Translations under genes and position numbers: made by a program | Part shown: piece after piece, positions 1 through 61,875 of the stretch | How the letters are laid out: every line of letters begins with the position of its first letter | How positions within the stretch are numbered: the stretch's first letter is position 1 | UHGV virus genome: UHGV-0856201 | Length of the DNA stretch: 61,875 nucleotides | Direction: 5' to 3' (one strand) | DNA from: a virus | The notes under the pieces: model-generated | What the model saw: only the letters and a program-made list of their open reading frames with translations | What the model was told of the DNA's origin: nothing | Databases searched by the model: none

Positions 1-139
1 TATTCAACAGGAAAACCACCTAATTAGAATTGCCGACCACAAACGGTCACTAACTTCCCTATGTTCTCTAACTTCCTCTTTACATCATTATTATTCATTA
101 GATACATTAGTAATCTGCGTCACAAGGAGGAGTGTCTTA

Positions 140-190
140 TGTGCTATATATTTGAAGACAGTGACGAATGGCTGAGTTTATGCCGCCAGA
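140..190 (+). promoter_or_regulatory. Anellovirus UTR core (TATA-like box plus conserved UTR motif)
   Basis: tatata at 145-150; cgaatggctgagtttatgccgc at 165-186, recognised as the conserved anellovirus UTR element. Confidence 0.6.
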
Positions 191-333
191 CGAAGACGGG
201 ATCACTTCAGTGACTCCAGGCTGAACTTGGGCGGGTGCCGAAGGTGAGTGAAACCACCGAAGTCAAGGGGCAATTCGGGCTAGTTCAGTCTGGCGGAACG
301 GGCAAGAAACTTAATATATATTATTTTACAGAT

Positions 334-618
334 ATGTTCCACAACCCAAACTATGGACACCACCGCCTACAATTGAAAATAACTAACACCTGCATCCAAG
401 TCCACGGATTAACCTGTTCCTGCAACAATCCAGGATTCCACTTACTACAAATTCTAACCACCCAAATAGGAAAAGAACTAAAACCAGAAGAAAAAAATCA
501 AATTAAACAATGCCTTGGAAACCAAGATACTACCGCCGCCGGTGGAGACGACGACCATATTTTTGGAGACCTAGAAGAACTTTTCGAAAAAGATTTTACA
601 GACGCCGATACTGGGTAA
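334..618 (+). CDS. Anellovirus ORF2-like protein
   Basis: ATG at 334 in frame of ORF 235-618; H-x3-C-x-C-x5-H signature (HGLTCSCNNPGFH); overlaps ORF1 start as in anelloviruses. Confidence 0.55.
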   Translation: MFHNPNYGHHRLQLKITNTCIQVHGLTCSCNNPGFHLLQILTTQIGKELKPEEKNQIKQCLGNQDTTAAGGDDDHIFGDLEELFEKDFTDADTG

Positions 619-1619
619 GCAGACGACGCTTTAAAAGAAAATTAAAAAAACTTTTAGTTAAAGAATATCAACCGCATTCTATAAGAAAATGTACTGTTAA
701 AGGACTACTATGTTTATTTCAGACTGATGTACAAAGAATAGGATTTAATTTTGATATGTATGAAGAATCTTTTGTACCAGATAAACTACCAGGTGGAGGA
801 GGCTTTAGCATAAAAAACTTATCATTATACAGTTTATATATAGAACACATAAACGGCCACAACATTTTTACACACTCCAACATCTATTACCCTCTGGTTA
901 GATACTTAGGATGCCAACTAAAATTTTACCAAAGTGCAAATGTAGACTACATAGTAACATACAGCAATACATGGCCATTAGAAAGCAACTTACAAATGTA
1001 CAACACCATGCAACCAGCCATTCACTCACTACAAAAAAACAAAATAATGATACCAGCAAAATCCACACAAAAAAGAAAAAGACCTTATAAAAAAGCATTT
1101 ATACCACCACCAACACAAATGAAATCACAATGGTACTTTGCCGCAGACATAGCAAAAAAACCACTACTAATGCTAAGAACCTCTAGCTGTTCTTTTGATC
1201 ACTGGTACATAGGCACAAGAATGATCAGCACAAACATAACTATATACACATTAAACTCATTAATGATTCAAAACAGACACTGGAATATATCAAACTATCA
1301 ATACTTCTCAAGATACTTAGGAACACAAAAATACTACCTATACAGCACAACACAAACATTTAATGTAATTACAGAACTAGAATTAAAACATGTTATATGT
1401 CTAGGAGACACAAAAAGAAATGTACCAGGAATTTCCTACTGGGACTTATATAAACAAGACCCCACAACAACAGAATTAGAAAAATACAAATCCCAAAAGA
1501 ACTGGGGAAACTGCTTTCATACTAATTATTTACAAGAACATGACCCTGTATTTGCAAGTCAAACAGACTGGGCAACAATAATCACAAAAATAGCAAGCAA
1601 AACCAAAAGACCACAGTAG
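510..1619 (+). CDS. Anellovirus ORF1 (capsid) N-terminal portion, interrupted
   Basis: Arg-rich N-terminus MPWKPRYYRRRWRRRPYFWRPRR; A-rich composition unlike rest of window; stops at 1617-1619, 61 nt before the phage junction. Confidence 0.75.
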   Translation: MPWKPRYYRRRWRRRPYFWRPRRTFRKRFYRRRYWVSRRRFKRKLKKLLVKEYQPHSIRKCTVKGLLCLFQTDVQRIGFNFDMYEESFVPDKLPGGGGFSIKNLSLYSLYIEHINGHNIFTHSNIYYPLVRYLGCQLKFYQSANVDYIVTYSNTWPLESNLQMYNTMQPAIHSLQKNKIMIPAKSTQKRKRPYKKAFIPPPTQMKSQWYFAADIAKKPLLMLRTSSCSFDHWYIGTRMISTNITIYTLNSLMIQNRHWNISNYQYFSRYLGTQKYYLYSTTQTFNVITELELKHVICLGDTKRNVPGISYWDLYKQDPTTTELEKYKSQKNWGNCFHTNYLQEHDPVFASQTDWATIITKIASKTKRPQ

Positions 1620-1684
1620 CAGATTTACCATACACATTTACAGACATACAACTAGTGGAACAAGTAAGATACAACCCATTCCTG

Positions 1685-2029
1685 TCAGTTAACATACTTC
1701 GCGATCAGTTTATCACAGTCCTCGCGACAGGTAGCATACTTAAACAGGTCACTTGCTGCTTCTGCCCGGTAGTCAGTATCAATAGTGTAATGTTCATTGA
1801 CATAGTTATAGGCTGCAAGGTAATTGCTGAACATCCCACTGGTTACCACTTTCGGTTGTCCCCTTACGACCTTACCGTTAAACAGATATGCTATTAGCAA
1901 AATCAGACCACCGATCACAGGACTTGTGAGAAATGCGATAAAGAACCATACACCAGAGTTACGACCTGTTTGTTTGGCAACACCCGCGACAACCAGAGAG
2001 AAAAGAATCCATAAAATAGTGAATAGCAT
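1685..2029 (-). CDS. small membrane protein (phage)
   Basis: 114-aa ORF with hydrophobic segments; RBS aaggagg; first gene downstream of promoter copy at 2050-2100. Confidence 0.5.
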   Translation of the reverse strand: MLFTILWILFSLVVAGVAKQTGRNSGVWFFIAFLTSPVIGGLILLIAYLFNGKVVRGQPKVVTSGMFSNYLAAYNYVNEHYTIDTDYRAEAASDLFKYATCREDCDKLIAKYVN

Positions 2030-2049
2030 GATTATGTCCTCCTTTGTTT

Positions 2050-2100
2050 TGATGTTTGTAGGTTACACGTCCTTGTGTAATCCGTCAAGAATTATTTTAA
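2050..2100 (-). promoter_or_regulatory. conserved phage early promoter (copy 1)
   Basis: plus-strand gtcaagaattatttta at 2084-2099; -35 TTGACG on minus strand with AT-rich upstream element. Confidence 0.6.
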
Positions 2101-2340
2101 ATTATCGTAGACAGGCGGTAAGCCCATTGCAGCCTGTACAGACCGTTTTTCGTATTCCTCCCGAAGTTTCTGAAGTCGTTCAATACCGATGTCACAACCA
2201 CGTATTATATCAGCGCACAGGTCGTTGTAGGTCGCTTCAGATTGCTTGCTGTGTGGGTAATCAACACAGGATGGATCTGCAATAATGACTTTCGGCAGAT
2301 ACGCGACAGTATCGCCCATTGCGTTTTTAAATATCGTCAT
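2092..2340 (-). CDS. hypothetical protein
   Basis: 82-aa ORF in compact minus-strand operon; no recognised motif. Confidence 0.4.
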   Translation of the reverse strand: MTIFKNAMGDTVAYLPKVIIADPSCVDYPHSKQSEATYNDLCADIIRGCDIGIERLQKLREEYEKRSVQAAMGLPPVYDNLK

Positions 2341-2666
2341 AAATACGACCCCACAATTGCAGCACAGTTGACGATCGCTAAACGCGTTGCTTTTTCACGG
2401 TCTTCCCCGTGGCTAACTGGTTGCTTATAACTAACGCCAGTGTCAGGGTTATTAACCGTCACTTCGTTGTCACGAACATCCAGATCCATGTACATGTTAA
2501 CCATCAGACTGAAAGCATCCTCATTACGTGTAAGAGGGTTCCACAGGCGACCATTACCTATATCAATACCTTCGTTTATGTAACGTTCGTCGTACGCGAC
2601 GTAATATTTACCCTGGATTTCAGCAGCCCGTGCTGCGTTGACTAATAAATCACGATTGTTCATCAC
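2337..2666 (-). CDS. hypothetical protein
   Basis: 109-aa ORF, start/stop overlap with neighbours; no confident family. Confidence 0.4.
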   Translation of the reverse strand: MMNNRDLLVNAARAAEIQGKYYVAYDERYINEGIDIGNGRLWNPLTRNEDAFSLMVNMYMDLDVRDNEVTVNNPDTGVSYKQPVSHGEDREKATRLAIVNCAAIVGSYL

Positions 2667-3022
2667 ATGTTCCCCGTTGTACGTTTATATTCTTGAACAC
2701 AGTAATCAAAGTATTCACCATGTGTTTTAACATAATTAATTAGTTCAATTATTACGTCACCGTGGCATGGTTTAGGAGAACAGAAACAAACTAAATCTTT
2801 ACCGTCTAAAGATAAAATATCAGATTTAGTTATGTTTCCTTTCAAACATTCATTCCACAACCATGTTTTATAACGAAATAATGTCGCACCTCGTTCTTCA
2901 TTTTCCGAAAGTTTAAAAGGGTTTGCGAATTTACTTTGTGTTAACCCTTTACCACCGCGACCAATATAAACAGCACCTTCTGGGATTTGTTTACCAATAT
3001 GGTAGAAGTTTAACACTTTCAT
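2663..3022 (-). CDS. DUF4326-family protein
   Basis: Start at internal Met (MKVLNFYHIG); motifs VYIGRGGKG, FANPF, CFCSPKPCHGDV match my recollection of DUF4326. Confidence 0.6.
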   Translation of the reverse strand: MKVLNFYHIGKQIPEGAVYIGRGGKGLTQSKFANPFKLSENEERGATLFRYKTWLWNECLKGNITKSDILSLDGKDLVCFCSPKPCHGDVIIELINYVKTHGEYFDYCVQEYKRTTGNM

Positions 3023-3023
3023 G

Positions 3024-3527
3024 TTACATGTCCCCCGTTGATCCAAACCCGCCATTACGCTGACTATCAACATCTGGTAATTCTTCCACTTCAACCAGGT
3101 TAACAGGTTCGACACGTTCAACCATAAGCTGACAAACACGTTCACCGTCTGCGATAGTCTGTAATTTCTGCCCGTGGTTAGTCAGCGAAACGTAGTATTC
3201 TTCTTTGTAATCACGATCACCGATACCCACACAGTTGATCAGTGATAAACCGTATTTAAGACTCATGCCGGAACGTGGGTAAATTTTAATGCAATATCCG
3301 CTATCAACTGACATTTTCAGACCAGTGGGGATCATAGCGCGGTCGCCGGGCCATAATGCGATTGTTCCTGCAACAACCGGACGTTCCACTTTAGCGCCTG
3401 ATTCTGTGAATATAGTTACCGATTCTTCCCACAGGCAAGCACGAACGTCTAACCCTGCGCTGTCTGGTGTTGCACGTGTCGGAAGTTCAGCGTGGGGTGT
3501 TAGTTTTTTGATATACAGGTTAGTCAT
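3024..3527 (-). CDS. dut: dUTP diphosphatase (dUTPase)
   Basis: Canonical dUTPase motifs: DSAGLDVRA, PRSGMSLKYG, GIGDRDYKEE, RNGGFGSTG. Confidence 0.9.
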   Translation of the reverse strand: MTNLYIKKLTPHAELPTRATPDSAGLDVRACLWEESVTIFTESGAKVERPVVAGTIALWPGDRAMIPTGLKMSVDSGYCIKIYPRSGMSLKYGLSLINCVGIGDRDYKEEYYVSLTNHGQKLQTIADGERVCQLMVERVEPVNLVEVEELPDVDSQRNGGFGSTGDM

Positions 3528-3554
3528 TGTTTGATTCCTCAGTGTGTTTCGTTC

Positions 3555-3605
3555 GTGACAAATGTTAGTGTGACCGCTTGCAATGTGTCAAGAATTATTT
3601 TAAAC
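3555..3605 (-). promoter_or_regulatory. conserved phage early promoter (copy 2)
   Basis: tgtcaagaattattttaaa; -35 TTGACA at 3586-3591 (minus); drives dut operon. Confidence 0.6.
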
Positions 3606-3634
3606 TTCTGTCAACGTTAACCAATGAGGAATAA

Positions 3635-4453
3635 ATGATGTTTGAACATCCGTGGAATATACCTGCATATGATGCTGAAAGTGAAAAACAATCACTTGAC
3701 TATCGAATGAAAACACAACAAGTAGACTGGAGTGAAGCGCCAGACTGGGCTACATGTGTTGTTCTTAATAAGACAACAAACACTTTTGCATGGTCTGACG
3801 GTTCAATGTACGCACCAATTTTAAGAAATCCACCACAAATTATGGAGAATGCTGATGACTTTGAAATCTTTGAAAAACGCTCTTGTGGTCCAGCAACACC
3901 TGTCAAAACAAAACTGTTAATGACACCGAAAGCCCGTGGTAATACTTACGAAGAATTCATTGCGACCGGGTGGAATGACGACCAGTTAGTCGAACATGGT
4001 TATGCTGTTCGCACCAATGATGAAATGACAAAATATAAACAACAGTCATTAGCAGACTTACACCTGGCGCATCTATTCACACCTGTTCAACAACCATCAA
4101 CAGTAACCCGTGCACCTAGACCAACACCACCTTCAAATTGTCGGTGTACATTCACACCTGTTCAACAACCATCAACAGCGTCTGACTTGCTGAAACAGGC
4201 TGAACAGCTACTGACTGAACGTGGTAAGCAGTACGACACGTCTGGTCAGGAACGTTCGTCAGCTAAAATCGTTGCTGCGTTTAACACAATTACCGGGCGC
4301 GACTTAACACCGGGTGAAGGGTGGTTGTTTCTGATGTTGTTAAAAGCGGTTCGTTTCTATTCCAACACTGAAACACTACATCGTGACAGTCTGGAAGACC
4401 TGATTAGCTACGCTGCATTACACGCAGAGGAATATCTTAACGATGAACGGTGA
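3635..4453 (+). CDS. hypothetical protein with internal direct repeat and conserved C-terminal domain
   Basis: 272 aa; repeat FTPVQQPST twice; motif TYEEFIATGWNDDQLVEHGYAV shared with ORF 33970-34881. Confidence 0.5.
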   Translation: MMFEHPWNIPAYDAESEKQSLDYRMKTQQVDWSEAPDWATCVVLNKTTNTFAWSDGSMYAPILRNPPQIMENADDFEIFEKRSCGPATPVKTKLLMTPKARGNTYEEFIATGWNDDQLVEHGYAVRTNDEMTKYKQQSLADLHLAHLFTPVQQPSTVTRAPRPTPPSNCRCTFTPVQQPSTASDLLKQAEQLLTERGKQYDTSGQERSSAKIVAAFNTITGRDLTPGEGWLFLMLLKAVRFYSNTETLHRDSLEDLISYAALHAEEYLNDER

Positions 4454-4625
4454 ACAGGCATTCGACCTTCTGGTTAAATACGACATTATTGTTATTCACT
4501 GTGACCGTGAACAAATCGTTTTCACAGACGATCTTCGTTATGAAGAACCTTATGACGGTGATAAACGGTCTGCCACGATTCGATTAATCGAACGTGTGGC
4601 ACGTGACAGAGGGGAACTATTATAA
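4443..4625 (+). CDS. hypothetical protein
   Basis: 60-aa ORF overlapping neighbours by a few nt (coupled). Confidence 0.35.
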   Translation: MNGEQAFDLLVKYDIIVIHCDREQIVFTDDLRYEEPYDGDKRSATIRLIERVARDRGELL

Positions 4626-4819
4626 TGGCTCAAACTATTTCTGAATTACTACCCACCGTTTATGGCAACGTGACAGAACTTGCCAGGCGGATTGGGTGTA
4701 ACAAAGCGACAGTTTATAAATATATGGATGACACCAACGGTGAATTTCACGCGGTGGTGAATGGTAAGTTGATGGTCAGACCAGGTTTTAAAGGACGTTA
4801 TACTCGTGACAAAAGATGA
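4625..4819 (+). CDS. small helix-turn-helix DNA-binding protein
   Basis: 64 aa; HTH-like segment TELARRIGCNKATVYKY. Confidence 0.45.
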   Translation: MAQTISELLPTVYGNVTELARRIGCNKATVYKYMDDTNGEFHAVVNGKLMVRPGFKGRYTRDKR

Positions 4820-4963
4820 AAAATTATTACGTGAACTTGAAATAGACTACGAACGAGCACAAAAAGCGTTACAGTTTCTGGAAGAACAGATCCGCGAAGT
4901 TAAGAACCGCATTCAGGGAACTGAAAAACGTAATCTTCCACGCCCGTAACACGTGATATAATC

Positions 4964-4992
4964 GGCCTCAGTGTGTTAACTGAGGCTTTTTT
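4964..4992 (+). terminator. rho-independent terminator
   Basis: hairpin ggcctcag...ctgaggc followed by TTTTTT. Confidence 0.7.
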
Positions 4993-5952
4993 ATGGCTAC
5001 TAAAGACCCATACCCGGATATTTCAGACAAGTATGACGCTCGCATTCGCGAAGCACTTGACGTTGTGTGGGAAAACGTGCGTCGTAGTGAGTCGTTAGCT
5101 AACCTGGAATACATCATTGAAACTCAGGGTATTGCCGGGCTACTCCCCATTCTTGAAACACTCCCTGATGAACTTAGTGCACAGTTGCGCCCGGTTATTG
5201 AAGACGCGATCGCCGAATCAGGTCGTGTAGTCGTTCAGGTTTTACCGAAAGCGGCTGTGACAGGTCCGGTTGTGTTCAGTCTGGTCACCCCACAGGTCAG
5301 TACATACATCAACAACTATGTCGGACAACTGATCCGTGAAGTCAGTGACGAAACAGTCAAAGCTGTTCAGATTGCTGTTAACCAGGGTGTGGTAACCGGA
5401 CGAAATCCGCGTCAGATAGCCCGTGATTTTCGATCATCAATAGGGTTAACCACACGGCAGGAAATGACGGTTCAACGTCTGCGATCAGCACTGGAAAAAG
5501 GTGAAGCAGGTTATGTGAACAGTCTGACCACTGTTACAGACAGTGCAAAGAACGCTGTAAGTGCCGGGAAACTATCACAGGCGAAGATTGACCAGATAAT
5601 CGAACAGACACGCTTGCGTTACGTAAAACAGCGTACAGAGACAATAGCGCGTACTGAATCACTTCGTGCTGTATCAGTTGGTCAGGATCAGGCAATACGT
5701 CAGGGACAGATTACCGGGGCTATTAGTAATGAATTGCTGAAGCGCTGGTTATATAGAAAGGATGGTCGGACACGTGATGCGCATATTTCCACGGGTGAAA
5801 CGAACGGTTGGATACCAATGGACAGACCGTTTTCAACGCCGTTAGGACCACTCATGTTTCCTCGTGATCCTAACGGTAGTGCCGCGAACGTGATTAATTG
5901 TCGTTGCAGGGTTGCTTATTCTCTCCCTCAAGATATAAATGTTATCCCGTGA
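4993..5952 (+). CDS. head morphogenesis protein (Mu F-like / SPP1 gp7-like)
   Basis: 319 aa; C-terminal NVINCRCRV motif and overall pattern typical of Mu-F family minor head proteins. Confidence 0.65.
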   Translation: MATKDPYPDISDKYDARIREALDVVWENVRRSESLANLEYIIETQGIAGLLPILETLPDELSAQLRPVIEDAIAESGRVVVQVLPKAAVTGPVVFSLVTPQVSTYINNYVGQLIREVSDETVKAVQIAVNQGVVTGRNPRQIARDFRSSIGLTTRQEMTVQRLRSALEKGEAGYVNSLTTVTDSAKNAVSAGKLSQAKIDQIIEQTRLRYVKQRTETIARTESLRAVSVGQDQAIRQGQITGAISNELLKRWLYRKDGRTRDAHISTGETNGWIPMDRPFSTPLGPLMFPRDPNGSAANVINCRCRVAYSLPQDINVIP

Positions 5953-6865
5953 TTATACGTATTAGAGTGGTTATATTTGGATTCCATTTTAACCACTCTG
6001 TACAACCATCGAACCCGGTTAATCCTGCAGATTCAAAATGAGAATGAAAATCTTTTTCAAGTGAACGAATGGTTTTACCATCAGAATTATATATTTCAAT
6101 AACATTGAATTCAAAAGGTGTTCTTTTCTTCAATATTTTTATTCTATTTTCAACATTGTTGCTAATACCTATTTTAACATAACTACCGCATAGAGATCTT
6201 AAAACATATAAGCTAGCTTTGTTTTTGATTTTAAAACCTGTTGCAGCGCAACCTGCACAACGTCTGTCAGTATGTAATAATGTTGTAGGTGTTGTTATAA
6301 ATTCACCATGTTTTTGACATTTAATTTTTATCTTACTGTATTGATTAACATACCCATTGACCCAACCCAAAAATTCATAATTTAATGACAAACATTTTTC
6401 ATTTATCTCTTTTTCTCTTATATGTAATGGTGTCTTTTTATTTTCAAAATAACATTTCTTACAGAAACTTTTATTTATAGTAATGTTGTTACCGGAAGAC
6501 ACCCACTGACCATGTTTAGTACATTCTATTAATGCTTTTGTGCGAACACCATGATAATTTTCAATCCATTTTACAAATTTATAACCTCGCGAGTTACAAA
6601 TATTAGTGATACGTTTTTCATATTCTTTTTGGTCTATACTATTTTTTAGTGCTATGTTCTCATTACTACATTTCTTACAAAAATTTCTACCATTCACTAT
6701 CAAATCAGAGGATGTTTCCCACTCACCATGTTTTTGACAATGCATTATTAGTCTACTTGATGCATTCTTGTAACCATTTAAGAATCTGACAAAATGATAA
6801 ATAGTACCTTTGCAAATTTCTGAAATCTCTGAAAGTCTTTCATGTTCTGTTTTTCGTTTAGTCAA
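5942..6865 (-). CDS. T5orf172-domain protein with Zn-ribbon repeats (homing-endonuclease-like), paralog 1
   Basis: Repeated CxKHGxW...CKKC modules; C-terminal YVLRS...KIGIS...GFDGCTEWL typical of T5orf172 domain. Confidence 0.65.
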   Translation of the reverse strand: MTKRKTEHERLSEISEICKGTIYHFVRFLNGYKNASSRLIMHCQKHGEWETSSDLIVNGRNFCKKCSNENIALKNSIDQKEYEKRITNICNSRGYKFVKWIENYHGVRTKALIECTKHGQWVSSGNNITINKSFCKKCYFENKKTPLHIREKEINEKCLSLNYEFLGWVNGYVNQYSKIKIKCQKHGEFITTPTTLLHTDRRCAGCAATGFKIKNKASLYVLRSLCGSYVKIGISNNVENRIKILKKRTPFEFNVIEIYNSDGKTIRSLEKDFHSHFESAGLTGFDGCTEWLKWNPNITTLIRIITG

Positions 6866-6941
6866 AATAAAACCTCCTGTTGTTTAACTCAATATTAGCA
6901 ACAGGAGGTTAAGTGGTCAAGCAAGATATTGGTTCGTTGGG

Positions 6942-7208
6942 TTAATCAGGTTCACGCCAGTCAAGAGGTCGCACATCACATAACAGACGAACATTATCTT
7001 CAAATTTTATGTTTACCCTGTGATGTGCCGTATCATTTTCATAAACAGAGGGCCATATTTCATAACCCTGAACAGTTCGTGCCACCCACTTGTTAATGCT
7101 TGCCAGATGGATCAACACTTCACAACCAACGGGAGGAAGGTTTTTACCATCCCAAATCTGTTTCATTCCCATAGCGGTTACTCCTGTTTCTCCCCGCAGA
7201 ACGGACAA
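6942..7208 (-). CDS. hypothetical protein
   Basis: 88-aa ORF; no recognised motif. Confidence 0.4.
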   Translation of the reverse strand: MSVLRGETGVTAMGMKQIWDGKNLPPVGCEVLIHLASINKWVARTVQGYEIWPSVYENDTAHHRVNIKFEDNVRLLCDVRPLDWREPD

Positions 7209-7453
7209 TAAGACATTTTGATGTTGGTTTCCAGGCGTGTGAAGTTCTTCGCCAGTTCACCGTTTTTCTTTTTAGCGCGGTATGTAAGACGATATTTCAA
7301 CATGACGTGTGTTTTACCAGACGTCAGACCGAAACACTGATTATCCCAGCCAACTTTATCAAACAGGTTAGTGCTGACTTCCGAACCTACTGGTACTTTT
7401 TCCATCAGACGTTTTTGAAGTTCGTCACCAACTTTTTTCATGCAATCACACAT
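7178..7453 (-). CDS. hypothetical protein with C-terminal Zn-binding motif
   Basis: 91 aa; CDC near N-term and CPFCG at C-term. Confidence 0.4.
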   Translation of the reverse strand: MCDCMKKVGDELQKRLMEKVPVGSEVSTNLFDKVGWDNQCFGLTSGKTHVMLKYRLTYRAKKKNGELAKNFTRLETNIKMSYCPFCGEKQE

Positions 7454-7617
7454 TATGCATACCTCGATAGGCGTTTTAATTTAACGATCAACCTTGTGAC
7501 TTTACTCCAGTCAGATTCAGTAAAGTCGTCCACATCTTTAGCCCATAACTCATTAACATGTCGTGGGTTATATGGTTCTTTCTTGACGGGCGGTTTCCTT
7601 TTCTTTTTACCCATAGG

Positions 7618-8169
7618 TTATAATCCAAGTAAAAGTTTAAGCGCACGTTTACGAACATCATCCTGTTTACGCAAAGCAGTTAATTCTTTTTGCAGATTTT
7701 CTTTCTCTTCCCGTAACTTTTTCATGTCTACCAACAACAAATCATAGGTCTTACGATCGACTTCAATTTCGTTACGTAGTTCGTCATTTTGTTTGTGCAA
7801 TTCTCCGATTTCACACTGTAGTTGCAGTAATGGCTGTGGTTGATGCGTCTGTTGCAACTTCTTTAATTTGGCTAATACAGCTTTGCGAACGGCTTTAGAT
7901 TCACGCATACCCACAAGAAGCATTTGATCCATGTTTAGATCGACCACTTCAAACGGTTTTCTATTACCACCTCTTCCCTGAAGTTTGGGTGTGAAAAGTT
8001 TCGTAACCAAAACTTGACCTTCTAATTCATCCTTAACTCTGGCTAAGAAATCATTATGACGAACCCAGACTTCCTCACCTGCAGCCACACGTGCTGGGTT
8101 GATAAAATTCTTCAAGAAATCCAGACTGGATATTGTGAATTCGTCATCAACATTCATAACTTCAAACAT
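7618..8169 (-). CDS. hypothetical protein with coiled-coil C-terminus
   Basis: Start at MFEVMN (8169), just after leader peptide; heptad-rich C-terminus. Confidence 0.45.
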   Translation of the reverse strand: MFEVMNVDDEFTISSLDFLKNFINPARVAAGEEVWVRHNDFLARVKDELEGQVLVTKLFTPKLQGRGGNRKPFEVVDLNMDQMLLVGMRESKAVRKAVLAKLKKLQQTHQPQPLLQLQCEIGELHKQNDELRNEIEVDRKTYDLLLVDMKKLREEKENLQKELTALRKQDDVRKRALKLLLGL

Positions 8170-8174
8170 AACCG

Positions 8175-8243
8175 TCAACCTCTTACTATTCCTACAATTA
8201 CAGGTACTGCGAAAATCATGAAAGCCAGTATGTAGTAAATCAT
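8175..8243 (-). CDS. small hydrophobic leader peptide (22 aa)
   Basis: MIYYILAFMIFAVPVIVGIVRG; RBS aaggag 8 nt upstream; directly downstream of promoter copy 3. Confidence 0.3.
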   Translation of the reverse strand: MIYYILAFMIFAVPVIVGIVRG

Positions 8244-8264
8244 CGCGTATCTCCTTTTTTCTTC

Positions 8265-8316
8265 CCGTTAACCACAAGATAGTCGTGTCGGTGTAATCCG
8301 TCAAGAATTATTTTAA
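8265..8316 (-). promoter_or_regulatory. conserved phage early promoter (copy 3)
   Basis: ccgtcaagaattattttaaag; -35 TTGACG 8299-8304 (minus), 17-nt spacer, -10 tatctt. Confidence 0.6.
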
Positions 8317-8319
8317 AGA

Positions 8320-8600
8320 TACAGCTAATACAGAACGTGTACTAACTATACATGGTTTTACATAGGTTTCATGATTTTGAGTTACAGCTAATACAGATTC
8401 TGTATTAGTAGATCATAGATTCATAGATTTCGTCATGTTTATTTTTTAACCAACCCCTTTCTATCTTATTCTTTTTATTATCTTTTTATAGATAACATAG
8501 AAAACATAGATAAATAGAAGAGTAGTATAAGTAGTAAAAGTTGCTGCAAGTAGGAGAGGTTTAAAAGGTATAGGGGGTCGCATACTTCCCATGAATCTAT
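8320..8600. other. AT-rich divergent intergenic region with repeats (candidate origin/regulatory hub)
   Basis: Flanked by outward-facing promoters; repeated acagctaataca; ~90-bp block also present at 47697-47785. Confidence 0.4.
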
Positions 8601-8645
8601 ACGTAAAATAATTCTTGACGGATTACACCGACACAACTACCCTGT
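8600..8645 (+). promoter_or_regulatory. conserved phage early promoter (copy 4)
   Basis: aaaataattcttgacggattacaccgac; -35 TTGACG at 8615-8620. Confidence 0.6.
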
Positions 8646-8673
8646 GGTTAAGAAAACAAGAAGGGATGAATGT

Positions 8674-9189
8674 ATGGATCCGAACATCAGAGTTGCTACA
8701 GACGAATTCATTCGTCGCGCCCGTAAAATTCACGGTGATCGTTACGACTACTCATTCAGCATTGTTGAAGATAGTTCCAGCACCGTGGTTATTATTGATC
8801 GTGAAACTAACACAGTGTTCTTTCAGGTCGTCTCTGAACATCTGGACGGTGTTGAACCAGTAACCACTGCTGTTGAACCAGTAACCACTGCTGTTGAACC
8901 AGTAACCACTGCTGTTGAACCAGTAACGACTACTGTTGAACCAGTAACGACTACTGTTGAACCGGTAACGACTGCTGTTGAACCAGTAACCACTGCTGTT
9001 GAACCAGTAACGACTACTGTTGAACCGGTAACGACTGCTGTTGAACCGGTAACGACTGCTGTTGAACCGATCAAGAATCTTTCTGAGATATTCGGTAACG
9101 TTGTAAACAGCGTGTATCACCAGTGCAATTATTCATCTGAAATGTTAGAATTTAGTCATGTTAAAACAATACGAGGACAATCCCCGTGA
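8674..9189 (+). CDS. repeat-containing protein (VEPVTTA x ~10)
   Basis: N-terminal FIRRARKIHGDRYDYS shared with T5orf172 paralogs; central 21-bp in-frame tandem repeats. Confidence 0.5.
   Translation: MDPNIRVATDEFIRRARKIHGDRYDYSFSIVEDSSSTVVIIDRETNTVFFQVVSEHLDGVEPVTTAVEPVTTAVEPVTTAVEPVTTTVEPVTTTVEPVTTAVEPVTTAVEPVTTTVEPVTTAVEPVTTAVEPIKNLSEIFGNVVNSVYHQCNYSSEMLEFSHVKTIRGQSP
8851..9070 (+). repeat. 21-bp tandem repeat (~10 units) inside CDS
   Basis: gttgaaccagtaac(c/g)act(g/a)ct repeated head to tail. Confidence 0.9.
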
Positions 9190-9596
9190 TTAACGTAAAA
9201 GTTAATAAGGTTGACAACTCACTACGTATGGTATTCGGTTGGGGTAGCATCTGTAAAAAACGTAATCAGGAGACAGGCCAGTTAGAAATTTACACAGACA
9301 CGGATAACGAGCAATTTCCCGAGGATGTCACTCTGAAAGCATGGTTGGACTTCATGAATTCTGATCAGCGCATTATGGATAATATGCACAATGAACAACC
9401 TGTTGGGAAAGTTGTGTTTGCGTTTCCGATGACTGAAGACATTGCGGCAAGTTTTGGGCTGGTTGATAAACTGGATCAGACAGGCGTCATTGTTGGTACG
9501 TTGATAACTGATGACGAAGTTTTGAAAAAGTTTCAGACTGGTGAATATACGGGATATAGTATCGGTGGGACTGCATATTATGAGGATGTGGAATAA
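9186..9596 (+). CDS. putative prohead protease
   Basis: 136 aa; position before scaffold/capsid genes; weak resemblance to XkdF-like proteases. Confidence 0.35.
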   Translation: MINVKVNKVDNSLRMVFGWGSICKKRNQETGQLEIYTDTDNEQFPEDVTLKAWLDFMNSDQRIMDNMHNEQPVGKVVFAFPMTEDIAASFGLVDKLDQTGVIVGTLITDDEVLKKFQTGEYTGYSIGGTAYYEDVE

Positions 9597-10861
9597 TGCG
9601 TACAGATGGTACTAATCATTTACGCCGCGCTAAATCGATGAAGATCGGTTTTCTGTCCGGCGTGACAAAACCTGCTCACGAGGGAGCAAATGCTCTTGTT
9701 CTTAAATCACATTCAGAACCGCCTGCTGTTGTTCTTTTAAAGTCAACATTTAGTGCAGCACTGGCTGAAAAAGAACTTGAACAGAAAGTTCGCGATTTCC
9801 TCTCTAATTCGTGGATGTTGAACGATGCGCTTTATGAAGCAGCAGAGGATATTGCAAAAGATGATTCTATTACCGATAAACAAGCAGCATTGCGTGACGC
9901 GGTAAATGAATATATTATAACGTTGCAACAGGCCGCTGGTATTTCGATGAATAAAGCGAAAGGTGGTAAAACTGAAGACGGTGAAGTTTTCCCGGCATCT
10001 GATTATGCATATGTACCAGATCCAGAAAAACCTTCAACCTGGAAACTTCGTTTAACAGCCACCCCTGGCGGTGAACCTGATGCGCGTATTGTAGGCGCTG
10101 CACTTGCTGCATTAGGTCCGGGTTATCGCGGTAACAAAGTTGAAATCCCTGAAGCCGATTTAGCAGGTGTGAAAAACAAAGTCCGATCCGCGTGGAAAAA
10201 ATTACACCCGGACCAGGAAGTACCTCAAGTTTTAAAAACGGCAGAGGAAATCGAAATGTCCGAACTGGAACTGGAAAAATACAAAGCCCTGGCTGAGATG
10301 AACGACGTCCATAAGGCGTATCATAATTCTCTGCCTGAATCTGATCAGGAAGCATTCCGTAAAATGGATGCGACTGCTCGCGATGTCCTCGTGACGATGG
10401 CTAAACAGGCTGATGAATCGTTTACCACGATTGCGGGTCAGGTTGTTCAGAAATCTGTAGCTGGTCCGATGTATGACGTTCTGAAATCTCAGGACGAACA
10501 ACTTCGCAAAGCACAGACTGAAGCGGCACTGGCGAAAGCTAAAGAAACCGTGAACGCTGATTTCGCACACATTCCGGGTGAAATGGTACAGAAAACCCAG
10601 ATGGTCATGACTCTTGAGCGTTTGCCGGAAGCGGATCGTAACTTCCTGGTTGAAAAACTCAAACAGGCCGATGAACTCTGGAAAGCACGTAAAGAGCCAG
10701 CAGCGCCGAATGGCAGTGGTAAAGGTTCCAGTGCACTGGAAGACATGATCAACGAATGGCTGAAAGCAAATCCGGGTAAAACACGCACCCAGGCTATGCA
10801 GGCAGTTTCTGCAACTAAAAAAGGTCAGGAAGCAATCGAAGCGATGCGAGGTGACGAATAA
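9596..10861 (+). CDS. putative scaffolding protein
   Basis: 421 aa, A/E/K-rich and coiled-coil-like; upstream of decoration and major capsid genes. Confidence 0.45.
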   Translation: MRTDGTNHLRRAKSMKIGFLSGVTKPAHEGANALVLKSHSEPPAVVLLKSTFSAALAEKELEQKVRDFLSNSWMLNDALYEAAEDIAKDDSITDKQAALRDAVNEYIITLQQAAGISMNKAKGGKTEDGEVFPASDYAYVPDPEKPSTWKLRLTATPGGEPDARIVGAALAALGPGYRGNKVEIPEADLAGVKNKVRSAWKKLHPDQEVPQVLKTAEEIEMSELELEKYKALAEMNDVHKAYHNSLPESDQEAFRKMDATARDVLVTMAKQADESFTTIAGQVVQKSVAGPMYDVLKSQDEQLRKAQTEAALAKAKETVNADFAHIPGEMVQKTQMVMTLERLPEADRNFLVEKLKQADELWKARKEPAAPNGSGKGSSALEDMINEWLKANPGKTRTQAMQAVSATKKGQEAIEAMRGDE

Positions 10862-11271
10862 TGGCTAAGAACAGCAAAATCTACTGGAACTATGAGCGCC
10901 CGACCCGTGCCGTTGCATCGGTGGCTATTTCGGCAGGTGTTGGTCTTGTTCTGGATACCAGTTTAGGTGACACTAATCAGTGTGTACCTAAATACAAACT
11001 CCCAACAGCTGGCGGTCGCATCGACGGTGTAGCTGTTGACGATGCCACTGCTGGTGTATTCTTCGACCTGGTAAACGAAAAAGAAAAATTTGTACCAGTA
11101 AAAGCATCTGCAGCGTTCGGTACAGGTGTCGAACTTGCTGTTGGTGCTGACGGACGATTCCAGACCGCTACTGCTGAACAACTGGTCGTGGCTATTTCTC
11201 AAACTGGTGCCACTGCTGAAAACCAGGTAGCTACCGCATTACTTATTGCACCGTATTCTAAAGGAGCATAA
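10861..11271 (+). CDS. putative head decoration protein
   Basis: 136 aa Gly/Ala/Val-rich; between scaffold and major capsid, as for lambda D. Confidence 0.4.
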   Translation: MAKNSKIYWNYERPTRAVASVAISAGVGLVLDTSLGDTNQCVPKYKLPTAGGRIDGVAVDDATAGVFFDLVNEKEKFVPVKASAAFGTGVELAVGADGRFQTATAEQLVVAISQTGATAENQVATALLIAPYSKGA

Positions 11272-11274
11272 CCG

Positions 11275-12294
11275 ATGAGTTACAAACAGAATTTTCGCGA
11301 CGTTGGCGCACCAGATACATTCCTGTCTAACTTTTCTGTAAGTTACTGGCAGGATACGTCACTGTTTGTCGGTACTCGTTATTTCCCGGTAGTTCCTGTT
11401 AACCAGGCTGCTGGTAAATTCCTGACTTACCCGAAAGGTTATTTCGGTCGTCCGGTTAACTCCAAACGTGCCGAAGATGGTGTTGCTAATACTATTGGTT
11501 ACAAAACCAAAAACCAGGGTTACACCGTTGATGACGATGCGATCCGCATCTTTATTTCTGACAAAAAACGTGCAAACGTTCAAAATGGTCAGCAACTGGA
11601 TATGGAAGCGTCAGCAGTAACCACAGATGCGTTGCTGATCAACAAAGAAGTGGATTTTGCTGAAAAATTCCTGACCGCTGGTAAATGGGGTCTTGATTTC
11701 AAGGGTAAAGACGCGTCTCCGTCCACGGGCGAATTCCTGAAATGGTCTAATGCGAATGCCGATCCGATTGGTGATATCCTGTCACGTCGTGTTGCGTTCT
11801 CTCTGGCATCCGGTGGTCGTCGCTGGAACAAAGCGCTGATGACGCTGGACGTGTATGACGCACTGACCCGTAGCCCGGCTGTTATTGACCGCATTAACGG
11901 TGGTTCTACCACTCAGAATCCGGGGATCGTGACTAAACAGGCACTGGCTGCACTGCTGGAAGTTGACGAATTGGAAATCATGCAGTCCGTGGTCAACATG
12001 GCTGCTGATGGCGTTGAAGACAGTAACGGCAATCCGCTGTCAGACTTCCAGTTTGCTAAAACTGGTGTACTGATGCTCAACTATGTTGAACCGACTGTTG
12101 GCAATATGAAACCTGTTGCGGCTGCGGGCTTCGTGTGGAACGAGTTCATCGGTCTGGGCGTTAACAACGGTCCGTCTATCCGTACCTATCCGGGTGTCGA
12201 AGGCCGTCGTGGTAATTTCGTTGAAGCGGAATTTGCCATTGATGTTCAGATGGTTGCACCTGACCTGGGCGTTCTGTTCTACGACGCGGTTTAA
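11275..12294 (+). CDS. major capsid protein
   Basis: 339 aa; gene order protease-scaffold-decoration-capsid; followed by terminator. Confidence 0.65.
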   Translation: MSYKQNFRDVGAPDTFLSNFSVSYWQDTSLFVGTRYFPVVPVNQAAGKFLTYPKGYFGRPVNSKRAEDGVANTIGYKTKNQGYTVDDDAIRIFISDKKRANVQNGQQLDMEASAVTTDALLINKEVDFAEKFLTAGKWGLDFKGKDASPSTGEFLKWSNANADPIGDILSRRVAFSLASGGRRWNKALMTLDVYDALTRSPAVIDRINGGSTTQNPGIVTKQALAALLEVDELEIMQSVVNMAADGVEDSNGNPLSDFQFAKTGVLMLNYVEPTVGNMKPVAAAGFVWNEFIGLGVNNGPSIRTYPGVEGRRGNFVEAEFAIDVQMVAPDLGVLFYDAV

Positions 12295-12313
12295 TAACAA
12301 CTGTGGTATCATT

Positions 12314-12341
12314 AAGGGGTGGCTTATGCTGCCCCTTTTTT
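12314..12341 (+). terminator. putative rho-independent terminator after capsid gene
   Basis: aagggg...cccctt stem followed by T-run. Confidence 0.5.
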
Positions 12342-12356
12342 CATGAGGTTAAAATC

Positions 12357-12710
12357 ATGCGTAATTCATATGATCCGTCACTGAAATATGTTTTCACCCG
12401 TCCGATACTGTGGAACGGTAAACAGATGTCCGCTGGCGATAAAGTATCAACATCAAAAGCTACCCCGGCTGTTTTAAATGCCCTTGTGCGTATGCGCCAC
12501 ATTGAACCAGCTACTGCGACTGTTGAAGAACCAGTGATTGTAGCAACCGAAGAATCGGCATCAACCACATCTGCTGAAATCCGACGTGACGCGCCAAAAA
12601 CCTATAACGTTTATGTTATGGGTATGCCGATGAATTCAGAATCGTTTAGTAGTAAAAGTGCCGCTGCTGAATGGTGTGAATCACAAGGCTTGACATATAA
12701 CTATTCTTGA
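12357..12710 (+). CDS. hypothetical protein
   Basis: ATG at 12357 with RBS gaggt; 117 aa. Confidence 0.45.
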   Translation: MRNSYDPSLKYVFTRPILWNGKQMSAGDKVSTSKATPAVLNALVRMRHIEPATATVEEPVIVATEESASTTSAEIRRDAPKTYNVYVMGMPMNSESFSSKSAAAEWCESQGLTYNYS

Positions 12711-13392
12711 CCTATTGTTAGTTGTAGATAGTTTTCGTGGCGACTTTGCGGACTTTTTAGAAACTGACCACAAAGATAAATGCAAACGAAGAACGTTTTC
12801 TGATGGCGGCGTAATAGCCTGTAAGTCAGCAAGGTCTTCCGATTCCTTGTAAATAAATTCGGCGCACTGGCCCGGTGTGATTAATAATGGGCACCCACGA
12901 ATGAGAGTACTGTGATTGATCGTCGTTCTTGCGCGCAAAGTCTGCTCGAAGACAGTATTCTCATTCGTGGGTAACAACGGGCATATCGCCTTAGTAAATC
13001 CCTCAAGGGTGCGGCGAATAATCCGGTAATGTCGTTGCCGTAAGCCACACGAAACGTGGCACACAACAGGTAAGAGCATTGGGTAATGTAAAGCTGTGCT
13101 GCGACGATTACCATACATCTCAGTGCTCTTATCGTTGTGGTGAATTGCAGTTCTCAGAAACAACCAGAAGATAAGCGCCTGGCACTGCAACCAAACACTC
13201 GCTGATAAGGAGGTGATCCTTATCTTGCTGGCGGGAAAGCCGCAAATCGTGGGTAAAGCATGTTGTGAAACATCCTGAACTGCGTGTCGTTTTACATAAC
13301 TGGTTATTCACGTGTCACGCATAGGGGTATGTTGGGACGTCAGGTGTGGATGACCAGTTATGTAAAACCCTCATTATCACCCAGAGCCATTT
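12711..13392. other. long non-coding structured region inside structural module
   Basis: No convincing ORF on either strand; 19-bp inverted repeat 12894-12912/12952-12970; hairpin gataagga-ggtga-tccttatc. Confidence 0.4.
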
Positions 13393-13418
13393 GCCGTCTG
13401 TTTAAGACGGCTTTTTTT
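13393..13418 (+). terminator. rho-independent terminator
   Basis: gccgtctgtttaagacggc followed by TTTTTTT. Confidence 0.65.
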
Positions 13419-13457
13419 CGTGCTAATATAACGAAAACATTTCTCACAGGTGATCAC

Positions 13458-13868
13458 ATGGCTATTACAGTTGAAGGTATTCGTTATTTGATCAGTGTCC
13501 CTGATGTTACTGATGAACAAATTCAGTGGTACATTGACAACGGTTATACAAATCCTCTCAGTATTTGCGTCGCTCTCTGTGATTATATGGCGTCTATTGC
13601 CAGCAACGATACTGACATTAAAGTAGGTCCGATCTCACTCAGCAGTAGTCAGTCAGCAGACGCCTGGAATAAACTTAAAAAAGATTTTATTTTACGTATT
13701 AATACTGGCGCTGATTCAGGTGGCGGTTTGTTAGGTGGTTTTATGGGTGTCGGTGGAGCTACATTAACTGGCGCTGGTATGCAACCTGCTATTCAGCGTG
13801 GTCAGTTCGACAACCCACCTGTAACACTTGAAAGCGGTGGTCGTGCACTTAACGAAGGTGAACGGTGA
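13458..13868 (+). CDS. hypothetical structural protein (head-tail region)
   Basis: ATG 13458 after terminator; 136 aa, Gly-rich C-terminus. Confidence 0.4.
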   Translation: MAITVEGIRYLISVPDVTDEQIQWYIDNGYTNPLSICVALCDYMASIASNDTDIKVGPISLSSSQSADAWNKLKKDFILRINTGADSGGGLLGGFMGVGGATLTGAGMQPAIQRGQFDNPPVTLESGGRALNEGER

Positions 13869-14242
13869 TGACAGACAAACGTCAAAGTGTCCTGAATGGT
13901 GTTACTCGTGCACTTGCTGAAGTAGGTGAGGATTTGACGGTAAAACGTGTGACAACAGTTCCCAACCCGTCTAATCCTACATTACCGGGTACAACCGTTA
14001 CTGAATCACACACCTGCCGTGGTTATATTTACCCATTAGAAAAGTGGGATCCGACTACTATGACCCGAATAGCCACAACGATGGTAATTATGGATAGTCA
14101 GAGTTTTGAACCACGATTTGTTCCTGATCGGGGTGATGTTGTGGTTGATGAACGTGGTAAAGAATATCGCCTTCTTGATCGTCAAAACCCACGATTGTTA
14201 GGGGATGATATGGCATTTATTCACCCTGTTGGAGCGGTATAA
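13865..14242 (+). CDS. hypothetical structural protein (head-tail region)
   Basis: 125 aa; ATGA overlap with upstream gene. Confidence 0.4.
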   Translation: MMTDKRQSVLNGVTRALAEVGEDLTVKRVTTVPNPSNPTLPGTTVTESHTCRGYIYPLEKWDPTTMTRIATTMVIMDSQSFEPRFVPDRGDVVVDERGKEYRLLDRQNPRLLGDDMAFIHPVGAV

Positions 14243-15214
14243 CTATAACATCCGTATCAGAGTGGTTATATTTGGATTCCATTTTAACCACTCTGTACAA
14301 CCATCGAACCCTGTTAATCCTGCAGATTCAAAATGAGAATGAAAATCTTTTTCAAGTGAACGAATGGTTGCCCCGTGTCCATTCAATTTTTCTATTACTT
14401 GAAAATCAAATGGTGTTTTTCTACGAAGTGTATTAATTCTTTGCTCTACACAATTACTGATACCTATTTTAACGTAACGACCGCATGTGGACCGCAAGAC
14501 ATAAAGTGTTGCATACTTACCAGCTTTAAACCCTGTTTTACTACAGTTTGGACAACCTTTTTGTTTACTAAGAAAAGAATTAATTGTTGTAACAAAATCA
14601 CCATGCGTTGAACACTTTAATGATATTTTAGATTTCCATGTCGGATGTTCGTCGAATATCTTATTAAAAAACAACCCTGTTTCTTTACATCTATTTGTTA
14701 TTTCAATTTCTCGTTCTTGTTTAGTTTTCTGTCTATTCGTTATACACAATGGACAATCAACAGATGTAAAGATTAGTCTATTGACTGTTGTCTCCCATCC
14801 ACCATGATCAATACAGCTCAGCAAACAAACAGAATTTCCATTTTGAAAATTAGTTTTAAATTTAATAAACTTTGATTTAGAATCTGTTAAACTGTTTTTA
14901 ATCTGTGCAATTCTTAACCCTTTTGTGGTTCGTGTTCCACCACAGATTGGACAACCAGAACCATTCAAAAAATGATAACATTTAGTGTCCCATTCCCCGT
15001 GTGTAACACAAGATAAAATAATTCGTGATTCTTTGTTTTTAAACCCGTCTTTCCATTTTATAAATTTGTAATTTTTTGATTGACAAATATCTTTTATGTT
15101 ATGCTCTAGTTGTTCTTTGGTTAGTCTTTTACCGCCCATTTTTCTACCTTTAGGTTTGTCAATGACTAGCAAAATCAATGATATAAATCGTATTACTGGA
15201 GTGTTTAAAGACAT
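14243..15214 (-). CDS. T5orf172-domain protein with Zn-ribbon repeats, paralog 2
   Basis: C-terminus nearly identical to paralog 1 (GFDGCTEWLKWNPNITTLIR); repeated C..HGxW..C modules. Confidence 0.65.
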   Translation of the reverse strand: MSLNTPVIRFISLILLVIDKPKGRKMGGKRLTKEQLEHNIKDICQSKNYKFIKWKDGFKNKESRIILSCVTHGEWDTKCYHFLNGSGCPICGGTRTTKGLRIAQIKNSLTDSKSKFIKFKTNFQNGNSVCLLSCIDHGGWETTVNRLIFTSVDCPLCITNRQKTKQEREIEITNRCKETGLFFNKIFDEHPTWKSKISLKCSTHGDFVTTINSFLSKQKGCPNCSKTGFKAGKYATLYVLRSTCGRYVKIGISNCVEQRINTLRRKTPFDFQVIEKLNGHGATIRSLEKDFHSHFESAGLTGFDGCTEWLKWNPNITTLIRML

Positions 15215-15590
15215 AAAAGCCGACTTACAAGATTTTACGGATCGTCAAGTCATTAGATATGTTTTAACACTACGTAACATACTCATAAGTGAGCCTCCTG
15301 ATGGTACACCAATATTGAGTGGCTGGGCAAGCAACAACTGGTGGTTCGATCAGGGGCAACCCGCTAATAGTCCTGATACACCAACAGGTAATGTTGAAGC
15401 CAGTAAAGCACGTATCGAACAGGATACGGTCACTATCAGCAGTATTAAAGTTAATGGTCAGGAACTGCATATTACTAACAACGTTCCTTACATTGGGGTT
15501 CTCAATGGTGGTAGCAGTACACAGACACCTTCCGGGTTTGTCGAACGTGCTATATTAAAAGCCGGAATAATGGTGAGGTTTAATCAGTGA
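15162..15590 (+). CDS. putative neck / tail-completion protein
   Basis: Start at internal Met 15162 (MTSKINDINR); position between head and tail genes. Confidence 0.35.
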   Translation: MTSKINDINRITGVFKDIKADLQDFTDRQVIRYVLTLRNILISEPPDGTPILSGWASNNWWFDQGQPANSPDTPTGNVEASKARIEQDTVTISSIKVNGQELHITNNVPYIGVLNGGSSTQTPSGFVERAILKAGIMVRFNQ

Positions 15591-16012
15591 TGACACTCTC
15601 AGATGTTTCAGGAATTGTTTATAATCGCGTTCTGGCGAATCTCCCCGTGGAAATTACGCCTGACAGATTTACAATCGCTTCTGGTCAACTTCCTGACGAC
15701 ACTACAGAAAAACCAGGTCTGATTCTGACACACAATCCCGGTCCGTGGACAATAACCACGCTGGGTGGGGAAGGTGTTTGTCGCCGTCGTTTAAGAACAG
15801 GAAACGTTTTTTTACAGGTACGCACACCTGCTCAGTATGGTATGGACACTTTGAGTATTGATATTGCGGATCGGCTTGCAAAATTATTTGAAGGTGTCTG
15901 GCAGGATCGCCCGTTAATTTACACGAGTGTTGATATTCGTCATCAGGGTCGTGATAACGCGTGGTTTTTAACGAACGTCGTACTTAGTTACGAATACGAA
16001 GAAATATATTAA
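15587..16012 (+). CDS. putative tail-completion protein
   Basis: 141 aa; coupled to upstream gene; precedes major tail gene. Confidence 0.35.
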   Translation: MMTLSDVSGIVYNRVLANLPVEITPDRFTIASGQLPDDTTEKPGLILTHNPGPWTITTLGGEGVCRRRLRTGNVFLQVRTPAQYGMDTLSIDIADRLAKLFEGVWQDRPLIYTSVDIRHQGRDNAWFLTNVVLSYEYEEIY

Positions 16013-16048
16013 ACTACGAATGATTGCAATCAAACGAGGCTTAGAACA

Positions 16049-17506
16049 ATGGCTGAATCAATTTTTAAATGTTCGCAAACACCTGCGGCTGATGTAAACG
16101 CAACACGACTCAGTGTAGCAAAAGTCTGTGAACCTGTTTCTGGTACACCCTGGACGGTTCAACAACCGAATGAAATCAGTTCTTACAGTGCTGATATTAC
16201 AAAGACTCAGCGTACACCGATCAGTACGGACCGATCTGCACGTAAAGGCACGGTAACTAACGTTGAAGTTGCACCGGGCTTTCAGACAGACCTGACACTT
16301 GATGCGTTCCGCTACTGGGGTGACGGATTCCTTTATAGTAAATGGGTCGGTGCTGGTGCAATTGATATCGACGTTACCAGTGTTGACGCTGACGCTTATA
16401 ACGTTACTACTCTTGATGCGGCATTACCTGAAGGTGCTCTTGTTTATGCGACAGGTTTTACACTGGCTGCAAACAACGGTTTGAAAACTGTAGGTACTGA
16501 TAGTACCACTACTGCTATCAACGTGTCAGGGCTTAGTGCCGAAGCGTCACCGCCTGCTGAAGCTCGTTTATATCTCGTGGGGTATGCTGCAGCGTCTGGT
16601 GACATCGCTGTTAACAGTAATGGTCAGTTGACGTCTACCACCCTGGATTTTTCCACACTGGGTTTAGTACCGGGACAGTATATTTATATTGATGGTCTAA
16701 CACAGTCTGTAACCAGTAAAATGGCCCGTGTGACTATGGTTGGCGATCATGTTCTGACTCTCGCTAACAGTGAATTCACCACTGAAGAAGGTACGGGTAA
16801 AACTGTACGTTTATTTGTTTCCAGTTTTGTTCGAAACGTTCCTGTTGACTCTGCAGAGTTCGTTAAAACTGAATACACAATGGAAGCACGTTACAACACG
16901 ACACCTGTCATTTATGAATATGCGCGTGCTGTAGCTGCAAATCAGATGACGATCAACGCGCCGTTGACTGAAAAAATGACAATGGATCTGACGTTTGTCG
17001 CACAAGACTTGTCAGCACCGTCAGAAACCGCGTTACCGGGTTCCGGGTATATTGAATTCGTGGCTAACGAAGCGTACAACACCGTAACGAACCTGAACCG
17101 TGTACGACTGACCGGTATTGATGATAGTGGCCTCAGTACGTTCCTGAAAGACGTTACTGTCACCGTGAATAACAACGTGTCAGGTGAAAACGTGCTGGGC
17201 GTGATGGGTGCTGCGTTTACCAACATCGGTAACCTGGAAATCACGATGGAAACTGAAACGGTGATGACGGACGGTACTGTATTGGCTGCGATCCGTAACA
17301 ACGCGACCGTTAACTTCGAACTTGCTGGGGTAAACGGTGATGGTGCAATCGTGGTTAACATTCCTGCGATGACACTGGGCGACGGTTCTAAGAACCTGGC
17401 AACTGGCGAAAAAGTGAAAGTTACTGTCAGTGGTAACGCTCACGAAGAAGAATCGATCGGCTTTATGATTGGTTTCAGCTTGTTCCCGTACTTGCCTACA
17501 GCATGA
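16049..17506 (+). CDS. major tail protein (large, possibly with Ig-like extension)
   Basis: 485 aa, Thr/Val-rich; directly upstream of G/GT chaperone and tape measure genes. Confidence 0.5.
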   Translation: MAESIFKCSQTPAADVNATRLSVAKVCEPVSGTPWTVQQPNEISSYSADITKTQRTPISTDRSARKGTVTNVEVAPGFQTDLTLDAFRYWGDGFLYSKWVGAGAIDIDVTSVDADAYNVTTLDAALPEGALVYATGFTLAANNGLKTVGTDSTTTAINVSGLSAEASPPAEARLYLVGYAAASGDIAVNSNGQLTSTTLDFSTLGLVPGQYIYIDGLTQSVTSKMARVTMVGDHVLTLANSEFTTEEGTGKTVRLFVSSFVRNVPVDSAEFVKTEYTMEARYNTTPVIYEYARAVAANQMTINAPLTEKMTMDLTFVAQDLSAPSETALPGSGYIEFVANEAYNTVTNLNRVRLTGIDDSGLSTFLKDVTVTVNNNVSGENVLGVMGAAFTNIGNLEITMETETVMTDGTVLAAIRNNATVNFELAGVNGDGAIVVNIPAMTLGDGSKNLATGEKVKVTVSGNAHEEESIGFMIGFSLFPYLPTA

Positions 17507-17526
17507 CATGGTGGTTGGTAGTGGTT

Positions 17527-17549
17527 GCCCGGTTAACGCCGGGCTTTTT
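17527..17549. terminator. bidirectional rho-independent terminator
   Basis: gcccggttaacgccgggc followed by TTTTT. Confidence 0.65.
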
Positions 17550-17550
17550 G

Positions 17551-17718
17551 TTAGCGTTTGGCGAGATAGTCACAACGGGCGATTGCTAAATCTGCAGTCT
17601 TGTACGAAGACTCACTTGTTGAATGGGTTGTTCCAATAACCATTACATGATATCCGTCTTTGTTTTTTAGAACCCAAAACTTACCGTTTTCATGAATAAT
17701 ATTTTTCTCTTTGGTCAT
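17551..17718 (-). CDS. small hypothetical protein (55 aa)
   Basis: MTKEKNIIHENGKFWVLKNKDGYHVMV...; downstream of promoter copy 5. Confidence 0.35.
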   Translation of the reverse strand: MTKEKNIIHENGKFWVLKNKDGYHVMVIGTTHSTSESSYKTADLAIARCDYLAKR

Positions 17719-17739
17719 CGTCTTATCCTCAGTTCGTTT

Positions 17740-17792
17740 CGTTGAGTTAAAGATACCTTAACAGGTGTAATTCGTCAAGAATTATTTTAAAT
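17740..17792 (-). promoter_or_regulatory. conserved phage early promoter (copy 5)
   Basis: ttcgtcaagaattattttaaat; -35 TTGACG 17773-17778 (minus). Confidence 0.6.
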
Positions 17793-17855
17793 ATCTTGCG
17801 TAATTTGTACAGAACTATTACTATCTAATCGTCTACTACATAAAAGGTAAAAACC

Positions 17856-18278
17856 ATGTCAAAGTTTGACCATCTGAAAAAAGCACTTTCTCCATTAGTG
17901 CTGAAGTCTTCTGCTGAACTGATTTTAAATGAAAATTTCAGTATCACCGTGTTGAACCTGAACACCGCTAACCAGGTATATAACGTAACAGTTGCGGACT
18001 ATGTAAAACAGAACGGTGTGTTGTCTGAAAACTTCTTTGAAAAACTGTGGAATCAGGAATATACACCAGAAGGTGTTAAGTTCGTGGCTAACGTTCTTAT
18101 GCTGGACTGGAAACTGATTGGTGAAGATGACAAACCGGAACCATTCAGTGTTGAAGAAGCTATTGAACTGTTAAGTGATGAACGTTTTGGTCAGGTGATC
18201 TACAGCCGTGTTATTCAGTTCGCAATTAATTCCGCATTCTTCCAGGACGAATGGGAGAAACAGATTGAAAAAAACTGA
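17856..18278 (+). CDS. tail assembly chaperone (G-like)
   Basis: 140 aa between major tail and tape measure genes; ends at slippery heptamer A_AAA_AAC. Confidence 0.6.
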   Translation: MSKFDHLKKALSPLVLKSSAELILNENFSITVLNLNTANQVYNVTVADYVKQNGVLSENFFEKLWNQEYTPEGVKFVANVLMLDWKLIGEDDKPEPFSVEEAIELLSDERFGQVIYSRVIQFAINSAFFQDEWEKQIEKN

Positions 18279-18574
18279 TCGACTTCCTCTTGTGGAACGA
18301 TAAGACAGACGGGGACGACCTGGACTGGGTTACACAAGGGGCGGCTGCACGTGGTATATCTGTTCCGGTTGTTGTACAGAAACGTCCTGAATTGCGACCT
18401 GATGCTATCTTTTACTGGAATGCTTATTTGGATCTGATGGAAGCTGATTGGGTTGCTTGTGAGCGTTATGCACGGGTGTATAACGTTGATGTACAATTCT
18501 TGTGGAAATTATTGGTAGCATTGCGGTCTGCACGTGTTGTCGAGATGAAGAAAAATAAACAAAAGCCCGGTTAG
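17856..18574 (+). CDS. tail assembly chaperone frameshift product (G-T-like fusion via -1 frameshift)
   Basis: Zero-frame gaa aaa aac tga; -1 frame opens at 18275 and runs to 18574 (..LIDFLLWNDKTDGDD..). Confidence 0.5.
18269..18275 (+). other. -1 programmed frameshift slippery heptamer A_AAA_AAC
   Basis: Heptamer in X_XXY_YYZ register just before the G stop codon. Confidence 0.55.
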
Positions 18575-18588
18575 TTCCGGGCGTTTTC
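18564..18588. terminator. putative bidirectional terminator
   Basis: gcccggttagttccgggc then gttttc, between convergent genes. Confidence 0.45.
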
Positions 18589-19485
18589 ATTTATGTAGTC
18601 GAGGATTGCAGGAGAGTATTTAAACCACTCTGTAGCACCGTCAAAGCCTTTGAGACGCGCATTAAGTTCACGGAAGACCTTGTGTACCTCTTGTTCCAGT
18701 TTGTAAGCATCAGCGCCGTGTGGAAACAGGTACGACACGAGTTTAACCACTGGGTGTGTTGTTTCGCGTTGTAGTTGTCGTAGTCGCCGTTTTAAGTCGT
18801 TTGTGATACCGACTTTAAGCAGAGTAGGGCACTTTTTATCGTCAGCTAACACGTAGAGTGTACCGGGTTCTGACGGGTTAAAACCTGTTTGTGAACACTG
18901 AGGACAACCATGTTTTTTATGCAAATGCATGGCTGGACGTTGTTCAAACACTCCATGCTCTGGGCAGATGATTTTTATTCGAGTGAAATTGTTAATATAC
19001 GCCACCAACGAATAGTCGTAACGGTCCCCATGAACTTCGCGAGCACGAGTAATGAAATCTTCGGCGCCTAAGCGTTTTTGTTCAGACGACTGTTTACGAG
19101 CACATTGTGGGCAACCTTTCCCGTGAACATGATTGCCCGGTGTCTGTTCAAACACATCATGTATCGGACAGATAATCTTCACAGGTGTGCACCAATTCAC
19201 ATACTCCACCAGCGAATAGTCATACTTGTCACCATGAACTTCACGAGCACGAGTGATAAACTCTTCTGTGGTTAAACGTTTTTGTTCAACAGTACATTGG
19301 GTACAACCTGCTTTCATTGAAGTGTGATTGTTCGGAGTCTGTTCAAATACCCCGTGTTCGGGGCAGATAATTTTTACTTTGGTGTTAGCACCTTCATACT
19401 CCACTAGCGAGTAATCGTATTTGTGCCCATGAACTTCACGGGCACGCGTGATAAACTCTTCTGTGGTTAAACGTTTCCTACTCAT
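18571..19485 (-). CDS. T5orf172-domain protein with three Zn-ribbon repeats, paralog 3
   Basis: Three repeats of FITRAREVHGxKYDYSLV..KIICPEHGVFEQ; C-terminal GTLYVL..LKVGIT..GFDGATEWF. Confidence 0.65.
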   Translation of the reverse strand: MSRKRLTTEEFITRAREVHGHKYDYSLVEYEGANTKVKIICPEHGVFEQTPNNHTSMKAGCTQCTVEQKRLTTEEFITRAREVHGDKYDYSLVEYVNWCTPVKIICPIHDVFEQTPGNHVHGKGCPQCARKQSSEQKRLGAEDFITRAREVHGDRYDYSLVAYINNFTRIKIICPEHGVFEQRPAMHLHKKHGCPQCSQTGFNPSEPGTLYVLADDKKCPTLLKVGITNDLKRRLRQLQRETTHPVVKLVSYLFPHGADAYKLEQEVHKVFRELNARLKGFDGATEWFKYSPAILDYINENARN

Positions 19486-19486
19486 C

Positions 19487-19666
19487 TTATTTGTCGCTTT
19501 TTAACACAGACCAGATTAACGCACCTAACCAACCGACGAATGTCCAACCCGCAAAGATGTTAAGTAAAATAATTGCTGTTTGTTGTTTATGTTTAACGTT
19601 AATCGCGATGAGTGCTGGGATCAGATATACAGCAGCGATTAAGAAAAGAATGATGAAAGTAGCCAT
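19487..19666 (-). CDS. small membrane protein, superinfection-immunity-like
   Basis: 59 aa MATFIILFLIAAVYLIPALIAINVKHKQQTAIILLNIFAGWTFVGWLGALIWSV; resembles Imm_superinfect family. Confidence 0.45.
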   Translation of the reverse strand: MATFIILFLIAAVYLIPALIAINVKHKQQTAIILLNIFAGWTFVGWLGALIWSVLKSDK

Positions 19667-19689
19667 TTTGTAACCCTCCTTTGTTTTGA

Positions 19690-19738
19690 TGTTTGTAGGT
19701 TACACGTCCTTGTGTAATCCATCAAGAATTATTTTAAA
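19690..19738 (-). promoter_or_regulatory. conserved phage early promoter (copy 6)
   Basis: ccatcaagaattattttaaacg; -35 TTGATG; upstream segment near-identical to copy 1. Confidence 0.55.
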
Positions 19739-19800
19739 CGTTTGTCGCTTTTTAGACCCGTGTTAAACTGTGTACATGCTTCACGAAAAGGTTAACCAAC

Positions 19801-22703
19801 ATGGCACAATATCCTATTGATATTAAGATTGACACCGGTTCGGCTGACCGCAATCTTAATAATCTTAACAGTCAGTTAGATCAGACTGAAAAATCAACCA
19901 TAGCGGCAACACAGGCTGCTAATCAGTTATCTGTGGCTGAACAGCAGGTTGCAAAAGCAGCACAGCAACTGGCACAACAACAAGCTAATCAGGCTGCGCG
20001 TACTATAGCAACTGCTCGCGCTACTCGTGAAGCGGCACAGGAACAATCACGCCTGTTAGCAACACAGGGTGCTGCTGCTCGTGCGGCTGGTCAGACTGTT
20101 AATAATCAACAGAAATTTGCTGAATTAGCCAAAATTATCAAACAAGCAACTGCTGATGAAAAGAAAGCAATTGACGATCTGACTAACAGTCTTAAAAAAC
20201 TTGATAATCAGCAGAATAACACTAACCAATCAACACAAAAAACTAAGGGCGCTCTTGAAACACTTGTCACTGGTGCAAAAGCGTTTGTCGGTTTACAGAT
20301 TGCAGGATCGCTTTACGACTGGGGTAAAGCCTTTGTAGATACTGCAACGAAAGTCGAACTGCTACAAAGTCGTATCAATCTGTACACATCAACGTCTGTC
20401 GAATCACAACAGATATTTGCGCAATTAGTACAACAAGCTAACCGTGCTGGTACAGATATTGACGCTGTGGCAAACAGTTTTCAGCGTTTTGCCGCTGCTG
20501 GTAAAGATGCCGGGATTAGTAATCAGGTTATTTTACAGTTTACCGACAACCTGCAAAAAATGGCCCGTGTATCTGGTGCATCCAGTGCTGAAGCATCTGC
20601 GGCTATTTATCAATTGTCACAGGCATTTGCATCTGGTCTTTTGCAGGGGGATGAATTCCGATCTGTGTCAGAACAGTTACCAACTGTTCTTCAGGTGCTG
20701 GCTAAACAGATGGGTGTTACCACGGATGAACTTAAACAGTTAGGTTCTGATGGCGAAATTACCCGTGATAAACTGTTATTGTTAAACAACGCGACTGATG
20801 AAATCAGCGCACAGTTCGATAAACTTCCTCGTTCTGTAGATCAGTCTGCCACTGCGTTACGTAACAACCTGTCCGTGGCTATCGCTGAACTCGATCAGCA
20901 GATTGGCGCATCTAAATTCCTGGCTAAATTCCTGGACCTGTTAGCAGGTGGTGTATCGGGTACAACAGAGTTAATAAAAGCCGCTGCAGGTGCTGACAAA
21001 CTGGCACAAGCCACTAACAATCTGAATAGTGTTACCGCAAAACGTGAAGCCAATCTGAAAGAAATTGCAGATCTGGAAGCACAAATTCAGCGTGGGTATA
21101 CAACACAGTCAATTGGTGGGTATACAAAATTTGTTGGTGACACCAGTGCTGCACAGAAGAAATTAAACGAACTTAAAAAACTTGATGTTCAGTTAACAAA
21201 ACAACAAGCAGAAGCACAACGAGGGGTTGTTCAGGCTACTCCGTTGGGTAAGGGTGTTGCTGAAAATCTTGCAAATCAGGCAAGCACTTTACAGGCGAGT
21301 ATTACGGCTGCTCAGGCTGCCGGACGTCCTGATGCCGAATCTGCAAAACAGATTAAAAACCTGAAAGAACAGATCACCTACACCCAGGCGCTTGCTGACG
21401 GTAACTATGAACTGGCAGCAAGTCAGAAACTGGGTAATAAAGCAACTAAGGAACAGATTGCAGACTATGCTGCATTGTTGAAACAACAGGCAGAATATAA
21501 AGAAAACCAAAAAAACAGAAGGAATCAGCGAGTGCTGCTAAACGTGCACAGAAAGAACTGGAACGTAATCAGGCTGCTAACCAGAAATACCTGAAAACGC
21601 TTCAGGATAAAATCAATGCTGGTAATTATGATGTTCAGTTAGCCCGCGAACAGGTTCAGATTGCTTTAACACAGGGGTCGTCTGTTGAACAACTTACAGC
21701 AACGTATCAGAAAGAATATCAGGTACGTCAACAGTTAACGCTGGCTTCACAACAAGCAGAAGCACAGTCACGACTGAATAAAGACGCGACAGATGCTGAA
21801 CGTGCTGCTGTTGATGCACATGTGGCTGCATTGCAACGTCAACAGCAGATAGCACAGTTAAGCGCAGATGTAAAACAAGTTGACATTGATGTGAAAGCAC
21901 AGTTGAACCCGTATCAATCACAAATTGATCAGGTTAATCAACAGGAAGCAACACGTCTTAGTATTATCCAAGCTGCCCGTGAACAAGATTTAATCAACGA
22001 ACAACAATACCAGGATATGAAAACGCAGATTCAACAGGCTGGGGAACAAGCCCGTACGAATCTTGCAAACGCTAACTACAGCTTGTTGCTACAATCCAGT
22101 GCTGATTTTTTGGGTCAAATGGCTGCTGGTCTGGCACAATCTAAAGGTGAGCAATCAAACGCGTATAAAGCGATGTTTGCACTGTCTAAAGCCTTTAGTA
22201 TCGCACAGGCGAGTATTAACCTGTGGACAGCCGTTAGTCAGGCTATGGCGTTGCCGTTCCCGGCGAATATTCCGTTCATTGCACAGGCTTTATCATACGG
22301 GACAAGTGTGTTAGGTAACATTCAGTCTGTGGCTGCAACAGGTTTTGCAACGGGTGGTTATGTTAAAGGTCCGGGTACAGGTCAGAGTGACAGTATAAAC
22401 GCACGTTTGAGTAATGGTGAGTTTGTCAGTACCAAACAGGCTACCAGTCGTTATCGTAGCACTCTGGAAGCAATGAATCGTGGCACATATACACCAGGAT
22501 CTGAAGGTGGTTCATCACCTAATATTCAGGTTCATAACTACGGTGGTGAACGTGTTCAGGTGAAACAAGGATTAACACGAGATGACGTAGTGCTTATCAT
22601 AGGTGAAGAATTCCCACGACAATCAGCGGCACAATGGAATGACCCGTACAGTCAGACGAATAAAGCGTTCAGGTCTAACTATGATGCGAACAGGAAAATA
22701 TAA
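19801..22703 (+). CDS. tape measure protein, split by a -1 frame change at an A7 run
   Basis: ORFs 19801-21594 and 21501-22703 are both TMP-like; frames overlap 21501-21594. Confidence 0.7.
21510..21516 (+). other. A_AAA_AAC heptamer at the tape measure frame change
   Basis: Same heptamer and register as the chaperone site; a -1 slip here continues the ORF to 22703. Confidence 0.4.
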
Positions 22704-23206
22704 TGAGCAATACAGATGATTTACCACGACTTGAGTACGGCGCGAAAATGGTGTTACCTGAGCGTGATAATTACAGTTATAACCCGCCGTGGGGTGTAAC
22801 TAAATCTGATATTTCCGGGACGCTATCACGGTTAGGTCGTAGCGCCTTTGGTGGTCCTGCTCAGGTATCGTGTACAATTCAGTTATATAGTCCTGCGATG
22901 CTTCAGTGGTGGGACGATTTTTATAATCTGGAAATCGCTGAAGGTAGTAAGCGGTTTGTGATGCAACTGTTTGTGAACGGTTTGATTCAGGAACACGTTG
23001 TTCAGATTGTCAGTAACCCGTCATCCTCTGTTGTAGGATGGAAAGGATCTGTCGATCTACAGTTGCAAGCTGTTCCGGTAATCGACCGTTGCGCAATGGC
23101 ATCACGATTGTTAATCACTAAATGCCAGGGTGATTACGCTGCTTGTTACCTTAAAGAAATTATTGATACTGGCCTACTCTTAAATAACGCGTGGACACCA
23201 GAATGA
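22703..23206 (+). CDS. minor tail protein
   Basis: 167 aa immediately after tape measure gene. Confidence 0.4.
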   Translation: MSNTDDLPRLEYGAKMVLPERDNYSYNPPWGVTKSDISGTLSRLGRSAFGGPAQVSCTIQLYSPAMLQWWDDFYNLEIAEGSKRFVMQLFVNGLIQEHVVQIVSNPSSSVVGWKGSVDLQLQAVPVIDRCAMASRLLITKCQGDYAACYLKEIIDTGLLLNNAWTPE

Positions 23207-23709
23207 AAGACGAACTACGTGAATTATTAACGGTCGCAACAACTGGTAAAGGTGTTGTTGACGGTGTGAAACTGAATCATAGTTCATGGCCCAATCCGCT
23301 ATACATCACCAGTGTTTATCCGGGATTTATCGCTGTGCATGAAGACGGTAAGGAATACGAGTATGAGTACGTTCCTATGTCCGTCAAGAAGGCGAATAAA
23401 CAAAACGATTTATCACAGGATTATTCATTCACCATTCAGGATCTGAATGAAGTTGTCGGTGTATATCTGGACTTAATTCCACTTGACAGCAATGAAAAAC
23501 CATCTGTTGAGTTACGAACGTTTGTTTATCGTGAAGATGGTTCCATGTCTGATATTCAGGATGGGCCATATCTTCTGGAATCTGGTGACATTACTACCGA
23601 ACCACAGGGTTGTACGTTCACAGCATCACCACCTATTACGAACTTTGCCGGGACAGGTGAATTATATACGTTTGAACGTTTTCCCACTCTACTGGCGTAT
23701 GCAACATGA
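23191..23709 (+). CDS. minor tail protein
   Basis: 172 aa; coupled in tail-tip operon. Confidence 0.4.
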   Translation: MDTRMKDELRELLTVATTGKGVVDGVKLNHSSWPNPLYITSVYPGFIAVHEDGKEYEYEYVPMSVKKANKQNDLSQDYSFTIQDLNEVVGVYLDLIPLDSNEKPSVELRTFVYREDGSMSDIQDGPYLLESGDITTEPQGCTFTASPPITNFAGTGELYTFERFPTLLAYAT

Positions 23710-24065
23710 TCGGTGACCGCTACGATATTGACAAATGGAATTGTACACACGAGGTTAGTCAGTGGTATCAGGTCCACAACTACCCATACGTATTGAAAAC
23801 TGTTTCAGGTGATGAATGGGATATTGCGTTTGTCAGATGGATGCGAAAACGTTTTTCACCAATTACCACACCGGAACAAGGCGCACTTGTACTGATGAAG
23901 AACCGATATTCAGGCGGTTTTCATGTCGGCGTGTGGGATTGTGGAATGGTTCATCATTGTTATCAACCACCGGGTGATTCACCAGGACAGACAATCAGAT
24001 CACCTTTAAGTATAATCAAGACAGCACATAAAGAAATCACGTTCTGGAGAATGAAAAGTGTCTAA
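23706..24065 (+). CDS. tail assembly protein, NlpC/P60-like
   Basis: 119 aa; candidate Cys/His residues (WNCTH, GGFHVGV, VHH); position as lambda K. Confidence 0.4.
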   Translation: MIGDRYDIDKWNCTHEVSQWYQVHNYPYVLKTVSGDEWDIAFVRWMRKRFSPITTPEQGALVLMKNRYSGGFHVGVWDCGMVHHCYQPPGDSPGQTIRSPLSIIKTAHKEITFWRMKSV

Positions 24066-26586
24066 AGTCATCTATCACACTAACCCTGTTGAACACGCTG
24101 ATAACGTTGACTTTGGTGAATGGATGCTGAAACGCTGGCCCGTGGGTACAGTTCGTCCGCGTGGGTTACTGATTTATAAAAACGACGAAAACATTACCCA
24201 AAAGTGGGTTACTGACCCCAGCGTATTGACTGATCCTGACGCTGTTTATCATATTTATGAACTACCAAAAGGAGGAGTGGTTAGTGCAATAACGAAAGTT
24301 ATTAGCACAATTCTAAACCCCATTTTAAAATTGTTTATGCCGAACACCAGTGCGTCGGCTAATCTTAAGAACTCACGTTCAGCGTCGTCTAACAACGCGC
24401 TTCAGGGGCGTACTAATGCTTCACGACCGGGTGAACGTATTTCTGATATCCGTGGTCGTGTACTGGCATATCCTGACCTGTTAATGGACTACCGAATCTT
24501 CATTGACCGAACAGAATACGAAGTTCAGTTTCTGTGTCTGGGTGCTGGTGAATACGAAGTCGAAGACGTTCGTGATGGTATTACACCTGCTGTAAACATC
24601 AGCGGTGAAAAATTAGACTTTTATAAAAAAGGTAATGCACCAGGGTATGGTTCTCCATATATGAATATCGGTGGTGCAATTGATATTAACACTTTTCCGA
24701 TCATGGTTGCTAAGTCATCGAACGAAGCAGACGGATCTGAAGTCAAGCCACCAAACTATGCTGATATCAGCAAAGCGAGTTTTAAAATTTACAGCACAGG
24801 TGAAATTGATACTACGATTTCCAGCGACGATAATACTACAATCGACTGGTCAGAACGTGCACCAATCGGTAGTAAAATTCGTTTATCACAATTTTACAGT
24901 TTTACACCTAATACGTTACCGTTAAACACGTATGTACGCAATGACCTGTCCGGTGAATATGATGTTATTTATGCAGGTGAGAATACGTTAATCATTGATA
25001 CTAATGGTCATGATGGTTGGGATGCTCTATCTGAAAGTGGTCAGGCTGCGTATACACAGGCTTATTTGCGAAACGATGGTTACTGGGAACTTGAAACCAC
25101 TGAAGGAAGTGGAAGTATTTTATACAAGTTTTCACCGTCTCTTGACAGTACCACGCCGTATATTGTCGGGCCTTATCTGATTGATAGTGCGGATAAGTTG
25201 ATGATTAACCTTTATGCACAAAATGGCGTGTATAAAACTGATGGCGACATTTATCCGTTTACCTGTGATTTCCAGGTAATCTTGTCAGACCCGAACGGTG
25301 TAAAAGCGAATGTGACACACTCTATGTCTGTCCGCGGTCGTTATACAGAAGCTGTAGGTAATTCATTAATTGTGGACAACCCTTTTGACGGTCCTGTCAA
25401 CGTGTCTGTAAGACGACTGTCAAATACAGACAAAGACTTCGAAGGGTCTGTTGTTGACAACATCAAGTGGCGCGATTTGTACGCTATCACGAACGTTTCC
25501 CCGCGTTCCTATGGTGATGTGACATTGATCCATACAGTGACGAAAGCAACAAATGCGGCACTGAAACAAAAAGAACGTAAATTAAACATGATTGCAACCC
25601 GTGTGTATAACGGTGTTGCAAGTAGTAATTTTGCAGACGTTGTATTGTCAATGCACACAGATCCTTTATTTGGTCGTCGCACATTAGACACCATTGATCG
25701 TGATGCTTTATATGCTGTTCAGGCACAAATTCTTGAATATTTTGGTGACCAACGAGCAATTGAAGTTGGCTATACATTTGATAACAACAGTACGACGTAC
25801 GAAGAAGGATTGGACACTATCTGTAACACGGTGAACATTAAACCGTATCAGATCGGTAGTGTATTGTATTTCTGGCCTGAATTACCGCAAGACCAGTCCG
25901 CAATGCAGTTTGGTCATGCGTTTAAAATTCCTGACAGTGACAAACGCACACGTTCTTTCGCACCACCTAAAGAATACACTGGTGTTCAGGTTAAATACTT
26001 CGACCACGATGAAAAATCATATTTGTATGTAACCAAAGGTGAAGAAACAAACCTTAATAAGATAGACCTTGTTGCGTGTCAGTCGCGATATCTTGCAAAC
26101 ATTCGCGCTAATCGTGAGATGAATAAGTTACGTTATCAACGTATCACCCATGAATGTACAGCGCTTAGTATCGGGTTACAGGCTACCCCGGGTATGCGCG
26201 TGGACATGATTGATAACACCCGTATGAAACAACACGAAGGTGTCGTAGTTGACGTTGACGGTTTAACGCTTATTCTCAGCGATCCTGTTACGTTCACCAC
26301 GGGTAATACATACAGCATAACGTTAACACACCGACTGGGAACACTTGAAAATATTCCTATAACTGCCGGGGATAATGAATTTTCAGTGGTAATGGCTTAT
26401 CAACCGTCTGAAGAAATTTATACAGGATGGTTGCGTGACCGTACAGCATATGTGATCCGTGCTGATGATGAAAGAAGTAAATTAGCGATGCTTGTTCAGA
26501 GTATGGAACCGTCAGGAAGGAATAATAACTATCAGGTAGGTTTAACGTGCATCAATTACGATGCACGTTATTATCAGGATGATTAA
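24058..26586 (+). CDS. tail tip / central fiber protein (J-like)
   Basis: 842 aa; last large gene of tail operon. Confidence 0.45.
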   Translation: MSKVIYHTNPVEHADNVDFGEWMLKRWPVGTVRPRGLLIYKNDENITQKWVTDPSVLTDPDAVYHIYELPKGGVVSAITKVISTILNPILKLFMPNTSASANLKNSRSASSNNALQGRTNASRPGERISDIRGRVLAYPDLLMDYRIFIDRTEYEVQFLCLGAGEYEVEDVRDGITPAVNISGEKLDFYKKGNAPGYGSPYMNIGGAIDINTFPIMVAKSSNEADGSEVKPPNYADISKASFKIYSTGEIDTTISSDDNTTIDWSERAPIGSKIRLSQFYSFTPNTLPLNTYVRNDLSGEYDVIYAGENTLIIDTNGHDGWDALSESGQAAYTQAYLRNDGYWELETTEGSGSILYKFSPSLDSTTPYIVGPYLIDSADKLMINLYAQNGVYKTDGDIYPFTCDFQVILSDPNGVKANVTHSMSVRGRYTEAVGNSLIVDNPFDGPVNVSVRRLSNTDKDFEGSVVDNIKWRDLYAITNVSPRSYGDVTLIHTVTKATNAALKQKERKLNMIATRVYNGVASSNFADVVLSMHTDPLFGRRTLDTIDRDALYAVQAQILEYFGDQRAIEVGYTFDNNSTTYEEGLDTICNTVNIKPYQIGSVLYFWPELPQDQSAMQFGHAFKIPDSDKRTRSFAPPKEYTGVQVKYFDHDEKSYLYVTKGEETNLNKIDLVACQSRYLANIRANREMNKLRYQRITHECTALSIGLQATPGMRVDMIDNTRMKQHEGVVVDVDGLTLILSDPVTFTTGNTYSITLTHRLGTLENIPITAGDNEFSVVMAYQPSEEIYTGWLRDRTAYVIRADDERSKLAMLVQSMEPSGRNNNYQVGLTCINYDARYYQDD

Positions 26587-26648
26587 CCAACTATCAAGTA
26601 GGGTTAACGTGCATCAATTACGATGCACGTTATTACCAGGATGATTAA
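26527..26648 (+). repeat. tandem ~60-bp duplication at the 3' end of the tail tip gene
   Basis: 26527-26586 and 26589-26648 near-identical, each with palindrome cgtgcatc..gatgcacg. Confidence 0.85.
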
Positions 26649-28652
26649 CTAACCATCATACCATGTTCCGTTTAAAAATTGAGTAACTCTATTCCTTGAT
26701 AGTTCAAATAGCTGAGTGCCGTTTTGTACGCCTGTTAAGTCCGTCCTGCTATTTTTGGTTAACATATCCCATCCCGTGGCAGATGGTGATACATATATTT
26801 TGGTTGTAGCATTATAAATTATGTTGCCACGGAGACTAATGTCTGAAATAGAACCTGAACCTGTTACTTCCAGTGAAATTCCTATGTTGGATGCCGGACA
26901 TAAAATAGTGTTGCCAGAAGCAATAAAACCAGTCATGGAACCTGACGTTAGCATATTTATTCCATCTGAAAGAGTGGAGATGTTATTATTAGTGACCTTC
27001 ACATTTGATGTCGTACCTGCGTCACCTGACTTAATGAAATTGGTTGTGTTGCTTGACCGGTTGTAGTCAACATTAAGCCCTGCTATTGTTGACGCTCTCA
27101 GGAAATAACTATCATTAGAACTATTGCCAGAGAATACATTTTCAGAAATATAAACATCTTCAGACATATATACATCTGCAAATGATTTACACGTCCCTTT
27201 TGCCCTGTTGCGGTTTATTTTGATGTGTTTACTACCACTACCATCATATGTCTTGATGAATAATGGGATTACAACAGCACCGCCGATCAGGTCGTTATCC
27301 GTAATTTCAATCTCATCCGCATGGTTTCCTATATGAAATGCTTCTGTGCCGTATTGCCCGGCGGACAGGGTATTGCCATAGACCTTAATGTAAGAGGTGT
27401 TAGCGTGTATATCAATACCAAAGGTTTGACCTACACCAGCACCTTCCGTGAAGTAACGTGATGCAAATCCTACAATGGTATTATTGTAAACCTTACCATT
27501 ACTGGTTGTGTAAACAGAATCAGGTTCAATGTCTATAGCGGCCAATAGAGTATCACCAATGTAATTATTATGTACTTTAAAGTGGATACAATCACTACCT
27601 ATTGAGATACCCATACGGTTAGTAGTAACAGTGTTGTTGTTTCGGATAGTGAAGTTTTTCGCGTTATAAACCAGGATGCCATCACCACGCTGCATCCCTA
27701 CACCGCCAATATTGTTAATGCGGCAATTTTGGATTAATAGTCCATCAGTTTGATTCTCATAGTGTGCGTAGTCTCCGAACCAGATCCCCATGCCGCACTC
27801 GCCAGTCAATGCTGAAACCCCGATGTCGTGAACACTCACTCCGTCAATAACGATATTGCTGCCACCGTACCCACGAATGCCACCGTCCAGGGTTCCGGTT
27901 ATATCAACATCAATCACTTTGGCATTAGCGATGTTAGCCATAAGTATCCCGGATTTCTCTTGCTGAGTTCCACCAACAAACTGAAAATTCAGGGAACCAC
28001 TATGTATCACTTTATTGCTTTTGTGGTTAATGGTATCGGAAACCTTGGAAACAAATCCTCTTCCGCCGAGCTTTATACTCGGTGAATCAGAGTTTAGAGC
28101 CGCTAAAATGGCTGAATCATTGAATCCACCGTCTACAGCCCCCCACCCTCTAATGTCACCCTCATCTCTCCATTGCTGAATTTTAATATGCTGATCCATC
28201 GATGGGATTAGAAGATATCCGTTTGGACCAGCTAATTGTGCTCTCAATGTCAAATCAGTTTGGTTTACCCATCCTGTAGGACTAATACCACCTGTTGTTG
28301 CAGGTGTTGAACCAACCGGGACAACTTTAGGTAGTGTGCCCATCCATTGATAATAATTACCTTCTGCTTCGTATATTAATACTTCCCAGCGATGATTAAT
28401 CGTACCACCGCCTTCAAATGAACCATCCGTAGGTTTAAATCCAATAGAACCAAAAAAACCATCTAGTGTTTTGTTAGTAACTGATTCACCACGGATAGTA
28501 TCTGTTACTTCCAGTGCGGGATTGCCAGCAGCATCACGACTTTTTGCAACGTGTTCAATATGTAAAATCGCTTGTTTGCCTGTTTTTAAATCATCAGCAC
28601 TGATATAATCGTTACAGTTAGCCATCTTTAAGTCTCCAGGAGTGTAGAACAA
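26649..28652 (-). CDS. tailspike / tail fiber protein with beta-helix
   Basis: 667 aa; repetitive N/G/I-rich beta-solenoid-like pattern; convergent to tail operon. Confidence 0.55.
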   Translation of the reverse strand: MFYTPGDLKMANCNDYISADDLKTGKQAILHIEHVAKSRDAAGNPALEVTDTIRGESVTNKTLDGFFGSIGFKPTDGSFEGGGTINHRWEVLIYEAEGNYYQWMGTLPKVVPVGSTPATTGGISPTGWVNQTDLTLRAQLAGPNGYLLIPSMDQHIKIQQWRDEGDIRGWGAVDGGFNDSAILAALNSDSPSIKLGGRGFVSKVSDTINHKSNKVIHSGSLNFQFVGGTQQEKSGILMANIANAKVIDVDITGTLDGGIRGYGGSNIVIDGVSVHDIGVSALTGECGMGIWFGDYAHYENQTDGLLIQNCRINNIGGVGMQRGDGILVYNAKNFTIRNNNTVTTNRMGISIGSDCIHFKVHNNYIGDTLLAAIDIEPDSVYTTSNGKVYNNTIVGFASRYFTEGAGVGQTFGIDIHANTSYIKVYGNTLSAGQYGTEAFHIGNHADEIEITDNDLIGGAVVIPLFIKTYDGSGSKHIKINRNRAKGTCKSFADVYMSEDVYISENVFSGNSSNDSYFLRASTIAGLNVDYNRSSNTTNFIKSGDAGTTSNVKVTNNNISTLSDGINMLTSGSMTGFIASGNTILCPASNIGISLEVTGSGSISDISLRGNIIYNATTKIYVSPSATGWDMLTKNSRTDLTGVQNGTQLFELSRNRVTQFLNGTWYDG

Positions 28653-28975
28653 TGTCTGATAACCCAGTGTTGAGGTATTGGCCTATAATAGCATTTGTTG
28701 CCACGGGGTTGGTAGGTTACGGGGTAACTCAAAACCAAATCAATTCTAATGAAAAAGATATTACAGATGCAAAAACCTATGCGCATGAGGCGCTTAATCT
28801 GGCAAAACGAGTGGAATCCCGTGTGGATGTTCATGATATCAAAATCGAATATCAGGCGACACAGAACGCTGAAATTCTCACCAGTGTTAAAGAGCTAACA
28901 CAGTCAACAAATGACCTGAAAGTTGTTATTGAAGGTTTAAAAGCGGAACAACGTAAAACCGGGGGTAAGCAATGA
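28652..28975 (+). CDS. putative holin (single TMD plus coiled coil)
   Basis: 107 aa; TMD YWPIIAFVATGLVGYGV; directly upstream of endolysin. Confidence 0.4.
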   Translation: MSDNPVLRYWPIIAFVATGLVGYGVTQNQINSNEKDITDAKTYAHEALNLAKRVESRVDVHDIKIEYQATQNAEILTSVKELTQSTNDLKVVIEGLKAEQRKTGGKQ

Positions 28976-29361
28976 GTAACTTTAAATTCAGTCAGAGAAG
29001 TGAAAATAATCTGAAAAAGGTTAACCCGGATCTTGTGAAAATCGTGCGTCGGGCACTTCAGTTATCACCCGTTGATTTCGGTATCACAGAAGGTTTACGA
29101 ACTGTTGAACGACAACGACAACTGGTTGCTGCAGGTAAAAGTCAGACAATGAACAGTCGTCATATTTCGGGTCACGCCGTGGATGTATTTGCTTACCCTA
29201 CATCTGCCGGGTCGTGGGAGTGGAAGTATTACGAACAAATTGCCACTGCATTTAAACAGGCTGCAAAAGAACTGAATATTCCTGTTGAATGGGGCGGTGA
29301 CTGGAAAACACTGAAAGATGGTCCACACTTCCAGTTACCACATGAGAAATATCCCGCGTGA
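28972..29361 (+). CDS. endolysin, L-alanyl-D-glutamate peptidase (M15-type)
   Basis: SRHISGHAVDV and DGPHFQL metal-binding motifs; N-terminus resembles T5-type endolysin. Confidence 0.85.
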   Translation: MSNFKFSQRSENNLKKVNPDLVKIVRRALQLSPVDFGITEGLRTVERQRQLVAAGKSQTMNSRHISGHAVDVFAYPTSAGSWEWKYYEQIATAFKQAAKELNIPVEWGGDWKTLKDGPHFQLPHEKYPA

Positions 29362-29371
29362 GATAACAATC

Positions 29372-29602
29372 ATGGACAAATTCAGCATATTACGTAACAC
29401 AACCGGGGGGATCTCTTTAAGCCGCGCACAAGCGGCTTTAGGCTTCCTCGTGGTAACAGGGATTCTGATTTATCAGGCCGTGGACCGCACACTTGATGAT
29501 ACAGTGCTGTTAACCTATTTCGGTTTCTGTATAGGTCAGTATGTTGGTGCTAAAAAAATCGCTGTAGATAAACAACGAGGTACGCCAAATGACAACCCGT
29601 AG
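29372..29602 (+). CDS. small membrane protein (holin/antiholin candidate)
   Basis: Start at MDKFSIL; TMD ALGFLVVTGILIY; between endolysin and spanins. Confidence 0.35.
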   Translation: MDKFSILRNTTGGISLSRAQAALGFLVVTGILIYQAVDRTLDDTVLLTYFGFCIGQYVGAKKIAVDKQRGTPNDNP

Positions 29603-29987
29603 CGTGTTAATCACCGTTGTTGCAACTGTTCTGGTATTAGGCGCTGGTGCGTATACGTGTTACCACGCGGGATATAAAGCACGGGTAAATGAAGAACGTC
29701 AGGAACGTTTAGACGATGCACAACGGGAACAACAACGGTTAAAGGCACAACAGGAACTGGCGGATGATGTACTCCGTGGTTTAGCTGACTGGTCACAGAA
29801 TACTAAAATCGTGGAAATACGACATGAAAAGACTAATACTGTTTTTCGTAATGAGTGTCTTACTTCTGAATATCAACGCCTGTACAACGAACGAGTTACC
29901 GAAGCAGAAGCCCGTTTATCAGGCCGCATTAGTTCAGAAGTGTCAGACCGAAAACCTTCCACGGCTGAACGGTCTGACAGGAAATGA
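29589..29987 (+). CDS. i-spanin (Rz-like)
   Basis: N-terminal TMD then charged coiled-coil region; lysis cassette context. Confidence 0.5.
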   Translation: MTTRSVLITVVATVLVLGAGAYTCYHAGYKARVNEERQERLDDAQREQQRLKAQQELADDVLRGLADWSQNTKIVEIRHEKTNTVFRNECLTSEYQRLYNERVTEAEARLSGRISSEVSDRKPSTAERSDRK

Positions 29988-30072
29988 TTCAACAGATGTT
30001 AACGACCAGTGGTTAGATATTTATTTCAAATGTGCAACTATTCACAACGCATTAGTAGACAGTCTTCAGTAA
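29824..30072 (+). CDS. o-spanin (Rz1-like lipoprotein), overlapping i-spanin in +1 frame
   Basis: Signal peptide with lipobox-like LLNINAC; overlapped architecture typical of Rz/Rz1. Confidence 0.45.
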   Translation: MKRLILFFVMSVLLLNINACTTNELPKQKPVYQAALVQKCQTENLPRLNGLTGNDSTDVNDQWLDIYFKCATIHNALVDSLQ

Positions 30073-30285
30073 ATCTTCAACTGATACTTCAATCCACGAT
30101 GCAGGAACCGGATATTCAGTCCTGTACATAAACAAGGATGTTCCTATCAACCCGTGTGGGTCTGTTTTAATCCCTCGCATGTTCAACAACGGAAAAAACT
30201 GTTCACGCGTTTGTGGTAATCGTGCAAAGCGTCCTGTCGGGCGTTTAGCAGGATCCATAGGGTTGAATTCAACGATTGTGGACAT
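30052..30285 (-). CDS. hypothetical protein
   Basis: 77-aa ORF at the end of the minus-strand replication operon. Confidence 0.35.
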   Translation of the reverse strand: MSTIVEFNPMDPAKRPTGRFARLPQTREQFFPLLNMRGIKTDPHGLIGTSLFMYRTEYPVPASWIEVSVEDLLKTVY

Positions 30286-30790
30286 AACAATAACTCCTGT
30301 ACGCTTGTCTTTTTATTTTCTGATAGTCGGAAACTTTTACAGATCTTGTTTTACATTCACCAATACGATGTGGGTCGAAAATAAACATCATCTGTGAACG
30401 GTCATTTCCTCCTGCTGGTAACCCGGTGTCAGGGTCTACAAATGCTATACGGCCTTTAAACACCCATAGTTCCGAACAATGTGTCAGTGCTTTGTGAAAC
30501 CAGTCTGCAGACGTCATAGCGTTCACGAGTAATAACGAACCAGTTCCCTGATGAACAGTGGTTATTATTTTATTAACCCAGGGAGACGGATCGCTGTACG
30601 GTGGGTTACACCAGATGAACCCACCACCATTATTTTGAACAATCGAATGCCAGTCTTTATTCAGACTATCAGTGATAAATAACGAACATTTAGCGTTAGA
30701 ACCATCGGTACACACATCAAGAACAAGTGGGAATTCACGAGAAACGTTATCAATAAAATCCCACGGTGTTTCCCAGTTGTCTTTAGCCAT
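30269..30790 (-). CDS. DNA N6-adenine methyltransferase (phage Dam-type)
   Basis: Start at MAKDNWETPW; motifs WETPWDF, LDVCTDGSNAKC, WCNPPYS. Confidence 0.7.
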   Translation of the reverse strand: MAKDNWETPWDFIDNVSREFPLVLDVCTDGSNAKCSLFITDSLNKDWHSIVQNNGGGFIWCNPPYSDPSPWVNKIITTVHQGTGSLLLVNAMTSADWFHKALTHCSELWVFKGRIAFVDPDTGLPAGGNDRSQMMFIFDPHRIGECKTRSVKVSDYQKIKRQAYRSYCYVHNR

Positions 30791-31136
30791 GTTCAGGTAC
30801 ACTCTCCACGCTGTAATACACAGGAATACCCAGACGTTCAGCTTCTGCAATTTCTGCAATAGTCCCGGACGAACGACGATAATCAGGAAGCACCAGAACA
30901 GCGTCACAGCGGCGCATAATTTCTAACGTGCCTGACAGGTAGTATTCAGGTTGTATATTGCGTAAACCGCCGTCAAAGTCCCACAATTCGGTGTTCTTGT
31001 GAGGGATAACCGGGAACCACCCCGGACGTTGTAAAGCAAGTCGTTTACCCGCCTGTTCAGCACGTGACACGTTACGGGATGTTTTAAGCGCACAGTCAGC
31101 ACGATAAGGCCCTGCAATGTAACAGAGTTTAATCAT
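30783..31136 (-). CDS. DUF4406 / nucleoside 2-deoxyribosyltransferase-like protein
   Basis: Start MIKLCYIAGPYRA; later DAVLVLPDY..SSGTIAEIAEAERLGIPV. Confidence 0.5.
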   Translation of the reverse strand: MIKLCYIAGPYRADCALKTSRNVSRAEQAGKRLALQRPGWFPVIPHKNTELWDFDGGLRNIQPEYYLSGTLEIMRRCDAVLVLPDYRRSSGTIAEIAEAERLGIPVYYSVESVPEHG

Positions 31137-31464
31137 GGTTGTTTTCCTGCATCTGTAAGAACACAATCATTGCTGCACGGAGTGGATTAGCGTGAGAACA
31201 ATAAATTGTAGGTTCGTTAATCATATCCCAACCACATTGATCAAATTCAAAATCACCCCAGGCTAACCATTCGTTTTCATTAGTGTCAAACGCAATGCTA
31301 ATCTTATTTTCAACAATAATCGGCATTGCGTCTGTAGGGTTATTGCAGTAATCAACTACTTGATTCACCAGTTCCAGACGATGTTCGTGTGATGGTTCAC
31401 CGTATAATTTACGACTAACCATTGCGTTGATTGAAATATCACTTAAAACGCTGTAATCAGTCAT
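31129..31464 (-). CDS. hypothetical protein
   Basis: 111-aa ORF, coupled. Confidence 0.4.
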   Translation of the reverse strand: MTDYSVLSDISINAMVSRKLYGEPSHEHRLELVNQVVDYCNNPTDAMPIIVENKISIAFDTNENEWLAWGDFEFDQCGWDMINEPTIYCSHANPLRAAMIVFLQMQENNHD

Positions 31465-31993
31465 GACGATTCATTCCTTCTAACATATCCCAGATAAGTG
31501 CAACACGACGCGGATCCGTGCTGATAGTGTGTAAAGTTTCACATCCGTAATGCCACCCCCAACGAACGGATAATTCTGACAATAGATAACCACGGGAATT
31601 AGCCAGTTCAGCCAGTTCACCGGGTTTAAACGTCGTTGTATTAGGTTCTGTAAGAACACGAGTACCACAGATAGCGTCACTGATGCGCCACGGTTTCATC
31701 AGGTCATCAACTTTGTACCAGTTACTGATACTGATTTCAGATGTTCCCCAGCGTGCAGCCAGTTTCAGACGTTCCTGACGGGCCGGGAACATTGGCATTT
31801 GTGGTAAACGCAGTTGGATCTGTTCTGCAGGTTCGAACATGTCATCATCTGTTAAACGGAATTCACCACGGTCATCAATATAAAAACCACGGGAACGACC
31901 ATCACGGGTGAACCCGTCAACACGGTTGTAAATTTTACCGGGAGTAAAGACACCAATCGGTGAACCAGCTACAAATTTGTGTGAAGTATGCAT
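31457..31993 (-). CDS. hypothetical protein
   Basis: 178-aa ORF downstream of polymerase gene. Confidence 0.4.
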   Translation of the reverse strand: MHTSHKFVAGSPIGVFTPGKIYNRVDGFTRDGRSRGFYIDDRGEFRLTDDDMFEPAEQIQLRLPQMPMFPARQERLKLAARWGTSEISISNWYKVDDLMKPWRISDAICGTRVLTEPNTTTFKPGELAELANSRGYLLSELSVRWGWHYGCETLHTISTDPRRVALIWDMLEGMNRHD

Positions 31994-32032
31994 TGTTATC
32001 GCCTCAATAAGTTTTAAATAATTCTATACGGT

Positions 32033-33889
32033 TTACCGAAGTGGTGCAACGAGTTTTTCAGCTTCTTTGATGTAAAAATCATAATTGAGTGTTGCCCGGT
32101 TAAAACGTTTCATGTCGTTGCACTCAGTGGTCAACCAACCTTTACACACTGACATACGGCGTTCAGGCGCATCAGGGTTCAGTTTCAGTGATTTTGCCAG
32201 TGGTGGCATGACTTTTGTCAACGGCGCACCATCTGTACTGACGTAATAACGGGTAATGTTCTGAACCTGTTTATCACCCCATAGTAATTTGCTGTTACGC
32301 GGTACTTTCGTCACTAACATGAAATCGTGAATATCTTCGTGTGATGTTATAAAATCACGAATATCTTTATTGTGTACCAGTGCTGCTTCAGCCGCTTTTG
32401 CGACAACCTGCATACTGTGGTTTTGATGCCAACCAAGGTCAACGCTGTGACAATAAGCGCCTTTACGTTTAACTTTCTTACCACCTTCGTAAACAGCGAT
32501 GTAGTTGTTTACGTCGCGAATAAACATCACGTCATAAATCGCTTCTTCAAGCTGGAGTCTGGTTAATTTTTCCCACGCGTGACGAACCTGTTCTACTTGT
32601 CCGGTAAACACTCGTGGTACGTAAACCGTAAGACCATCTGTGTTAGCCTGGATCATGGACAAACCAGGGATTTTCAGAAGTTCTTCAGCCAACATGCACA
32701 AAAGTAACTGTCCATTAATCGTAATAGCCATTGTATAAGCAGGATCGTAGAATGGACTGTATATGTTATTACTGTCACCATACACACCGTTTAACGCCAG
32801 TTTTAACATTGCATTTTCTGGTGTACCTTTCGGGTAACTGGAACGCATGTCGTAAACATTTTTATAAATGGTGCAAAATTGTTTTCCCAGATGTGCCGGG
32901 TAAAGTTCATTACTGATCGCAAGGTTCGGGTAAAAACTGGCAACGTCCAGATCGATGATCACATAATTTTCAGTGGACCTGATAGTTTGAGACTCAATAG
33001 ACCCGTGGATACCACCCGTACCAAAATCAAACGAGAACCCGTTAATGTCTGCGCTTAAATCTGTGAATACACCTTTTGTTTCAGTGATGACCTGTTGACG
33101 TAACCAGTTAAGAACACGATTAAATTCAGGTTGTTCAAAACGGACATAAGGGAAAATCACACTGTTTAATGCGATTGATGGTCTGTGCGTCTGCCGTGGT
33201 TTTCTGCTACCCGGTTCGAAACATTGAATACCTGATTTTTCAAGTTCCATGATGAAATAGTCTTTACCGATTTTCGTGTCGTTATGGTTCATGAAATTAC
33301 GACCGTATTTAGCAGAAAGTTCACGACGAAAATCGATCAGCTTTTTACTGTGTTTATAAAACATCAAAGTCGCTTTCAAATCGTGCATCAGATATTGACG
33401 AAGCGTATCAATTTGAGAATCGGTTAAATAAGTCCCTGGGATAAACGGAAGGTCTTCAATGTTTTCCATTCTCATGTTGAACTCAAGTGTTTTCAGACTT
33501 GTTCGTTTTGCCTGATTGTCGAAATGATGAATTTTGTACAAATCAAGCTGGGGAACTATCCAGTCTTTTTCCCACACCATATGAGCAAAACGATTTTCAT
33601 CACCGGCGTTAATTATCGAATCGCCTTTTTTGTAAATGTCTGCGTTGGTGATATACATGATGTTGTTCAAAATAGAATGCTGAACAGGATAGTCGTAACC
33701 CAGATTGTTATAACCAACTTCTTCAGCACGATGTTCACGCAAATATTCCGTGAAGAAGTAAAAAGCCTGACGATCATCGCGACGATGTGAAATCTCAAAA
33801 ATATAAGGCGTTTCAGTTAACGCGTGAATAGCACCGAACAGGAAAACATTAGGATAGTTTTCAATATCGTGAACGTAAGCATCTGACAT
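32033..33889 (-). CDS. DNA polymerase (compact; PolB-like motifs)
   Basis: Exo-like DIE near N-term; DLDVASFYPN, KLALNGVYGDSNN, NTDGL resemble polymerase motifs A/B/C; family uncertain. Confidence 0.6.
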   Translation of the reverse strand: MSDAYVHDIENYPNVFLFGAIHALTETPYIFEISHRRDDRQAFYFFTEYLREHRAEEVGYNNLGYDYPVQHSILNNIMYITNADIYKKGDSIINAGDENRFAHMVWEKDWIVPQLDLYKIHHFDNQAKRTSLKTLEFNMRMENIEDLPFIPGTYLTDSQIDTLRQYLMHDLKATLMFYKHSKKLIDFRRELSAKYGRNFMNHNDTKIGKDYFIMELEKSGIQCFEPGSRKPRQTHRPSIALNSVIFPYVRFEQPEFNRVLNWLRQQVITETKGVFTDLSADINGFSFDFGTGGIHGSIESQTIRSTENYVIIDLDVASFYPNLAISNELYPAHLGKQFCTIYKNVYDMRSSYPKGTPENAMLKLALNGVYGDSNNIYSPFYDPAYTMAITINGQLLLCMLAEELLKIPGLSMIQANTDGLTVYVPRVFTGQVEQVRHAWEKLTRLQLEEAIYDVMFIRDVNNYIAVYEGGKKVKRKGAYCHSVDLGWHQNHSMQVVAKAAEAALVHNKDIRDFITSHEDIHDFMLVTKVPRNSKLLWGDKQVQNITRYYVSTDGAPLTKVMPPLAKSLKLNPDAPERRMSVCKGWLTTECNDMKRFNRATLNYDFYIKEAEKLVAPLR

Positions 33890-33969
33890 AATAAAACCCT
33901 GATAAGTAAATGGGGCACTATGGCCCCATGTCTGTTTAAAGCGGTATGTCGTCCCAGTTCCAGTAACTA

Positions 33970-34881
33970 TCAGTAACCGTTACCGTTGAGAAAATTCGGG
34001 GCCGGGGTGGTCATTACCATATAACCGTTAGCGATCAGTTGTTCATCGTTCCAACCTTGCGTAATAAACTGTTCGTAAGTTGCACCACCTGCTTTTTCAG
34101 TCATTACCTTCACAGGTGCTGCCGCTGCTACAGGTGCTGCCGCTGGTGTAGGCGCTGCTACAGGTGCTGCCGCTGGTGTAGGCGCTGCTACAGGTGCTGC
34201 CGCTGGTGTAGGCGCTGCTACAGGTGCTGCCGCTGGTGTAGGCGCTGCTACAGGTGCTGCCGCTGGTGTAGGCGCTGGTGTTACGCCGATCGGACGTGCA
34301 CCTTCAGGCATTGCAGGAGCCGCACCGAACACAGAGGCAGGGGCCGGACCGGAAATGATTTCTTCACCTGCATAAAGCAATTGCGCCATTTCCATGTTGA
34401 TATATACACCAGCCTGATTACCTGTACGACCGTTTGCAACAGATGATCCGCTGATACGGTAGTAATAACCTTTTTTCGCCAGATTTTTATCAATAACTGG
34501 CTGGTACGCTGCGTTATAAACCGGACACGCGTCAATAGCCACGTTGCGTGAGAAACCAATTACCCAGTGACCAGCATAACCAGTTTTACTCGCATGTTTC
34601 GGATCGTCACCGTTAATAATTTTCCATGCGAAAGTAGGTTGTTGTGGTTCGCCGTTCACATAGTGTGAGTTAGCCGCTCGCATGATGGCCTGGAACACCG
34701 CACCAAGTTCACCTTGTTCTTCCCACCAGTTCGCAGCTGTTTTAGGAAATGCCAGACCAACCCACCAGTTATGTTTTTCAGGTGCTAACGGTTTATTTTC
34801 GTGGTCATGAGTGTTGATATCGAAAAAAGAACCGCCAACCAGACGACCAACCGGAGTTACAAAAGATTCTTTCTGTGCCAT
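33970..34881 (-). CDS. putative ssDNA-binding / replication accessory protein with Pro/Ala repeat linker
   Basis: 303 aa; between nuclease and polymerase; AAPVAAPTPA x5; C-terminal YEQFITQGWNDEQLIANGY. Confidence 0.4.
   Translation of the reverse strand: MAQKESFVTPVGRLVGGSFFDINTHDHENKPLAPEKHNWWVGLAFPKTAANWWEEQGELGAVFQAIMRAANSHYVNGEPQQPTFAWKIINGDDPKHASKTGYAGHWVIGFSRNVAIDACPVYNAAYQPVIDKNLAKKGYYYRISGSSVANGRTGNQAGVYINMEMAQLLYAGEEIISGPAPASVFGAAPAMPEGARPIGVTPAPTPAAAPVAAPTPAAAPVAAPTPAAAPVAAPTPAAAPVAAPTPAAAPVAAAAPVKVMTEKAGGATYEQFITQGWNDEQLIANGYMVMTTPAPNFLNGNGY
34115..34280 (-). repeat. 30-bp tandem repeat (5 units) inside CDS
   Basis: ggtgctgccgctggtgtaggcgctgctaca repeated in frame. Confidence 0.9.
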
Positions 34882-34896
34882 GTTATTAACCTTCTT

Positions 34897-36042
34897 TTAA
34901 AGTGGACGTGCGCCAGTCGGCATCGTCACGGGTTTATTAAAAACAGATTCTGCCAGTGTGCTGTGACCTTTACGTGGGTCACTGTCAGGTACTAAAACTG
35001 GCTGACCTTCTGGTTTTGTCGTACACATGTCAACAAGTGCCGGAGGCAGTGATTTTTCCAATGTTGACAACGGTTTTAATTTACGTTCGTACAATGTTTC
35101 AGGGTTTACACCAAACATGGGTGCAGCACCGATCAATTTTCCTTCGTCCGTAAGTTGACGTCGGGTTTGCTTTGTTGCAAGTTTAAAACCCGGTAAAGCC
35201 TTACCCATGCGAACAAAATGTAACCCCTGAGTATGTAAAGCTGTTTTTGCTTCAGAAGAACGCGTATACAGTTCTTCAAGAAGTGCCAGACGACGCGCTA
35301 CTTCTTCTGGCGTAAGTGATGGTGGTGCATCAAGAACAGTAGCCAATTCTAAAATCCTCTCATACATCGCCGGACACATACCACGCGCCGGACAGTAATG
35401 ACAATGACTACCAACATTTAACGGTGCGTCTGGTTTATGTGCCTCGTTAAACCCGTGTTTAAATCGTTCAGCCCATTCCATCAATGTTGCCCGGTTAAAC
35501 TCCCATCGTCTTACAGGTCCGAGTGGGTGATAAGCCCGTGGCTGAACAATTGTGAACACAACGCGCTTAACAGTATCAATACAACGTTGGTCCAGTGCGT
35601 AATAGACCCCCTGTGAGTTATCAACTGCTTCAACTGCAACACGACCATATTTATAATCCCATACGTAAAGCGTATCAGTAATAAAGTCATACCAGCGATA
35701 ATCACAGGTTCCGTACTGACCGGGTAATAACCAGTCAATGTGAATGCGAACTTCTGAAAACAGCGGATCAAGTTTCGCACCAACTGAAAGAACATCTGCT
35801 ATAAAGTCATCCGCGTAAATATGCATGTCTTCAGTAACCTGAACACCGTTAGGAGCAAGACACGGCATTAATGGCGGTTCACCTTTAATCTTCTGTTCTA
35901 ACACCCAGTGTCCGGCTGTACCTTCTTCAGCACTGGGTGATGATGGTTCTACATAGTCAATCTGCTGTGACAGTTGAACGCTACCCGGACAAGCTAACCA
36001 ACGTTTTGATCCACTGGCACTAAAGGTAGCGTGACTGGTCAT
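34897..36042 (-). CDS. PD-(D/E)xK-type nuclease with C-terminal Cys cluster (DUF2800-like)
   Basis: N-terminus SHATFSASGSKRWLACPGS; cluster CHYCPARGMC. Confidence 0.55.
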   Translation of the reverse strand: MTSHATFSASGSKRWLACPGSVQLSQQIDYVEPSSPSAEEGTAGHWVLEQKIKGEPPLMPCLAPNGVQVTEDMHIYADDFIADVLSVGAKLDPLFSEVRIHIDWLLPGQYGTCDYRWYDFITDTLYVWDYKYGRVAVEAVDNSQGVYYALDQRCIDTVKRVVFTIVQPRAYHPLGPVRRWEFNRATLMEWAERFKHGFNEAHKPDAPLNVGSHCHYCPARGMCPAMYERILELATVLDAPPSLTPEEVARRLALLEELYTRSSEAKTALHTQGLHFVRMGKALPGFKLATKQTRRQLTDEGKLIGAAPMFGVNPETLYERKLKPLSTLEKSLPPALVDMCTTKPEGQPVLVPDSDPRKGHSTLAESVFNKPVTMPTGARPL

Positions 36043-36803
36043 CAGAATGCCCCACCCATTTGTTTAACAGATTCAGCCTGACCAACAATGTTTTCAGCAT
36101 CAGCCGGGGCTGCGTTAATGCGTTCAATCAGTTCGATGATAGATTTCAGTTTTACTGGGTCGTCAATCTGCATCACGTTCTGAGTTTCATACAGTCCCAT
36201 GATTCGCTGACTTAATGGCGCAGCACGGTCACCCGTAATTTGTCCAAACATCTGCATCAGTGCTGACTGAAGAACCTGTGTGTTATAAACTTTAGCCGGA
36301 TCCGTGGTTACAGGTTGCTCGACTGGTGCAGCCGGTGCTGCTGGTACAACTGGAGCTACCGGAGCGGCAGGAACCGCTGGAGCAGGATCAACAGGTGCTA
36401 CATAACCCGGTGCAAGTTCTGCAGGTCCGGTATAACGCCCTGCTTCAACTGCTTCAGCAATAAGTTCACGTTTAACACCGTCAACAAACGCTTCATCCAG
36501 TTTTTTCTTCTGACGCCACAGACCATCACCTTTGTTCAGGGATTTACTGTCAATGTGGATACGCGGATCGTGACGCAAACCCCATTTGTCGAACTCTTCA
36601 GTGCTGGTTTCGTTATCGTCAACATCTTCAGTTGGTGCAGATACAACAGGCAGTGATTCAGCAACGACAGTCACAGTTTCTTTAGTGATACCATCACCCT
36701 GAGCAGTCATGAGTGGTGCAGCACCAGTCGCAATCGCTGCTGCCAGATTGTTGATCGCAGTTTCCAGACCCGGAGCAGTTACAAGTAATTTAACTTCGAA
36801 CAT
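36042..36803 (-). CDS. hypothetical protein (first gene of replication operon)
   Basis: 253 aa; Pro/Ala-rich linker; start coupled to promoter copies 7/8. Confidence 0.4.
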   Translation of the reverse strand: MFEVKLLVTAPGLETAINNLAAAIATGAAPLMTAQGDGITKETVTVVAESLPVVSAPTEDVDDNETSTEEFDKWGLRHDPRIHIDSKSLNKGDGLWRQKKKLDEAFVDGVKRELIAEAVEAGRYTGPAELAPGYVAPVDPAPAVPAAPVAPVVPAAPAAPVEQPVTTDPAKVYNTQVLQSALMQMFGQITGDRAAPLSQRIMGLYETQNVMQIDDPVKLKSIIELIERINAAPADAENIVGQAESVKQMGGAF

Positions 36804-36824
36804 TACGTTTTCCTCTTGTTGTTT

Positions 36825-36876
36825 GGTTGTCGCTAACTTTAAAAGGTGTTGTGTAATCTGTCAAGAATTATTTTAC
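36825..36876 (-). promoter_or_regulatory. conserved phage early promoter (copy 7)
   Basis: ctgtcaagaattattttacac; -35 TTGACA 36859-36864 (minus). Confidence 0.6.
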
Positions 36877-36889
36877 ACTCACCTTTCGT

Positions 36890-36940
36890 TGATGCAGATG
36901 TTAGAGGAATGAGTTGCAATACGTCAAGAACTATTTTAAA
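36890..36940 (-). promoter_or_regulatory. conserved phage early promoter (copy 8, tandem)
   Basis: acgtcaagaactattttaaac; -35 TTGACG 36922-36927 (minus). Confidence 0.5.
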
Positions 36941-36973
36941 CTTTTTTCACGATTCGATATTACAGGGTAGAAA

Positions 36974-38635
36974 ATGAAAGCTCGTTATTATCAGACTGAA
37001 GCTATCAATAACGTATGTCAGGCATGGTCAAGCGGTGCTGACGACGTGATTCTTGTGCTTCCCACGGGGGCAGGAAAAACGTTCTGTATGTCTGAACTGG
37101 TAAAAACAAGAGACGGTGTAAAAGTCATCCAGGCACACCGTAAAGAACTGGTTAGTCAAATAGCAATGGCTGTTGCTCGCCAGGGGTTAGCACACAGATT
37201 TATAGCGCAAAAAGATACTGTTAAGTTTGCAACTAATCAGCAGATGAAAACGCTTGGTTACAGTACCTATTCCCCCGGTGCTGACATCGTTATTACCAGT
37301 TCACAAACGTTAAGAACAAAACAGTACGAACGATGGTACAACGACGTGTCTCTTGTATTCAGCGATGAAGCGCATCACCTGGTGCGTGGAACACAGTGGG
37401 GAGACTGCCGGGAAAAATTCCCTAACGCTAAAGGTCTGGGTGTTACAGCTACACCGATCCGTGCTGACGGTAAAGGCTTGGGTCGTCATGCGTCAGGTTA
37501 CGCAGATCAGATGATCATTGGTCCGTCAATGCGTGAGTTAATCAGTCAACAACATCTGGCTGATTATCGTCTGATTATGGCTGAAACAGACCTGGAATTA
37601 ACCGCAGAAATGATTTCCCATACCACGGGTGATTACAAACCTTCTGCATTAAAAAAAGCGATGGAAGATTCAAACATCGTTGGTGATACCGTCAGTACGT
37701 GGAAAACGTACGCAGACGGTTTGCTCACTGTTGTGTTTACGTGTGATGTGGATTCTGCAGAAGCACTGGCAAAAGAATTTCGCGATGCTGGCATTCCTGC
37801 AGAGGCAATCAGTTCACGAAACAGTAATCAGGAACGAGCGGATATTCTGGAACGTTTTGAACGACGTAAAACACTCGTGCTGTGTAACAACGATTTATTC
37901 GGTGAAGGATACGACTGTCCTGCAATGGAATGTGCTGTAATGGACCGTCCAACAGAATCTTACTCTTTGTTTGTACAACAAATGGGTCGTCCGTTGCGTT
38001 TCAAACCGGGTAAAAAAGCACTGATTATTGATAAAGTCGGTAATGTTCGTCGATTTCTGGCCCGTGGTTTTCCACTTCCCGATCAGCATTACAACTGGTC
38101 TTTAGATGACCGTGACCGTCGTTCATCTAACAGCAGTGGGAACAGTAACACAACATGCACAAACAAGGGTGATCCTGATAACGGTATTCCACCGTGTCTG
38201 AAGCCTTATCCGTCTGGTCTTCCGTGCTGCCCGTATTGTGGTCATATTCCTGAAAAAGCCGAACGCTCAGGACCGGATCGTGTAGAAGGTAATTTACGTG
38301 AACTGACACCTGAAGAACTGGAAGAATTACGCCGGGCAGTTGTGATAATCGACCGTGATCCTGTTGCGGTAAAAGAACAAATGTTGAATGCTGGTGCACC
38401 ACCTGTTGCAGCTTACAGTGCAATGAAAAACATTCAGGCAATGAACGATGCACAGCGTAAATTACGTAGCATGATTACCACATGGGCCGGTATTCAGCGT
38501 GATAAAGGTATACCCGTTGATGACGCTTACAAGATGTTTTACAGGGTGTTTGGTGTTGATGTACTTAGTGCACAGGGCTTACGTACTCGTGAAGCTAATG
38601 AACTCGCCGCAAGGGTTGCAAGTTCATTAATCTGA
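36974..38635 (+). CDS. SF2 DEAD/DEAH-box DNA helicase
   Basis: Walker A LPTGAGKT, DEAH box FSDEAHH, C-terminal CCPYCGH zinc finger. Confidence 0.8.
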   Translation: MKARYYQTEAINNVCQAWSSGADDVILVLPTGAGKTFCMSELVKTRDGVKVIQAHRKELVSQIAMAVARQGLAHRFIAQKDTVKFATNQQMKTLGYSTYSPGADIVITSSQTLRTKQYERWYNDVSLVFSDEAHHLVRGTQWGDCREKFPNAKGLGVTATPIRADGKGLGRHASGYADQMIIGPSMRELISQQHLADYRLIMAETDLELTAEMISHTTGDYKPSALKKAMEDSNIVGDTVSTWKTYADGLLTVVFTCDVDSAEALAKEFRDAGIPAEAISSRNSNQERADILERFERRKTLVLCNNDLFGEGYDCPAMECAVMDRPTESYSLFVQQMGRPLRFKPGKKALIIDKVGNVRRFLARGFPLPDQHYNWSLDDRDRRSSNSSGNSNTTCTNKGDPDNGIPPCLKPYPSGLPCCPYCGHIPEKAERSGPDRVEGNLRELTPEELEELRRAVVIIDRDPVAVKEQMLNAGAPPVAAYSAMKNIQAMNDAQRKLRSMITTWAGIQRDKGIPVDDAYKMFYRVFGVDVLSAQGLRTREANELAARVASSLI

Positions 38636-38676
38636 TGGTAATCTGCATAGAAATATTTTAAACGTAAGGAACTGTA

Positions 38677-39183
38677 ATGCGTGATTTGATGGTTGACATT
38701 GAAACGTGTGGTACTAAACCGGGTTGTGCAGTGCTGTCAATTGGCGCTGTTTATTTTGATCGTCAGGGTAATATTGGTGAAACGTTTTACGCATCAATGG
38801 GTTTTAATGCACTTGCTTATGGTCACACGGACCCTGACACTATGAAGTGGTGGTCGCAGCAGTCAGAACAAGCACAAAAAGATGCTTTTGGTGGTACTGC
38901 CGATCCTGTTCAGGTTGCTAAAGATTTTGCCAAATTCATCTGGCACGATGCTAAACCGTGGGGAAATGGTTCCACATTCGATATCACTATTCTGGAAGCA
39001 TGGTTTAATGCTGTTGGGGTTCGTTGCCCGTGGAAGTTCTGGAATGTTCGTGATGTTCGTACAGCTGTTGATTTGCTGGGTATTAACCCGAAAGAATTTA
39101 CCCGTGACGGTACTTACCACAATGCGTTAGACGACTGTTTACACCAGATTAAATATCTTACTAGTGGGACTAAAACATTATGA
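38677..39183 (+). CDS. 3'-5' exonuclease (DnaQ-like fold)
   Basis: MVDIETCG (DxE) and YHNALDD motifs. Confidence 0.65.
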   Translation: MRDLMVDIETCGTKPGCAVLSIGAVYFDRQGNIGETFYASMGFNALAYGHTDPDTMKWWSQQSEQAQKDAFGGTADPVQVAKDFAKFIWHDAKPWGNGSTFDITILEAWFNAVGVRCPWKFWNVRDVRTAVDLLGINPKEFTRDGTYHNALDDCLHQIKYLTSGTKTL

Positions 39184-39671
39184 CAACGCTTGAACAATGG
39201 GCGATTCGTCACGGTATTAGTCAGATGGCGTTGTACGAGTTATACGCGCTTTATCAGCCTGATGGAACACCACACGAAGACGGTGTAAGTGAAAGCGCCA
39301 CCAGTAAAGAGTGTGAACTGATTGCGGCACGTGCCGGGCAACGTATCTGGCGTAATAACTCAGGTGCTCTGAAAAACGAAAAAGGAATGATGGTTCGTTA
39401 TGGTCTTGGTAACACCAGTGCGAAAATCAACGCTGTTATGAAGTCAAGCGACTACATCGGAATTAAAACCAAAATCGTTACACCGGATATGATCGGTTCG
39501 AAAGTGGGCGTCTTTATTGCTGCCGAAATGAAACGCCCTGACTGGCACATGATCCCCAGTGATAAACGTGCACAAGCACAGGCCACTTTCGGTGCGATTG
39601 TTGAAAACGCAGGTGGTGAATTTCGTTTCATTACTCACCCTTCACAATTTGAAAAATGGATTAAACAATGA
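39180..39671 (+). CDS. VRR-NUC domain nuclease
   Basis: IWRNNSGA ... DYIGI ... GVFIAAEMK pattern. Confidence 0.6.
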   Translation: MTTLEQWAIRHGISQMALYELYALYQPDGTPHEDGVSESATSKECELIAARAGQRIWRNNSGALKNEKGMMVRYGLGNTSAKINAVMKSSDYIGIKTKIVTPDMIGSKVGVFIAAEMKRPDWHMIPSDKRAQAQATFGAIVENAGGEFRFITHPSQFEKWIKQ

Positions 39672-39841
39672 ATACTGAACGCATTGAACGTCTGCAAAAA
39701 CTGATTGATAACCACGGTATTGAAGCTGTTGCCAAACGTCTGAACGTTACTGAAATTCATGTTAAACGTAATCTGCTTACCGGGCGATCTGCTATCAACC
39801 TGGTCAAACTGATGGCTGCTGAACGTCAGTTCGGAGCGTAA
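39668..39841 (+). CDS. small DNA-binding protein (57 aa)
   Basis: ATGA overlaps with both neighbours; HTH-like; below ORF-track size cutoff. Confidence 0.4.
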   Translation: MNTERIERLQKLIDNHGIEAVAKRLNVTEIHVKRNLLTGRSAINLVKLMAAERQFGA

Positions 39842-39844
39842 ATT

Positions 39845-42199
39845 ATGAAAGGGTTACTGAACCGTAAACAGTGGGTCATGTGGCGACTTGAGACAGTCGC
39901 CGATCGTCCAAAACCAACGAAAGTACCATACAGCCCGGTACACGGTTATAAAGCCAGTACCACTAACCCTAACGACTGGTCTGACTATCACACCGCGTTA
40001 GGTATGGCGCAAATGTACGGTATGTCCGGTGTTGGTTTTGTATTCACAGAAAACGACCCTTATTTCTTTATCGATGTTGATAACTGTCTGGTAGATCAGG
40101 CAACAGCTACGTGGTCACCACTGGCGCATGAATTCGTAAACCGTTTCCCAAATGCTTACACTGAAGTAAGTCAGTCAGGAACAGGTTTACATATCATCTG
40201 TGCTTATACCAGCATACCGGAAGGTTTTAACAGTCTTAACGACCAGAAAACCGGACTGGAAATGTACTGGCGTGATCGTTTCGTCGCGATGACGCTCACG
40301 GGTAATGGTGATGTTGATATTGATTATACCCAGGGTATTCATGATTCTATTGCCCGGTATGGTCGCATCCGTTCAGACCGTTCCGCACGCTGGACAACAG
40401 CACCCTGTGATGACTGGTCAGGCCCAGCAGACGATGATGAACTGATTAAAATGGCGTTAAATTCGTCCAGTGCTGCTTCAGTATTTGGTAATAAAGCATC
40501 ATTTGCGGATCTGTGGAATGCAAACGTTGAACGCCTGTCTGTGTCATATCCCAGCGACCAGGGAAAAGACTACAATGCATCTGCCGCTGATGCTGCCCTG
40601 TGCTCACACCTTGCTTTCTGGACCGGGAAAGATTGCGAACGCATTGAACGGTTGTTTAACCGTTCCGGGCTGGTTCGTGGTAAATGGACAGACCGTCAGG
40701 ATTACCGTGAGAATACGATTCTGGGCGCTGTGGAACGTTGTGATACGGTTTATTGTAGTCAACCGACACTGACACCAGAACTGATGAAAGCAGTCACACC
40801 AGCACCTACCGTTGTTCCTAACGGTGGAACACCTGCGTACATGAGTGTGAAACCCGGTGAAGGTGCGTATGGTTCAAACCACACGGTTAACGCATCCACG
40901 TTCGTTAATAACTATTATCCGAACAACACATTGATTTTCGTCCAGCAACAGCCGTACCGGTTCAACGGTCGCGTATGGGAACGTGTCAGTGAAGATGAAC
41001 TGAAACATCAGATATCTATGGCAATGCTCGCCAGCGAACCAAAAGCCGATGTGATTAATGGTACGTACAAGGTATTGTCGTATTTATTCACGCGGGCTGA
41101 TCGTGAGCTTGGAACATGGCCCGGTGTTGATGTATCGCACTATATTGTTTGTCAGAACGGAATACTGGATGTACACACGGGTAAATGTGATGCACATAAC
41201 CCGGATTTCTTTACGACCAGTATTTTACCGTATAGCTACGATCCGTTTGCCCGTGCGCCAGCATTTGAACAGTTTTTAAATACAACTCTGGAAGGTGATC
41301 AGGAACGTATTGCATTGTTGCAGGAATGGCTGGGTTACATGCTTGTCAACTCGTATGACTATCAGAAAGCAATGCTGTTGATTGGTGCACCACGTTCCGG
41401 TAAAGGTACGATTGGTCGCATCATTCAGGCACTGGTAGGTGATGAAGCGTATGCAGGGATCACACTGGAGGGTTTAGCAAGTGATGCGGTACTTGAAACT
41501 GTGCTGGATAAATCTGTGCTGTTTATCGGTGATGCTCACAGTGTGTCCGGGCCTGATCGCAACCGAATTCTGGACCGTTTCAAATCTATTACAGGTTGTG
41601 ATGCGATTCCGGTTAATCGTAAGTATAAAGGTGCATGGAACGGTCGTTTACCTGGACGTATGACACTGGCTGCTAACAACATCCCGGCATTTGCTGATGA
41701 TTCCGGTGCAATGGCTAACCGTTTGCTGATCCTACCATTCAACATTTCGTTCCTGGGTCGTGAAGATACCACTCTGGAAGCACGACTGATGAAAGAACTA
41801 CCGGGGATCTGTAACTGGGCGATTGAAGGTTTACAACGATTACGTGCAAACGGACGGTTTACTGAACCAAAAGCAAGTATGGAAGAACGTCAGGAAATTA
41901 TGGATCAACAATCACCACTTAGAAGTTTTATCAGAGATTGTTGCGAATTGGTATCTGATGGTGAGGTGCATACTGAAGAACTATATGGTCGTTATCGTCT
42001 CTGGAAAACACAGGAAGGTGGTCCAGCAATGACTAAAACTGCATTTAGTCGGGCGTTTAAATCCACCCTTCGTGGTAAAGTGAAAAAAGACGTTGTTAAT
42101 ATAAATAACGTACGACTAAACGGTTTCAGGGGTGTTCGTCTTCTCCCTTTTCAGTCAACAGCTAATGTAGTGCCTTTCCCACCTGCGAGTAACGGTTAG
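39845..42199 (+). CDS. primase / D5-like helicase-primase (P4-type)
   Basis: 784 aa; Walker A GAPRSGKGT; Walker B-like VLFIGDAH; N-terminal primase-like region. Confidence 0.75.
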   Translation: MKGLLNRKQWVMWRLETVADRPKPTKVPYSPVHGYKASTTNPNDWSDYHTALGMAQMYGMSGVGFVFTENDPYFFIDVDNCLVDQATATWSPLAHEFVNRFPNAYTEVSQSGTGLHIICAYTSIPEGFNSLNDQKTGLEMYWRDRFVAMTLTGNGDVDIDYTQGIHDSIARYGRIRSDRSARWTTAPCDDWSGPADDDELIKMALNSSSAASVFGNKASFADLWNANVERLSVSYPSDQGKDYNASAADAALCSHLAFWTGKDCERIERLFNRSGLVRGKWTDRQDYRENTILGAVERCDTVYCSQPTLTPELMKAVTPAPTVVPNGGTPAYMSVKPGEGAYGSNHTVNASTFVNNYYPNNTLIFVQQQPYRFNGRVWERVSEDELKHQISMAMLASEPKADVINGTYKVLSYLFTRADRELGTWPGVDVSHYIVCQNGILDVHTGKCDAHNPDFFTTSILPYSYDPFARAPAFEQFLNTTLEGDQERIALLQEWLGYMLVNSYDYQKAMLLIGAPRSGKGTIGRIIQALVGDEAYAGITLEGLASDAVLETVLDKSVLFIGDAHSVSGPDRNRILDRFKSITGCDAIPVNRKYKGAWNGRLPGRMTLAANNIPAFADDSGAMANRLLILPFNISFLGREDTTLEARLMKELPGICNWAIEGLQRLRANGRFTEPKASMEERQEIMDQQSPLRSFIRDCCELVSDGEVHTEELYGRYRLWKTQEGGPAMTKTAFSRAFKSTLRGKVKKDVVNINNVRLNGFRGVRLLPFQSTANVVPFPPASNG

Positions 42200-42214
42200 T
42201 CATTGCACAAGGAT

Positions 42215-42260
42215 GTGTAAAATAATTCTTGACGAATTACAGATGTGTGCGCTATAGTCT
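42215..42260 (+). promoter_or_regulatory. conserved phage early promoter (copy 9)
   Basis: aaaataattcttgacgaattac; -35 TTGACG 42229-42234; -10 tatagt. Confidence 0.6.
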
Positions 42261-42289
42261 GTACATCAAGTGAACAAGGAGTGATTGTT

Positions 42290-42502
42290 ATGAAACCACG
42301 CTACCGATTAATGAGACTTTCACAGTGTCCTAACGGAACACGGTTTTATTTTTATCGTCTGAAGCAACTATTACCTTTCACGTTAATTGCTAACAGTTTT
42401 AAGAAATACGAAAGTATTTATCACGAAGGTCACGATTTTAATATAACCGCGCGAAAATACAGAACGTCTATTCATAAACTTGTGTGGGCTAAGGTGAACT
42501 AA
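42290..42502 (+). CDS. hypothetical protein
   Basis: Start MKPRYRL with RBS aaggag. Confidence 0.4.
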   Translation: MKPRYRLMRLSQCPNGTRFYFYRLKQLLPFTLIANSFKKYESIYHEGHDFNITARKYRTSIHKLVWAKVN

Positions 42503-42504
42503 TA

Positions 42505-42744
42505 ATGGGTGGTCGTGGGTCATGTCGTCGAACTCGTTCGTTACGTTGTAGCAAATGTTATGAGCGAAATCTACGTGATTATTTATTAGGGTTTGGTACA
42601 CGCAACTGGGAAAACGTTGATGTAACAGGTAAAAACGGAAACGCTTACACCTGTCGTTGTAAATCCTGTGGTCACACTTATCAAACAACATCAGCGGCTG
42701 CACGTCGCGAATGGAACTGGAGAAAGAACCATGTTATTAACTAG
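42505..42744 (+). CDS. Cys4 zinc-ribbon protein
   Basis: C..C...CRCKSCGH arrangement; 79 aa. Confidence 0.4.
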   Translation: MGGRGSCRRTRSLRCSKCYERNLRDYLLGFGTRNWENVDVTGKNGNAYTCRCKSCGHTYQTTSAAARREWNWRKNHVIN

Positions 42745-42988
42745 TATTTTCATACTTGTATTTTGGATAATTATCGTTATACGTATAATTATTTGTGCTG
42801 TCATACAAAGAAAAATGATTGATTTTTATTACTCTGATGAAAGTGGTTGGGACACACATCAACAGAGTATGTTTGATGCTTACCCACAATTAGATACTTT
42901 CAAAATGATTTTTAAATTCTGGGTATGGCCTATGTCAAAATTCTATCCTGAATACAGGAAAGGTAAAAACCATGAAAAACATATTTGA
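42731..42988 (+). CDS. small membrane protein
   Basis: Start MLLTSIFILVFWIIIVIRIIICAV, strongly hydrophobic. Confidence 0.35.
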   Translation: MLLTSIFILVFWIIIVIRIIICAVIQRKMIDFYYSDESGWDTHQQSMFDAYPQLDTFKMIFKFWVWPMSKFYPEYRKGKNHEKHI

Positions 42989-43169
42989 CCGTTTAATCAC
43001 TGTTATCGTGTTCCTTGTGTCCGTAACACTAGCGTCTTGTATTGTCGGACTAATGACCCGTGGTAATCATGCGGAAACTCCGTGGTGGTTCCTGGCGGGT
43101 ATTGGATTATTAGCGGCTGCGGCATCAATTGGTGCTTGCATGTGGGGAGTGAAAAACGATCATGACTGA
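42972..43169 (+). CDS. small membrane protein (two TMDs)
   Basis: LITVIVFLVSVTLASCIVGL and WWFLAGIGLLAAAASIGA. Confidence 0.4.
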   Translation: MKNIFDRLITVIVFLVSVTLASCIVGLMTRGNHAETPWWFLAGIGLLAAAASIGACMWGVKNDHD

Positions 43170-43377
43170 GTTCGGTGCTGTAATCAAAAAAGAAGACCGT
43201 TATGCACATATTGATACCCGGATTACCTGGGTTGATATCAGTGAAGCTACTCTATTCAGTTCAACTTACATGGCTGGTGTTGCACTTAAAGCACTTCGTG
43301 ATCAAGGTTTCAATTGCAGAAAAGTAACAATCGCGCCTGTTAAAATCACGCGGATCGTCGAGGAGACAGAAGGATGA
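43162..43377 (+). CDS. hypothetical protein
   Basis: 71-aa ORF, coupled. Confidence 0.35.
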   Translation: MTEFGAVIKKEDRYAHIDTRITWVDISEATLFSSTYMAGVALKALRDQGFNCRKVTIAPVKITRIVEETEG

Positions 43378-43769
43378 TAATAGTCGTCACAGGTGGTCGT
43401 GACTTTAACGACAGAACAGCAGTGTTTTCCGCGTTAGGACTACTTCACAAACAATTCCCCATTACCGAACTAATTGAAGGAGGTGCGTCAGGTGTTGATA
43501 ACCTGTGTAAGCAATGGGCGCAATTACACGGTATTCCTGTGCGTAGTTGTCCGGCAGCGTGGGACGATCTGACTGTACCGGGTGCGGTTGTAAAACAAGG
43601 TAAGCATGGGCCTTATAACGCTGTTGCAGGTCATCAACGTAATCAGGCAATGTTAGAGGGCGAACCACGCCCTACATACGGTGTTGTGTTCCCCGGTGGG
43701 CGTGGTACTGCCGACATGCATCGTCGTATGTTGAAAGCTGGTTTAACTGTGTGGGTTCCGTATCCTTAA
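43374..43769 (+). CDS. SLOG-family (DUF2493-like) protein
   Basis: IVVTGGRDFND ... IEGGASGVD resembles DprA/LOG-like SLOG Rossmann motifs. Confidence 0.5.
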   Translation: MIIVVTGGRDFNDRTAVFSALGLLHKQFPITELIEGGASGVDNLCKQWAQLHGIPVRSCPAAWDDLTVPGAVVKQGKHGPYNAVAGHQRNQAMLEGEPRPTYGVVFPGGRGTADMHRRMLKAGLTVWVPYP

Positions 43770-43810
43770 AATAATTCTTGACAGATTACCAACCCTCCCC
43801 GATAATCAGC
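43762..43810 (+). promoter_or_regulatory. conserved phage early promoter (copy 10, near-consensus)
   Basis: -35 TTGACA 43778-43783, 17-nt spacer, -10 gataat 43801-43806. Confidence 0.7.
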
Positions 43811-43840
43811 CTCAGTTAACACACATGAGGCTGAACACAA

Positions 43841-44071
43841 ATGGCTAACAAGATTCATAGAGTCGATGACACTTTTGTCATTTCAGACGATGGCGGTTGG
43901 TTGCCTGGCTGTTATGACAGTTTTGAAACAGCAGAAAAAGCACATGCTGTTAAACATTTGGAAAACTGGAATTTCCTCCAGCGTCTTCAGAATGAAGTAA
44001 ACACCCGTAACGGTGGCGTAGACGGTGTAATCACTCTTAATGATATTGAAAACAAATCTGCACGGAGCTAA
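43841..44071 (+). CDS. hypothetical protein
   Basis: 76-aa ORF after promoter copy 10. Confidence 0.4.
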   Translation: MANKIHRVDDTFVISDDGGWLPGCYDSFETAEKAHAVKHLENWNFLQRLQNEVNTRNGGVDGVITLNDIENKSARS

Positions 44072-44076
44072 TAACC

Positions 44077-44844
44077 ATGAGCAACATTAACTCACTTCGC
44101 AAGCTATCTGATACCGATAAAACCAACGTAAAACGTGGTAACGCATATCGCATTGATCCGCGTATTATCAAGATTCGTCCAGGACATAACCCACGCGGTG
44201 TGTTTACCGACAACTACTGGGAAACTGAAGCAGCACTGACACACATTGAAAACTTTCGTCAGGCTTATACTAACGGTGATTTCGTTCCACCGATCGTGGT
44301 ACAGGTTGTTGACGGTGTTCCGTATGTTCAGGATGGTGAACATCGTTTACGTGGTGTATTGGCAGCTATTGAAGCCGGGACGCCGATTCTGACAGTAGAT
44401 GTTGTTGAATCGTCCGGTGACGAACTACAACAGACCCTGACACTGTTAAAAGGTAATGAAGGTAAACCGTGGTCGCCTGTTGAACGTGCTGTTATTTACG
44501 GTCGTTTCCGTTCATATGGGATGAGTGTTGAGCAGATCGCTACACAGGTTGGTAAAACCGTTCAGCATGTTTACGAACAACTGAATATTCTTGATATGCC
44601 GCTGGAACTTAAACGTCGTATTCAGAACGGTGAAATCAGCGCATCAGCAGCCATTCGCCAGTTTAAAGCAGGTGATAAAGAACCAATAATCACACGTCGC
44701 CCGCCTGCTAAACTGGTACGGTCTGCAGTGGAAGCAATCCGCGGTGAATGGTCTGTAACCCGTTCGGAAGGTGGTAAAGTCCTGGTTGAACTCACTGCTG
44801 AACAGTTCGAAGCGTTAAAAGCACTGAAGGATCACCAGTTATGA
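44077..44844 (+). CDS. ParB-like nuclease domain protein
   Basis: ParB N-terminal-like region (VDGVPYVQDGEHRLRGVLAA) plus HTH-like segment. Confidence 0.55.
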   Translation: MSNINSLRKLSDTDKTNVKRGNAYRIDPRIIKIRPGHNPRGVFTDNYWETEAALTHIENFRQAYTNGDFVPPIVVQVVDGVPYVQDGEHRLRGVLAAIEAGTPILTVDVVESSGDELQQTLTLLKGNEGKPWSPVERAVIYGRFRSYGMSVEQIATQVGKTVQHVYEQLNILDMPLELKRRIQNGEISASAAIRQFKAGDKEPIITRRPPAKLVRSAVEAIRGEWSVTRSEGGKVLVELTAEQFEALKALKDHQL

Positions 44845-45032
44845 AAAACCGTAAAGCTAAGATGCTTATCTCCCGTGTATACAGACTTTGCTATCCCAGC
44901 CAGTGGTTGAGAGTTAGCAATCGTCGTGTGGTGTTGTTTTCATTTTCTGGAATTGCCAGAGAGGGAGTCCAAGATAAGCCCAGCGCGGCACAAAACCGCT
45001 GGAAAAACCACCTGCGCACTAAAGGAGACTAG
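44841..45032 (+). CDS. hypothetical protein
   Basis: 63-aa ORF, coupled. Confidence 0.3.
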   Translation: MKNRKAKMLISRVYRLCYPSQWLRVSNRRVVLFSFSGIAREGVQDKPSAAQNRWKNHLRTKGD

Positions 45033-45035
45033 TTT

Positions 45036-45197
45036 ATGTCAGACAACTTAACATCAATTTACGGTACATTGACCTGTCGTTCTAAATTTAAACCGTTGAC
45101 AAAAGAAGAAGAACGTCAGTGTAAATTCAATAATAGTTTCACCAGCGTTAATGAAAATCGTTGGATTGCTAAACTAACCGGGAGTAAAAAGAAATGA
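45036..45197 (+). CDS. small hypothetical protein (53 aa)
   Basis: RBS aaggag before ATG 45036; ATGA overlap with next gene. Confidence 0.3.
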   Translation: MSDNLTSIYGTLTCRSKFKPLTKEEERQCKFNNSFTSVNENRWIAKLTGSKKK

Positions 45198-45418
45198 ATA
45201 TCCGACTGATGAATCCAACCGTTGCCCGTGATATTAAACCGGGTGATAAGATTGAAGTGTTTAACGATTGGTATTGGGTGCGTTATATCAATTACCACGG
45301 GTCACAGATTACGCTTCGTTTACAGCCGGAAGAGGAACCGCTATCACCATTTTGCGAAAACGACCGCGTTGTGGTGACAGTACCAGAAGATTTAATGATT
45401 GATGTCGAGGTGCGTTAA
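45194..45418 (+). CDS. hypothetical protein
   Basis: 74-aa ORF. Confidence 0.35.
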   Translation: MNIRLMNPTVARDIKPGDKIEVFNDWYWVRYINYHGSQITLRLQPEEEPLSPFCENDRVVVTVPEDLMIDVEVR

Positions 45419-45853
45419 ATGACTGTATATGAAATGGAAGGTTTTCTTCGTGGTAAATGTCTTCCGGGTGATCTGAAAGTTAACGAAACAAACGCTGAAT
45501 ATCTGGTGCGTAAATTTGCTGAACTTGAAAATAAATGCGCGTCGCTGGCGGCGGAGAATGCTGGGCTGAAACATGCAATGGCTGTAACTCTTGAGCATGT
45601 GTCGGTCACGGATGCAGGTCAGGCCGGAGTTGCTGCAATGATTATCAACGATGCCCTGCACCACAGCGAAACCCCAGATACCGACGCTCTCCTGGCTGAA
45701 GTACGTGCGCAGGGGGTGGATATGGCTCGTAACGCGATGATTGATTTTGTTGATGGTGAAGTTGGGCCAAACAAGAACGTTCCGGGGCTGATTAGAGGCG
45801 CAGAGATATGCGTAAGTATTGCCGCACAGCTTCGCAAAGGAGGCAACCAGTGA
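45419..45853 (+). CDS. hypothetical protein
   Basis: 144-aa ORF; GTGA overlap with next gene. Confidence 0.4.
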   Translation: MTVYEMEGFLRGKCLPGDLKVNETNAEYLVRKFAELENKCASLAAENAGLKHAMAVTLEHVSVTDAGQAGVAAMIINDALHHSETPDTDALLAEVRAQGVDMARNAMIDFVDGEVGPNKNVPGLIRGAEICVSIAAQLRKGGNQ

Positions 45854-46233
45854 GCAAGATTGACTATCAGGCACTGCGTGAAAAGGCAGAGAAAGCAACA
45901 AGTGGTGTGTGGTCGCTCGAATATGGAGAGGAGAGATTTGATGCTGATGATGCGCTAATTCATCGTGAAGTTGCTGGATATATTCCTATTTGCAGAATTG
46001 AAGGAGCGCATCCAGAAAGCTGTTTCGATGAAGATTTCCAAATGGAACAGCAGGCCAATGCTGAATTCATCTCCGCAGCCAATCCGGCTACCGTGCTTGC
46101 TCTTCTTGATGAAATGGAAGCTCAAAACAAACGCATTGCAGAGCTTGAGTCTGCATTAAATCGCCATTATGAGTTGCCTGACGTTTATGATATGGCGATA
46201 AAGCAATTCGAAAACCTGGCTAAAAGTGAATAG
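45850..46233 (+). CDS. Ea22/Ead-like protein
   Basis: GTG start with RBS ggagg; motif NAEFISAANPATVLALLDEMEAQN resembles lambda Ea22 C-terminus. Confidence 0.45.
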   Translation: MSKIDYQALREKAEKATSGVWSLEYGEERFDADDALIHREVAGYIPICRIEGAHPESCFDEDFQMEQQANAEFISAANPATVLALLDEMEAQNKRIAELESALNRHYELPDVYDMAIKQFENLAKSE

Positions 46234-46296
46234 CTACCCGTTCATATTAATTATCAGTGCGCTCTATGTGGCGCACGTTTTCTGGGAGATGTACCG

Positions 46297-46635
46297 ATGA
46301 GTTTATTTCAATGTGAAAACTGTGGATGTGTTGAAAATACCGCTCTGTCTTCTCAGGGGTTTAACGGTTTCTTTGAAAAATTATACGACTGGTCATATGC
46401 GCCTGAAAGGAAAGGTAAACGATTATGTTCAGCGTGTGGTCCCGTTAAATACAAAAATGGAAAAGATACCGAATACGGTAAATGGCATAACGTTTTTCCA
46501 CGTCAGTATTTACCATTGGGTAAGTTTAAAACGAATCGTCAGGGTAATCTGGAACATGTTGAAACGGGTGAAACAGATTATCAACCTTACATACTTAAAC
46601 AGGATGGTGACTGGAAAAACGAACCCTTCTGTTAA
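46297..46635 (+). CDS. hypothetical Cys-rich protein
   Basis: CENCGC ... CSACG arrangement; 112 aa. Confidence 0.4.
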   Translation: MSLFQCENCGCVENTALSSQGFNGFFEKLYDWSYAPERKGKRLCSACGPVKYKNGKDTEYGKWHNVFPRQYLPLGKFKTNRQGNLEHVETGETDYQPYILKQDGDWKNEPFC

Positions 46636-46640
46636 CAAAA

Positions 46641-46660
46641 AGCGGGGTAATTACCCCGCT
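46641..46660. terminator. putative bidirectional terminator hairpin
   Basis: agcggggtaattaccccgct between convergent genes. Confidence 0.45.
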
Positions 46661-46664
46661 ATCT

Positions 46665-47468
46665 TTATTGACCCATCATATCTTTATACATCATCAAAAC
46701 AACATCATCCGGCATATTATCTACATCGCAATGCGGGTTGTGTGATAACGCATACAACCTGATTTTCTCCTTCAAATCGCTGACATCGACTACAGGTGCT
46801 TCCACTCGTGCTACAGGTGCTTCCACTCGTGCTACAGGTGCTTCCACTCGTGCTACAGGTGCTTCCACTCGTGCTACAGGTGCTTCCACTCGTGCTACAG
46901 GTGCTTCACAAACCATCACGTTAAACGGTGTCCCGGTGTCTTCGTATTTTTCAAGCAAATCGACCATTACATTTACACATTCCGGGATCCATCCCCGGCG
47001 CAAACCATTCTGAATCCAACTGTCAGTAATTGTGTGTTCATTTAAATTCCTGCGTAACACGTATCTTGCACATTCAAAATTACCACACATCGCCTCAAAC
47101 CGTGTCCACACGTCGTGACCGTGAACAGCTTCCAGGATCTGTGAATCAACGTATCTGACACGTTGCCAGTAGTTATTAGCAAAACGCCTGTGTGGTAATT
47201 TCTGACGCAGTTCGGTAACCGGTATTGTGTGTTTAAGAACAATGTTTTCGTCAGAATGTTGTACTGACAAGGGTGACAGTGTGAAGTCAGTAATCTCTTC
47301 AAGAATAATACTGATCGTTTCATATTTAGGATGAAACCTACCGCTTAACCATTGGTTGTAACGACCAACAGTTACCTTAACACCTCGACGATTAAGGTAT
47401 TCAACAGCATTTTGTACCCCGCCTTTTAAATCTATCAATTCGTCTAAAAGGTTCTTTTTCATTATCAC
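46665..47468 (-). CDS. hypothetical protein with EAPVARV x6 repeat
   Basis: 267 aa; HTH-like N-terminus; adjacent to iteron-rich region. Confidence 0.5.
   Translation of the reverse strand: MIMKKNLLDELIDLKGGVQNAVEYLNRRGVKVTVGRYNQWLSGRFHPKYETISIILEEITDFTLSPLSVQHSDENIVLKHTIPVTELRQKLPHRRFANNYWQRVRYVDSQILEAVHGHDVWTRFEAMCGNFECARYVLRRNLNEHTITDSWIQNGLRRGWIPECVNVMVDLLEKYEDTGTPFNVMVCEAPVARVEAPVARVEAPVARVEAPVARVEAPVARVEAPVVDVSDLKEKIRLYALSHNPHCDVDNMPDDVVLMMYKDMMGQ
46788..46915 (-). repeat. 21-bp tandem repeat (6 units) inside CDS
   Basis: tccactcgtgctacaggtgct repeated head to tail. Confidence 0.9.
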
Positions 47469-47479
47469 CCCTCCTTATT

Positions 47480-48050
47480 TAACCACGGGTAAATCATAAC
47501 TCGTGTTAGCAGCTAGTGCAAGATGTGCTTTATATGTTAGTGTATTTACACCTAATGCATGTTGTGCTTTAGCAGCTAGTGCAAGATGCACGTTGTGTAT
47601 TAGCTGTTAGTGCACGTTGTGTATCTATGTTGGTACAGCTAATGCATGTTGTGCTTTATATAGTGCATATTGTGCATTAAAGTTATACTTAACATAGATT
47701 TCGTCATGTTTATTTTTTAACCAACCTCTCTCTATCTTATTCTTTTTATTATCTTTTTATAGATAACATAGAAAACATAGATATAAAGAAGAAGTAGTAT
47801 AGAAAGATAGAGATAGTGCATATAGTGTATTAGCTGTAAATAGAGCTAAAATAAAAGTCTGGGAGATACCTATTGTAATCTATGTTTTTATGCAAGTCTT
47901 TGAAATGATTGTGATTATGGGTTACGTATTTATGTATGTGGTCGAAAATTAGTGCATGTTGTGCACTAACTGTAAACTTAATACTAACATTGTATTAGCT
48001 GTAAAACAGGCCGTGTAGACAACCCGCGGGTATCTGTGGGAAACTAATTT
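47480..48050. other. iteron-rich AT-rich intergenic region (candidate origin / pac / operator array)
   Basis: Multiple agctagtgcaagatg and tgcatgttgtgc copies; second copy of the ~90-bp block at 8421-8510. Confidence 0.45.
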
Positions 48051-48072
48051 AAAATTTATGGGAGACAAATTT

Positions 48073-48708
48073 ATGAAAATTTCAGACCGGGCTAAAAGGG
48101 CTGCTCTGGAGTTAACAACAGATCAACTCCGTTTCGCTAACCTGTGGTTAGATCGTGTCAATAACGGCTTCAGCAACGCTCAGTGCGTCTTACACGCTTA
48201 TCCGGGGCATAAAGACCCTGACGCAGCTAAAGTCACCGCACACCGCCTCCTGTCGAATACAAAGGTGTTGAACTATCTGGACGCGATGGGGAGTCATGCG
48301 CTTGAGTCTGTCGGGGAATCGTTAACGAGTCGTGTCGAGTGGTGGAAACGAGCGGCAAGCACGGCTGAAGAATTACTGGAACCGTATTGTCAGCGCGTTA
48401 TCGTCCCTGGCGAAGACGACACAGAAGCGAAACACCTGTGGGTGAACAGTACCGACGATATCCCCAGCCATCTGCAACAGTACGTAGTTTGCTACAAACG
48501 TTACATGCTGGGCGGATATATTCTGGTGACGCGTGAATTGTTCGATCCGAAAACTCGTGCAAAAGCGTCTGAACAACTGGATAAGATCACCGGGAACAGT
48601 ATCGACCGTGTGGAATTGTCTGGCGTGGTTGGTAACGTGGTTCAGAGTGTTCCTGAAGGTGCAACTATCGACGACATCGCGCAACTGTACCAGAAAGCAC
48701 TTAAATAA
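48073..48708 (+). CDS. terminase small subunit
   Basis: Start MKISDRAK; N-terminal DNA-binding-like region (LTTDQLRFANLW...NAQCVLHAY) resembles Terminase_2 family. Confidence 0.55.
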   Translation: MKISDRAKRAALELTTDQLRFANLWLDRVNNGFSNAQCVLHAYPGHKDPDAAKVTAHRLLSNTKVLNYLDAMGSHALESVGESLTSRVEWWKRAASTAEELLEPYCQRVIVPGEDDTEAKHLWVNSTDDIPSHLQQYVVCYKRYMLGGYILVTRELFDPKTRAKASEQLDKITGNSIDRVELSGVVGNVVQSVPEGATIDDIAQLYQKALK

Positions 48709-48800
48709 CGCCGGAAACCGTTTGCGTTTTCGATAAACAGGGTTGAGTGGCACAAGTGTACTGGTGAGAGTATTAAATTCGTCAGAGAGCGTTTTAGAAA

Positions 48801-48818
48801 GCCGGGTTAATTCCCGGC
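48801..48818. terminator. putative bidirectional terminator hairpin
   Basis: gccgggttaattcccggc between convergent genes. Confidence 0.45.
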
Positions 48819-48826
48819 GATGTTTG

Positions 48827-49033
48827 TTACTGTGCTACAACTTCAAAAACTGTCCGTTCTGTACCGTTATCAAAACGACCTAAAGCAAAACGACCATCTT
48901 CACGCTTGTGAACGTTCCATGCCAGACCCTGGTGATATACAATCATGTCATCAACATCCAGTGAAACAACAGCGCCGATTTTAAAAGCGCCTGACATCAT
49001 ATCTTTAGCGCGTTTGATTACTTTCAGTTCCAT
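48827..49033 (-). CDS. hypothetical protein
   Basis: 68-aa ORF at end of island operon. Confidence 0.35.
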   Translation of the reverse strand: MELKVIKRAKDMMSGAFKIGAVVSLDVDDMIVYHQGLAWNVHKREDGRFALGRFDNGTERTVFEVVAQ

Positions 49034-49059
49034 TTTTCAGTTCCTCACAATTCGTTGTC

Positions 49060-49112
49060 TATGTAAGTAATTTACACGTCCTTGTGTAATCCGTCAAGAA
49101 TTATTTTAAACT
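49060..49112 (-). promoter_or_regulatory. conserved phage early promoter (copy 11)
   Basis: ccgtcaagaattattttaaactg; -35 TTGACG 49092-49097 (minus). Confidence 0.6.
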
Positions 49113-49348
49113 GCAATTAACCAATCATCAGCTAAAATATCAGTTTGACTTGCAAGCCACGGAACAAACTTGTTATCGGCGGTTTTCATACCGATCCACG
49201 GGAGAGCATCCGGGGCTTCATACTCAAAGGCCACTTTGTCAGCGATGTCTGCTGGCACCAGTTTTAACCACATGCCTTTTCCATTCCACCCGGAACGGCA
49301 AACGCGCTTACCTTCTTTCATCATTGTAACTGCTTCGCCAAAATTCAT
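49106..49348 (-). CDS. DUF2829-family protein (Tad2-like, candidate anti-Thoeris sponge)
   Basis: Likely start MNFGEAVTMMKEGKRVCRSGWNGKGMWL; later KTADNKFVPWLASQTDILADDW; pattern matches my recollection of DUF2829. Confidence 0.55.
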   Translation of the reverse strand: MNFGEAVTMMKEGKRVCRSGWNGKGMWLKLVPADIADKVAFEYEAPDALPWIGMKTADNKFVPWLASQTDILADDWLIAV

Positions 49349-49349
49349 A

Positions 49350-49508
49350 CTATTCACCTTTTAAATATTCGTCATTACCTGCAACCCAGAAACGATCACC
49401 AACATCAGGTGACGATTCCCAGGGCATTTTTTCAGTTACTTCAATTTCAACTTCCCCGTGTTCATTACGGTTAATAATTTTCACGGGTACACCGTCATAG
49501 GTTTTCAT
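49350..49508 (-). CDS. small hypothetical protein (52 aa)
   Basis: [52 protein letters not shown]; coupled between rdgC and DUF2829 gene. Confidence 0.3.
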
Positions 49509-50419
49509 CGTTTCGCTTCCCCACCCAAAGCCGTGATAAGTTGTTTAATCAGCGCCTGAAGTTCACCTGTCATTAGTACAAAATCAGCGTCAAATCGTGC
49601 CAGTCCATCTTCAAGGTCAATATCGTCGTTCTGGTCGAGCAACCCGTCGCAGAATTTCACACGGTTTAACGTCATGCTGTCAGTTAGTGTAAACGTTACC
49701 CGCTGCTGCCAGTCCATCGCCAGCTTTGTAACGACTTTCCCTGCTTCAATATGTGTGGCTATTTCATCACTGGTTAAATCCTGTTTTTTAACGCGTGCAA
49801 CACCGCCATCAGTCAGGATCGCTTTCAGTTCCGCAGAATCACCCATTGTAAAACCTGTTGGCGCGTTTCCTGAACGTACCCACTCCGTTGTTGTCAGTTC
49901 AACAGGGTTTTCCATCGTCAGCGGGACGACTGGCAGACTACCCAGGGATTTACGCAACAGCGCTAACGCATCTTCAGCCCGTTTAGCACTGGGCGCATCA
50001 ACCACGATCAACCCGCTAGTGATATCAATCCACAACTGTGTACGACTGTTTTTAACGAACGCCCGTGGTAACAGACTGTGCAACACTTCGTCTTTCAGCG
50101 CGTCTTTCTCTGTTTTCTTCAGCTTACGCGCCTGTTCAGTTTCCAGTTTGGCGATTCGCGCGTTCAGATGCTGTTTAATGACCGGACCAGGAATAATCTT
50201 TTCCTGTTTCTGGATGGTCAGCAGATATTGCCCGTTAGCCTGGTGAACCAGTGTATAATGTTGTTCGGTTGCCGGAACCCAACCAGTACGCGCCATATCC
50301 TGTGAACCGCAAGGATTGAATTGAAACGTACACAAGCTGTCTTCCAGCGTTGGCAACTGGGTCATTAATGCCATCGGGTTGGTCAGACGATAAATAATAG
50401 CGTTTTTAAAGAAGTTCAT
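49505..50419 (-). CDS. rdgC: recombination-associated protein RdgC homolog
   Basis: Full-length collinear similarity to E. coli RdgC ([79 protein letters not shown]). Confidence 0.85.
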
Positions 50420-50496
50420 AGTTGTTTTCCTGTTTAATTTATGAATGAGATAATCAACCGTTTTGGTTTACTTTTCACATAATCAACCAAAGCATT

Positions 50497-50730
50497 TCAT
50501 TTCCGGTTCCTTCTTTTCTTCGCCTCGCATCGGGCTTTTGCAATACTTGTTTTACGATGTGGTTGTTTACGGCCAGTAATAAGTCGTTGTGGTGGAACAC
50601 CCCATAAAGTATTGTTCAGACCATAATTATCTGCCGAATAATACAAACCGTTGGCGGTGATAATTACATTCGGATCGTACACAGTAACTTTCCGAAAACA
50701 GTTGATAATTGTTGTTTTCGTACTCATCAT
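50497..50730 (-). CDS. hypothetical protein
   Basis: 77 aa with basic C-terminus. Confidence 0.35.
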   Translation of the reverse strand: MMSTKTTIINCFRKVTVYDPNVIITANGLYYSADNYGLNNTLWGVPPQRLITGRKQPHRKTSIAKARCEAKKRRNRK

Positions 50731-50993
50731 ACGTTCACCACTTTTAAATCAGGTGTCAGACTACGATGGTCATGATGACCGTTCATAGTAAATGAGAAAG
50801 TGTAATTGCACTGTTCATCGTTGAACGTGAAGGGGGTTTGAAACCCTGTATCGTCAGCGATGCGAACTTTAACCGGGTATTCAGCTTGCGGATCGACTGC
50901 TACAACAGTACCAAACGGTTTAGATTTGCGACGTGCGAGAATTTCTAACAATCGTGGACTGGTGATTTCTACGTGTTGACCAGTTTTAAACAT
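50727..50993 (-). CDS. hypothetical protein
   Basis: Start MFKTGQHV with RBS ggag, first gene after promoter copy 12. Confidence 0.4.
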   Translation of the reverse strand: MFKTGQHVEITSPRLLEILARRKSKPFGTVVAVDPQAEYPVKVRIADDTGFQTPFTFNDEQCNYTFSFTMNGHHDHRSLTPDLKVVNV

Positions 50994-51014
50994 GGTAATA
51001 ACTCCAGTTGTTTT

Positions 51015-51066
51015 ACACAAACTGAAGTCTATCTGACAATGCGTAAACCGTCAAGAATTATTTTAA
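51015..51066 (-). promoter_or_regulatory. conserved phage early promoter (copy 12)
   Basis: ccgtcaagaattattttaaactg; -35 TTGACG 51049-51054 (minus); -10 tagact. Confidence 0.6.
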
Positions 51067-51235
51067 ACTGTCCGTCACTGCCTGCAGCGTAACAAATACC
51101 GTGACTGTAGATTGTCGCAGTTCGTGTAATGCGTTGATAGTCTGAGCATTGGTTACGAATACGCAGGTCATACCCGGACTGTATAATCAGCCAGGTTGCA
51201 ATGATGGCGAGTAATTTTAAAACGTATCTGAACAT
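51029..51235 (-). CDS. small hydrophobic protein (uncertain)
   Basis: MFRYVLKLLAIIATWLII with RBS aggag; 3' end overlaps promoter copy 12. Confidence 0.3.
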   Translation of the reverse strand: MFRYVLKLLAIIATWLIIQSGYDLRIRNQCSDYQRITRTATIYSHGICYAAGSDGQFKIILDGLRIVR

Positions 51236-51296
51236 GTTCCACACTCCTGTTTGATAGTTTCAGGGTAGTGTGGAACTGGTGAAGATGGTATAGGAT

Positions 51297-51695
51297 TTAC
51301 GATAATTTAACAGTTAACCCGGCGTTGGTCAGAACGTTAGCGACATCGCGCACACCAGCTTCATATCCGTCTATAGGTGTTGCGGATGATTTAATACAAA
51401 TGCCAGTATGCTTTGGTAATTCAATTACCAACTGTTCCCGGCTGGCTTTCCACATGTCCCACGCGCGATTCAAACGATCGCCTTCTTCCACGGTGTACTC
51501 GTCATCTTTCCTTAATTTTTCTAAGACGTTTTTTGGTGTTCCGTATTTGTCTGAATAACACGCTTCAAACTGTTCACGACTCTTATCCACTTTTTCAACC
51601 CTCCACCCATATTTGGCACGATTCATAGCGGTCCGTTCATCATTCGTGGTGAACAGTACGTACCCGGATTTATGACAAATGTTCCAAGTCGTCAT
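51297..51695 (-). CDS. hypothetical protein
   Basis: 132-aa ORF. Confidence 0.4.
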   Translation of the reverse strand: MTTWNICHKSGYVLFTTNDERTAMNRAKYGWRVEKVDKSREQFEACYSDKYGTPKNVLEKLRKDDEYTVEEGDRLNRAWDMWKASREQLVIELPKHTGICIKSSATPIDGYEAGVRDVANVLTNAGLTVKLS

Positions 51696-51747
51696 TTCGC
51701 TAATACACCAATAATGAAAATTAGCATGTAGAATAAAACATTACGGG

Positions 51748-51906
51748 TCATAATTTATAAACCTTAAAATTACCGCCTGAATAGCGATGTTTACCACACA
51801 ACTTACAACGGTGTTCCTGAGTGGCGTAATTACGTTCATCACCGTGGGTAGTACGATATAAATACCATTCGTGTTTACAGAATAATCGTTTGAGAAATAT
51901 CTTCAT
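51748..51906 (-). CDS. small zinc-ribbon protein (52 aa)
   Basis: MKIFLKRLFCKHEW...HRCKLCGKHRY; two Cys pairs; below ORF-track cutoff. Confidence 0.3.
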   Translation of the reverse strand: MKIFLKRLFCKHEWYLYRTTHGDERNYATQEHRCKLCGKHRYSGGNFKVYKL

Positions 51907-51909
51907 AGT

Positions 51910-52140
51910 TCAATAACCCCTCCTCGACTGGTAATCAATTTTCTTCAGTGATTGTTGCACAATCTGCCAGGACGACAACATGAATAATTGCGCGTATTGC
52001 CCCAGTGCTAAATTTCGTGGTTTATCCTGATAAGCGTAAATCGTTGCAACGTCATCACCATTTAAACGGATCCGCCACGGTGTCAGAGTTGGTTTATCAC
52101 CCATGTTCGACGCGCTCCAGTAGTTCACGAATGTTTTCAA
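51910..52140 (-). CDS. hypothetical protein
   Basis: 76-aa ORF. Confidence 0.35.
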   Translation of the reverse strand: MKTFVNYWSASNMGDKPTLTPWRIRLNGDDVATIYAYQDKPRNLALGQYAQLFMLSSWQIVQQSLKKIDYQSRRGY

Positions 52141-52420
52141 TTACACGTTGTTTTGTCTGAGTAGTGACACATGCACCATCGGTACGCCCAAAAGTTTCTA
52201 ACACGGTTTGAAGTGCTTGATACATTTCAGGACTGTTTAACATTAATGACAGGTTACCCCGGAGTTCCTGGAGTTTTTCTTGTTCTTCGTTTGGTAAGTA
52301 ACAAGGGTCTTCCATTTTAATAACCACTTGCGCGATTGCCCCGTGGTCTGGTGATGAAATGCTCACATGATTTTCAACCCACCCTTCATCTTTAAACCAC
52401 GGTAATTGTGAACATTTCAT
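52097..52420 (-). CDS. hypothetical protein
   Basis: Start at MKCSQLPW (52420) preferred over upstream Met. Confidence 0.4.
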   Translation of the reverse strand: MKCSQLPWFKDEGWVENHVSISSPDHGAIAQVVIKMEDPCYLPNEEQEKLQELRGNLSLMLNSPEMYQALQTVLETFGRTDGACVTTQTKQRVIENIRELLERVEHG

Positions 52421-52527
52421 AATATTTACCTTTTTGTTTAGTGACAAGATATCTCTTCAACCCGACATGCACCAAAATCTTTAAGTTCATTTTTAGTAAT
52501 TTTCATTCTGTATAACCCTCTGTTCAT

Positions 52528-52617
52528 TTACCGACTGATTTTAGACCCAACATATATACCTGCGAACACGGTTAAAGCACCCATGATAAAGCCTATTGCA
52601 AACGTATATTCTTCCAC
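52528..52617 (-). CDS. small hydrophobic leader peptide (29 aa, GTG start)
   Basis: RBS aggag then GTG; (V/M)EEYTFAIGFIMGALTVFAGIYVGSKISR; downstream of promoter copy 13. Confidence 0.25.
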   Translation of the reverse strand: MEEYTFAIGFIMGALTVFAGIYVGSKISR

Positions 52618-52639
52618 GATTCACTACTCCTGTTCATTT

Positions 52640-52692
52640 GATAACCAGATTCTAGTTGTTCACCTGTAATCTGTCAAGAATTATTTTAAATC
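52640..52692 (-). promoter_or_regulatory. conserved phage early promoter (copy 13)
   Basis: ctgtcaagaattattttaaatc; -35 TTGACA 52673-52678 (minus); -10 tagaat. Confidence 0.6.
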
Positions 52693-52753
52693 TCTGTTAC
52701 CACCCGTCACCCGTGGTAAACTGTACAGAACAATTACAAACGGACCGATAACC

Positions 52754-54517
52754 ATGAATAAGTTTACTGGAAATATTCATAATTACCCGCGCTGGCGTGA
52801 TGCCTACGCAAACGACGAACGTATCTGGCGAAAAGGTCAGCCACGACCGGATTACAAACAGTGTTACATTGACCGTATTAACCTGTTAAATCGTATGCGC
52901 ACGGATCGGGCAATTGTCCCGGTACTGAAAAAGTATTACGAAACAAACCCTGTAGCGTTCATTCTCGACTGGGCGTTTACTTATGACCCGCGTAACGTTG
53001 GTACTGAATACCCGCCAAACATGCCTTTCTGCCTTTTCGAACGTCAAATCGACATGGTTCAGTTTGTTTACGAAGCGCTTGAAGACAAAGAAAAGGGGCT
53101 TTGGGAAAAATCGCGAGATTATGGTGCGACCTGGGTAGCCTGTGGTTTGTCCGTGTGGGCGTGGTTGTATCGTCCTGGTTCGTCAGTCGGCTGGGGTTCA
53201 CGTAAAGAACAGCTTGTCGATAAACTGGGTGACCCGGATAGTATTTTTGAAAAGATTCGCCAGATTATCCGCGCATTACCACCGGAATTACGTCCTATTA
53301 GTCTGCGTGAAAAAGACCATCTGGTTTACACGAAATGTATCAACCCTGAAAACGGTGCGACAATTACTGGTGAAGCTGGCGATAACATCGGTCGTGGTGG
53401 TCGTAAATCTGTTTATTTTTTGGACGAAGCAGCACACGTAGATCGTCCTGAACTGATTGAAGCGTCGTTGTCAGCTAACACCAACGTTCGAATTGATATC
53501 AGTTCCGTTAACGGTGTTGGTAACGTTTTTTATCGCAACCGTAAAGCTGGTCTGGAATGGGAACCTGGCAAGAAATTACCCCGTGGTAAATTGCGTGTCA
53601 TGGTTCTGGACTGGCGTGATCACCCGGCTAAAGACGACGAATGGTATAAACGAGAAAAACAATCGTTCGCTGAAAAGGGTTTACAGCATATTTTCGCACA
53701 GGAAGTTGACCGCGATTATGCAGCTGCTGTCCAGGGTGTACTGATTAAAGCTGAATGGGTACGTGCTGCTTTTGACGCTTTCCGTGACACAGAATGGCGC
53801 AAAGCTAACGGACTACTTACACCAACAGGTCAACGTATCGCCGGACAGGACGCAGCAGACGGTGGTGAAGACGCAAGCGCACTGGTAATTGCTCACGGTG
53901 TATTCCTGACACATCTGCAACTTGACCACAGAGGCGCTGAACTGGCTGCACCAGGGATGTTGACGATGGCTAATATGCTGGGTGTTGATGAATACTGGTA
54001 CGAAGTTAACGGTGTTGGTACAGGCGTTAAAGTAGCGGCAAACGACCGGAAAGATACTTTACGCTTCCGTGTGCGCCCGTGGTTACCGAATGGAAAAGTT
54101 GTGGATCCGGGTGGTGATATTATTGGTGGTACAAAACCTGGTGACAAAGACCGTAAATCAAACAAAGATTATTTCTCAAATTATAAAGCACAAGCATCGT
54201 GGGCGTTACGCCTGCGTTGTCAGCGAATTTATAAATGGTATGTGGAAGGTCAACCACAGGATCCGGACGAAATCATTCTGATTGATCCGTCACTGGAAAA
54301 CGCACAACGGTTAGAAGCTGAGTTAAGTCAGCCAACGTATACCAGTAACGGTGCCGGGAAGATTGTGATCGACAAGAAACCAAACGGAAGTAAGTCACCA
54401 AACTTTTTCGATGCTGCGGTTATTGCACTATCACCAAAACGCACTGAATTTGTCGAAGAACCATTTACTGGTGGTGTGAACCCTGTTGGTACTCCTGAAT
54501 ACGGTGACATTTTTTAA
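52754..54517 (+). CDS. terminase large subunit
   Basis: 587 aa; Walker B-like VYFLDEAAH; size and position before portal; followed by strong terminator. Confidence 0.65.
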   Translation: MNKFTGNIHNYPRWRDAYANDERIWRKGQPRPDYKQCYIDRINLLNRMRTDRAIVPVLKKYYETNPVAFILDWAFTYDPRNVGTEYPPNMPFCLFERQIDMVQFVYEALEDKEKGLWEKSRDYGATWVACGLSVWAWLYRPGSSVGWGSRKEQLVDKLGDPDSIFEKIRQIIRALPPELRPISLREKDHLVYTKCINPENGATITGEAGDNIGRGGRKSVYFLDEAAHVDRPELIEASLSANTNVRIDISSVNGVGNVFYRNRKAGLEWEPGKKLPRGKLRVMVLDWRDHPAKDDEWYKREKQSFAEKGLQHIFAQEVDRDYAAAVQGVLIKAEWVRAAFDAFRDTEWRKANGLLTPTGQRIAGQDAADGGEDASALVIAHGVFLTHLQLDHRGAELAAPGMLTMANMLGVDEYWYEVNGVGTGVKVAANDRKDTLRFRVRPWLPNGKVVDPGGDIIGGTKPGDKDRKSNKDYFSNYKAQASWALRLRCQRIYKWYVEGQPQDPDEIILIDPSLENAQRLEAELSQPTYTSNGAGKIVIDKKPNGSKSPNFFDAAVIALSPKRTEFVEEPFTGGVNPVGTPEYGDIF

Positions 54518-54524
54518 ACAGTGT

Positions 54525-54556
54525 GGCGGGATTATTCCCGCCCGTTTTCTTTTTTT
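54525..54556 (+). terminator. rho-independent terminator after terL
   Basis: ggcgggattattcccgcc followed by gttttcttttttt. Confidence 0.7.
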
Positions 54557-54600
54557 AATTCTTGACAAATTACATTATAAATGTTTGTAAATTATCTGTT
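54548..54600 (+). promoter_or_regulatory. conserved phage early promoter (copy 14)
   Basis: ttaattcttgacaaattac; -35 TTGACA 54563-54568; -10 not clearly assigned. Confidence 0.5.
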
Positions 54601-54680
54601 AGGCTAATGTAACGCGTTTATACTCCTGTAGGTAACCGATCGGTTACAGTTAATTAACATTCTCTCACAGGAGTTTCAAC

Positions 54681-55376
54681 ATGTCTGACATGACTTTAGT
54701 TCCCACTGGCGGTTTCGGCGGTGAAGCTGGCGCGGCTGCACTTGGTGGTGGTATCGGCGGTCTTATCGGTTCCTGGTTCGGTAACGGCTGGGGTGGCGGT
54801 GGTGGCTGGGGTGGTCGCGGTAACTTTGGTGGTCCTGTAGAAGTTCAAGCCTCTGTAGATACCAACGCTATTCTGCAAGCCATCAATAACGGTGCTCTTC
54901 AGACCATTCAGGGTCAGAATGGTACAAACCTGACCGTTGAACGCGCTGCAGCTTCCACTTTTAACGGTATCACTCAACAGAACACACAAAACCTGCTGGC
55001 ATCTGTACAAGGTTTTGCAGGTCTGAACACGCAGATTCAACAGGGTACTAACACTGTGACCAATGCGATCTGTGCATCTGAAACTGCGGCACTGACTCGT
55101 TCTTTCCAGGCACAGTTAGCGGCTGAGAAGTGTTGTTGCGAAACCAACCTGAACATTGAACGTCAGGCAGAAGCAACTCGTGCACTGATCCGTGACCAGT
55201 TCGCACAGTCTCAGGCTGTTCTGATTTGTGACCTGAAATCTCAGATTCAAACCCGTGACTTCCAGTTGTCTCAATTATCACAAACGTCTCAGTTGGAGTG
55301 CAAAATTAACCAGGTCGATCAGCTTATTAACTTCAAGCTGCCTACTCCGCAAACTCCACCGACTGGCTGCTGCTAA
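54681..55376 (+). CDS. Gly-rich / Gln-Asn-rich protein with Cys motifs
   Basis: N-terminus GGFGGEAGAAALGGGIGGLIGSWFGNGWGGGGGWGGRGNFGG; CCC internal and C-terminal GCC; RBS aggag. Confidence 0.5.
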   Translation: MSDMTLVPTGGFGGEAGAAALGGGIGGLIGSWFGNGWGGGGGWGGRGNFGGPVEVQASVDTNAILQAINNGALQTIQGQNGTNLTVERAAASTFNGITQQNTQNLLASVQGFAGLNTQIQQGTNTVTNAICASETAALTRSFQAQLAAEKCCCETNLNIERQAEATRALIRDQFAQSQAVLICDLKSQIQTRDFQLSQLSQTSQLECKINQVDQLINFKLPTPQTPPTGCC

Positions 55377-55426
55377 TTGGTCAACTAAGCGCCTCTGTAC
55401 GGGGCGCTTTAACAGGAGATGAGAGT

Positions 55427-55786
55427 ATGCATTACAAACCGTATTACGTTATCAAAAAAGACGATGATGACGATGAAGAGGAAGATGTAGAAATTCATCA
55501 CCACCATCATTATCACCACGGGCATCACCCGGACACGATGGGAGTATTTCATCATGATAGCTCTGTTAGCGAACATGGTTCAGTTATGGCCCATGTTAAA
55601 GCACGTATGGATAACCCTCCTTCGACTTGGGCGTCGTACCACGATAAGCCCGGCGGGATGATGTCCATTGTTGAAATGGAATATCGCGAACTAATGGAAG
55701 AAAAAGCCGAAGGTTCGACGTCTGGTATTAAAAAAGAGCTAACAGATCTGGCTGCAGCCTGTATCAACGCGCTTAAAAAGATGTAA
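55427..55786 (+). CDS. His-rich acidic protein
   Basis: DDDDDEEEDVEIHHHHHYHHGHH near N-terminus; 119 aa. Confidence 0.45.
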   Translation: MHYKPYYVIKKDDDDDEEEDVEIHHHHHYHHGHHPDTMGVFHHDSSVSEHGSVMAHVKARMDNPPSTWASYHDKPGGMMSIVEMEYRELMEEKAEGSTSGIKKELTDLAAACINALKKM

Positions 55787-55802
55787 CTAACAGGAAACCG
55801 AC

Positions 55803-56306
55803 ATGCAGAATATTAACGCAGGTATGGGTGTCACCCAGTTTAACGGCATGAAACCGCGAAGCACTATTAACATTGGTGGTGTGGAGTGGTCATTACGTCG
55901 GGATGCCACTGACTCAACAACAATGTTTCCTCATCCGAAGGTAAGCTGGCTTAACGCTGGTTGTGAACCGATGGGTGATGGTCGTTTTCATTACTGTTGG
56001 ATTTTGGGTGTGATTCCCCCGACACCGGGGACAATCGAACGACCGGTTAATGTGATGTATGTTGGTTTCCATCAATTTAAAATTAATATTGCACCTAATT
56101 CAATTAGTCAGGCTGATTTGGACAGGATGCATGTTTATGTCAGCGACACTTCACATTTTGCTGGTGAATTTGTCAGTAAGTTTTTAGGTACAGAACCTGA
56201 ACCTGTGGAAACTCGTGAAAATATCAGCCCGTGGCCCCCGATGAATGATCCTCGTGAGCAACCAAAAGTAGCCAAAAATAAGGTAAACGAAGATGACGAA
56301 GAATGA
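55803..56306 (+). CDS. hypothetical protein
   Basis: 167 aa, acidic C-terminus. Confidence 0.4.
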   Translation: MQNINAGMGVTQFNGMKPRSTINIGGVEWSLRRDATDSTTMFPHPKVSWLNAGCEPMGDGRFHYCWILGVIPPTPGTIERPVNVMYVGFHQFKINIAPNSISQADLDRMHVYVSDTSHFAGEFVSKFLGTEPEPVETRENISPWPPMNDPREQPKVAKNKVNEDDEE

Positions 56307-56547
56307 AGGGGTAGACAAAGTAGTCGAAAGTCTGGGGTTACGCGCACACGTAATCGTAGACGAAGGTCACAGTCAAGAAGCGATCATGAAGTCGGCATTT
56401 AACGATTTTAAAGCGTTGGGTTCAATGAGTGGGATCATGGGAGTGATGGCTACCGGGAAATTAAGTCAGCAACAGTTAGATCTGGCACAACGTATCGCTG
56501 TGAAAGTAATTGCCGTTTTAGGTCTTAAAGAGTCAGAAAAAGCGTAA
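56293..56547 (+). CDS. hypothetical protein
   Basis: 84-aa ORF overlapping previous stop. Confidence 0.35.
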   Translation: MTKNEGVDKVVESLGLRAHVIVDEGHSQEAIMKSAFNDFKALGSMSGIMGVMATGKLSQQQLDLAQRIAVKVIAVLGLKESEKA

Positions 56548-56560
56548 AAAGGGGGTTATT

Positions 56561-56725
56561 ATGTGTTGTAGAACATCATGTTGTCTGGGAAGTCCTGCTA
56601 CGCAATTTGGTCTTCTTCAGTCACAGATTGCACATACTCAGGCCGTTTTCAGAGGGTTTACCAGTCCGTTCATAGTACCGTTACAGTTTTCCGCGTTCAC
56701 GTTTAGGCCTTTTGTATTTTACTGA
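56561..56725 (+). CDS. small Cys-rich peptide (54 aa)
   Basis: Strong RBS aaaaagggggt; MCCRTSCCLGSPATQFG...; ends at terminator. Confidence 0.3.
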   Translation: MCCRTSCCLGSPATQFGLLQSQIAHTQAVFRGFTSPFIVPLQFSAFTFRPFVFY

Positions 56726-56733
56726 TCGACTTT

Positions 56734-56759
56734 GCCCCGGAACTGTCCGGGGCTTTTTT
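56734..56759. terminator. bidirectional rho-independent terminator
   Basis: gccccggaactgtccggggc followed by TTTTTT. Confidence 0.7.
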
Positions 56760-57040
56760 CAACGTCTGAAAGATGAAAGAACAGCGAGGCTAGCAGAACC
56801 TAAACCGAATATGACGGCGTATGTTAGTTGATGTTGAAGTTTCACAAAACCGTAATAATCGCTTTGTAATTCCACGATGTCAAAAGCAATTGAAAAACTG
56901 GTTACCAGCAACATGATTGAAAGAACACGAATCAGAGCAACTGCTAACCCTATCACCCCTTGTTCTTTTTTCTCAGTTGTAATAACGACAACAATCATTA
57001 ACAGAAGTGAAAAAGCAATGTACATGTATTCCATAATCAT
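56759..57040 (-). CDS. small membrane protein
   Basis: 93 aa with two hydrophobic helices. Confidence 0.4.
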   Translation of the reverse strand: MIMEYMYIAFSLLLMIVVVITTEKKEQGVIGLAVALIRVLSIMLLVTSFSIAFDIVELQSDYYGFVKLQHQLTYAVIFGLGSASLAVLSSFRR

Positions 57041-57201
57041 TAGTCCCGATAAACTTCAGCACACCCGTAATTTTTACCAGGGTTGTAAGCCTGTTCAGCT
57101 TGTAAAGCACCCTGACACTGTTCGAACGTCATGATGCGTTCTGTCACAGGTTCAATAGCCACACCGTATAGAACAAGCACCAGTACATAACCAATTAACA
57201 T
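57040..57201 (-). CDS. small membrane/secreted protein (53 aa)
   Basis: MLIGYVLVLVLYGVAIEPV...; TAATG-type overlap with downstream gene. Confidence 0.3.
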   Translation of the reverse strand: MLIGYVLVLVLYGVAIEPVTERIMTFEQCQGALQAEQAYNPGKNYGCAEVYRD

Positions 57202-57530
57202 TCTCTTAGAGTCTCCGCCCAGTCCAGACCATGTAGGTTTACAGTTGCAAGCCTCACTTTTGGGATACCGTAACGACGATTATCCCAAAATTCATCACAG
57301 AGTTCTGGTTCACTAAAATACCCGTAAACAACCCCGTAACTATTCGTGGCTATATAGTCAATATCTTCAGGAACAGTTAAAGACAAACCAAAATAATTGA
57401 CCGTTTTATACACGTCTGCACTAGCCAGTGTCATTTTACAATCTGGTGCTTCTTCGTGGATATCCCACGATTTACCACAATGCGAACACTGATATTCATC
57501 ATTACAGCGAATAGCGTTTACATGATTCAT
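57195..57530 (-). CDS. hypothetical Cys-containing protein
   Basis: CNDEYQCSHCGKSWDIHEEAPDC; 111 aa. Confidence 0.4.
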   Translation of the reverse strand: MNHVNAIRCNDEYQCSHCGKSWDIHEEAPDCKMTLASADVYKTVNYFGLSLTVPEDIDYIATNSYGVVYGYFSEPELCDEFWDNRRYGIPKVRLATVNLHGLDWAETLREC

Positions 57531-57542
57531 GATTATTCTTCC

Positions 57543-57878
57543 TCAGTTACGGATGATACCGTTGATGGAATGTGAATTAGCACATGACTTTGTAGTAATA
57601 TTTCCATTAACTGTTTTGATATTACCGCTATCCCCAGTGACAGAAACATTACCATTAACCGTTTTGATATCTCCACTGTTTCCTGAAATGTTAACTTCAC
57701 CGTTAGTCGTTTCAATGGATTCGACATCACCATAAACACTGATCGATATGTTACCAACCAGATTACCATCAACCTGTATGCCATCAACAATTACTTTATC
57801 ACCGTTAATTTCAAATTTACGCCCTGTAAATTCACGACCGTCAATTATTACTTTACCATTACTCATATTTATTTTCAT
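57543..57878 (-). CDS. beta-solenoid repeat protein (bactofilin-like)
   Basis: Repeats VIVDGIQVDGNLVGNISISVYGDVESIETTNGEVNISGNSGDIKTVNGNVSVTGDSGNIKTVNGNI. Confidence 0.45.
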   Translation of the reverse strand: MKINMSNGKVIIDGREFTGRKFEINGDKVIVDGIQVDGNLVGNISISVYGDVESIETTNGEVNISGNSGDIKTVNGNVSVTGDSGNIKTVNGNITTKSCANSHSINGIIRN

Positions 57879-58195
57879 TTAACTGTCTCCGGTACAAACC
57901 ACATTGACGCAAGATATGCACACCCGGCAATTTTATGTTCGTGTTTAGGTTCGAAACTACCCAGGATCACTTTGATATGTGCGTGAGCATCTTTAAAGTT
58001 CACACCTTCAACAGCAACTGCGTATTCTTTCAGACCGTTGAAAAACCATTTGCTGATCCACTGATTCCACGGGTTAGAATTTTCGAAAAATTCTTTCGGA
58101 ATACTACCCATCGTCGGGAGGAATTCAGCAATGTTTTTAGGTCCAAAAGCAATATCCAGTTGTGTAATATTTTCATTCGGTTTCATAGTCATCAC
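57875..58195 (-). CDS. hypothetical protein
   Basis: 106 aa; first gene after promoter copy 15. Confidence 0.4.
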   Translation of the reverse strand: MMTMKPNENITQLDIAFGPKNIAEFLPTMGSIPKEFFENSNPWNQWISKWFFNGLKEYAVAVEGVNFKDAHAHIKVILGSFEPKHEHKIAGCAYLASMWFVPETVK

Positions 58196-58209
58196 CCTTC
58201 GTTCATTTG

Positions 58210-58260
58210 ATGACTAAAGCATAATCGCAAGTTTGCAATCCGTCAAGAATTATTTTAACA
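58210..58260 (-). promoter_or_regulatory. conserved phage early promoter (copy 15)
   Basis: ccgtcaagaattattttaacacc; -35 TTGACG 58241-58246 (minus). Confidence 0.6.
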
Positions 58261-58328
58261 CCGTGCAAAAAAACCATCACTGATATAACATACGTTAAGA
58301 ACCGTAAACCGTATGGAGCCTGTAAAAC

Positions 58329-59684
58329 ATGGCTGATCAACAATTCGAACAACTAGCCGTTGCCGGGTACAGTCGAACAGGCAACCAGGTAAACGACGAT
58401 TTCCTTCCTAAACTAAACGGTAAACAAGGCCGTCGTATTCTTCGTCAGATGGCTGAGAACGACGAAACTATTGGCGGTGTGTTGTTCGCCATGAGTAGCG
58501 TTTATCGTTCTGTACAGTGGATTTTTGACCCGTCTGACAAAGATGATCCAGAAGCTATCCGTTATTCAGAATGGTTACAGGATGCTATTGAAAATAAAAT
58601 GGGTGATCCGCGTGGTGCACTCCCGGATGATACCTGGTCTGCGTTCGTTCAGACATGGACAGACGTTGATGTATTCGGCTGGGGTTGGTATGACATCTGG
58701 GTCAAAGATCTTGATGACGGCACTGTGGGTATTGCCCGTCTGGTTCCTGTAGCACCTGAAACGCTTGCTGGCTGGGATATTGAAGAACCGACAGGTTATG
58801 TTCGTGGTATTTATCAACGTTCACCTAATCAGGGTACAACGACGTTAATCACACGTGACCGTTCGCTTCATTTGATTTCAAGTCCGAATAAAGGTAACCC
58901 GGAAGGTTTATCACTGCTGCGCACAGCTTATCGTCCGTGGTATTACAAAAAAGTGAATATGGAAATCGAATCCATACTTGCCGAACGTGGTACAGGGTTC
59001 CCGGTAATTACTGTTAACGCAGATATTAAGAAAGCGGCTAATGACCCTAATGTTCCTGAACAACAGCGTCAGGCAGCACAGGCGATGATTGATAACTATG
59101 AAAATATCGTTGCTAATATCAAACGCAATGAACAATCAGGACTGGTGATTTATTCTAAACCTTATATCACGGGTTACGATAACGAAACAGGTGTTACCAC
59201 GTACGGTGGTGAACAACAGGTGAAGCTGGAATTCGTTACACCTAACCAGACCAGTTCCGTGGATATTGACCGGACGATTAAACGCCTGGATACCAGTATT
59301 GCCCGTGCGTTACTGGCTGATTTCATGTTTTTCGGAACGGGTGGTAATACCGGGAATAACGCCAACCTGGGTAGTCGTACTGAATTATGGATCCGCGCAA
59401 TGCAATCACGTATTGACAGCATTGTAGAATGTGTTAATCGTCAGTTGATACCGCAGTTATGGTCGTTAAACGCATTTCCTGATGAATACCGCCCGTCGAT
59501 TCGCGCCGGATCGATCAGTAAAGACAGTATCGAAACGTTGACCACTGCACTTGCACGACTTGCACAAGCTGGCGCACCTGTATTCCCGGATCCAGACCTT
59601 CAGGAATACGTATATAAAGAGGCGGGTCTACCAATTACGGGGATTGATAAAGCAGGGGACGGATTACCGTCTATTGACGACTGA
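58329..59684 (+). CDS. putative portal protein
   Basis: 451 aa; downstream of terL and, across the circular join, upstream of the Mu-F-like gene. Confidence 0.5.
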   Translation: MADQQFEQLAVAGYSRTGNQVNDDFLPKLNGKQGRRILRQMAENDETIGGVLFAMSSVYRSVQWIFDPSDKDDPEAIRYSEWLQDAIENKMGDPRGALPDDTWSAFVQTWTDVDVFGWGWYDIWVKDLDDGTVGIARLVPVAPETLAGWDIEEPTGYVRGIYQRSPNQGTTTLITRDRSLHLISSPNKGNPEGLSLLRTAYRPWYYKKVNMEIESILAERGTGFPVITVNADIKKAANDPNVPEQQRQAAQAMIDNYENIVANIKRNEQSGLVIYSKPYITGYDNETGVTTYGGEQQVKLEFVTPNQTSSVDIDRTIKRLDTSIARALLADFMFFGTGGNTGNNANLGSRTELWIRAMQSRIDSIVECVNRQLIPQLWSLNAFPDEYRPSIRAGSISKDSIETLTTALARLAQAGAPVFPDPDLQEYVYKEAGLPITGIDKAGDGLPSIDD

Positions 59685-59690
59685 ATGAAA

Positions 59691-59712
59691 AAGGGACCGT
59701 TACTGGTCCCTT
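59691..59712. terminator. bidirectional terminator hairpin
   Basis: aagggaccgttactggtccctt between convergent genes. Confidence 0.55.
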
Positions 59713-59717
59713 AATTT

Positions 59718-60050
59718 TTACTTAGCTTCAGGTTGCACGATTGACAGTAATTTGCTCGCTTCATCAACCGCAGTCTGAATACGAGTCTGTAACGGATAAC
59801 TGTTGTTGATCGCACGTTCCAGCGTTTTATCAAGCAATTGCAGTTTGACTTCATCATCGCCAGTGAACGCGTACATGTCAGCAACGACTTCCTTAAACTG
59901 TGATGCTTTCTCAACGATAGTTGTGGTTACAATGTAGTTCCAGACTTTGTTGAGTAGTTTAAATTTCACTTCGTTGTCAGCAACTGCATCAACCAGAATT
60001 TCAGCAGCAGTCTTGTCATATTTAACAAGCTCAAGAATTTCAAAACGCAT
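59718..60050 (-). CDS. hypothetical protein
   Basis: 110-aa ORF; RBS ggagaagac; co-transcribed with 1685-2029 across the circular join. Confidence 0.4.
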   Translation of the reverse strand: MRFEILELVKYDKTAAEILVDAVADNEVKFKLLNKVWNYIVTTTIVEKASQFKEVVADMYAFTGDDEVKLQLLDKTLERAINNSYPLQTRIQTAVDEASKLLSIVQPEAK

Positions 60051-60060
60051 TTAAGTCTTC

Positions 60061-60187
60061 TCCTGTCAGTTAACATACTTCGCGATCAGTTTATCACAGT
60101 CCTCGCGACAGGTAGCATACTTAAACAGGTCACTTGCTGCTTCTGCCCGGTAGTCAGTATCAATAGTGTAATGTTCATTGACATAGT
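60061..60187. repeat. 127-bp exact repeat of phage start (1681-1807); circular-contig overlap
   Basis: 60061-60187 identical to 1681-1807; length 127 equals a common assembler k-mer size. Confidence 0.9.
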
Positions 60188-60287
60188 NNNNNNNNNNNNN
60201 NNNNNNNNNNNNNNNNNNNNNNNNNNNNNNNNNNNNNNNNNNNNNNNNNNNNNNNNNNNNNNNNNNNNNNNNNNNNNNNNNNNNNNN
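60188..60287. other. 100-N scaffold gap
   Basis: Run of exactly 100 N. Confidence 1.
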
Positions 60288-60414
60288 CGTGAATTGTTCG
60301 ATCCGAAAACTCGTGCAAAAGCGTCTGAACAACTGGATAAGATCACCGGGAACAGTATCGACCGTGTGGAATTGTCTGGCGTGGTTGGTAACGTGGTTCA
60401 GAGTGTTCCTGAAG
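60288..60414. repeat. 127-bp exact repeat of phage 48532-48658 (inside terS)
   Basis: Identical to terS internal segment; diverges into anellovirus sequence at 60415. Confidence 0.9.
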
Positions 60415-61454
60415 ACAAACAACAACTAGAGCAACACGCAGGAAACCCTTTTACATCAGAATATTTAACTAATCCAGAAGGACTATTCACAAGCACAAAA
60501 GACCCTACAAACTTTTTTCTACAATTTACAGAAAAAACACAAGCACTTGAAACACATAAAACAACATTAAACTACAATCACCTACAACACCCATTAATAT
60601 TAGAAACAAGATACAATCCAAATAAAGACCAAGGCCTACATAACAAAGCATATGTACTACCAGTAAACAAACCAGGAGTTAACTGGACACCACCAAATGA
60701 TGAAGACTTAATATTAGAAGGATTTCCAATATGGTTACTAATATTTGGATTTATAGACTACATTAAAAAAACTCAAAAGCTAATTAATGTAGACGAAAAA
60801 CATGTACTATGCATACAAACATCTAACACAAACCCAAAATGGGACCAACCTATTATACCACTCTCATATACATTTGAAGAAGGACACAGCCCTTACAGCA
60901 AACAATTAAACCCATATGACACAGACAAATGGTATCCACAAATACAATACCAAGAAGAAGCCATAAATGATATTATAAAATGTGGACCAGGAACAGCTAA
61001 AATAGGAGACAGACTTAGTGAAGAGATTAAATGTGAATATGAATTTTATTGGAAATGGGGAGGACATCCACCTAAAATGCTAACTATAGACAATCCTGCA
61101 CAACAGGGAACATATCCCATACCCCGTAACAGCATCACATCAAATTCGTTACAGAATCCAGCAACACCACCAGAGTACTTCTTATACAGCTTCGACGAAA
61201 GACAGGGACTGCTTACAAAAACAGCTGCAAAAAGAATTAGAAAAGACTGGGAATCTAAAGACTATGTATCTGACTTTACAGAATCAACAAAAGAAGTCCC
61301 AATGCAAACACTCCAAACATCATCCGACGAAACATCGGACTCGGAAAAAGAAGAGGAGACACTACTCCAGCAGCTCCACCGACAGCAACAGCACCAGAAG
61401 CAGCTCAAGCGCCGAATTCTCAGATTAATGCAGAAAAATCCAAATTTAGAATAA
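60415..61454 (+). CDS. Anellovirus ORF1 C-terminal portion (partial)
   Basis: A-rich, Thr/Asn/Lys-rich ORF ending in Ser/Glu-rich and basic tail; composition matches 510-1619. Confidence 0.65.
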
Positions 61455-61658
61455 TACAATGTACTCAATATGTTAAACTGTTTGATGATAAAACTGTAAA
61501 AAATAGACGCATGAATAAGTATGAAATGGAACATGAAAAAGATGTAGCTAAAGCCTTTTGTAGACCACCAAAAAAATTCTTACTTGATGTACCATACTAC
61601 CCATGGGTAGACATCCCAGAACCACTTGTAAACTTTCACCTGAGATATAACTTTGATG

Positions 61659-61664
61659 AATAAA
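61659..61664 (+). promoter_or_regulatory. polyadenylation signal (AATAAA)
   Basis: aataaa ~200 nt downstream of ORF1 stop, as in anelloviruses. Confidence 0.5.
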
Positions 61665-61749
61665 CAAGGCCAACAATATTCACTTAGTGGTGTCAGTTTA
61701 TATAAGTTAAAACCTAAATAAACATCCGTTACCAATTGAAATTTGTTGG

Positions 61750-61840
61750 CGCCAAAAGGGGGCTCCGCCCCCTTTAACCCCCAAGGGGGCTCCGCCCCCT
61801 TAAACCCCCAAAGGGGGCTCCGCCCCCTTAAACCCCCGGA
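61750..61840. repeat. Anellovirus GC-rich region with three ~27-bp repeats
   Basis: gggggctccgccccc at 61758, 61785 and 61813, each followed by ttaaaccccc. Confidence 0.8.
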
Positions 61841-61875
61841 AACCACAAAATTTGCATTGCCGACCACAAACGAAC

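What the first reader, a model, noticed from the sequence alone, without database searches (positions are those of the whole stretch)
19487..19738. Superinfection-immunity-like membrane protein co-transcribed with a T5orf172 gene
The 59-aa protein with motif NIFAGWTFVGWLGALIWSV lies between promoter copy 6 and T5orf172 paralog 3, and its stop is 1 nt from the endonuclease start. A similar promoter / small membrane protein arrangement starts the 2029-1685 operon, whose promoter-proximal sequence is near-identical. This suggests a duplicated early exclusion module.
Basis: partly seen in the sequence, partly recalled or inferred. Interest (0 to 1): 0.4.

Follow-up and report, generated by a model that had tools for sequence, protein, structure and literature searches.

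The report
Phage superinfection-immunity gene in mobile cassette
The 59-residue gene is a clear member of the phage T4 Imm family of membrane proteins that keep a second phage's DNA out of an infected cell. It sits with a homing-endonuclease gene in a small mobile cassette next to the tape-measure gene, and near-identical genes in public relatives already carry this annotation, so the finding is sound but ordinary.

Summary
Window 19487..19666 (-) encodes a 59-aa protein with two hydrophobic segments. It matches Pfam PF14373 Imm_superinfect over the whole model (62.5 bits, cut-off 27.9), slightly better than T4 Imm itself (58.2). Its stop lies 1 nt before the ATG of a T5orf172 endonuclease gene (18571..19485). 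Upstream is one of about 14 copies of a phage promoter (TTGAC-17-TAnnnT with an A/T-rich upstream element).

The window is a Sashavirus/Nonanavirus coliphage. Its closest relative, Bas82, already annotates these genes as "superinfection immunity protein" and "endonuclease".

New context: promoter, imm and endonuclease form a roughly 1.17-kb antisense cassette between the tail assembly chaperone and tape-measure genes. This is the slot of the HK97 gp15 moron. The cassette is absent from Sasha, AVIO78A and PDP46, and here it sits in an AVIO78A-like backbone, so it moved as a unit.

The "duplicated exclusion module" is not supported. Only the promoter and 5'UTR (63/64 nt) recur at 2038-2101, and the 114-aa protein there is unrelated to Imm.

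Likely mechanism, inferred from T4: the protein sits in the inner membrane and blocks the incoming tape-measure protein. No experiment exists for this subfamily.

The parts
19487..19666 (-). imm: 59-aa Imm_superinfect (PF14373) protein with two hydrophobic segments
   Evidence: Pfam 62.5 bits against cut-off 27.9, model positions 1-42/42. PHROG 1039. BLASTP to T4 Imm E=9e-8. Hydropathy peaks at residues 1-26 and 31-55. Only 0-3 nt differences in 180 nt across 7 phages.
19697..19738 (-). sigma-70-type promoter: A/T-rich upstream element TTTAAAATAATTC (19738-19726), -35 TTGATG (19725-19720), 17-nt spacer, -10 TAACCT (19702-19697)
   Evidence: One of 14 copies sharing TTGAC-17-TAnnnT. The motif occurs 15 times against 0.27 expected. 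Relatives have TTGACG at this copy. The generic promoter scan did not call it because the -10 matches only 3 of 6 positions.
19700..19717 (.). perfect palindrome TTACAC-N6-GTGTAA overlapping the spacer and -10; operator-like
   Evidence: Read. It is also identical at the promoters at 2098 and 49107. In relatives the arms are kept while the centre varies. A function has not been tested.
19675..19680 (-). Shine-Dalgarno AGGAGG, 8 nt before the imm ATG
   Evidence: Sequence reading.
18571..19485 (-). T5orf172 (GIY-YIG-like) putative homing endonuclease, 304 aa, with three DUF723-type (treble-clef) zinc-finger repeats; no Shine-Dalgarno of its own, start 1 nt after the imm stop (TAAGATG)
   Evidence: PF10544 55.2 bits, DUF723 in 3 stretches, DUF4379. 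PHROG 681 'endonuclease' 3.8e-85. Truncated in PJ16 (203 aa) and BDX09P1 (213 aa).
18565..18582 (.). bidirectional terminator hairpin GCCCGG-TTAGTT-CCGGGC shared with the convergent tail assembly chaperone gene; both stop codons lie in its loop
   Evidence: The hairpin is also present at the empty site of Sasha, PDP46 and AVIO78A.
18591..19759 (-). whole inserted cassette (promoter, imm, T5orf172), about 1.17 kb, replacing ATATTATGGTTAAC of the empty site
   Evidence: Empty and occupied sites compared. The cassette is absent from Sasha, Sergei, Solent, PDP46, AVIO78A and 9NA. The flanks are AVIO78A-like and the cassette is Bas82-like.
19490..19503 (.). 14-nt direct repeat, copy 1 (TTTGTCGCTTTTTA), covering the last codons of imm
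   Evidence: Only two copies in the window. The same base change occurs in both copies in Bas82.
19741..19754 (.). 14-nt direct repeat, copy 2, just upstream of the promoter
2038..2101 (-). paralogous promoter and 5'UTR, 63/64 identical to 19675-19738, driving the unrelated 114-aa two-segment membrane protein ORF 1685..2029

Best explanation
A moron-like mobile cassette lies antisense in the tail operon of a Sashavirus/Nonanavirus coliphage. A host-type sigma-70 promoter drives a bicistronic transcript. The first cistron is a 59-aa member of the T4 Imm family (PF14373). The second is a T5orf172 homing-type endonuclease, probably translated by coupling to imm.

By analogy with T4 Imm, the small protein would insert into the inner membrane soon after infection. 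There it would bind the tape-measure protein of later-arriving related phages, so that no channel forms and their DNA does not reach the cytoplasm. The endonuclease accounts for the cassette's mobility, and imm travels with it.

Shown here: family membership, gene arrangement, promoter family, insertion boundaries, and transfer of the cassette between backbones.

Inferred: timing of expression, membrane location, exclusion activity, tape-measure protein as the target, and nuclease activity.
For: Family:
- PF14373 at 62.5 bits over the full model; T4 Imm itself scores 58.2.
- Pairwise BLASTP E=9e-8 to T4 Imm.
- The tryptophan needed for T4 Imm activity (W50) is conserved as W41.
- JD18, whose imm lies between the DNA polymerase and thymidylate synthase genes as in T4, is also in the family.

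Mechanism precedent:
- T4 Imm co-purifies with and binds the tape-measure helical-bundle domain (preprint 10.64898/2026.03.06.709160).
- HK97 gp15 is an unrelated small inner-membrane exclusion protein in the same chaperone/tape-measure slot (PMC3594210).

Arrangement: promoter, Shine-Dalgarno, 1-nt gap and a shared terminator.

Mobility:
- The cassette is absent from six relatives.
- The window's flanks are 1-1.4% from AVIO78A, which lacks the cassette, while the cassette is 1-2% from Bas82.
- All three T5orf172 genes are presence/absence polymorphic. This matches the T5orf172 homing endonuclease class described in PMC10448857.

Selection or recent spread: imm differs by 0-3 of 180 nt among 7 phages, while adjacent segments differ by 1-27% (mostly 5% or more). 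imm stays intact where the endonuclease is truncated.

In Skatevirus-type phages and in prophage-like contigs, Imm-family genes also sit next to tail or tape-measure genes.
Against: - No experiment exists for any siphovirus Imm homologue.
- The family is very large (7,759 cluster representatives at E<=1e-3). Members seen here include prophage-like contigs and versions fused to a SHOCT domain, and most members have no tested function.
- The core arginine that matters in T4 Imm (R33) is valine here (V24, with K25 next to it).
- The -10 hexamer is weak, and the -35 in this window carries a C>T change relative to relatives.
- The structure model is only moderately confident and gave no informative fold match.
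- All imm differences between phages are non-synonymous, although there are only 0-3 per pair.
Confidence: 0.6

Rival explanations
1. imm is mainly a passenger or promoter donor for a selfish homing endonuclease. The cassette spreads by homing and co-conversion, and the small protein gives the phage little or no exclusion benefit.
For: imm has zero synonymous differences across phages whose neighbouring genes differ by 5-27%. This fits recent horizontal spread better than long-term purifying selection. The cassette transferred into an AVIO78A-like backbone. The endonuclease has no promoter or Shine-Dalgarno of its own and depends on the imm unit.
Against: imm stays intact and nearly invariant in PJ16 and BDX09P1, where the endonuclease is truncated. 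Imm-family genes occupy similar tail-module positions without any endonuclease in Skatevirus-type phages.
Confidence: 0.15
2. The protein has a different membrane role, such as modulating lysis timing, protecting against pore-forming colicins or tailocins, or countering a host defence, rather than blocking DNA entry of related phages.
For: It is a very small two-helix membrane protein of a very large family in which most members have no tested function. The T4-critical arginine is not conserved. The T4 study itself compares Imm with colicin immunity proteins.
Against: The only characterised member is an exclusion protein. The loop tryptophan is conserved. The gene sits by the tape-measure gene rather than in a lysis cassette. 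PADLOC models give no hit.
Confidence: 0.15
3. One reading: two copies of an early exclusion module, with the 114-aa protein at 1685..2029 acting as a second exclusion protein.
For: The promoter and 5'UTR are 63/64 identical and share the same operator-like palindrome. The 114-aa protein has two N-terminal hydrophobic segments. Both proteins give weak hits to PHROG 8436.
Against: There is no BLASTP alignment between the two proteins. The 114-aa protein has no Pfam hit and falls in a separate PHROG of unknown function. The same promoter variant also drives a soluble Gp54-like protein at 48827..49033. No endonuclease follows the 114-aa gene.
Confidence: 0.08
4. The ORF is a chance or decaying reading frame with no function.
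For: It is short, and a mirror ORF of 60 aa lies on the opposite strand.
Against: Profile hit at E=3.4e-17. A strong Shine-Dalgarno at ideal spacing. Intact in seven phages with at most three amino-acid changes.
Confidence: 0.02

Closest known systems
Bas82_0048 (Escherichia phage KarinMuster_Bas82) and PJ16_056 (phage vB_EcoS_PJ16), both annotated 'superinfection immunity protein'
   Same: Same gene at the same site: 2 amino-acid differences in 59, same promoter, and the same 1-nt junction with the endonuclease gene.
   Different: The window carries the cassette in an AVIO78A-like backbone with a different tape-measure N-terminal half. Its -35 reads TTGATG rather than TTGACG. None of these genes has been tested experimentally.
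Phage T4 Imm (83 aa), the founding member of PF14373
   Same: Same Pfam family at full model coverage, 28% identity over 47 residues, and a conserved loop tryptophan. The likely action is the same: an inner-membrane block of genome entry through the tape-measure protein.
   Different: The protein is 24 residues shorter and lacks the longer N-terminal helix and the C-terminal tail. T4 R33 is valine here. The host phage is a siphovirus, not a myovirus. The gene sits beside the tape-measure gene and an endonuclease gene, not between genes 42 and 43.
HK97 gp15 moron (YebO family)
   Same: A small inner-membrane protein in its own transcription unit, inserted between the tail assembly chaperone and tape-measure genes. 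It blocks DNA entry in a manner that depends on the incoming phage's tail region.
   Different: No homology: gp15 matches PF13974 YebO, not PF14373. HK97 gp15 lies on the sense strand and is expressed from a prophage. It has no linked endonuclease.
Free-standing T5orf172 homing endonuclease genes with repeated zinc-finger DNA-binding domains (Barth, Dunham and Seed 2023, PMC10448857)
   Same: Same domain architecture, location next to an essential gene (the tape-measure gene), presence/absence polymorphism, and shuffling of the repeat domains between alleles.
   Different: Here the endonuclease is the second cistron behind an accessory membrane-protein gene and appears to borrow its promoter.
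Imm-family genes in Skatevirus-type siphoviruses (Bas77, SeSz-2, KP591P1)
   Same: 44-48% identical PF14373 proteins in Bas77 and SeSz-2, and about 42% over 80% of the query in KP591P1. All lie in an antisense accessory cassette inside the tail module.
   Different: The cassette partners differ (small hypothetical proteins and DUF551, with no endonuclease). They sit between the major tail protein gene and a hypothetical-protein gene that abuts the tape-measure gene.

Membership tests
Pfam PF14373 Imm_superinfect (T4 Imm family) | Profile match above the curated cut-off over the whole domain | tested here: met
   62.5 bits against 27.9, model positions 1-42/42, E=3.4e-17. T4 Imm scores 58.2 on the same model.
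Pfam PF14373 Imm_superinfect (T4 Imm family) | Direct sequence similarity to T4 Imm | tested here: met
   BLASTP E=9e-8, 13/47 identical.
Pfam PF14373 Imm_superinfect (T4 Imm family) | Loop tryptophan required for T4 Imm activity (W50) | tested here: met
   It aligns with W41, which is invariant in alignments A2 (Imm rows) and A4. The requirement comes from the T4 preprint.
Pfam PF14373 Imm_superinfect (T4 Imm family) | Core arginine that contributes to T4 Imm activity (R33) | tested here: not met
   It aligns with V24, with K25 adjacent. Other homologues keep arginine.
Pfam PF14373 Imm_superinfect (T4 Imm family) | Small integral inner-membrane protein | tested here: inconclusive
   Two hydrophobic segments by hydropathy. 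The AlphaFold2 model is a helical hairpin at pLDDT 72. Localisation cannot be tested with these tools.
Pfam PF14373 Imm_superinfect (T4 Imm family) | Early expression during infection | tested here: inconclusive
   Member of a 14-copy sigma-70-type promoter family. No expression data are available, and the -10 is weak.
Pfam PF14373 Imm_superinfect (T4 Imm family) | Blocks genome entry of superinfecting phage and binds its tape-measure protein | not testable with these tools
   Needs plating, DNA-entry and binding assays.
Moron (HK97 gp15 type) | Autonomous transcription unit inserted between genes that are adjacent in relatives | tested here: met
   It has its own promoter and a terminator. 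The chaperone and tape-measure genes are 72 nt apart in Sasha.
Moron (HK97 gp15 type) | Homology to gp15/YebO | tested here: not met
   gp15 matches PF13974; the window protein does not.
Moron (HK97 gp15 type) | Expressed from a repressed prophage | not tested
   The phage's lifestyle was not examined here. 9NA-like phages are regarded as virulent (general knowledge).
Free-standing T5orf172 homing endonuclease gene | T5orf172 catalytic domain plus zinc-finger DNA-binding repeats | tested here: met
   PF10544 at 55.2 bits; DUF723 in three stretches; DUF4379.
Free-standing T5orf172 homing endonuclease gene | Presence/absence at a fixed site among close relatives, with cassette ancestry differing from the backbone | tested here: met
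   The two paralogues are likewise polymorphic.
Free-standing T5orf172 homing endonuclease gene | Site-specific cleavage of the cassette-free allele | not testable with these tools
   Needs an in vitro cleavage assay or mixed-infection crosses.
   No BLASTP alignment. Different PHROGs and no Pfam hit for the 114-aa protein.

The most novel reading that the evidence does not exclude
imm is a selected cargo of the homing cassette, not a bystander. Under this reading the cassette sits next to the tape-measure gene because that gene encodes Imm's target. Homing would spread an exclusion determinant, and exclusion in turn would favour cassette-carrying phages against cassette-free relatives. The recurring placement of Imm-family genes beside tape-measure genes in unrelated siphoviruses and prophages would then reflect functional or co-evolutionary linkage. 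The 14-nt direct repeats bracketing promoter and imm would mark a separately exchangeable sub-module.
Probability: 0.15. Interest if true: 0.55.

Novelty: new member of a known kind. Interest (0 to 1): 0.25.

Why it matters
The main value is housekeeping: the gene is correctly named and already annotated in near-identical public genomes.

The context gives a modest extra point. A T4-type immunity gene in a siphovirus sits in the same slot as the HK97 gp15 moron, directly beside the tape-measure gene that recent T4 work identifies as Imm's target, and it is physically coupled to a homing endonuclease. That makes this a convenient system for two questions. One is whether tape-measure targeting by Imm proteins is general across tail types. 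The other is whether homing cassettes carry exclusion genes as useful cargo. The closest relative, Bas82, is a BASEL-collection phage that infects E. coli K-12 with restored O16 O-antigen.

Tried and rejected
- The word-indexed protein search returned only 4 relatives. The exhaustive search was needed to see the family's size.
- No solved structure matches by sequence.
- The AlphaFold2 model from a 5-sequence alignment was only moderately confident (pLDDT 72, pTM 0.35). Foldseek against viral models gave nothing below E=1, so there is no structural support either way.
- PADLOC and NCBIfam gave no hit for Imm or for the 114-aa protein.
- The generic promoter scan did not flag the repeated promoter because its -10 matches only 3 of 6 positions. 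The promoter call therefore rests on the conserved 14-copy pattern.
- I looked for target-site duplications or inverted repeats at the cassette ends and found none.
- I considered that the 114-aa protein might be a diverged Imm. I rejected this because there is no alignment and no shared family beyond a weak hit for both to PHROG 8436.
- A literature search for promoter descriptions in 9NA-like phages found nothing usable in the held library.

Full report
**What is at the coordinates**

On the minus strand, 19487..19666 encodes a 59-aa protein containing the quoted motif. Its TAA stop is followed by a single G and then the ATG of ORF 18571..19485.

The small protein matches Pfam PF14373 Imm_superinfect at 62.5 bits (cut-off 27.9, E=3.4e-17) over all 42 model positions. 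It also matches PHROG 1039 'immunity to superinfection'. T4 Imm, fetched from the T4 genome, scores 58.2 bits on the same model. It aligns directly with the window protein at 28% identity over 47 residues, E=9e-8.

Hydropathy shows two hydrophobic segments. An AlphaFold2 model of moderate confidence is a two-helix hairpin.

The downstream gene is a T5orf172 (GIY-YIG-like) protein with three DUF723-type (treble-clef) zinc-finger repeats. Two further T5orf172 genes lie at 5942..6865 and 14243..15214.

**Promoter**

The motif AAAATAATTCTTGAC occurs 15 times in the window at up to 2 mismatches, against 0.27 expected. Fourteen copies share TTGAC(g/a), a 17-nt spacer and a TAnnnT -10. This conservation pattern is what real sigma-70 promoters with an A/T-rich upstream element would show.

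The imm copy has:
- -35 TTGATG at 19725-19720 (TTGACG in relatives);
- -10 TAACCT at 19702-19697;
- AGGAGG 8 nt before the ATG.

A generic scan did not call this promoter because the -10 is weak. The same scan found no minus-strand terminator-like site before the bidirectional hairpin at 18565-18582. That hairpin also ends the convergent tail assembly chaperone gene. The endonuclease gene has no Shine-Dalgarno of its own, so a bicistronic, translationally coupled unit is the natural reading. This is inferred, not shown.

**Origin and prior annotation**

The window is a Sashavirus/Nonanavirus (9NA-like) coliphage. Its closest relative is Escherichia phage KarinMuster_Bas82, at 96.6% identity over this region. 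Bas82 and phage PJ16 already annotate the two genes as 'superinfection immunity protein' and 'endonuclease' or hypothetical protein. The identification is therefore not new.

**A mobile cassette**

In Sasha, Sergei, Solent, PDP46, AVIO78A and 9NA only the flanks match. In Sasha, PDP46 and AVIO78A, where I read the site, the chaperone terminator is followed within about 70 nt by the tape-measure start. The empty site reads ...GGGCTTTTTCAT|ATATTATGGTTAAC|GTGTTAAACTG.

In the window, about 1.17 kb (roughly 18591-19759) replaces the middle 14 nt. The cassette is present in seven genomes: the window, Bas82, PJ16, BDX09P1, 536P12 and two IMG/VR contigs.

The window's flanks are almost identical to AVIO78A, which lacks the cassette: 4/284 differences in the chaperone gene and 1/91 at the tape-measure 5' end. 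They differ by about 20% at the tape-measure 5' end from every other cassette carrier. The cassette itself is Bas82-like. So the cassette moved as a unit between backbones.

The other two T5orf172 genes are also insertions missing from most or all relatives. The endonuclease family is found in 606 phage records, with up to 12 matching places per genome among the listed records. All this matches the T5orf172 homing endonuclease class described by Barth et al. (PMC10448857).

**Conservation within the cassette**

imm differs by 0-3 of 180 nt among the seven phages, and none of the differences is synonymous. By comparison:
- the chaperone gene differs by 5-8%;
- the promoter and 5'UTR by 4-11%;
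- the endonuclease zinc-finger repeats by up to 27%.

The endonuclease is truncated in PJ16 and BDX09P1, while imm stays intact. This points to retention of imm independently of the endonuclease, to recent spread of the imm unit, or to both.

An exact 14-nt direct repeat (19490-19503 and 19741-19754) brackets the promoter plus imm. In Bas82 both copies carry the same base change. I cannot explain this.

**The 'duplicated module'**

The stretch 2038-2101 is 63/64 identical to 19675-19738. The identity ends at the Shine-Dalgarno sequence. The 114-aa protein behind it has two hydrophobic segments. However, it has no Pfam hit, falls in a different PHROG of unknown function, and gives no BLASTP alignment to Imm.

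A third copy of the same promoter variant (49047-49110) drives a soluble Gp54-like protein. What is repeated is a promoter variant carrying a perfect TTACAC-N6-GTGTAA palindrome over the -10, not an exclusion module.

**Likely mechanism**

A 2026 preprint shows that T4 Imm binds the helical-bundle domain of the T4 tape-measure protein. It also shows that W50A and R33A weaken exclusion (10.64898/2026.03.06.709160). W50 corresponds to the conserved W41 here. R33 corresponds to V24, with K25 next to it.

HK97 gp15 is an unrelated YebO-family membrane protein. It occupies the same chaperone/tape-measure slot and blocks DNA entry in a manner that depends on the incoming phage's tail region. Imm-family genes also lie in the tail module of Skatevirus-type phages, and directly upstream of the tape-measure gene in prophage-like contigs, where they are fused to a SHOCT domain.

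In T4-like phages, a 73-kb coliphage annotated vB_EcoP and a Vibrio phage they lie elsewhere, so the linkage is recurrent but not universal.

The C-terminal half of the tape-measure protein, including its hydrophobic stretch, is nearly identical between the Bas82 and AVIO78A proteins, a cassette carrier and a non-carrier. I therefore think the protein most likely blocks genome entry of related phages at the inner membrane by engaging their tape-measure protein. I put this at about 0.6 for exclusion and lower for the specific target.

**Verdict**

This is a sound but ordinary finding: a new member of a known family, already annotated in close relatives. The modest additions are the mobile-cassette context, the linkage to a homing endonuclease, and the position beside the likely target gene.

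Noticed in passing
window 1-1679 and 60188-61875: The window is a chimeric scaffold. Its ends are anellovirus sequence: TT_ORF1 N-terminal part at 510..1619, C-terminal part at about 60415..61454, a TT_ORF2-like ORF at 235..618, and GC-rich repeats at 61752-61837. The phage occupies 1680-60187, with an exact 127-nt overlap (1680-1806 = 60061-60187), implying a circular assembly of 58,381 bp. It is followed by 100 N (60188-60287) and an exact 127-nt copy of phage 48532-48658 at 60288-60414. This looks like a k=127 assembly or scaffolding artefact.
   Followed up: yes
window 19801-22703: The tape-measure gene is split into 19801..21594 and 21822..22703. The cause is a 1-nt deficit in an A7 run near 21516, relative to the intact 971-aa AVIO78A gene. 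After the shift the other frame continues to match. This is either a homopolymer sequencing error or a real frameshift.
   Followed up: partly
window 2063-2080, 19700-19717, 49072-49089: Three promoters (for the 114-aa membrane protein, imm and the Gp54-like protein) share an identical spacer with a perfect palindrome TTACAC-N6-GTGTAA overlapping the -10. In relatives the arms are kept while the centre varies. This suggests a common operator for a dimeric regulator.
   Followed up: partly
window 48827-49033 (-): A 68-aa protein matches PF25180 'phage antiviral trigger protein Gp54' at 65.6 bits.
   Followed up: no
window 14243-15214 (-) and 5942-6865 (-): Two further T5orf172 genes carry CapR-type zinc-finger domains. 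The first is absent at that site from every phage record searched. The second is present only in PDP46, and partly in Klebsiella phage KP13-27.
   Followed up: partly
window 19490-19503 and 19741-19754: An exact 14-nt direct repeat brackets the promoter plus imm. In Bas82 both copies carry the same substitution, which suggests gene conversion or assembly of the unit by recombination at this microhomology.
   Followed up: partly
window 17551-17718 (-), promoter at 17728-17791: [quoted passage not shown] It is a 55-aa soluble protein (PHROG 20712, function unknown) behind another copy of the promoter. The same slot holds genes of different length in Bas82 (87 aa) and Sasha (207 aa).
   Followed up: no
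window 19881-20400: The N-terminal part of the tape-measure gene is mosaic. It is only 58-78% identical to AVIO78A over about 400 nt, with several indels, while the rest is 95-100% identical. The N-terminal half is only weakly similar (low identity on inspection of the alignment) to the Bas82-type protein, whereas the C-terminal half is nearly identical.
   Followed up: partly
L014, L015, L017, L016 (IMG/VR contigs from bacterial genome projects): Imm_superinfect domains are fused to a C-terminal SHOCT domain. In L014, L015 and L017 they are encoded immediately upstream of an 852-853-aa ORF that I take to be the tape-measure gene from its size and position (not profile-tested).
   Followed up: partly

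What the first reader, a model, noticed from the sequence alone, without database searches (positions are those of the whole stretch)
21501..21594. Tape measure gene split by a -1 frame change at an A7 run with the same A_AAA_AAC heptamer
The TMP reading frame stops at 21594 while the -1 frame (open from 21501) continues TMP-like coiled-coil sequence to 22703. The two frames overlap exactly at ccAAAAAAAc (21509-21515), where A_AAA_AAC is in zero-frame register, identical to the chaperone site. This is either a homopolymer indel error (or genuine pseudogenisation) or a second programmed -1 frameshift yielding a 597-aa short form and a ~967-aa long form.
Basis: seen in the sequence. Interest (0 to 1): 0.6.

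Follow-up and report, generated by a model that had tools for sequence, protein, structure and literature searches.

The report
One-base gap splitting a phage tape-measure gene
The tail tape-measure gene of this Sasha/9NA-like phage is split only because this one assembly is one base short next to a run of seven A's; every relative has an unbroken gene, so this is most likely a sequencing or amplification artefact, or at most a recent one-off deletion, and not a second programmed frameshift.

Summary
The TMP frame (19801..) stops at 21594. The -1 frame, open from 21501, carries the rest of the TMP to 22703. A_AAA_AAC sits in 0-frame register at 21510-21516, the same heptamer as the chaperone slip site at 18269-18275.

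The programmed-frameshift reading is not supported. All ~20 related phage loci examined at DNA level, and every complete TMP read from the 138-member protein cluster, have one continuous TMP ORF. Aligned to them, the window lacks exactly one base directly 3' of the A7 run (relatives A7-CC-AG, window A7-C-AG). The heptamer is lost in 7 of 17 relatives through a synonymous AAA to AAG change or other substitutions, whereas the chaperone heptamer is invariant. No downstream structure was found.

The split product occurs in one sequencing run only (ERR975293). A second assembly of the same phage (CYGL01001368) reads A8-C, which restores a 967-aa ORF at the same length as relatives. That contig carries pyrosequencing-type overcalls, so it is not decisive.

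Best call: a homopolymer-length artefact at a true A8 (about 0.55). Rival: a genuine recent 1-nt deletion, leaky through slippage or simply defective (about 0.33). An evolved second PRF: about 0.05. Read pile-ups would settle it.

The parts
19801..21516 (+). Tape measure gene, 5' part in the 0 frame (codons 1-572, up to and including AAC of the heptamer)
   Evidence: PF20155 TMP_3 E 6e-52. 95-97% nt identity to intact 971-aa TMP genes of Sasha, PDP46 and L018.
21509..21515 (+). A7 homopolymer. With the C at 21516 it forms A_AAA_AAC (21510-21516) in 0-frame register.
   Evidence: Direct reading. Relatives have A7 (10 of 17), AAAAGAA (6) or AAAAGGA (9NA) at this place. CYGL01001368 has A8.
21516..21517 (+). 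Site of the single missing base relative to all relatives (AAC-CAG in relatives, AAC-AG here)
   Evidence: Alignments. It is the only frame-breaking indel inside a conserved gene in the whole-genome comparison with Bas82.
21517..21594 (+). Out-of-frame 0-frame tail ending at TGA 21592-21594 (25 codons with no homolog)
   Evidence: The 597-aa product is a singleton cluster found on one contig only.
21516..22703 (+). Tape measure gene, 3' part in the -1 frame (395 codons plus stop; frame open from 21501)
   Evidence: From the GCTAAACGT anchor at 21537 to the stop, 15-25 synonymous versus 1-2 non-synonymous codon differences to the nearest relatives and no further lesions. Its 293-aa ORF fragment clusters with 971-aa TMPs.
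21531..21542 (+). Junction of a separate in-frame 12-nt (4-codon, EASA) deletion relative to Sasha-type TMPs (between 21536 and 21537, ambiguous by the GCT repeat)
   Evidence: Independent intact genes L012, L013 and L015 are also 12 nt shorter here, with different junctions, so it is a real length polymorphism.
17856..18574 (+). Tail assembly chaperone pair (context): ORF 17856..18278 plus a -1 extension to 18574, with slip site A_AAA_AAC at 18269-18275 followed by TGA
   Evidence: PF23812 Phage_TAC_18 hit on the extension, below the curated cut-off. Relatives annotate a -1 frameshift product here. The heptamer is invariant in 8 of 8 relatives.

Best explanation
The phage most probably carries one ordinary, continuous tape-measure gene of 967 codons. 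The split is probably a one-base length error at the longest homopolymer of the gene. The true allele would be CAA AAA AAA CAG: a C-to-A substitution relative to the CAA AAA AAC CAG of relatives, which creates an A8 run and an Asn-to-Lys change in a variable linker. The A8 was then recorded as A7 in the reads that dominate run ERR975293, through a homopolymer miscall or polymerase slippage during amplification. The slippery-looking heptamer is ancestral and incidental, since it sits in intact TMP genes of many relatives. Shown: the one-base deficit and its exact position, its uniqueness, the intact architecture in relatives, the non-conservation of the heptamer, and the A8 reading in a second assembly. 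Inferred: that A8 rather than A7 is the true state of the viable phage.
For: (1) All relatives examined have one ORF. These are Sasha, Sergei, Solent, PDP46, AVIO78A, 9NA, SP069, Bas82, PJ16 and Klebsiella phages, 10 further metagenomic loci, and the listed complete TMPs of the 138-member 90% cluster (971 or 1065 aa).
(2) The window is exactly 1 nt short at 21516/21517.
(3) CYGL01001368 (L008) has 1 mismatch and 12 single-base gaps against window 17756-23737. It reads CCAAAAAAAACAG, the same length as relatives and in frame.
(4) The 597-aa product exists on one contig of one run only. Neither conceptual full-length version is found elsewhere.
(5) As A8 this would be the longest homopolymer in the window, which has no run of 8 or more. 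That is the place where a single residual homopolymer error is most expected.
(6) The -1-frame part shows strong purifying-selection signatures and no secondary lesions.
(7) There is no PRF stimulator: 60 nt downstream z = 0.13, 100 nt z = -1.36.
(8) The scaffold is demonstrably imperfect. It is a chimera of the phage with anellovirus ORF1 fragments, with a 100-N gap and k-mer overlaps.
Against: The window assembly is otherwise clean. No other conserved gene is broken, and all six other A7/T7 runs shared with Bas82 have the same length. An independent k-mer assembly of the run (Logan) also gives A7, so A7 is the majority state in those reads. L008 is a poor witness. All 12 of its differences from the window are insertions. 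Five of these follow the 454 flow order T-A-C-G as ghost bases, and seven are homopolymer overcalls. An A7 to A8 overcall would fit that bias. No relative has Lys at this position; all have Asn or Asp. I could not establish the sequencing platform of ERR975293.
Confidence: 0.55

Rival explanations
1. The one-base deletion (CC to C just 3' of the A7 run) is real in the sequenced phage population. The 0 frame then gives a useless 597-aa fragment. Two outcomes are possible. In the first, a small fraction of ribosomes slip -1 on A_AAA_AAC, re-reading the C and giving ...ENQKNQKES..., which matches the ENQKNQK motif of relatives across the break. RNA polymerase adding an A on the A7 run would have a similar effect. 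This would supply enough full-length TMP (a few copies per virion) for leaky growth, as in 'compensatory' frameshifting. In the second, the genomes are defective and were carried along by co-infection or over-represented by amplification from few templates. The A8 reading in L008 would then be an overcall or a frame-restoring pseudo-revertant.
For: Two assemblies of the run agree on A7. The window shows no other homopolymer damage. L008 has a 12:0 insertion bias. A -1 slip at this exact heptamer restores the ENQKNQK motif of relatives. The same heptamer is the conserved chaperone slip site in this phage group, annotated as such in Sasha, 9NA and AVIO78A. There is precedent for indels compensated by low-level frameshifting, in the G7 run of herpesvirus thymidine kinase (PMC5009743).
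Against: The split is a singleton; no other sample or relative has it. A majority-level frameshift in an essential tail gene should be outcompeted quickly by A7 to A8 revertants (inference). A_AAA_AAC is much less shift-prone than A_AAA_AAG in E. coli (PMC5009743). No stimulator was found. Losing a C from a CC pair is a less likely slippage event than a change in the A-run, whereas the A8-C allele needs only one substitution (inference).
Confidence: 0.33
2. An evolved second programmed -1 frameshift: the phage deliberately makes a 597-aa short TMP form and a 967-aa long form in a fixed ratio from one slippery site, in parallel with the chaperone G/GT-type site.
For: The heptamer is in register and identical to the chaperone site. 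The overlap window is short (21501-21591), with the slip site at its 5' end.
Against: None of about 20 relatives examined at DNA level, and none of the complete cluster members read, has the two-ORF layout. In relatives that keep the heptamer, a -1 slip runs into a stop after about 9 codons (read from the Sasha sequence). The heptamer is lost by a synonymous AAA to AAG change in 6 relatives and altered in 9NA, while the chaperone heptamer is invariant. No downstream structure or upstream SD-like element is present. The 0-frame tail is 25 codons of unconserved sequence.
Confidence: 0.05
3. The true sequence is A7-CC as in relatives, and both assemblies mis-read it (the window lost a C; L008 lost a C and gained an A).
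For: All relatives have Asn or Asp followed by CAG.
Against: It needs an undercall of a 2-mer in the majority of reads in two assemblies, plus a compensating overcall in L008. The three sequences derived from this phage (window, L009, L008) all agree on a single C.
Confidence: 0.04

Closest known systems
Homopolymer-associated single-base indels in flow-based (454/Ion) or amplified metagenome assemblies
   Same: The frame break sits at the longest mononucleotide run of the gene. It is unique to one run. A second assembly of the same phage differs by exactly one base in that run. That companion contig shows ghost insertions in T-A-C-G flow order and homopolymer overcalls.
   Different: The window assembly shows no other such error in 58 kb of phage sequence. 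The platform of the run could not be verified here.
Tail assembly chaperone -1 frameshift of long-tailed phages (lambda G/GT type)
   Same: It uses the same A_AAA_AAC heptamer, in the same tail operon and read by the same ribosomes. The real chaperone site of this phage is at 18269-18275.
   Different: The chaperone site is conserved in every relative, lies at the end of the upstream ORF, and is annotated as a frameshift in three relatives. The TMP site is conserved neither as a heptamer nor as a two-ORF layout.
Compensatory frameshifting on 'savior'/problem indels (e.g. herpesvirus thymidine kinase G-run mutants; reviewed in PMC5009743)
   Same: If the deletion is real, the picture matches: an indel beside a homopolymer in an important gene, a useless non-shifted product, and low-level slippage restoring a little full-length protein.
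   Different: No selective advantage of the indel is apparent here. Neither the indel nor the slippage is demonstrated.
E. coli dnaX -1 PRF (A_AAA_AAG with upstream SD-like element and downstream hairpin)
   Same: A lysine-codon-rich heptamer and a -1 direction.
   Different: The last base is C rather than G, which is much less shifty in E. coli (PMC5009743). There is no SD-like element within about 20 nt upstream and no significant downstream hairpin.

Membership tests
Programmed -1 ribosomal frameshift site | Slippery X_XXY_YYZ heptamer in 0-frame register inside the ORF overlap | tested here: met
   A_AAA_AAC at 21510-21516; codons CAA AAA AAC.
Programmed -1 ribosomal frameshift site | Stimulatory element: a stable hairpin or pseudoknot 5-9 nt downstream, or an SD-like sequence upstream | tested here: not met
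   MFE of 21517-21576 is -10.2 kcal/mol, z = 0.13. The 100-nt fold has z = -1.36, and 19 of 200 shuffles fold at least as well. The upstream sequence GCAGAATATAAAGAAAACC contains no GGAGG-like element.
Programmed -1 ribosomal frameshift site | Two-ORF overlap architecture conserved in related genomes | tested here: not met
   There is a single continuous TMP ORF in all relatives examined at DNA level. The listed complete members of the 138-member cluster are 971 or 1065 aa.
Programmed -1 ribosomal frameshift site | Slippery heptamer under purifying selection | tested here: not met
   The TMP heptamer is present in 10 of 17 relatives; 6 have AAAAGAA and 9NA has AAAAGGA. The chaperone heptamer is invariant in 8 of 8.
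Programmed -1 ribosomal frameshift site | Trans-frame protein product detected | not testable with these tools
   This needs mass spectrometry or a reporter assay.
Phage tail tape measure protein (Pfam TMP_3, Sashavirus/Nonanavirus type) | TMP domain, position between the chaperone pair and the distal tail genes, and full-length collinearity with homologs | tested here: met
   PF20155 E 6e-52. The gene order matches Sasha, Bas82 and 9NA. Both halves align end to end with 971-aa TMPs apart from the 1-nt and 12-nt gaps.
Homopolymer-length assembly artefact | Break located at or next to a long mononucleotide run | tested here: met
   The gap is placed at 21516/21517, abutting A7 21509-21515. As A8 it would be the longest run in the window.
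Homopolymer-length assembly artefact | An independent sequence of the same genome has a different run length that restores the frame | tested here: inconclusive
   L008 has A8 and is in frame locally. However, L008 carries 11 other insertion errors, and Logan contig L009 from ERR975293 agrees with the window.
Homopolymer-length assembly artefact | Other homopolymer errors in the same assembly | tested here: not met
   No other gene is broken. The other non-3n indels against Bas82 are intergenic or in divergent stretches, and those in well-aligned sequence are mostly shared with AVIO78A. The only window-unique homopolymer difference found is T7 versus T5 at 54550-54556.
Homopolymer-length assembly artefact | Run-length heterogeneity in raw reads | not testable with these tools
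Compensatory frameshifting on a genuine indel | Indel present in the DNA of viable virus, with full-length protein made by slippage | not testable with these tools
   Only the geometry could be checked. A -1 slip restores ...ENQKNQKES..., matching the ENQKNQK motif of relatives.

The most novel reading that the evidence does not exclude
The A7-C allele is real. This gut phage then propagates with a broken tape-measure gene, and its full-length product is supplied only by low-level -1 ribosomal slippage on A_AAA_AAC (the heptamer it already uses for its chaperone) or by RNA-polymerase slippage on the A7 run. That would be a natural case of compensatory frameshifting in an essential virion gene, with A8 pseudo-revertants co-circulating.
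Probability: 0.2. Interest if true: 0.5.

Novelty: not a real feature. Interest (0 to 1): 0.15.

Why it matters
If it is an artefact, the practical lesson concerns annotation. The TMP of this metagenome-derived Sashavirus should be annotated as one 967-codon gene with a note on the A-run. It should not be added to lists of recoding sites. A slippery heptamer coinciding with a frame break is what both a homopolymer error and a real PRF would produce, so comparative data are needed before calling PRF. If the deletion were real, it would be a rare natural example of an essential phage structural gene kept alive by background slippage. That would be of moderate interest for recoding biology and for how tolerant tail assembly is to low TMP supply.

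Tried and rejected
(1) I looked for the same split elsewhere. Exact-protein look-ups of the 597-aa and 293-aa products found only Logan contig ERR975293_9. Exact look-ups of both conceptual 967-aa products (the A8 version and the -1 PRF version) found nothing. DNA pattern scans of IMG/VR and of GTDB genomes found nothing.

(2) I tried to establish the sequencing platform and study of ERR975293 and CYGL01. Only the set title 'Assembly HumMal, Ma_F259_Contig' was recovered. The Malawian-twin virome paper is not held, and the accession I recalled is in no held paper. The platform therefore remains inferred from L008's error pattern.

(3) I tested for general homopolymer truncation in the window. 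This was rejected: the distribution resembles Bas82, and shared 7-runs have equal length.

(4) I tested for a downstream stimulatory structure and found nothing significant.

(5) I considered a split-gene reading, with the C-terminal part expressed separately from GTG 21822. This was rejected. It would drop about 100 codons (21516-21821) that are part of every relative's TMP. No start codon lies between 21501 and 21821 in that frame.

(6) I considered old pseudogenisation. This was rejected: there are no secondary lesions, and synonymous changes far outnumber non-synonymous ones downstream.

Full report
What is there.
The window holds a Sashavirus/Nonanavirus-type siphophage. TMP-region identity is 96.8% to Salmonella phage Sasha, 96.4% to Escherichia phage PDP46 and 84% to 9NA. 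Across the genome it is collinear with Escherichia phage Bas82. The tail operon runs from a tail tube gene (16049-17506) to a chaperone pair (17856-18278, with a -1 extension to 18574). A minus-strand cassette (18571-19666) follows, and then the tape measure gene. The TMP frame starting at 19801 ends at TGA 21592-21594 after 597 codons. The -1 frame is closed by TAA at 21498-21500 and open from 21501 to 22703. The A7 run is 21509-21515. With codons CAA AAA AAC, the heptamer A_AAA_AAC (21510-21516) is in register. The chaperone slip site is the same heptamer (18269-18275, followed by TGA).

Where the frame break is.
I aligned the window with Sasha, PDP46, 9NA, AVIO78A, Bas82, PJ16 and BDX09P1, and with eleven further metagenomic loci. 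There are two length differences. The first is a 12-nt in-frame deletion at 21536/21537. Independent intact genes (L012, L013, L015) are also 12 nt shorter at this spot, so it is a genuine polymorphism. The second is a single missing base immediately 3' of the A-run. Relatives read CAAAA[A/G]AA[C/T]CAG, and the window reads CAAAAAAAC-AG. The A-run is therefore not shorter than in relatives; one C is missing. A -1 slip on the heptamer would re-read that C and give ...ENQKNQKES..., which restores the ENQKNQK motif of relatives.

Comparative evidence against a programmed site.
Every relative has one continuous TMP ORF of 851-855, 967-971 or 1065 codons, depending on the N-terminal module. The downstream 293-aa ORF fragment belongs to a 138-member 90%-identity cluster. 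Of its 15 listed members, 11 are 971 aa and one is 1065 aa. The other three are the 293-aa query itself, an 827-aa partial sequence and the 971-aa representative. The 597-aa product is a singleton. The heptamer is not maintained: 6 of 17 relatives have AAAAGAA (synonymous Lys AAG) and 9NA has AAAAGGA. The chaperone heptamer, in contrast, is invariant in all eight relatives checked, including 9NA. In relatives that do carry the heptamer, a -1 slip would terminate after about nine codons (read from the Sasha sequence). Downstream RNA shows no structure beyond shuffled controls (z = 0.13 for 60 nt and -1.36 for 100 nt), and no SD-like element lies upstream. A_AAA_AAC is reported to be much less shift-prone than A_AAA_AAG in E. 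coli (PMC5009743). AAAAAAC is also common in the window (25 copies against 28 +/- 5 expected). An evolved second PRF is therefore very unlikely.

Error or real deletion?
Two other sequences of the same phage exist.
- Logan contig ERR975293_9 (L009) is 100% identical to window 19691-26571 and has A7. A7 is therefore the majority state in that run's reads.
- Metagenome contig CYGL01001368 (L008) belongs to a set titled 'Assembly HumMal, Ma_F259_Contig...'. It matches window 17756-23737 with one mismatch and 12 single-base gaps. At the site it reads A8-C. That has the same length as relatives and is in frame, and it corresponds to a simple C-to-A substitution (Asn to Lys).

L008 is nevertheless a weak witness. 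All 12 gaps are insertions in L008. Five are isolated bases that follow the pyrosequencing flow order T-A-C-G after the preceding base (T[A]G three times, C[G]A, G[T]A). Seven are homopolymer overcalls (the flow order is established knowledge of the 454 platform). L008 kept the chaperone A7 and all seven 6-mers at the correct length.

The window itself is otherwise clean. In a whole-genome comparison with Bas82, the TMP gap is the only frame-breaking indel inside a conserved gene. All six other shared A7/T7 runs have equal length. The intergenic homopolymer differences in well-aligned sequence are mostly shared with AVIO78A. On the other hand the scaffold is a chimera (see below), so the assembly is not beyond suspicion. 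As A8, this run would be the single longest homopolymer in the genome. The downstream half shows 15-25 synonymous versus 1-2 non-synonymous codon differences to its nearest relatives and no secondary lesion. Any lesion is therefore very recent, compensated, or not real.

Weighing.
The sequence data alone lean slightly towards A7 being what was in the tube, because two assemblies read A7 and the only A8 reading comes from an overcall-prone contig. The biological prior leans strongly the other way. A C-to-A substitution in a variable linker is an everyday event in genomes that differ at about 4% of sites. A majority-level frameshift in an essential tail gene of a phage abundant enough to assemble completely is rare, and A7 to A8 revertants should displace it. 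Amplification from few templates could also fix a slipped A7 molecule. I put about 0.55 on an artefact with the true gene intact. I put about 0.33 on a genuine recent deletion, either leaky through ribosomal or transcriptional slippage or simply defective genomes. I put about 0.05 on an evolved PRF, and the remainder on both assemblies mis-reading A7-CC. The sequencing platform could not be verified. From memory only, and unverified, the Malawian-twin virome study used MDA-amplified VLP DNA and 454 pyrosequencing, which would favour the artefact reading.

Comparison with known systems.
In form, the site resembles a G/GT-type phage slip site and would behave like 'compensatory' frameshifting on an indel (PMC5009743). 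As a member of the class of programmed frameshift sites it fails three tested criteria: conserved architecture, conserved heptamer and a stimulator. The gene is an ordinary member of the TMP_3 tape-measure family.

Verdict.
Interest is low, and read-level data would settle the remaining question quickly.

Noticed in passing
window 1-1679, 60188-60287, 60288-60414, 60415-61875: The window is a chimeric scaffold. Its two ends encode the N-terminal and C-terminal parts of an anellovirus ORF1 (PF02956 TT_ORF1, E 5e-79 and 7e-39), at 36% GC against 43% for the phage. A 100-N gap follows the phage part. Positions 60288-60414 are an exact 127-nt copy of 48532-48658, inside the small-terminase gene. 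The phage contig 1680-60187 carries an exact 127-nt terminal overlap (1680-1806 = 60061-60187), consistent with a circular path in a k=127 assembly graph. One phage/anellovirus junction lies in the small-terminase gene, where headful phages often have pac; this may reflect a physical DNA end (speculation).
   Followed up: partly
window 18571-19666 (minus strand): A mobile-looking cassette is inserted between the chaperone pair and the TMP gene. It holds a 304-aa T5orf172/DUF723 endonuclease-like gene with an internal ~340-nt duplication at 76% identity (18941-19281 / 19145-19476), plus a 59-aa Imm_superinfect gene. The cassette is present in Bas82, PJ16, L012, L014, L016, L021 and L022, and absent from Sasha, PDP46, AVIO78A and 9NA. 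In the loci that show both features it accompanies the 851-855-aa TMP form, but in the window it is combined with the Sasha-type TMP N-terminus, so the region is mosaic.
   Followed up: partly
window 2038-2101 and 19675-19738: A 64-nt repeat (about 95-100% identical between its copies and to Bas82) lies just upstream of the TMP gene and at a second locus near 2.0 kb. No sigma-70-like promoter or terminator pattern was found at 19600-19810.
   Followed up: partly
window 21536/21537; L012, L013, L015: A 12-nt in-frame length polymorphism (loss of four codons, EASA) lies 20 nt downstream of the A-run. Several independent lineages are 12 nt shorter here, with different junction sequences, which suggests repeat-mediated slippage in the GCT/GCG-rich stretch.
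   Followed up: yes
TMP N-terminal third (window 19801-~21340) versus relatives: Closely related phages (C-terminal halves over 93% identical) carry TMPs of 851-855, 967-971 or 1065 aa through exchange of the N-terminal module. This implies different tail lengths within one genus.
   Followed up: no
protein P0042 (JGI/Logan, 656 aa): This is another truncated Sasha-type TMP in public assemblies, broken at a different place (...YQVRQRYPHVQQD). It shows that assembly-level TMP truncations occur in this group.
   Followed up: no
window 54550-54556: A T7 run in the terminator-like region after the large-terminase gene is T5 in both Bas82 and AVIO78A. It is the only other window-unique homopolymer length difference found, and it is intergenic.
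   Followed up: partly
window 34123-34278 and 36324: Window 34123-34278 lacks 12 nt and 18 nt in-frame relative to a Gly/Ala-rich repeat in Bas82's ssDNA-binding/annealing protein gene (the repeat region also gives several overlapping matches), and 9 nt in-frame are missing at 36324.
   Followed up: no

Follow-up and report, generated by a model that had tools for sequence, protein, structure and literature searches.

The gene arrangement duf2800-gp2.5-polA is a published module of many phages (PMC8093625), and a 2024 paper placed Sashavirus and Nonanavirus in a phage clade that bears a family B DNA polymerase (PolB) (PMC11348598). Here we describe a block of four genes in the 61,875-nucleotide virus sequence UHGV-0856201 (the window, by which we mean the whole stretch of DNA that was analyzed). 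The DUF2800-DUF2815-polymerase triad to which the initial annotation likened this block is the published module (PMC8093625), with a PolB filling the polymerase slot in this case. The block consists of already-annotated DNA replication and recombination genes of Sashavirus, a known group of Salmonella and E. coli phages. The four-gene finding is correct but not new, as the presence of PolB in Sashavirus was published in 2024. Taken as a whole, our best explanation, to which we assign a probability of about 0.8, is that a Sashavirus, a 9NA-like siphophage, carries its replication and recombination genes in a region of which this locus is the leftward half.

In Salmonella phage vB_SenS_Sasha (NC_047786), gp65 to gp62 are the counterparts of the four genes, in the same order, strand, and spacing, and are annotated with equivalent functions (the nuclease counterpart gp64 as an “exonuclease”). 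The two sequences share 97.1% nucleotide identity with 100% of the 4771 nt covered, and this full-length match rules out chance as a concern. The same group includes Sergei, Solent, Sashavirus 536P12/BDX09P1, and the E. coli phages PJ16, Bas82, and AVIO78A, whose polymerase proteins are up to 99% identical to that of the window. These phages differ only by point changes and by the number of repeats in the linker of the single-stranded DNA-binding protein (SSB), which is 303 amino acids (aa) long in the window and in Sasha and 343 aa in Bas82. A repeat region and a terminator are annotated at matching places in the group; in the Sasha record these are a direct tandem repeat at the SSB linker and a terminator at the position of the hairpin between the SSB and polymerase genes.

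The ORF listing and direct translation establish four co-oriented minus-strand genes, all initiated by ATG, whose outer boundaries are exactly 36803 and 32033, and the gene order given previously is the direction of minus-strand transcription (Table 1).

Table 1. Features of the locus and its flanks, in window coordinates
Feature	Position	Strand	Basis or remarks
178-aa gene (g178), next in the leftward unit	31457..31993	-	39 nt downstream of polymerase; PHROG 19205 “unknown function”
Compact family B DNA polymerase, 618 aa	32033..33889	-	PHROG, profile vs PDB, Pfam of relatives, AF2/Foldseek, motifs
GC-rich 7-bp hairpin with weak U-tract between SSB and polymerase genes	33910..33929	-	Terminator scan, RNA folding
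gp2.5/DUF2815 (Enc34-type) ssDNA-binding and annealing protein, 303 aa	33970..34881	-	Pfam, PHROG, profile
Tandem repeat of a 30-nt unit (perfect, 5.2 copies) that codes for the SSB linker PTPAAAPVAA	34123..34277	-	TRF, 100% matches
DUF2800 PD-(D/E)XK nuclease, RecB/AddB/AdnA type, 381 aa	34897..36042	-	Pfam, PHROG, conserved residues
g253, 253 aa, first gene of the block	36042..36803	-	Translation
Putative proximal sigma-70-like promoter, TTGACA, 17 nt, TAAAGT	36836..36864	-	Promoter scan; within second copy of the TAAAATAgTTCTTGAC motif
Putative distal sigma-70-like promoter, TTGACG, 18 nt, TAACAT	36898..36927	-	Promoter scan; within a copy of the phage-wide TAAAATAgTTCTTGAC motif
Divergent partner gene block	36974..42199	+	Pfam and PHROG matches
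SF2 helicase (divergent block)	36974-38635	+	Pfam/PHROG
Rv2179c-like 3′-5′ exonuclease (divergent block)	38677-39183	+	Pfam/PHROG
PHROG 93 endonuclease (divergent block)	39180-39671	+	Pfam/PHROG
Small ORF (divergent block)	39668-39841	+	
NrS-1-type primase-polymerase/D5-type helicase protein (divergent block)	39845-42199	+	Pfam/PHROG

The initial annotation suspected that the 618-aa protein belongs to family B rather than family A, and three lines of analysis settle the question in favor of family B. A profile built from 50 relatives (43–53% identity to the window protein) was matched by 56 PDB sequences at E ≤ 1, with no family A enzyme named among them. All 44 matches with E < 0.03 belong to DNA polymerase family B, among them KOD/9N (9.6e-7), Pol alpha, Pol II, and ASFV. 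Moreover, the Pfam family DNA_pol_B_exo2 is matched by 20 of the 50 relatives. Structure prediction, which had been proposed as a check, gave an AF2 model of high confidence (pLDDT 96, pTM 0.91), and all of the top 50 Foldseek matches in the PDB (E 3.5e-15 to 3e-13, probability 1.0) are family B polymerases or engineered variants, with neither a family A nor a phi29-type entry. The TM scores are about 0.4 to 0.5, and values of only about 0.5 to solved PolBs are expected because these are multi-domain enzymes of 750 or more residues. Among viral structures, the named matches are phage polymerases, of which the crAss-like ones are labelled family B, followed by those of large DNA viruses.

Curated models fare differently. 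The 618-aa sequence itself has no Pfam match at E ≤ 0.01, including to PF00136 and PF03104, and its NCBIfam match to Pol II (E = 0.022, 13 bits) falls short of significance; PF00136 is touched by just two of the 50 relatives, at E = 0.02 or weaker. Thus, the curated Pfam and NCBIfam polymerase models do not cover the Sashavirus PolB clade, and for this reason membership rests on the profile search against the PDB and on structure. The clade so missed is very large: the polymerase has matches (E ≤ 0.001) in 4835 protein clusters defined at 50% identity, and 967 phage records are involved. Automated pipelines can therefore leave such polymerase genes unnamed, and several database copies of the 618-aa protein are labelled “hypothetical protein”.

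All the motifs listed in the initial annotation are present in the translation (DIE at 8–10, DLDVASFYPN at 313–322, KLALNGVYG at 363–371, and NTDGL at 416–420), together with NNLGYD at 61–66 and YLMHD at 166–170. They form a DEDDy 3′-5′ exonuclease set N-terminal to the polymerase domain (Exo I, D8-I-E10; Exo II, N62-L-G-Y-D66; Exo III, Y166-L-M-H-D170), followed by motif A (D315-V-A-S-F-Y-P-N) and motif B (K363-L-A-L-N-G-V-Y-G371, which includes N367), both of which HMMER aligned to their counterparts in the 9N/KOD polymerases. Residues D66, D315, K363, and N416-T-D418-G are invariant in the 50 relatives, and D8, E10, N62, Y166, D170, and N367 are at least 90% conserved. Motif C, N416-T-D418-G, retains the second Asp of the usual DTDS but has Asn in place of the first. 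NTDG also occurs in the crAss-like, phage 73, and JG012 polymerases and, judged from these alignments, is a clade-wide PolB variant and not a defect of the window copy. Likewise, N461-x-Y463 aligns with the KxY motif, with Asn where KxY has Lys. The presence of NTDG throughout a PolB clade, as opposed to DTDS elsewhere, is a minor point that may be new.

The neighboring 381-aa protein had been described as a Cas4-like PD-(D/E)xK nuclease. It matches Pfam DUF2800 (PF10926) over model positions 1 to 368 of 368 (E = 7.6e-58), PDDEXK_1 (3.8e-7), and the PHROG 69 “exonuclease” family (9.5e-90). Its translation contains C18, D114, D129-Y-K131, Q144xxxY148, and CHYCPARGMC at 214–223. The catalytic residues are kept: D114, D129, and K131, along with Q144, C214, C217, and C223, are invariant across six homologues that are 21–80% identical to the window protein. 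Domains of the Cas4/AddB type have one N-terminal Cys and then CX2CX5C, which ligate a 4Fe-4S cluster. The corresponding four-Cys pattern here is C18 plus C214-x2-C217-x5-C223, with C18 present in four of six aligned sequences. The Cas4-like label holds only in the broad RecB/AddB/AdnA sense, and the protein is not classed as Cas4 proper, because no Pfam Cas4 family is matched at E ≤ 0.01.

The SSB-like claim for the 303-aa protein is likewise borne out. A marginal match to Pfam Enc34_ssDNA-bd (DUF2815, PF10991; 26.2 bits with a cut-off of 26) agrees with a strong one to PHROG 7011 “Gp2.5-like” (8.5e-101) and with a four-sequence profile that, in the PDB, retrieved only DUF2815-type structures, namely 4jg2 (5.4e-4) and the Enc34 SSB entries 5odk/5odj (E about 1). 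A core of about 190 aa is followed by the repeat linker and, at the C terminus, by a small conserved domain whose last residues are ...NFLNGNGY; lengths among relatives are 303, 316, and 343 aa. In T7 gp2.5, an acidic C-terminal tail that ends in an aromatic residue, Phe, contacts the polymerase and helicase. The window SSB differs in that its tail is not acidic and comes after the repeat linker and a small folded domain. Its terminal residue is aromatic (Y303), and the ending ...TTPAPxFLxGNG(Q)Y is kept from Sashavirus to Gorganvirus.

The first gene, g253, has no Pfam match and belongs to PHROG 27827, labelled “unknown function”; its AF2 model is unreliable (pLDDT 53). A conserved motif, D-x2-G-x3-D-x-R-I-H-x3-K-x2-N-x(1-2)-D-G-x-W-[RK], occupies aa 72–97 in the center of the protein, which also has a linker rich in Pro and Ala and a helical domain at its C terminus. 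Relatives along the full length are confined to Sashavirus, Nonanavirus, and related Klebsiella phages, and in Gorganvirus and Klebsiella phage RCIP0081, relatives at the level of the motif head the same module. The motif is fused to an Rv2179c-like 3′-5′ exonuclease in Enterobacter phage Mulvp2, and in Stenotrophomonas phage B2, tblastn locates it where a RecT-like annealase is annotated. That this family recurs at the head of the module in other groups of phages is a minor point that may be new. It is possible, though on balance doubtful, that g253 is a genuine fourth component of the module, a portable docking element that would recruit recombination and replication proteins and could replace the missing clamp of the NTDG-type PolB.

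The two putative promoters upstream of g253 lie within copies of motif TAAAATAgTTCTTGAC, which occurs 15 times in the window (0.11 expected). In the aligned sites, an UP-like/−35 block is conserved and the −10 element is variable. The proximal site, about 33 nt upstream of g253, matches 10 of 12 consensus positions. A promoter scan found fewer sites (5) than in shuffled sequence (10.6), and so it is the repeated motif that carries the promoter assignment. Between the SSB and polymerase genes, RNA folding shows a hairpin at the same position in 9NA and two Gorganvirus-type phages despite sequence divergence, making four lineages in total, a minor point that may be new. The whole spacer has no significant fold (z-score 0.05). 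The hairpin is likely a partial terminator or attenuator.

These observations establish the gene structure, the family memberships, the conservation of catalytic residues, the polymerase fold, and the synteny. They are also consistent with the following scheme, in which enzymatic activities, the polarity of the nuclease, promoter and terminator function, and the contacts between proteins are inferred, as is any role of g253. From the two tandem copies of the phage-wide sigma-70-type promoter, a transcript probably runs through g253 and the nuclease, SSB, and polymerase genes into further genes, and the one-base overlap of the g253 stop with the nuclease start would couple translation of these two genes. 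The hairpin probably allows SSB to be made in excess of polymerase. Resection of DNA ends probably falls to the DUF2800 RecB-like nuclease, and the gp2.5/DUF2815 protein would coat and anneal single-stranded DNA, so that the two together would form a recombinase of the two-component type seen in T7 gp6/gp2.5 or lambda Exo/Beta, supporting recombination-dependent replication and concatemer formation. The 618-aa protein would serve as the replicative DNA polymerase of the phage and would proofread with a DEDDy exonuclease of its own, and the primase-helicase of the divergent block most likely supplies priming.

Other readings of the polymerase deserve consideration. Because the module is mostly described with PolA (PMC8093625), and since the polymerase gene of the same module in Mulvp2 is annotated “DNA polymerase I”, the enzyme might be of the T7/Pol I type. 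We give this almost no credence: neither the PDB profile search nor the top 50 Foldseek matches contain a family A enzyme, Pfam finds no DNA_pol_A in the window protein or its 50 relatives, and the PDB and viral structure matches rule the reading out. Family A polymerases carry the motifs DYSQIELR, RRxAKxxNFGxxYG, and HDE; the DxxSFYP, Kx3NxxYG, and xTDG motifs found here fit family B patterns. A protein-primed PolB that replicates from terminal proteins, as in phi29, would share the short form and the lack of an N-terminal domain (Exo I is at residue 8). Such polymerases are marked by TPR1/TPR2 insertions and go with a terminal-protein gene and inverted terminal repeats. This reading is nonetheless extremely improbable, as RNA/DNA-primed PolBs of archaea and eukaryotes give the top matches in both sequence and structure, the PDB profile search contains no phi29-type entry at E ≤ 1, and the phage encodes a primase-helicase. 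Moreover, one genome unit closes on itself inside the window (i.e., it is circularly closed in the assembly), which fits circular permutation and not terminal-protein-capped ends.

The enzyme could instead be an accessory repair or gap-filling polymerase with a Pol II-like role, leaving bulk replication to host Pol III. In its favor, no sliding-clamp gene was found in the window (phmmer), the polymerase C-terminus has no QLxLF-type clamp-binding motif, and the distant clade members 73 and JG012 adjoin a gene annotated as a beta-clamp or processivity factor that the window phage does not have. We nevertheless regard this as unlikely: the clamp search used two queries at low sensitivity, no second polymerase gene turned up in the replication region, and this one is set among a dedicated helicase, a primase-helicase, an SSB, and nucleases, with a layout kept in Sashavirus, Nonanavirus, Gorganvirus, and others. 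A polymerase without an N-terminal domain in a phage without a detected clamp gene are minor points that may be new. The nuclease-SSB pair might serve mainly in host DNA breakdown or in countering host defenses, given that retron type IX is triggered by sensing the DUF2800 protein of phage Bas14 (bioRxiv 10.64898/2026.07.14.737667), a case in which DUF2800 nucleases do interact with host immunity. However, a protein sensed by a defense system is not thereby an anti-defense factor, and the constant association of the nuclease, in many phages, with a polymerase and an SSB of the annealing type points to a role in DNA metabolism (PMC8093625), which makes this alternative very unlikely.

The practical value of these findings is modest, in that they confirm existing annotations in a common group of E. 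coli/Salmonella phages that serves biocontrol and phage-collection work. Salmonella phage 9NA (Nonanavirus) carries the same module as gp68–gp65, flanked by the same genes on either side; g178 has counterparts at the same position in Sasha (gp61), 9NA (gp64), and Bas82 (Bas82_0065), and the layout of the divergent block is identical in all three. The 9NA polymerase, at 57% amino acid identity, is far more diverged than g253 (71%), the nuclease (80%), the SSB (gp66, 77% overall and 82% in the core), or g178 (84%), although its last 18 residues are 94% identical. This divergence fits the replacement of one PolB by another that has been suggested for the clade (PMC11348598).

Within the wider phage PolB clade (crAss-like PolB, Pseudomonas phages 73 and JG012, Agrobacterium phage 7-7-1; PHROG 1252 and relatives), the same compact architecture and motif variants, including NTDG, are found. 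In phages 73 and JG012, the clamp-annotated gene lies directly upstream of the polymerase, whereas Sashavirus has none there, and the crAss cr1_1 polymerase ends in a QLNLF-type motif that the Sashavirus enzyme lacks. The archaeal and eukaryotic PolBs (KOD, 9N, Pfu, Pol alpha) and E. coli Pol II share the exonuclease-palm-fingers-thumb fold, with Exo I–III and motifs A–C in the same order. The window polymerase is about 130 residues shorter at its N terminus and only 10–13% identical to these enzymes, which carry DTDS in motif C and KxY where it has the variants described above.

Finally, the duf2800-gp2.5-polA module and its functional paradigm, T7 gp2.5/gp5/gp6, bring together an exonuclease (PD-(D/E)XK or another 5′ type), a gp2.5-type SSB/annealase, and a replicative polymerase, as is seen here, and all lack a separate classical ssb gene. 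The T7 gp6 nuclease is of the FEN type and that of the window is RecB-like; the polymerase is of family A in duf2800-gp2.5-polA and of family B in the window. The module is a clean example of one nuclease-SSB frame that is found with either PolA or PolB, which bears on how far phage replisomes tolerate polymerase swapping.

The segment at 32033–36803 contains four genes with ATG starts, which ORF listing and translation place on the minus strand, and every motif quoted in the initial annotation was located where it had been placed. The block begins with a 253-aa gene (g253), followed by genes for a DUF2800 nuclease, a gp2.5/DUF2815 single-stranded DNA-binding protein (SSB), and a polymerase. 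One base is shared between the stop of g253 and the start of the nuclease gene, a 15-nt gap containing AAGAAGG precedes the SSB gene, and 80 nt separate the SSB and polymerase genes. Across all 4771 nt, the block is 97.1% identical in nucleotide sequence to Salmonella phage vB_SenS_Sasha and 96 to 98% identical to several further Sashavirus genomes. The Sasha RefSeq record names the counterparts as a hypothetical protein (gp65), an exonuclease (gp64), a Gp2.5-like ssDNA-binding and annealing protein (gp63), and a DNA polymerase (gp62); it also annotates a tandem repeat within gp63 and a terminator in the gp63-gp62 interval. The same four-gene arrangement is found in phage 9NA and Escherichia coli phage Bas82. 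The initial annotation was correct in both observation and interpretation. The block consists of the replication-recombination genes of a known phage genus, sequenced and annotated before. The PolB assignment for this genus is likewise already published, with Sashavirus and Nonanavirus placed in a clade of PolB-encoding phages (PMC11348598). Only the side observations might reward more work.

Coordinates of the four genes, predicted promoters, repeated elements, and compared SSB loci (positions in the window unless noted)
Feature	Position	Strand	Remarks
g253	36803..36042	-	253 aa
Nuclease	36042..34897	-	381 aa
SSB	34881..33970	-	303 aa
Polymerase	33889..32033	-	618 aa
Sigma-70-like promoter upstream of g253	36864..36836	-	predicted, promoter scan
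Sigma-70-like promoter upstream of g253	36927..36898	-	predicted, promoter scan
16-nt motif copies	2084, 3587, 8300, 8604, 15014, 17774, 19721, 36860, 36923, 42218, 43767, 49093, 51050, 52673, 58242		GTCAAGAATTATTTTA
A/T-rich 100-nt element	8422-8521 / 47693-47792		two copies, 96% identical
254-nt repeat pair	5955-6208 / 14250-14503		81%
62-nt tandem pair	26512-26635		palindrome inside
82-nt repeat	18996-19476		three copies ~200 nt apart
SSB locus, Bas82 (L003)	4776-5807		own coordinates
SSB locus, 9NA (L002)	3642-4592		own coordinates
SSB locus, L004	5619-6581		own coordinates

The family of the polymerase had been left for confirmation. With its sequence alone, nothing usable was obtained from Pfam or NCBIfam, and the best match in a single-sequence phmmer search of the PDB was an archaeal PolB at only E=0.017; the assignment called for a profile search and a predicted structure. 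This polymerase family is very large, spanning 4835 clusters at 50% identity (E<=0.001) and, by tblastn, 967 phage records. Among the homologue matches listed there were only near-identical Sashavirus sequences, and the diverse set was drawn from a search of 50% representatives. A profile prepared from the window protein and 49 relatives, which are 43 to 53% identical to it, matched 56 PDB sequences (E<=1), of which the 44 under E=0.03 are family B DNA polymerases (KOD/9N at 9.6e-7, Pol alpha, E. coli Pol II, and ASFV); no family A or phi29-type name occurs among the 56. Pfam DNA_pol_B_exo2 was matched by 20 of the 50 polymerase sequences. For the AlphaFold2 model (pLDDT 96, pTM 0.91), the best 50 Foldseek matches in the PDB, at E about 1e-15 to 1e-13, were without exception family B polymerases or variants engineered from them, and the named matches in a viral structure library were phage polymerases, some of them crAss-like and labelled family B, followed by those of large DNA viruses. 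Assignment to family A or to the phi29-type polymerases was rejected on the basis of the PDB profile search and the best 50 Foldseek matches. Therefore, by profile and predicted structure, the 618-aa protein is a family B polymerase, as had been suspected from its motifs.

Several features characterize this polymerase. With Exo I at residue 8, the enzyme lacks the N-terminal domain of archaeal PolBs. Motif C reads NTDG, whereas other PolBs carry DTDS; all 50 relatives have NTDG, as do crAss-like cr1_1, Pseudomonas phages 73 and JG012, 9NA, and Morganella phage Henu15. Residues N461-x-Y463 align with the KxY motif of 9N polymerase. In phages 73 and JG012, which belong to the same PolB clade at a greater distance, the gene immediately upstream of the polymerase is annotated as a beta-clamp/processivity factor (L009 3209-4351 and L010 3301-4254, respectively); in the window, the SSB gene occupies this position. 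Comparison of these two genes with the 299 window ORFs gave nothing under E=1 in a low-sensitivity phmmer search that a divergent clamp could escape, and the polymerase C terminus carries no clamp-binding-like motif. JG012 additionally carries queuosine/7-deazaguanine genes alongside. Several polymerase homologues were matched by tblastn in two pieces, including those of Klebsiella phages FZ14 and RCIP0055 (H44/H45) and the Rheinheimera Barba phages (H32-H38). For one split homologue, a T5orf172-domain gene beneath the match suggests a mobile insertion. An intein with Hom_end_hint and LAGLIDADG domains is present in the helicase of phage RCIP0081 (L005 930-3626).

The remaining designations in the initial annotation, a nuclease and an SSB-like protein, are both borne out by homology. 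The nuclease matches Pfam DUF2800 over the entire model (E=7.6e-58), PDDEXK_1 (3.8e-7), and PHROG 69 'exonuclease' (9.5e-90); a phmmer search of the PDB produced no meaningful match. The PD-(D/E)xK residues are retained, wherein D114, D129-x-K131, Q144, and C214/C217/C223 are invariant across six homologues that share 21 to 80% identity with the window protein; four of the six also have C18. One N-terminal Cys together with CX2CX5C is the pattern of Cas4/AddB-type iron-sulfur nucleases, and an iron-sulfur cluster in this protein is putative. DUF2800 has been placed among RecB-like proteins (PMC3424549), and a DUF2800 protein of phage Bas14 is reported to be AdnA/RecB-like and to trigger retron type IX (2026 preprint, bioRxiv 10.64898/2026.07.14.737667).

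The SSB scores 26.2 bits against Pfam Enc34_ssDNA-bd (DUF2815; cut-off 26) and 8.5e-101 against PHROG 7011, and a profile of four core domains matched in the PDB only 4jg2 (5.4e-4) and Enc34 SSB entries (E about 1). The protein consists of a ~190-aa core, a repeat linker, and a small C-terminal domain with the ending NFLNGNGY. The linker DNA is a perfect 30-nt repeat present in 5.2 copies (34123-34277). Close relatives have SSBs of 303, 316, and 343 aa. The C-terminal ending is kept out to Gorganvirus-type phages, whereas the linker repeat there differs, a repeated QQQASVT being found in the equivalent place. Given the variable length and the different repeat, what seems to be conserved is a spacer that is flexible and variable in length.

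The first gene of the block, g253, has no Pfam match, and its PHROG is of no known function. Full-length relatives are confined to the lineage of the window. The gene that heads the module in Proteus RS10pmA, Morganella Henu15, and Klebsiella RCIP0081 phages contains the central motif of g253, which was also matched by tblastn under a 'RecT-like ssDNA annealing protein' gene of Stenotrophomonas phage B2 (H156). In Enterobacter phage Mulvp2 (L006 4194-5501), whose module has a polymerase annotated 'DNA polymerase I', an Rv2179c-like 3'-5' exonuclease domain followed by the g253 motif region forms one 435-aa ORF. Because this fusion occurs only in Mulvp2 in the phage collection, the Rosetta-stone idea is taken as a hint only. 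The Rv2179c-like exonuclease of the window is a separate gene (38677-39183, plus strand). A structure model of g253 from eight sequences is unreliable (pLDDT 53, pTM 0.30). The label 'helicase' in some GenBank records was rejected, there being no helicase domain, as was 'TonB receptor', a label that the Pro/Ala-rich linker probably explains. Our guess is that g253 might be a docking or adaptor protein.

Both predicted promoters of g253 fall within copies of TAAAATAATTCTTGAC, the promoter-sense form of a 16-nt motif present 15 times in the window (0.11 expected), with 11 copies leftward and 4 rightward. In this sense, the motif supplies a TTGAC -35 element and an upstream A/T-rich block, is often followed by GGATTACAC, and is combined with a variable -10. 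The two copies before g253 have a -10-like hexamer 17 to 18 nt downstream, and most others have a TA-starting hexamer at a similar distance in a site listing judged by eye and unscored. Given this architecture, the motif looks like the standard promoter of the phage. In the spacer between the SSB and polymerase genes, a 7-bp GC-rich hairpin precedes a weak U-tract. This hairpin is also present in 9NA, and two Gorganvirus-type phages carry an unrelated canonical terminator hairpin in the equivalent position. The arrangement suggests a conserved means that would yield more SSB than polymerase, a reading that depends on position and conservation since the overall fold z-score of the spacer is not significant.

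Exact 127-nt repeat pairs (1680-1806 = 60061-60187; 48532-48658 = 60288-60414) were also observed, and the 58,381 bp from 1680 to 60060 form a single genome unit closed on itself. By megablast, neither of the outer parts (1-1679 and about 60188-61875) matches Sashavirus genomes; the pattern looks like either variant cassettes added to a circular contig or an artefact of the assembly graph (k=127). Further in-register 21-nt tandem arrays at 8808-9122 and 46769-46928, the second with 100% identical copies, probably encode 7-aa protein repeats. The three 82-nt copies are likely small paralogous genes.

Divergence from 9NA is greatest in the polymerase (57% amino acid identity), whereas g253, the nuclease, the SSB core, and the product of a 178-aa gene downstream of the polymerase are 71 to 84% identical; the last 18 polymerase residues return to 94%. 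This divergence fits a putative intra-family replacement, and such replacements have been proposed (PMC11348598). An ORF at the DNA methyltransferase position (30269-30907, minus strand; 212 aa, GTG start in the mechanical ORF list) corresponds to a gene of 1182 nt in Sasha and 9NA and 522 nt in Bas82, and thus the accessory region downstream of the polymerase varies among close relatives. The DUF2800-DUF2815-polymerase triad of other phages, to which the initial annotation likened the gene order, is a published module, duf2800-gp2.5-polA, described for phages that infect Gram-positive as well as Gram-negative hosts (PMC8093625). The window differs in having a PolB within that frame.

What the first reader, a model, noticed from the sequence alone, without database searches (positions are those of the whole stretch)
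47480..48050. Iteron-rich intergenic region next to an HTH-like repeat protein and upstream of terS
There are at least six copies of 12-20-nt motifs (agctagtgcaagatg, tgcatgttgtgc, gtattagctgt) plus the AT-rich 90-bp block. The flanking minus-strand gene 46665-47468 has an HTH-like N-terminus. Candidates are a replication origin with initiator, an operator array, or a pac site (terS starts at 48073).
Basis: partly seen in the sequence, partly recalled or inferred. Interest (0 to 1): 0.55.

Follow-up and report, generated by a model that had tools for sequence, protein, structure and literature searches.

The report
Phage iteron origin-like region with reader
The non-coding stretch upstream of the small terminase gene of this 9NA/Sasha-like lytic phage is a real array of about nine 19-bp binding sites around the least stable DNA in the genome, and it is most likely a replication origin read by the orphan helix-turn-helix protein next door.

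Summary
About nine copies lie between 47514 and 47997: six left and three right of a 100-bp block that is 77% AT.

A smaller second copy sits at 8305-8643, with two sites and a 96%-identical AT block between outward-facing promoters. These two AT blocks are the two least stable duplex segments in the window.

Relatives keep the layout but carry other site sequences, and these track the N-terminal Cro/Xre-type HTH domain of the adjacent orphan protein. One metagenomic relative is 97% identical to it in the core domain but only 43% in the HTH domain, and has variant sites. TerS stays 78-93% identical across site classes, so the sites are not TerS/pac recognition elements.

Best reading (about 0.5): a lambda-O-like iteron origin with its initiator, which also represses its own promoter, plus a minimal second origin. 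Main rival (about 0.3): a purely regulatory operator array.

No origin activity or DNA binding was measured. The 2019 paper that mapped 9NA packaging could not be read. This is a new member of a known kind, of moderate interest.

The parts
46641..46660 (.). Bidirectional intrinsic terminator shared by the rightward early genes and the leftward HTH-protein gene
   Evidence: 8-pair stem with 6 G-C pairs and T runs on both strands.
46665..47462 (-). Gene for the 265-aa orphan protein (Sasha gp81 / 9NA gp84 homologue). It has an N-terminal Cro/Xre-type HTH (aa 1-60), a conserved helical core (aa ~76-185), a repeat linker and a C-terminal helical pair.
46790..46907 (-). 21-bp in-frame tandem repeat (5.6 copies, PVARVEA units) forming a low-confidence linker. 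Copy number differs among relatives and the repeat is absent from 9NA-type proteins.
   Evidence: pLDDT below 50 for residues 188-223.
47493..47521 (-). Putative sigma-70 promoter of the HTH-protein gene: TTGCAC, 17-nt spacer, TATGAT. The -35 hexamer lies inside iteron 1.
   Evidence: Read from the sequence, coordinates. The simple scan did not list it. Inferred, not tested.
47514..47679 (+). Left iteron array: 19-bp sites at 47514, 47553, 47577 (overlapping 47584), 47608, 47640 and 47661. All read in the same orientation.
47693..47792 (.). Conserved AT-rich core: 77% AT, pyrimidine-rich left half and purine-rich right half on the + strand, with (C)ATAGA(T/A)A words. It is 96% identical to 8422-8521. 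Candidate DNA-unwinding element.
   Evidence: (D10). In one search this block and its copy are the two least stable segments of the window at 60, 100 and 150 bp. The core is conserved across relatives.
47814..47997 (+). Right iteron group: sites at 47814, 47950 (perfect 8-bp arms, TTAGTGCA-N5-TGCACTAA) and 47979 (degenerate, TAATACT-N5-TGTATTA).
48016..48045 (+). Putative terS promoter: TAGACA, 18-nt spacer, TGG then GAAACT (extended -10). The element is conserved in all relatives whatever their iteron class.
   Evidence: Alignment, coordinates. Inferred, not tested.
48073..48708 (+). Small terminase gene
   Evidence: phrog_51 at E 7.5e-12 and a weak Terminase_2 match. Annotated as terminase small subunit in Bas82 and VLCpiS10a.
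8268..8651 (.). Second, minimal copy of the system. It comprises a leftward consensus promoter (8268-8315), two iterons (8326-8344 and 8389-8407, TAATACA-N5-TGTA(C/T)TA), the AT core (8422-8521) and a rightward consensus promoter (8604-8651).
   Evidence: (D10, D14, I1). Present in six E. coli relatives and in 9NA, absent from Sasha, Sergei and Solent. In 9NA the two sites are of the 9NA class.

Best explanation
The 590-bp intergenic region is most likely the main replication origin of this virulent 9NA/Sasha-like siphophage, and the divergently transcribed 265-aa protein is its origin-binding initiator.

Proposed mechanism:
- Dimers of the protein bind the 19-bp imperfect-dyad iterons through the variable N-terminal Cro/Xre-type HTH domain. 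Six sites lie left and three lie right of the core.
- The resulting nucleoprotein complex sits against a conserved 100-bp AT-rich, strand-asymmetric core. This core is the easiest DNA in the genome to melt.
- The core also lies between divergent putative promoters, whose transcription would add negative supercoiling.
- The conserved central and C-terminal parts of the protein would then recruit the phage's own primase/helicase, SSB and DNA polymerase.
- Because iteron 1 covers the -35 of the protein's own promoter, the protein would also repress its own gene.

A second locus at 8305-8643 has two iterons plus the same core between outward promoters. It would be a minimal, dispensable second origin.

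Shown here: the repeats, their clustering, the second locus, the duplex instability, the HTH fold, and the co-variation of site class with the HTH domain. Inferred: DNA binding, unwinding, recruitment of the replisome, the promoters, and origin activity itself.
For: 1. Site anatomy. There are about nine 19-bp imperfect inverted repeats in one 480-bp stretch and almost nowhere else in the window.

2. Duplex stability. The sites flank an AT core that, with its copy at 8.4 kb, is the least stable duplex in the whole window at three window sizes.

3. Conserved layout, changing sites. 9NA, VLCpiS10a and six metagenomic relatives keep the order gene, iterons, AT core, iterons, promoter, terS. The site sequence falls into about six classes.

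4. Site class tracks the HTH domain.
- L006: core domain 97% identical to the window protein, HTH domain 43%. Its sites have shifted from TAGTGCA-type to TAATACTATCATAGTATTA-type, while the AT core is kept.
- 9NA, L007, L008 and L021: HTH domains 82-93% identical among the first three, and one shared site class.
- VLCpiS10a and L013: HTH domains 66% identical, with a shared ACATCTGGTA core.

5. The second locus co-varies too. Its two sites are window-type in this phage and in Bas82, and 9NA-type in 9NA.

6. TerS does not co-vary. Overall identity is 78-93%, and residues 1-70 are 90-94% identical between this phage and 9NA or VLCpiS10a.

7. No other initiator was recognised. The PHROGs scan of the replication module found PolA, a gp2.5-like SSB, exonucleases, an SNF2-type helicase and a 784-aa primase/helicase, but no known initiator.

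8. It fits the lambda paradigm. Lambda's iteron is a 19-bp imperfect inverted repeat, its iterons adjoin an AT-rich tract, and two iterons plus that tract suffice for unwinding (PMC7466680). The second locus has exactly that make-up.
Against: - No replication, binding or unwinding data exist for any 9NA-like phage in the papers I could read.
- The protein has no detectable sequence or fold relationship to any known initiator. Only its HTH domain matches known structures, and those are mostly transcription regulators.
- No consistent DnaA or IHF sites are present.
- Iteron spacing is irregular (39, 24, 31, 32, 21 bp), not the regular roughly 22-bp phasing of plasmid iterons.
- The cumulative GC-skew extremes coincide with the two loci (minimum 8482, maximum 48834). 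They also coincide with switches in gene orientation, so this is not independent evidence.
- In 9NA-type phages the outermost sites overlap the 5' leaders of both flanking genes, which is what a pure repressor would do.
- The recognition helices of the window and L006 proteins differ only modestly, so the domain-swap evidence rests on related half-sites (TAGTGC versus TAATAC), not unrelated ones.
Confidence: 0.5

Rival explanations
1. The region is a purely regulatory operator array. The HTH protein would be a Cro/CI-like regulator. It would bind the dyad sites cooperatively, perhaps looping the left and right groups across the bendable AT core. It would control its own promoter and the terS promoter, and at the second locus the divergent early promoters. 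It would have no role in replication.
For: - The only recognisable domain is a Cro/Xre-type HTH whose structural neighbours are mostly repressors, Aca proteins and antitoxins.
- Iteron 1 overlaps the -35 of the putative promoter of its own gene.
- Sites centred about 62 and 93 bp upstream of the inferred terS start (47979 and 47950) sit at spacings I recall as typical of upstream activators.
- In 9NA-type phages the outermost sites overlap the ribosome-binding regions of both flanking genes.
- At the second locus the first site abuts the UP element of the leftward promoter in both this phage and 9NA.
- A remote 86-aa homologue of the HTH domain sits in the korA position of a ParA/KorB-like operon.
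Against: - Sites occur at only two loci, although the genome has at least 14 consensus promoters.
- Most sites lie more than 60 bp from either putative promoter and bracket the AT core instead.
- This model does not explain a 100-bp non-coding core that is conserved across phages with different site classes and is the least stable DNA in the genome.
- Positions of the sites relative to the terS promoter are not conserved between site classes.
- A virulent phage has no immunity function that would obviously drive diversification of operator specificity.
Confidence: 0.3
2. The region is a pac site. The repeats, or another element here, would be where the terminase small subunit assembles to start headful packaging.
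For: - 9NA packages by a pac-directed headful mechanism (PMC4153490; PMC8954984 citing Zeng et al. 2019).
- The region abuts terS, and from memory pac lies at or just upstream of the terS 5' end in SPP1-type phages.
- Several GenBank records of relatives are opened inside the AT core, at window position about 47797.
- The segment between the AT core and terS carries elements conserved regardless of iteron class. Examples are ATCTATGAT, a TTTCAATAACTTAAAG repeat in 9NA-type phages, and the CCGTG..TATCTGTG.GAAACTA box. A conserved TerS could read these.
Against: - TerS is 78-93% identical overall. Its first 70 residues are 90-94% identical between this phage and 9NA or VLCpiS10a, whose repeats are unrelated. 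The repeats therefore cannot be its specificity determinants.
- The repeats co-vary with the other neighbour instead.
- A second copy of the repeats and core 19 kb away does not fit the single pac fragment reported for 9NA.
- Record start points may simply follow the 9NA convention.
Confidence: 0.08
3. The region is a centromere-like or genome-organising site. The arrays would be bound by the HTH protein to position or pair phage genomes, as ParR does at parC or KorA/KorB do at their sites.
For: - Multiple repeats flank a promoter region, which from memory resembles parC of plasmid R1.
- A ParB-like gene lies 3 kb upstream at 44077-44844.
- A remote homologue of the HTH domain sits next to ParA/KorB-like genes.
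Against: - No partition NTPase gene neighbours the locus.
- The phage is virulent, and no lysogeny or plasmid-maintenance genes were reported for 9NA.
- The conserved, unstable AT core has no role in this model.
Confidence: 0.04

Closest known systems
Phage lambda / lambdoid oriλ with O protein
   Same: Both have 19-bp imperfect inverted-repeat iterons next to an AT-rich tract. Two iterons plus the tract make a minimal unwinding unit in lambda (PMC7466680), which matches the second locus here. From memory, lambdoid O proteins also have a variable N-terminal iteron-reading part and a conserved C-terminal part. The domain swap seen here (43% versus 97% identity) mirrors that.
   Different: The origin here lies beside the gene, not inside it. 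Sites flank the AT tract on both sides. A second locus exists. The protein shows no sequence match to any Pfam family, O protein included, and carries a Cro/Xre-type HTH. The host phage is virulent and has its own replisome.
Bacillus phage SPP1 G38P with oriL and oriR (from memory, not checked here)
   Same: A lytic siphophage that uses pac headful packaging, in which one origin-binding protein recognises the same boxes plus an AT-rich tract at two distant places in the genome.
   Different: No homology was tested. In SPP1, oriL lies inside the initiator gene.
Satellite phage P4 alpha protein with ori and crr (from memory, not checked here)
   Same: Two separate clusters of the same repeat are used for replication by a phage-encoded primase/helicase.
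   Different: In P4 the repeat-binding domain is part of the primase/helicase itself. Here a separate small HTH protein would do the reading.
Iteron plasmids (Rep proteins of pSC101, F, R6K, P1, RK2)
   Same: Iterons sit next to an AT-rich unwinding element, and the initiator represses its own gene through sites overlapping its promoter (review PMC4980987, listed; the details are from memory).
   Different: Plasmid Rep proteins are winged-helix proteins binding regularly phased 17-22-bp direct repeats as monomers. Here the sites are dyads, irregularly spaced, and read by an Xre-type HTH.
Cro/CI-type phage repressors, Aca proteins and Xre-family antitoxins with their operators

Membership tests
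Lambda-type iteron origin with O-like initiator | Several ~19-bp imperfect inverted-repeat iterons clustered in one place | tested here: met
   About nine sites at 47514-47997 and two at 8326 and 8389.
Lambda-type iteron origin with O-like initiator | AT-rich, easily melted tract directly beside the iterons | tested here: met
   The two cores are the two least stable segments of the window and are 77% AT.
Lambda-type iteron origin with O-like initiator | Initiator reads the iterons through a variable N-terminal domain, with a conserved remainder | tested here: inconclusive
   Co-variation of HTH domain and site class across about six classes and at both loci supports recognition. No binding was measured.
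Lambda-type iteron origin with O-like initiator | Protein homologous to replication protein O | tested here: not met
   No Pfam, NCBIfam or PDB sequence match. Fold matches are limited to the HTH domain.
Lambda-type iteron origin with O-like initiator | Origin located inside the initiator gene | tested here: not met
   Sites lie in the intergenic DNA upstream of the gene.
Lambda-type iteron origin with O-like initiator | Replication starts here | not testable with these tools
   Needs marker-frequency, 2D-gel or mini-replicon data.
pac site of a headful-packaging phage | Recognised by the small terminase, so sites and TerS specificity should change together | tested here: not met
   TerS residues 1-70 are 90-94% identical between this phage and 9NA or VLCpiS10a, whose repeats are unrelated.
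pac site of a headful-packaging phage | Located in or next to terS | tested here: met
   The region ends 15 bp before the terS start codon.
pac site of a headful-packaging phage | Packaging-series ends map here | not testable with these tools
   No virion read data. Zeng et al. 2019, which mapped the 9NA pac region, is not in the library.
Cro/CI (Xre)-type regulator with operators | Xre-type helix-turn-helix DNA-binding domain | tested here: met
Cro/CI (Xre)-type regulator with operators | Dyad operators overlapping the regulated promoters | tested here: inconclusive
   One of about nine sites covers the -35 of the putative promoter of its own gene. The others lie away from the putative promoters. 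The promoters themselves are predictions.
ParR/parC- or ParB/parS-type centromere | Adjacent partition NTPase gene | tested here: not met
   Neighbours are terS and small early genes. The ParB-like gene at 44077-44844 has no ATPase partner in the ORF list or in the annotations of relatives.

The most novel reading that the evidence does not exclude
The system may be a swappable replicon-specificity cassette in a virulent phage lineage. The cassette would be the HTH domain, its promoter and the iterons, about 430 bp in all. It would be paired with an invariant unwinding and loading core present at two places in the genome.

Because the outermost sites cover the leaders of the protein's own gene and, in 9NA-type phages, of terS, titration of the protein by newly replicated iterons could act as a copy-number timer. 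Packaging would then switch on only after replication has amplified the genome.
Probability: 0.15. Interest if true: 0.7.

Novelty: new member of a known kind. Interest (0 to 1): 0.5.

Why it matters
Nothing I could read says how 9NA-like phages (Nonanavirus/Sashavirus) start DNA replication. This group includes BASEL collection, biocontrol and plasmid-dependent isolates.

If the reading is right, it gives this group a testable origin, a candidate initiator from a protein family with no annotation, and a minimal two-site origin at the second locus. It also offers natural domain-swap variants that predict which residues read which bases.

It would also be another case of origin specificity diversifying by cassette exchange, as in lambdoid phages, this time in strictly lytic phages. 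That bears on competition between co-infecting relatives.

For annotation, the gene and both loci could be labelled in the 9NA-like genomes compared here.

Tried and rejected
- Plasmid relatives: megablast of 46600-48800 against the plasmid collection found nothing.
- RNA genes: Rfam on 47400-48120 gave only a chance mir-15 match at E 0.8. No tRNAs were found in the window.
- Cruciform in the AT core: the single-strand DNA fold scored z -1.55, and 19 of 200 shuffles folded as well. Not significant.
- Host-factor sites: no consistent DnaA boxes or IHF consensus across relatives.
- Protein family searches: Pfam, NCBIfam and PADLOC found nothing. PHROGs gave only an unknown-function family.
- PDB sequence search: only chance hits with E of 0.1 or more.
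- First AlphaFold model (8 sequences): poor, mean pLDDT 59, and Foldseek against PDB was not significant.
- Paralogue of the HTH domain in the window: none found.
- IMG/VR scan: added only window-type and 9NA-type loci.
- GC skew: the extremes fall at the two loci, but I rejected this as evidence because gene orientation switches there too.
- Constant GAAACTA tail on the iterons, read by the conserved domain: this holds for the 9NA, VLCpiS10a, L012 and L013 classes but not for the window or L006 classes, so I dropped it.
- CCGTGG(T/G)(T/A)AA box as a late promoter: the pattern is too degenerate to judge.
- Zeng et al. 2019 (J Virol 93:e00848-19), the one paper likely to discuss this region and the 9NA pac location, could not be retrieved.

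Full report
**What the window is.** The window matches virulent 9NA/Sasha-like siphophages. The segment 46600-48800 is 93-97% identical to Escherichia phage KarinMuster_Bas82, Salmonella phages Sasha, Sergei and Solent, and Escherichia phages PDP46, AVIO78A and PJ16. Its terS part is 81% identical to 9NA and to Klebsiella phage VLCpiS10a. No plasmid in the collection matches.

The finding lies between a leftward gene at 46665-47462 and terS at 48073-48708. The leftward gene is the homologue of Sasha gp81 and 9NA gp84.

The window itself is a chimeric scaffold. The phage circle runs from 1680 to 60060, and anellovirus fragments sit at both ends. This does not affect the finding.

**Checking the observation.** All three quoted motifs are present in the stated numbers. 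They are parts of one site, a 19-bp imperfect dyad: TA(G/A)T(G/A)CA-N5-TG(C/T)A(C/T)TA. The best example is TTAGTGCA-TGTTG-TGCACTAA at 47949-47969.

The 15-mer core with up to three mismatches occurs 13 times in the window, seven of them within 47514-47964 on the + strand. Shuffles gave 2.24 on average, and none of 100 reached 13. A matrix scan places sites at 47514, 47553, 47577/47584, 47608, 47640 and 47661 to the left of the AT block. To its right, sites lie at 47814, 47950 and, from the consensus search, 47979.

The AT block at 47693-47792 is 77% AT. On the + strand its left half is 77% pyrimidine and its right half 76% purine.

**A second locus.** The same 100-bp block recurs at 8422-8521 with 96% identity. 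To its left are two further 19-bp dyads, TAATACA-GAACG-TGTACTA at 8326 and TAATACA-GATTC-TGTATTA at 8389. These are among the best matrix hits outside the first locus.

This second unit sits between two outward-facing copies of the phage's consensus promoter, TAAAATAATTCTTGACGGATTACA. That promoter occurs at least 14 times in the genome, but not inside the first locus.

In a nearest-neighbour stability scan, the two AT blocks are the two least stable stretches of the whole window at 60, 100 and 150 bp. They lie about four standard deviations from the mean.

The second locus is present in six E. coli relatives and in 9NA. It is absent from Sasha, Sergei and Solent, so it is dispensable.

**The neighbouring protein.** It has no hit in Pfam, NCBIfam, PADLOC or PDB sequences. 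PHROGs places it in phrog_25538, function unknown. An exhaustive HMMER scan of 1.84 billion cluster representatives found only 12 proteins at E up to 0.001.

An AlphaFold2 model built from 14 sequences reaches a mean pLDDT of 79. It shows four parts:
- a four-helix N-terminal domain (residues 1-60);
- a disordered link;
- a confident helical core (residues ~76-185);
- the PVARVEA repeat linker (low confidence), followed by two C-terminal helices.

**Comparative evidence, the key result.** I compared 9NA, VLCpiS10a, Bas82 and the metagenomic contigs L006, L007, L008, L012, L013 and L021. All keep the order: gene, repeats, AT core with (T)ATAGATA(G)T words, repeats, conserved promoter-like box, terS. 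L006 is a short contig that ends inside the AT core, so for it only the left part can be seen. The repeat sequence changes between them:

| Phages or contigs | Repeat class |
|---|---|
| Window, Bas82 | TAGTGCA-N5-TGCACTA |
| L006 | TAATACTATCATAGTATTA |
| 9NA, L007, L008, L021 | TAACAC-N4-GTGTTA-NAC-GAAACTA |
| VLCpiS10a | ACATCTGGTAAGCTGAAAC |
| L013 | CACATCTGGTA |
| L012 | AACCAAAA-NN-GTTATATGAAA |

The repeat class follows the N-terminal domain of the neighbouring protein:
- Within the 9NA class, the HTH domains are 82-93% identical.
- VLCpiS10a and L013 share the ACATCTGGTA core, and their HTH domains are 66% identical.
- L006 is a natural swap. Its core domain is 97% identical to the window protein but its HTH domain only 43%. 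Its sites have changed while the AT core next to them is almost unchanged.

The two classes in that swap are related rather than unrelated. Their half-sites are TAGTGC and TAATAC. This fits the modest differences in the putative recognition helix (GRYNQWLSG versus GRYNEWMAG).

The second locus co-varies as well. 9NA carries two 9NA-type sites at the same positions.

TerS behaves differently. It is 78-93% identical throughout, and its first 70 residues are 90-94% identical between this phage and 9NA or VLCpiS10a. The repeats are therefore read by the HTH protein, not by TerS.

**Likely mechanism.** The anatomy is that of an iteron origin.
- Dyad iterons of lambda's length sit next to an unwinding tract.
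- The reader protein has a variable DNA-binding domain and a conserved remainder.
- A minimal unit of two iterons plus the AT tract exists. In lambda that combination is sufficient for unwinding (PMC7466680).
- The replication module encodes PolA, a gp2.5-like SSB, exonucleases, an SNF2-type helicase and a 784-aa primase/helicase, but no recognised initiator.

Both AT cores lie between divergent promoters. At the second locus these are consensus promoters. At the first they are inferred: TTGCAC-17-TATGAT for the HTH-protein gene, with its -35 inside iteron 1, and TAGACA-18-TGG-GAAACT for terS. Divergent transcription would favour melting. The overlap with iteron 1 predicts that the protein represses its own gene.

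I put this explanation at about 0.5.

**Rivals.**
- A purely regulatory operator array, about 0.3. In favour: the structural neighbours of the HTH domain are mostly regulators, and in 9NA-type phages the outermost sites cover the leaders of both flanking genes. Against: it does not explain the conserved, maximally unstable core, the restriction to two loci, or the many promoter-distal sites.
- A pac site, about 0.08 for the repeats. The TerS comparison and the second locus argue against it. Conserved elements between the AT core and terS could still include pac. 9NA is known to be a pac-type headful packager, but the mapping paper was not available.
- A centromere-like role, about 0.04. It lacks an NTPase partner gene.

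**Limits.**
- All functional steps are inferred.
- The promoters are read from sequence only.
- The fold matches are modest, as expected for a 55-residue domain.
- The GC-skew coincidence (minimum at 8482, maximum at 48834) is confounded by gene orientation.
- No DnaA or IHF sites are conserved across relatives.

**Verdict.** The feature is real and specific. It is a protein-DNA recognition system, most likely an origin with its initiator plus a second mini-origin. It is a new member of a known kind, and of moderate interest.

Noticed in passing
window 1-1679, 60188-60287, 60288-61875: The window is a chimeric scaffold. There are 100 Ns at 60188-60287. Both ends carry anellovirus sequence: TT_ORF1 matches (E 4.8e-79 and 1.9e-39) and GC-rich CCGCCCCC repeats at 61752-61837. 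The contig after the gap begins with 127 nt identical to terS 48532-48658, and 1680-1806 equals 60061-60187. These exact 127-nt overlaps look like k=127 assembly-graph junctions. The phage circle is 1680-60060 (58,381 bp).
   Followed up: partly
window, at least 14 sites, e.g. 2084(-), 3587(-), 8300(-), 8605(+), 17774(-), 19721(-), 36860(-), 42219(+), 43768(+), 49093(-), 51050(-), 52673(-), 58242(-): A highly conserved promoter family: TAAAATAATTCTTGAC(G/A)GATTACA, then a TAnnnT -10 after a 17-nt spacer. Most copies drive the leftward clusters of small genes. None lies inside the 47469-48057 region.
   Followed up: partly
window 46790-46907, 8808-9122, 34085-34307: In-frame short tandem repeats occur in three genes. 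The two genes that neighbour the two iteron loci carry 21-bp units (PVARVEA x5.6 and VEPVTTA x about 11). The gp2.5-like SSB gene carries 9-, 12- and 18-nt units. Copy numbers differ among relatives.
   Followed up: partly
window 8414-8510, 47622-47884: The words CATAGAT and AACATAGA occur almost only inside the two AT cores and as inverted copies flanking them (47623 and 47878 on the minus strand). The relatives have (TAGATAGTA)x3 at the same place. This may be the site of a conserved factor or of the protein's conserved core domain. Unexplained.
   Followed up: partly
9NA-type, VLCpiS10a, L012 and L013 intergenic regions; window 48040-48046: GAAACTA is strongly enriched as the tail of the iterons in four of the six classes (shuffle P at or below 0.008). 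It is not enriched in the window or L006 classes. The window's single copy is the -10-like box upstream of terS, which is conserved in all relatives.
   Followed up: partly
window 8275(-), 8644(+), 47486(-), 48036(+), 52713(+): A CC(C/T)GTGG(T/G)(T/A)AA box lies 25-35 nt upstream of the start codons of five genes that border intergenic regions, including terS, TerL and the HTH-protein gene. The pattern is too degenerate to assess.
   Followed up: partly
window 5955-6208 / 14250-14503; 18996-19476; 26512-26635: Other repeats in the window: a 254-nt, 81%-identical pair in two leftward genes; three repeats spaced about 200 nt apart inside the 304-aa gene 18571-19485; and a 62-nt tandem duplication carrying AACGTGCATC..GATGCACGTT hairpins after the 842-aa gene.
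   Followed up: no
L014 709-3339: A remote 86-aa homologue of the HTH domain (E 1.6e-4) sits in the korA position upstream of ParA-like and KorB/ParB-like genes on a 4-kb metagenomic contig.
   Followed up: no
window 8644-9189 and 7618-8304: The genes flanking the second locus differ from 9NA. One is a DUF723-like protein (annotated so in PDP46) with the VEPVTTA repeat; the other is an anti-repressor-like protein. Both ORFs begin with the same MTDYTDTT peptide because the 48-bp inverted promoter repeat extends into them. The true starts are probably further downstream.
   Followed up: no
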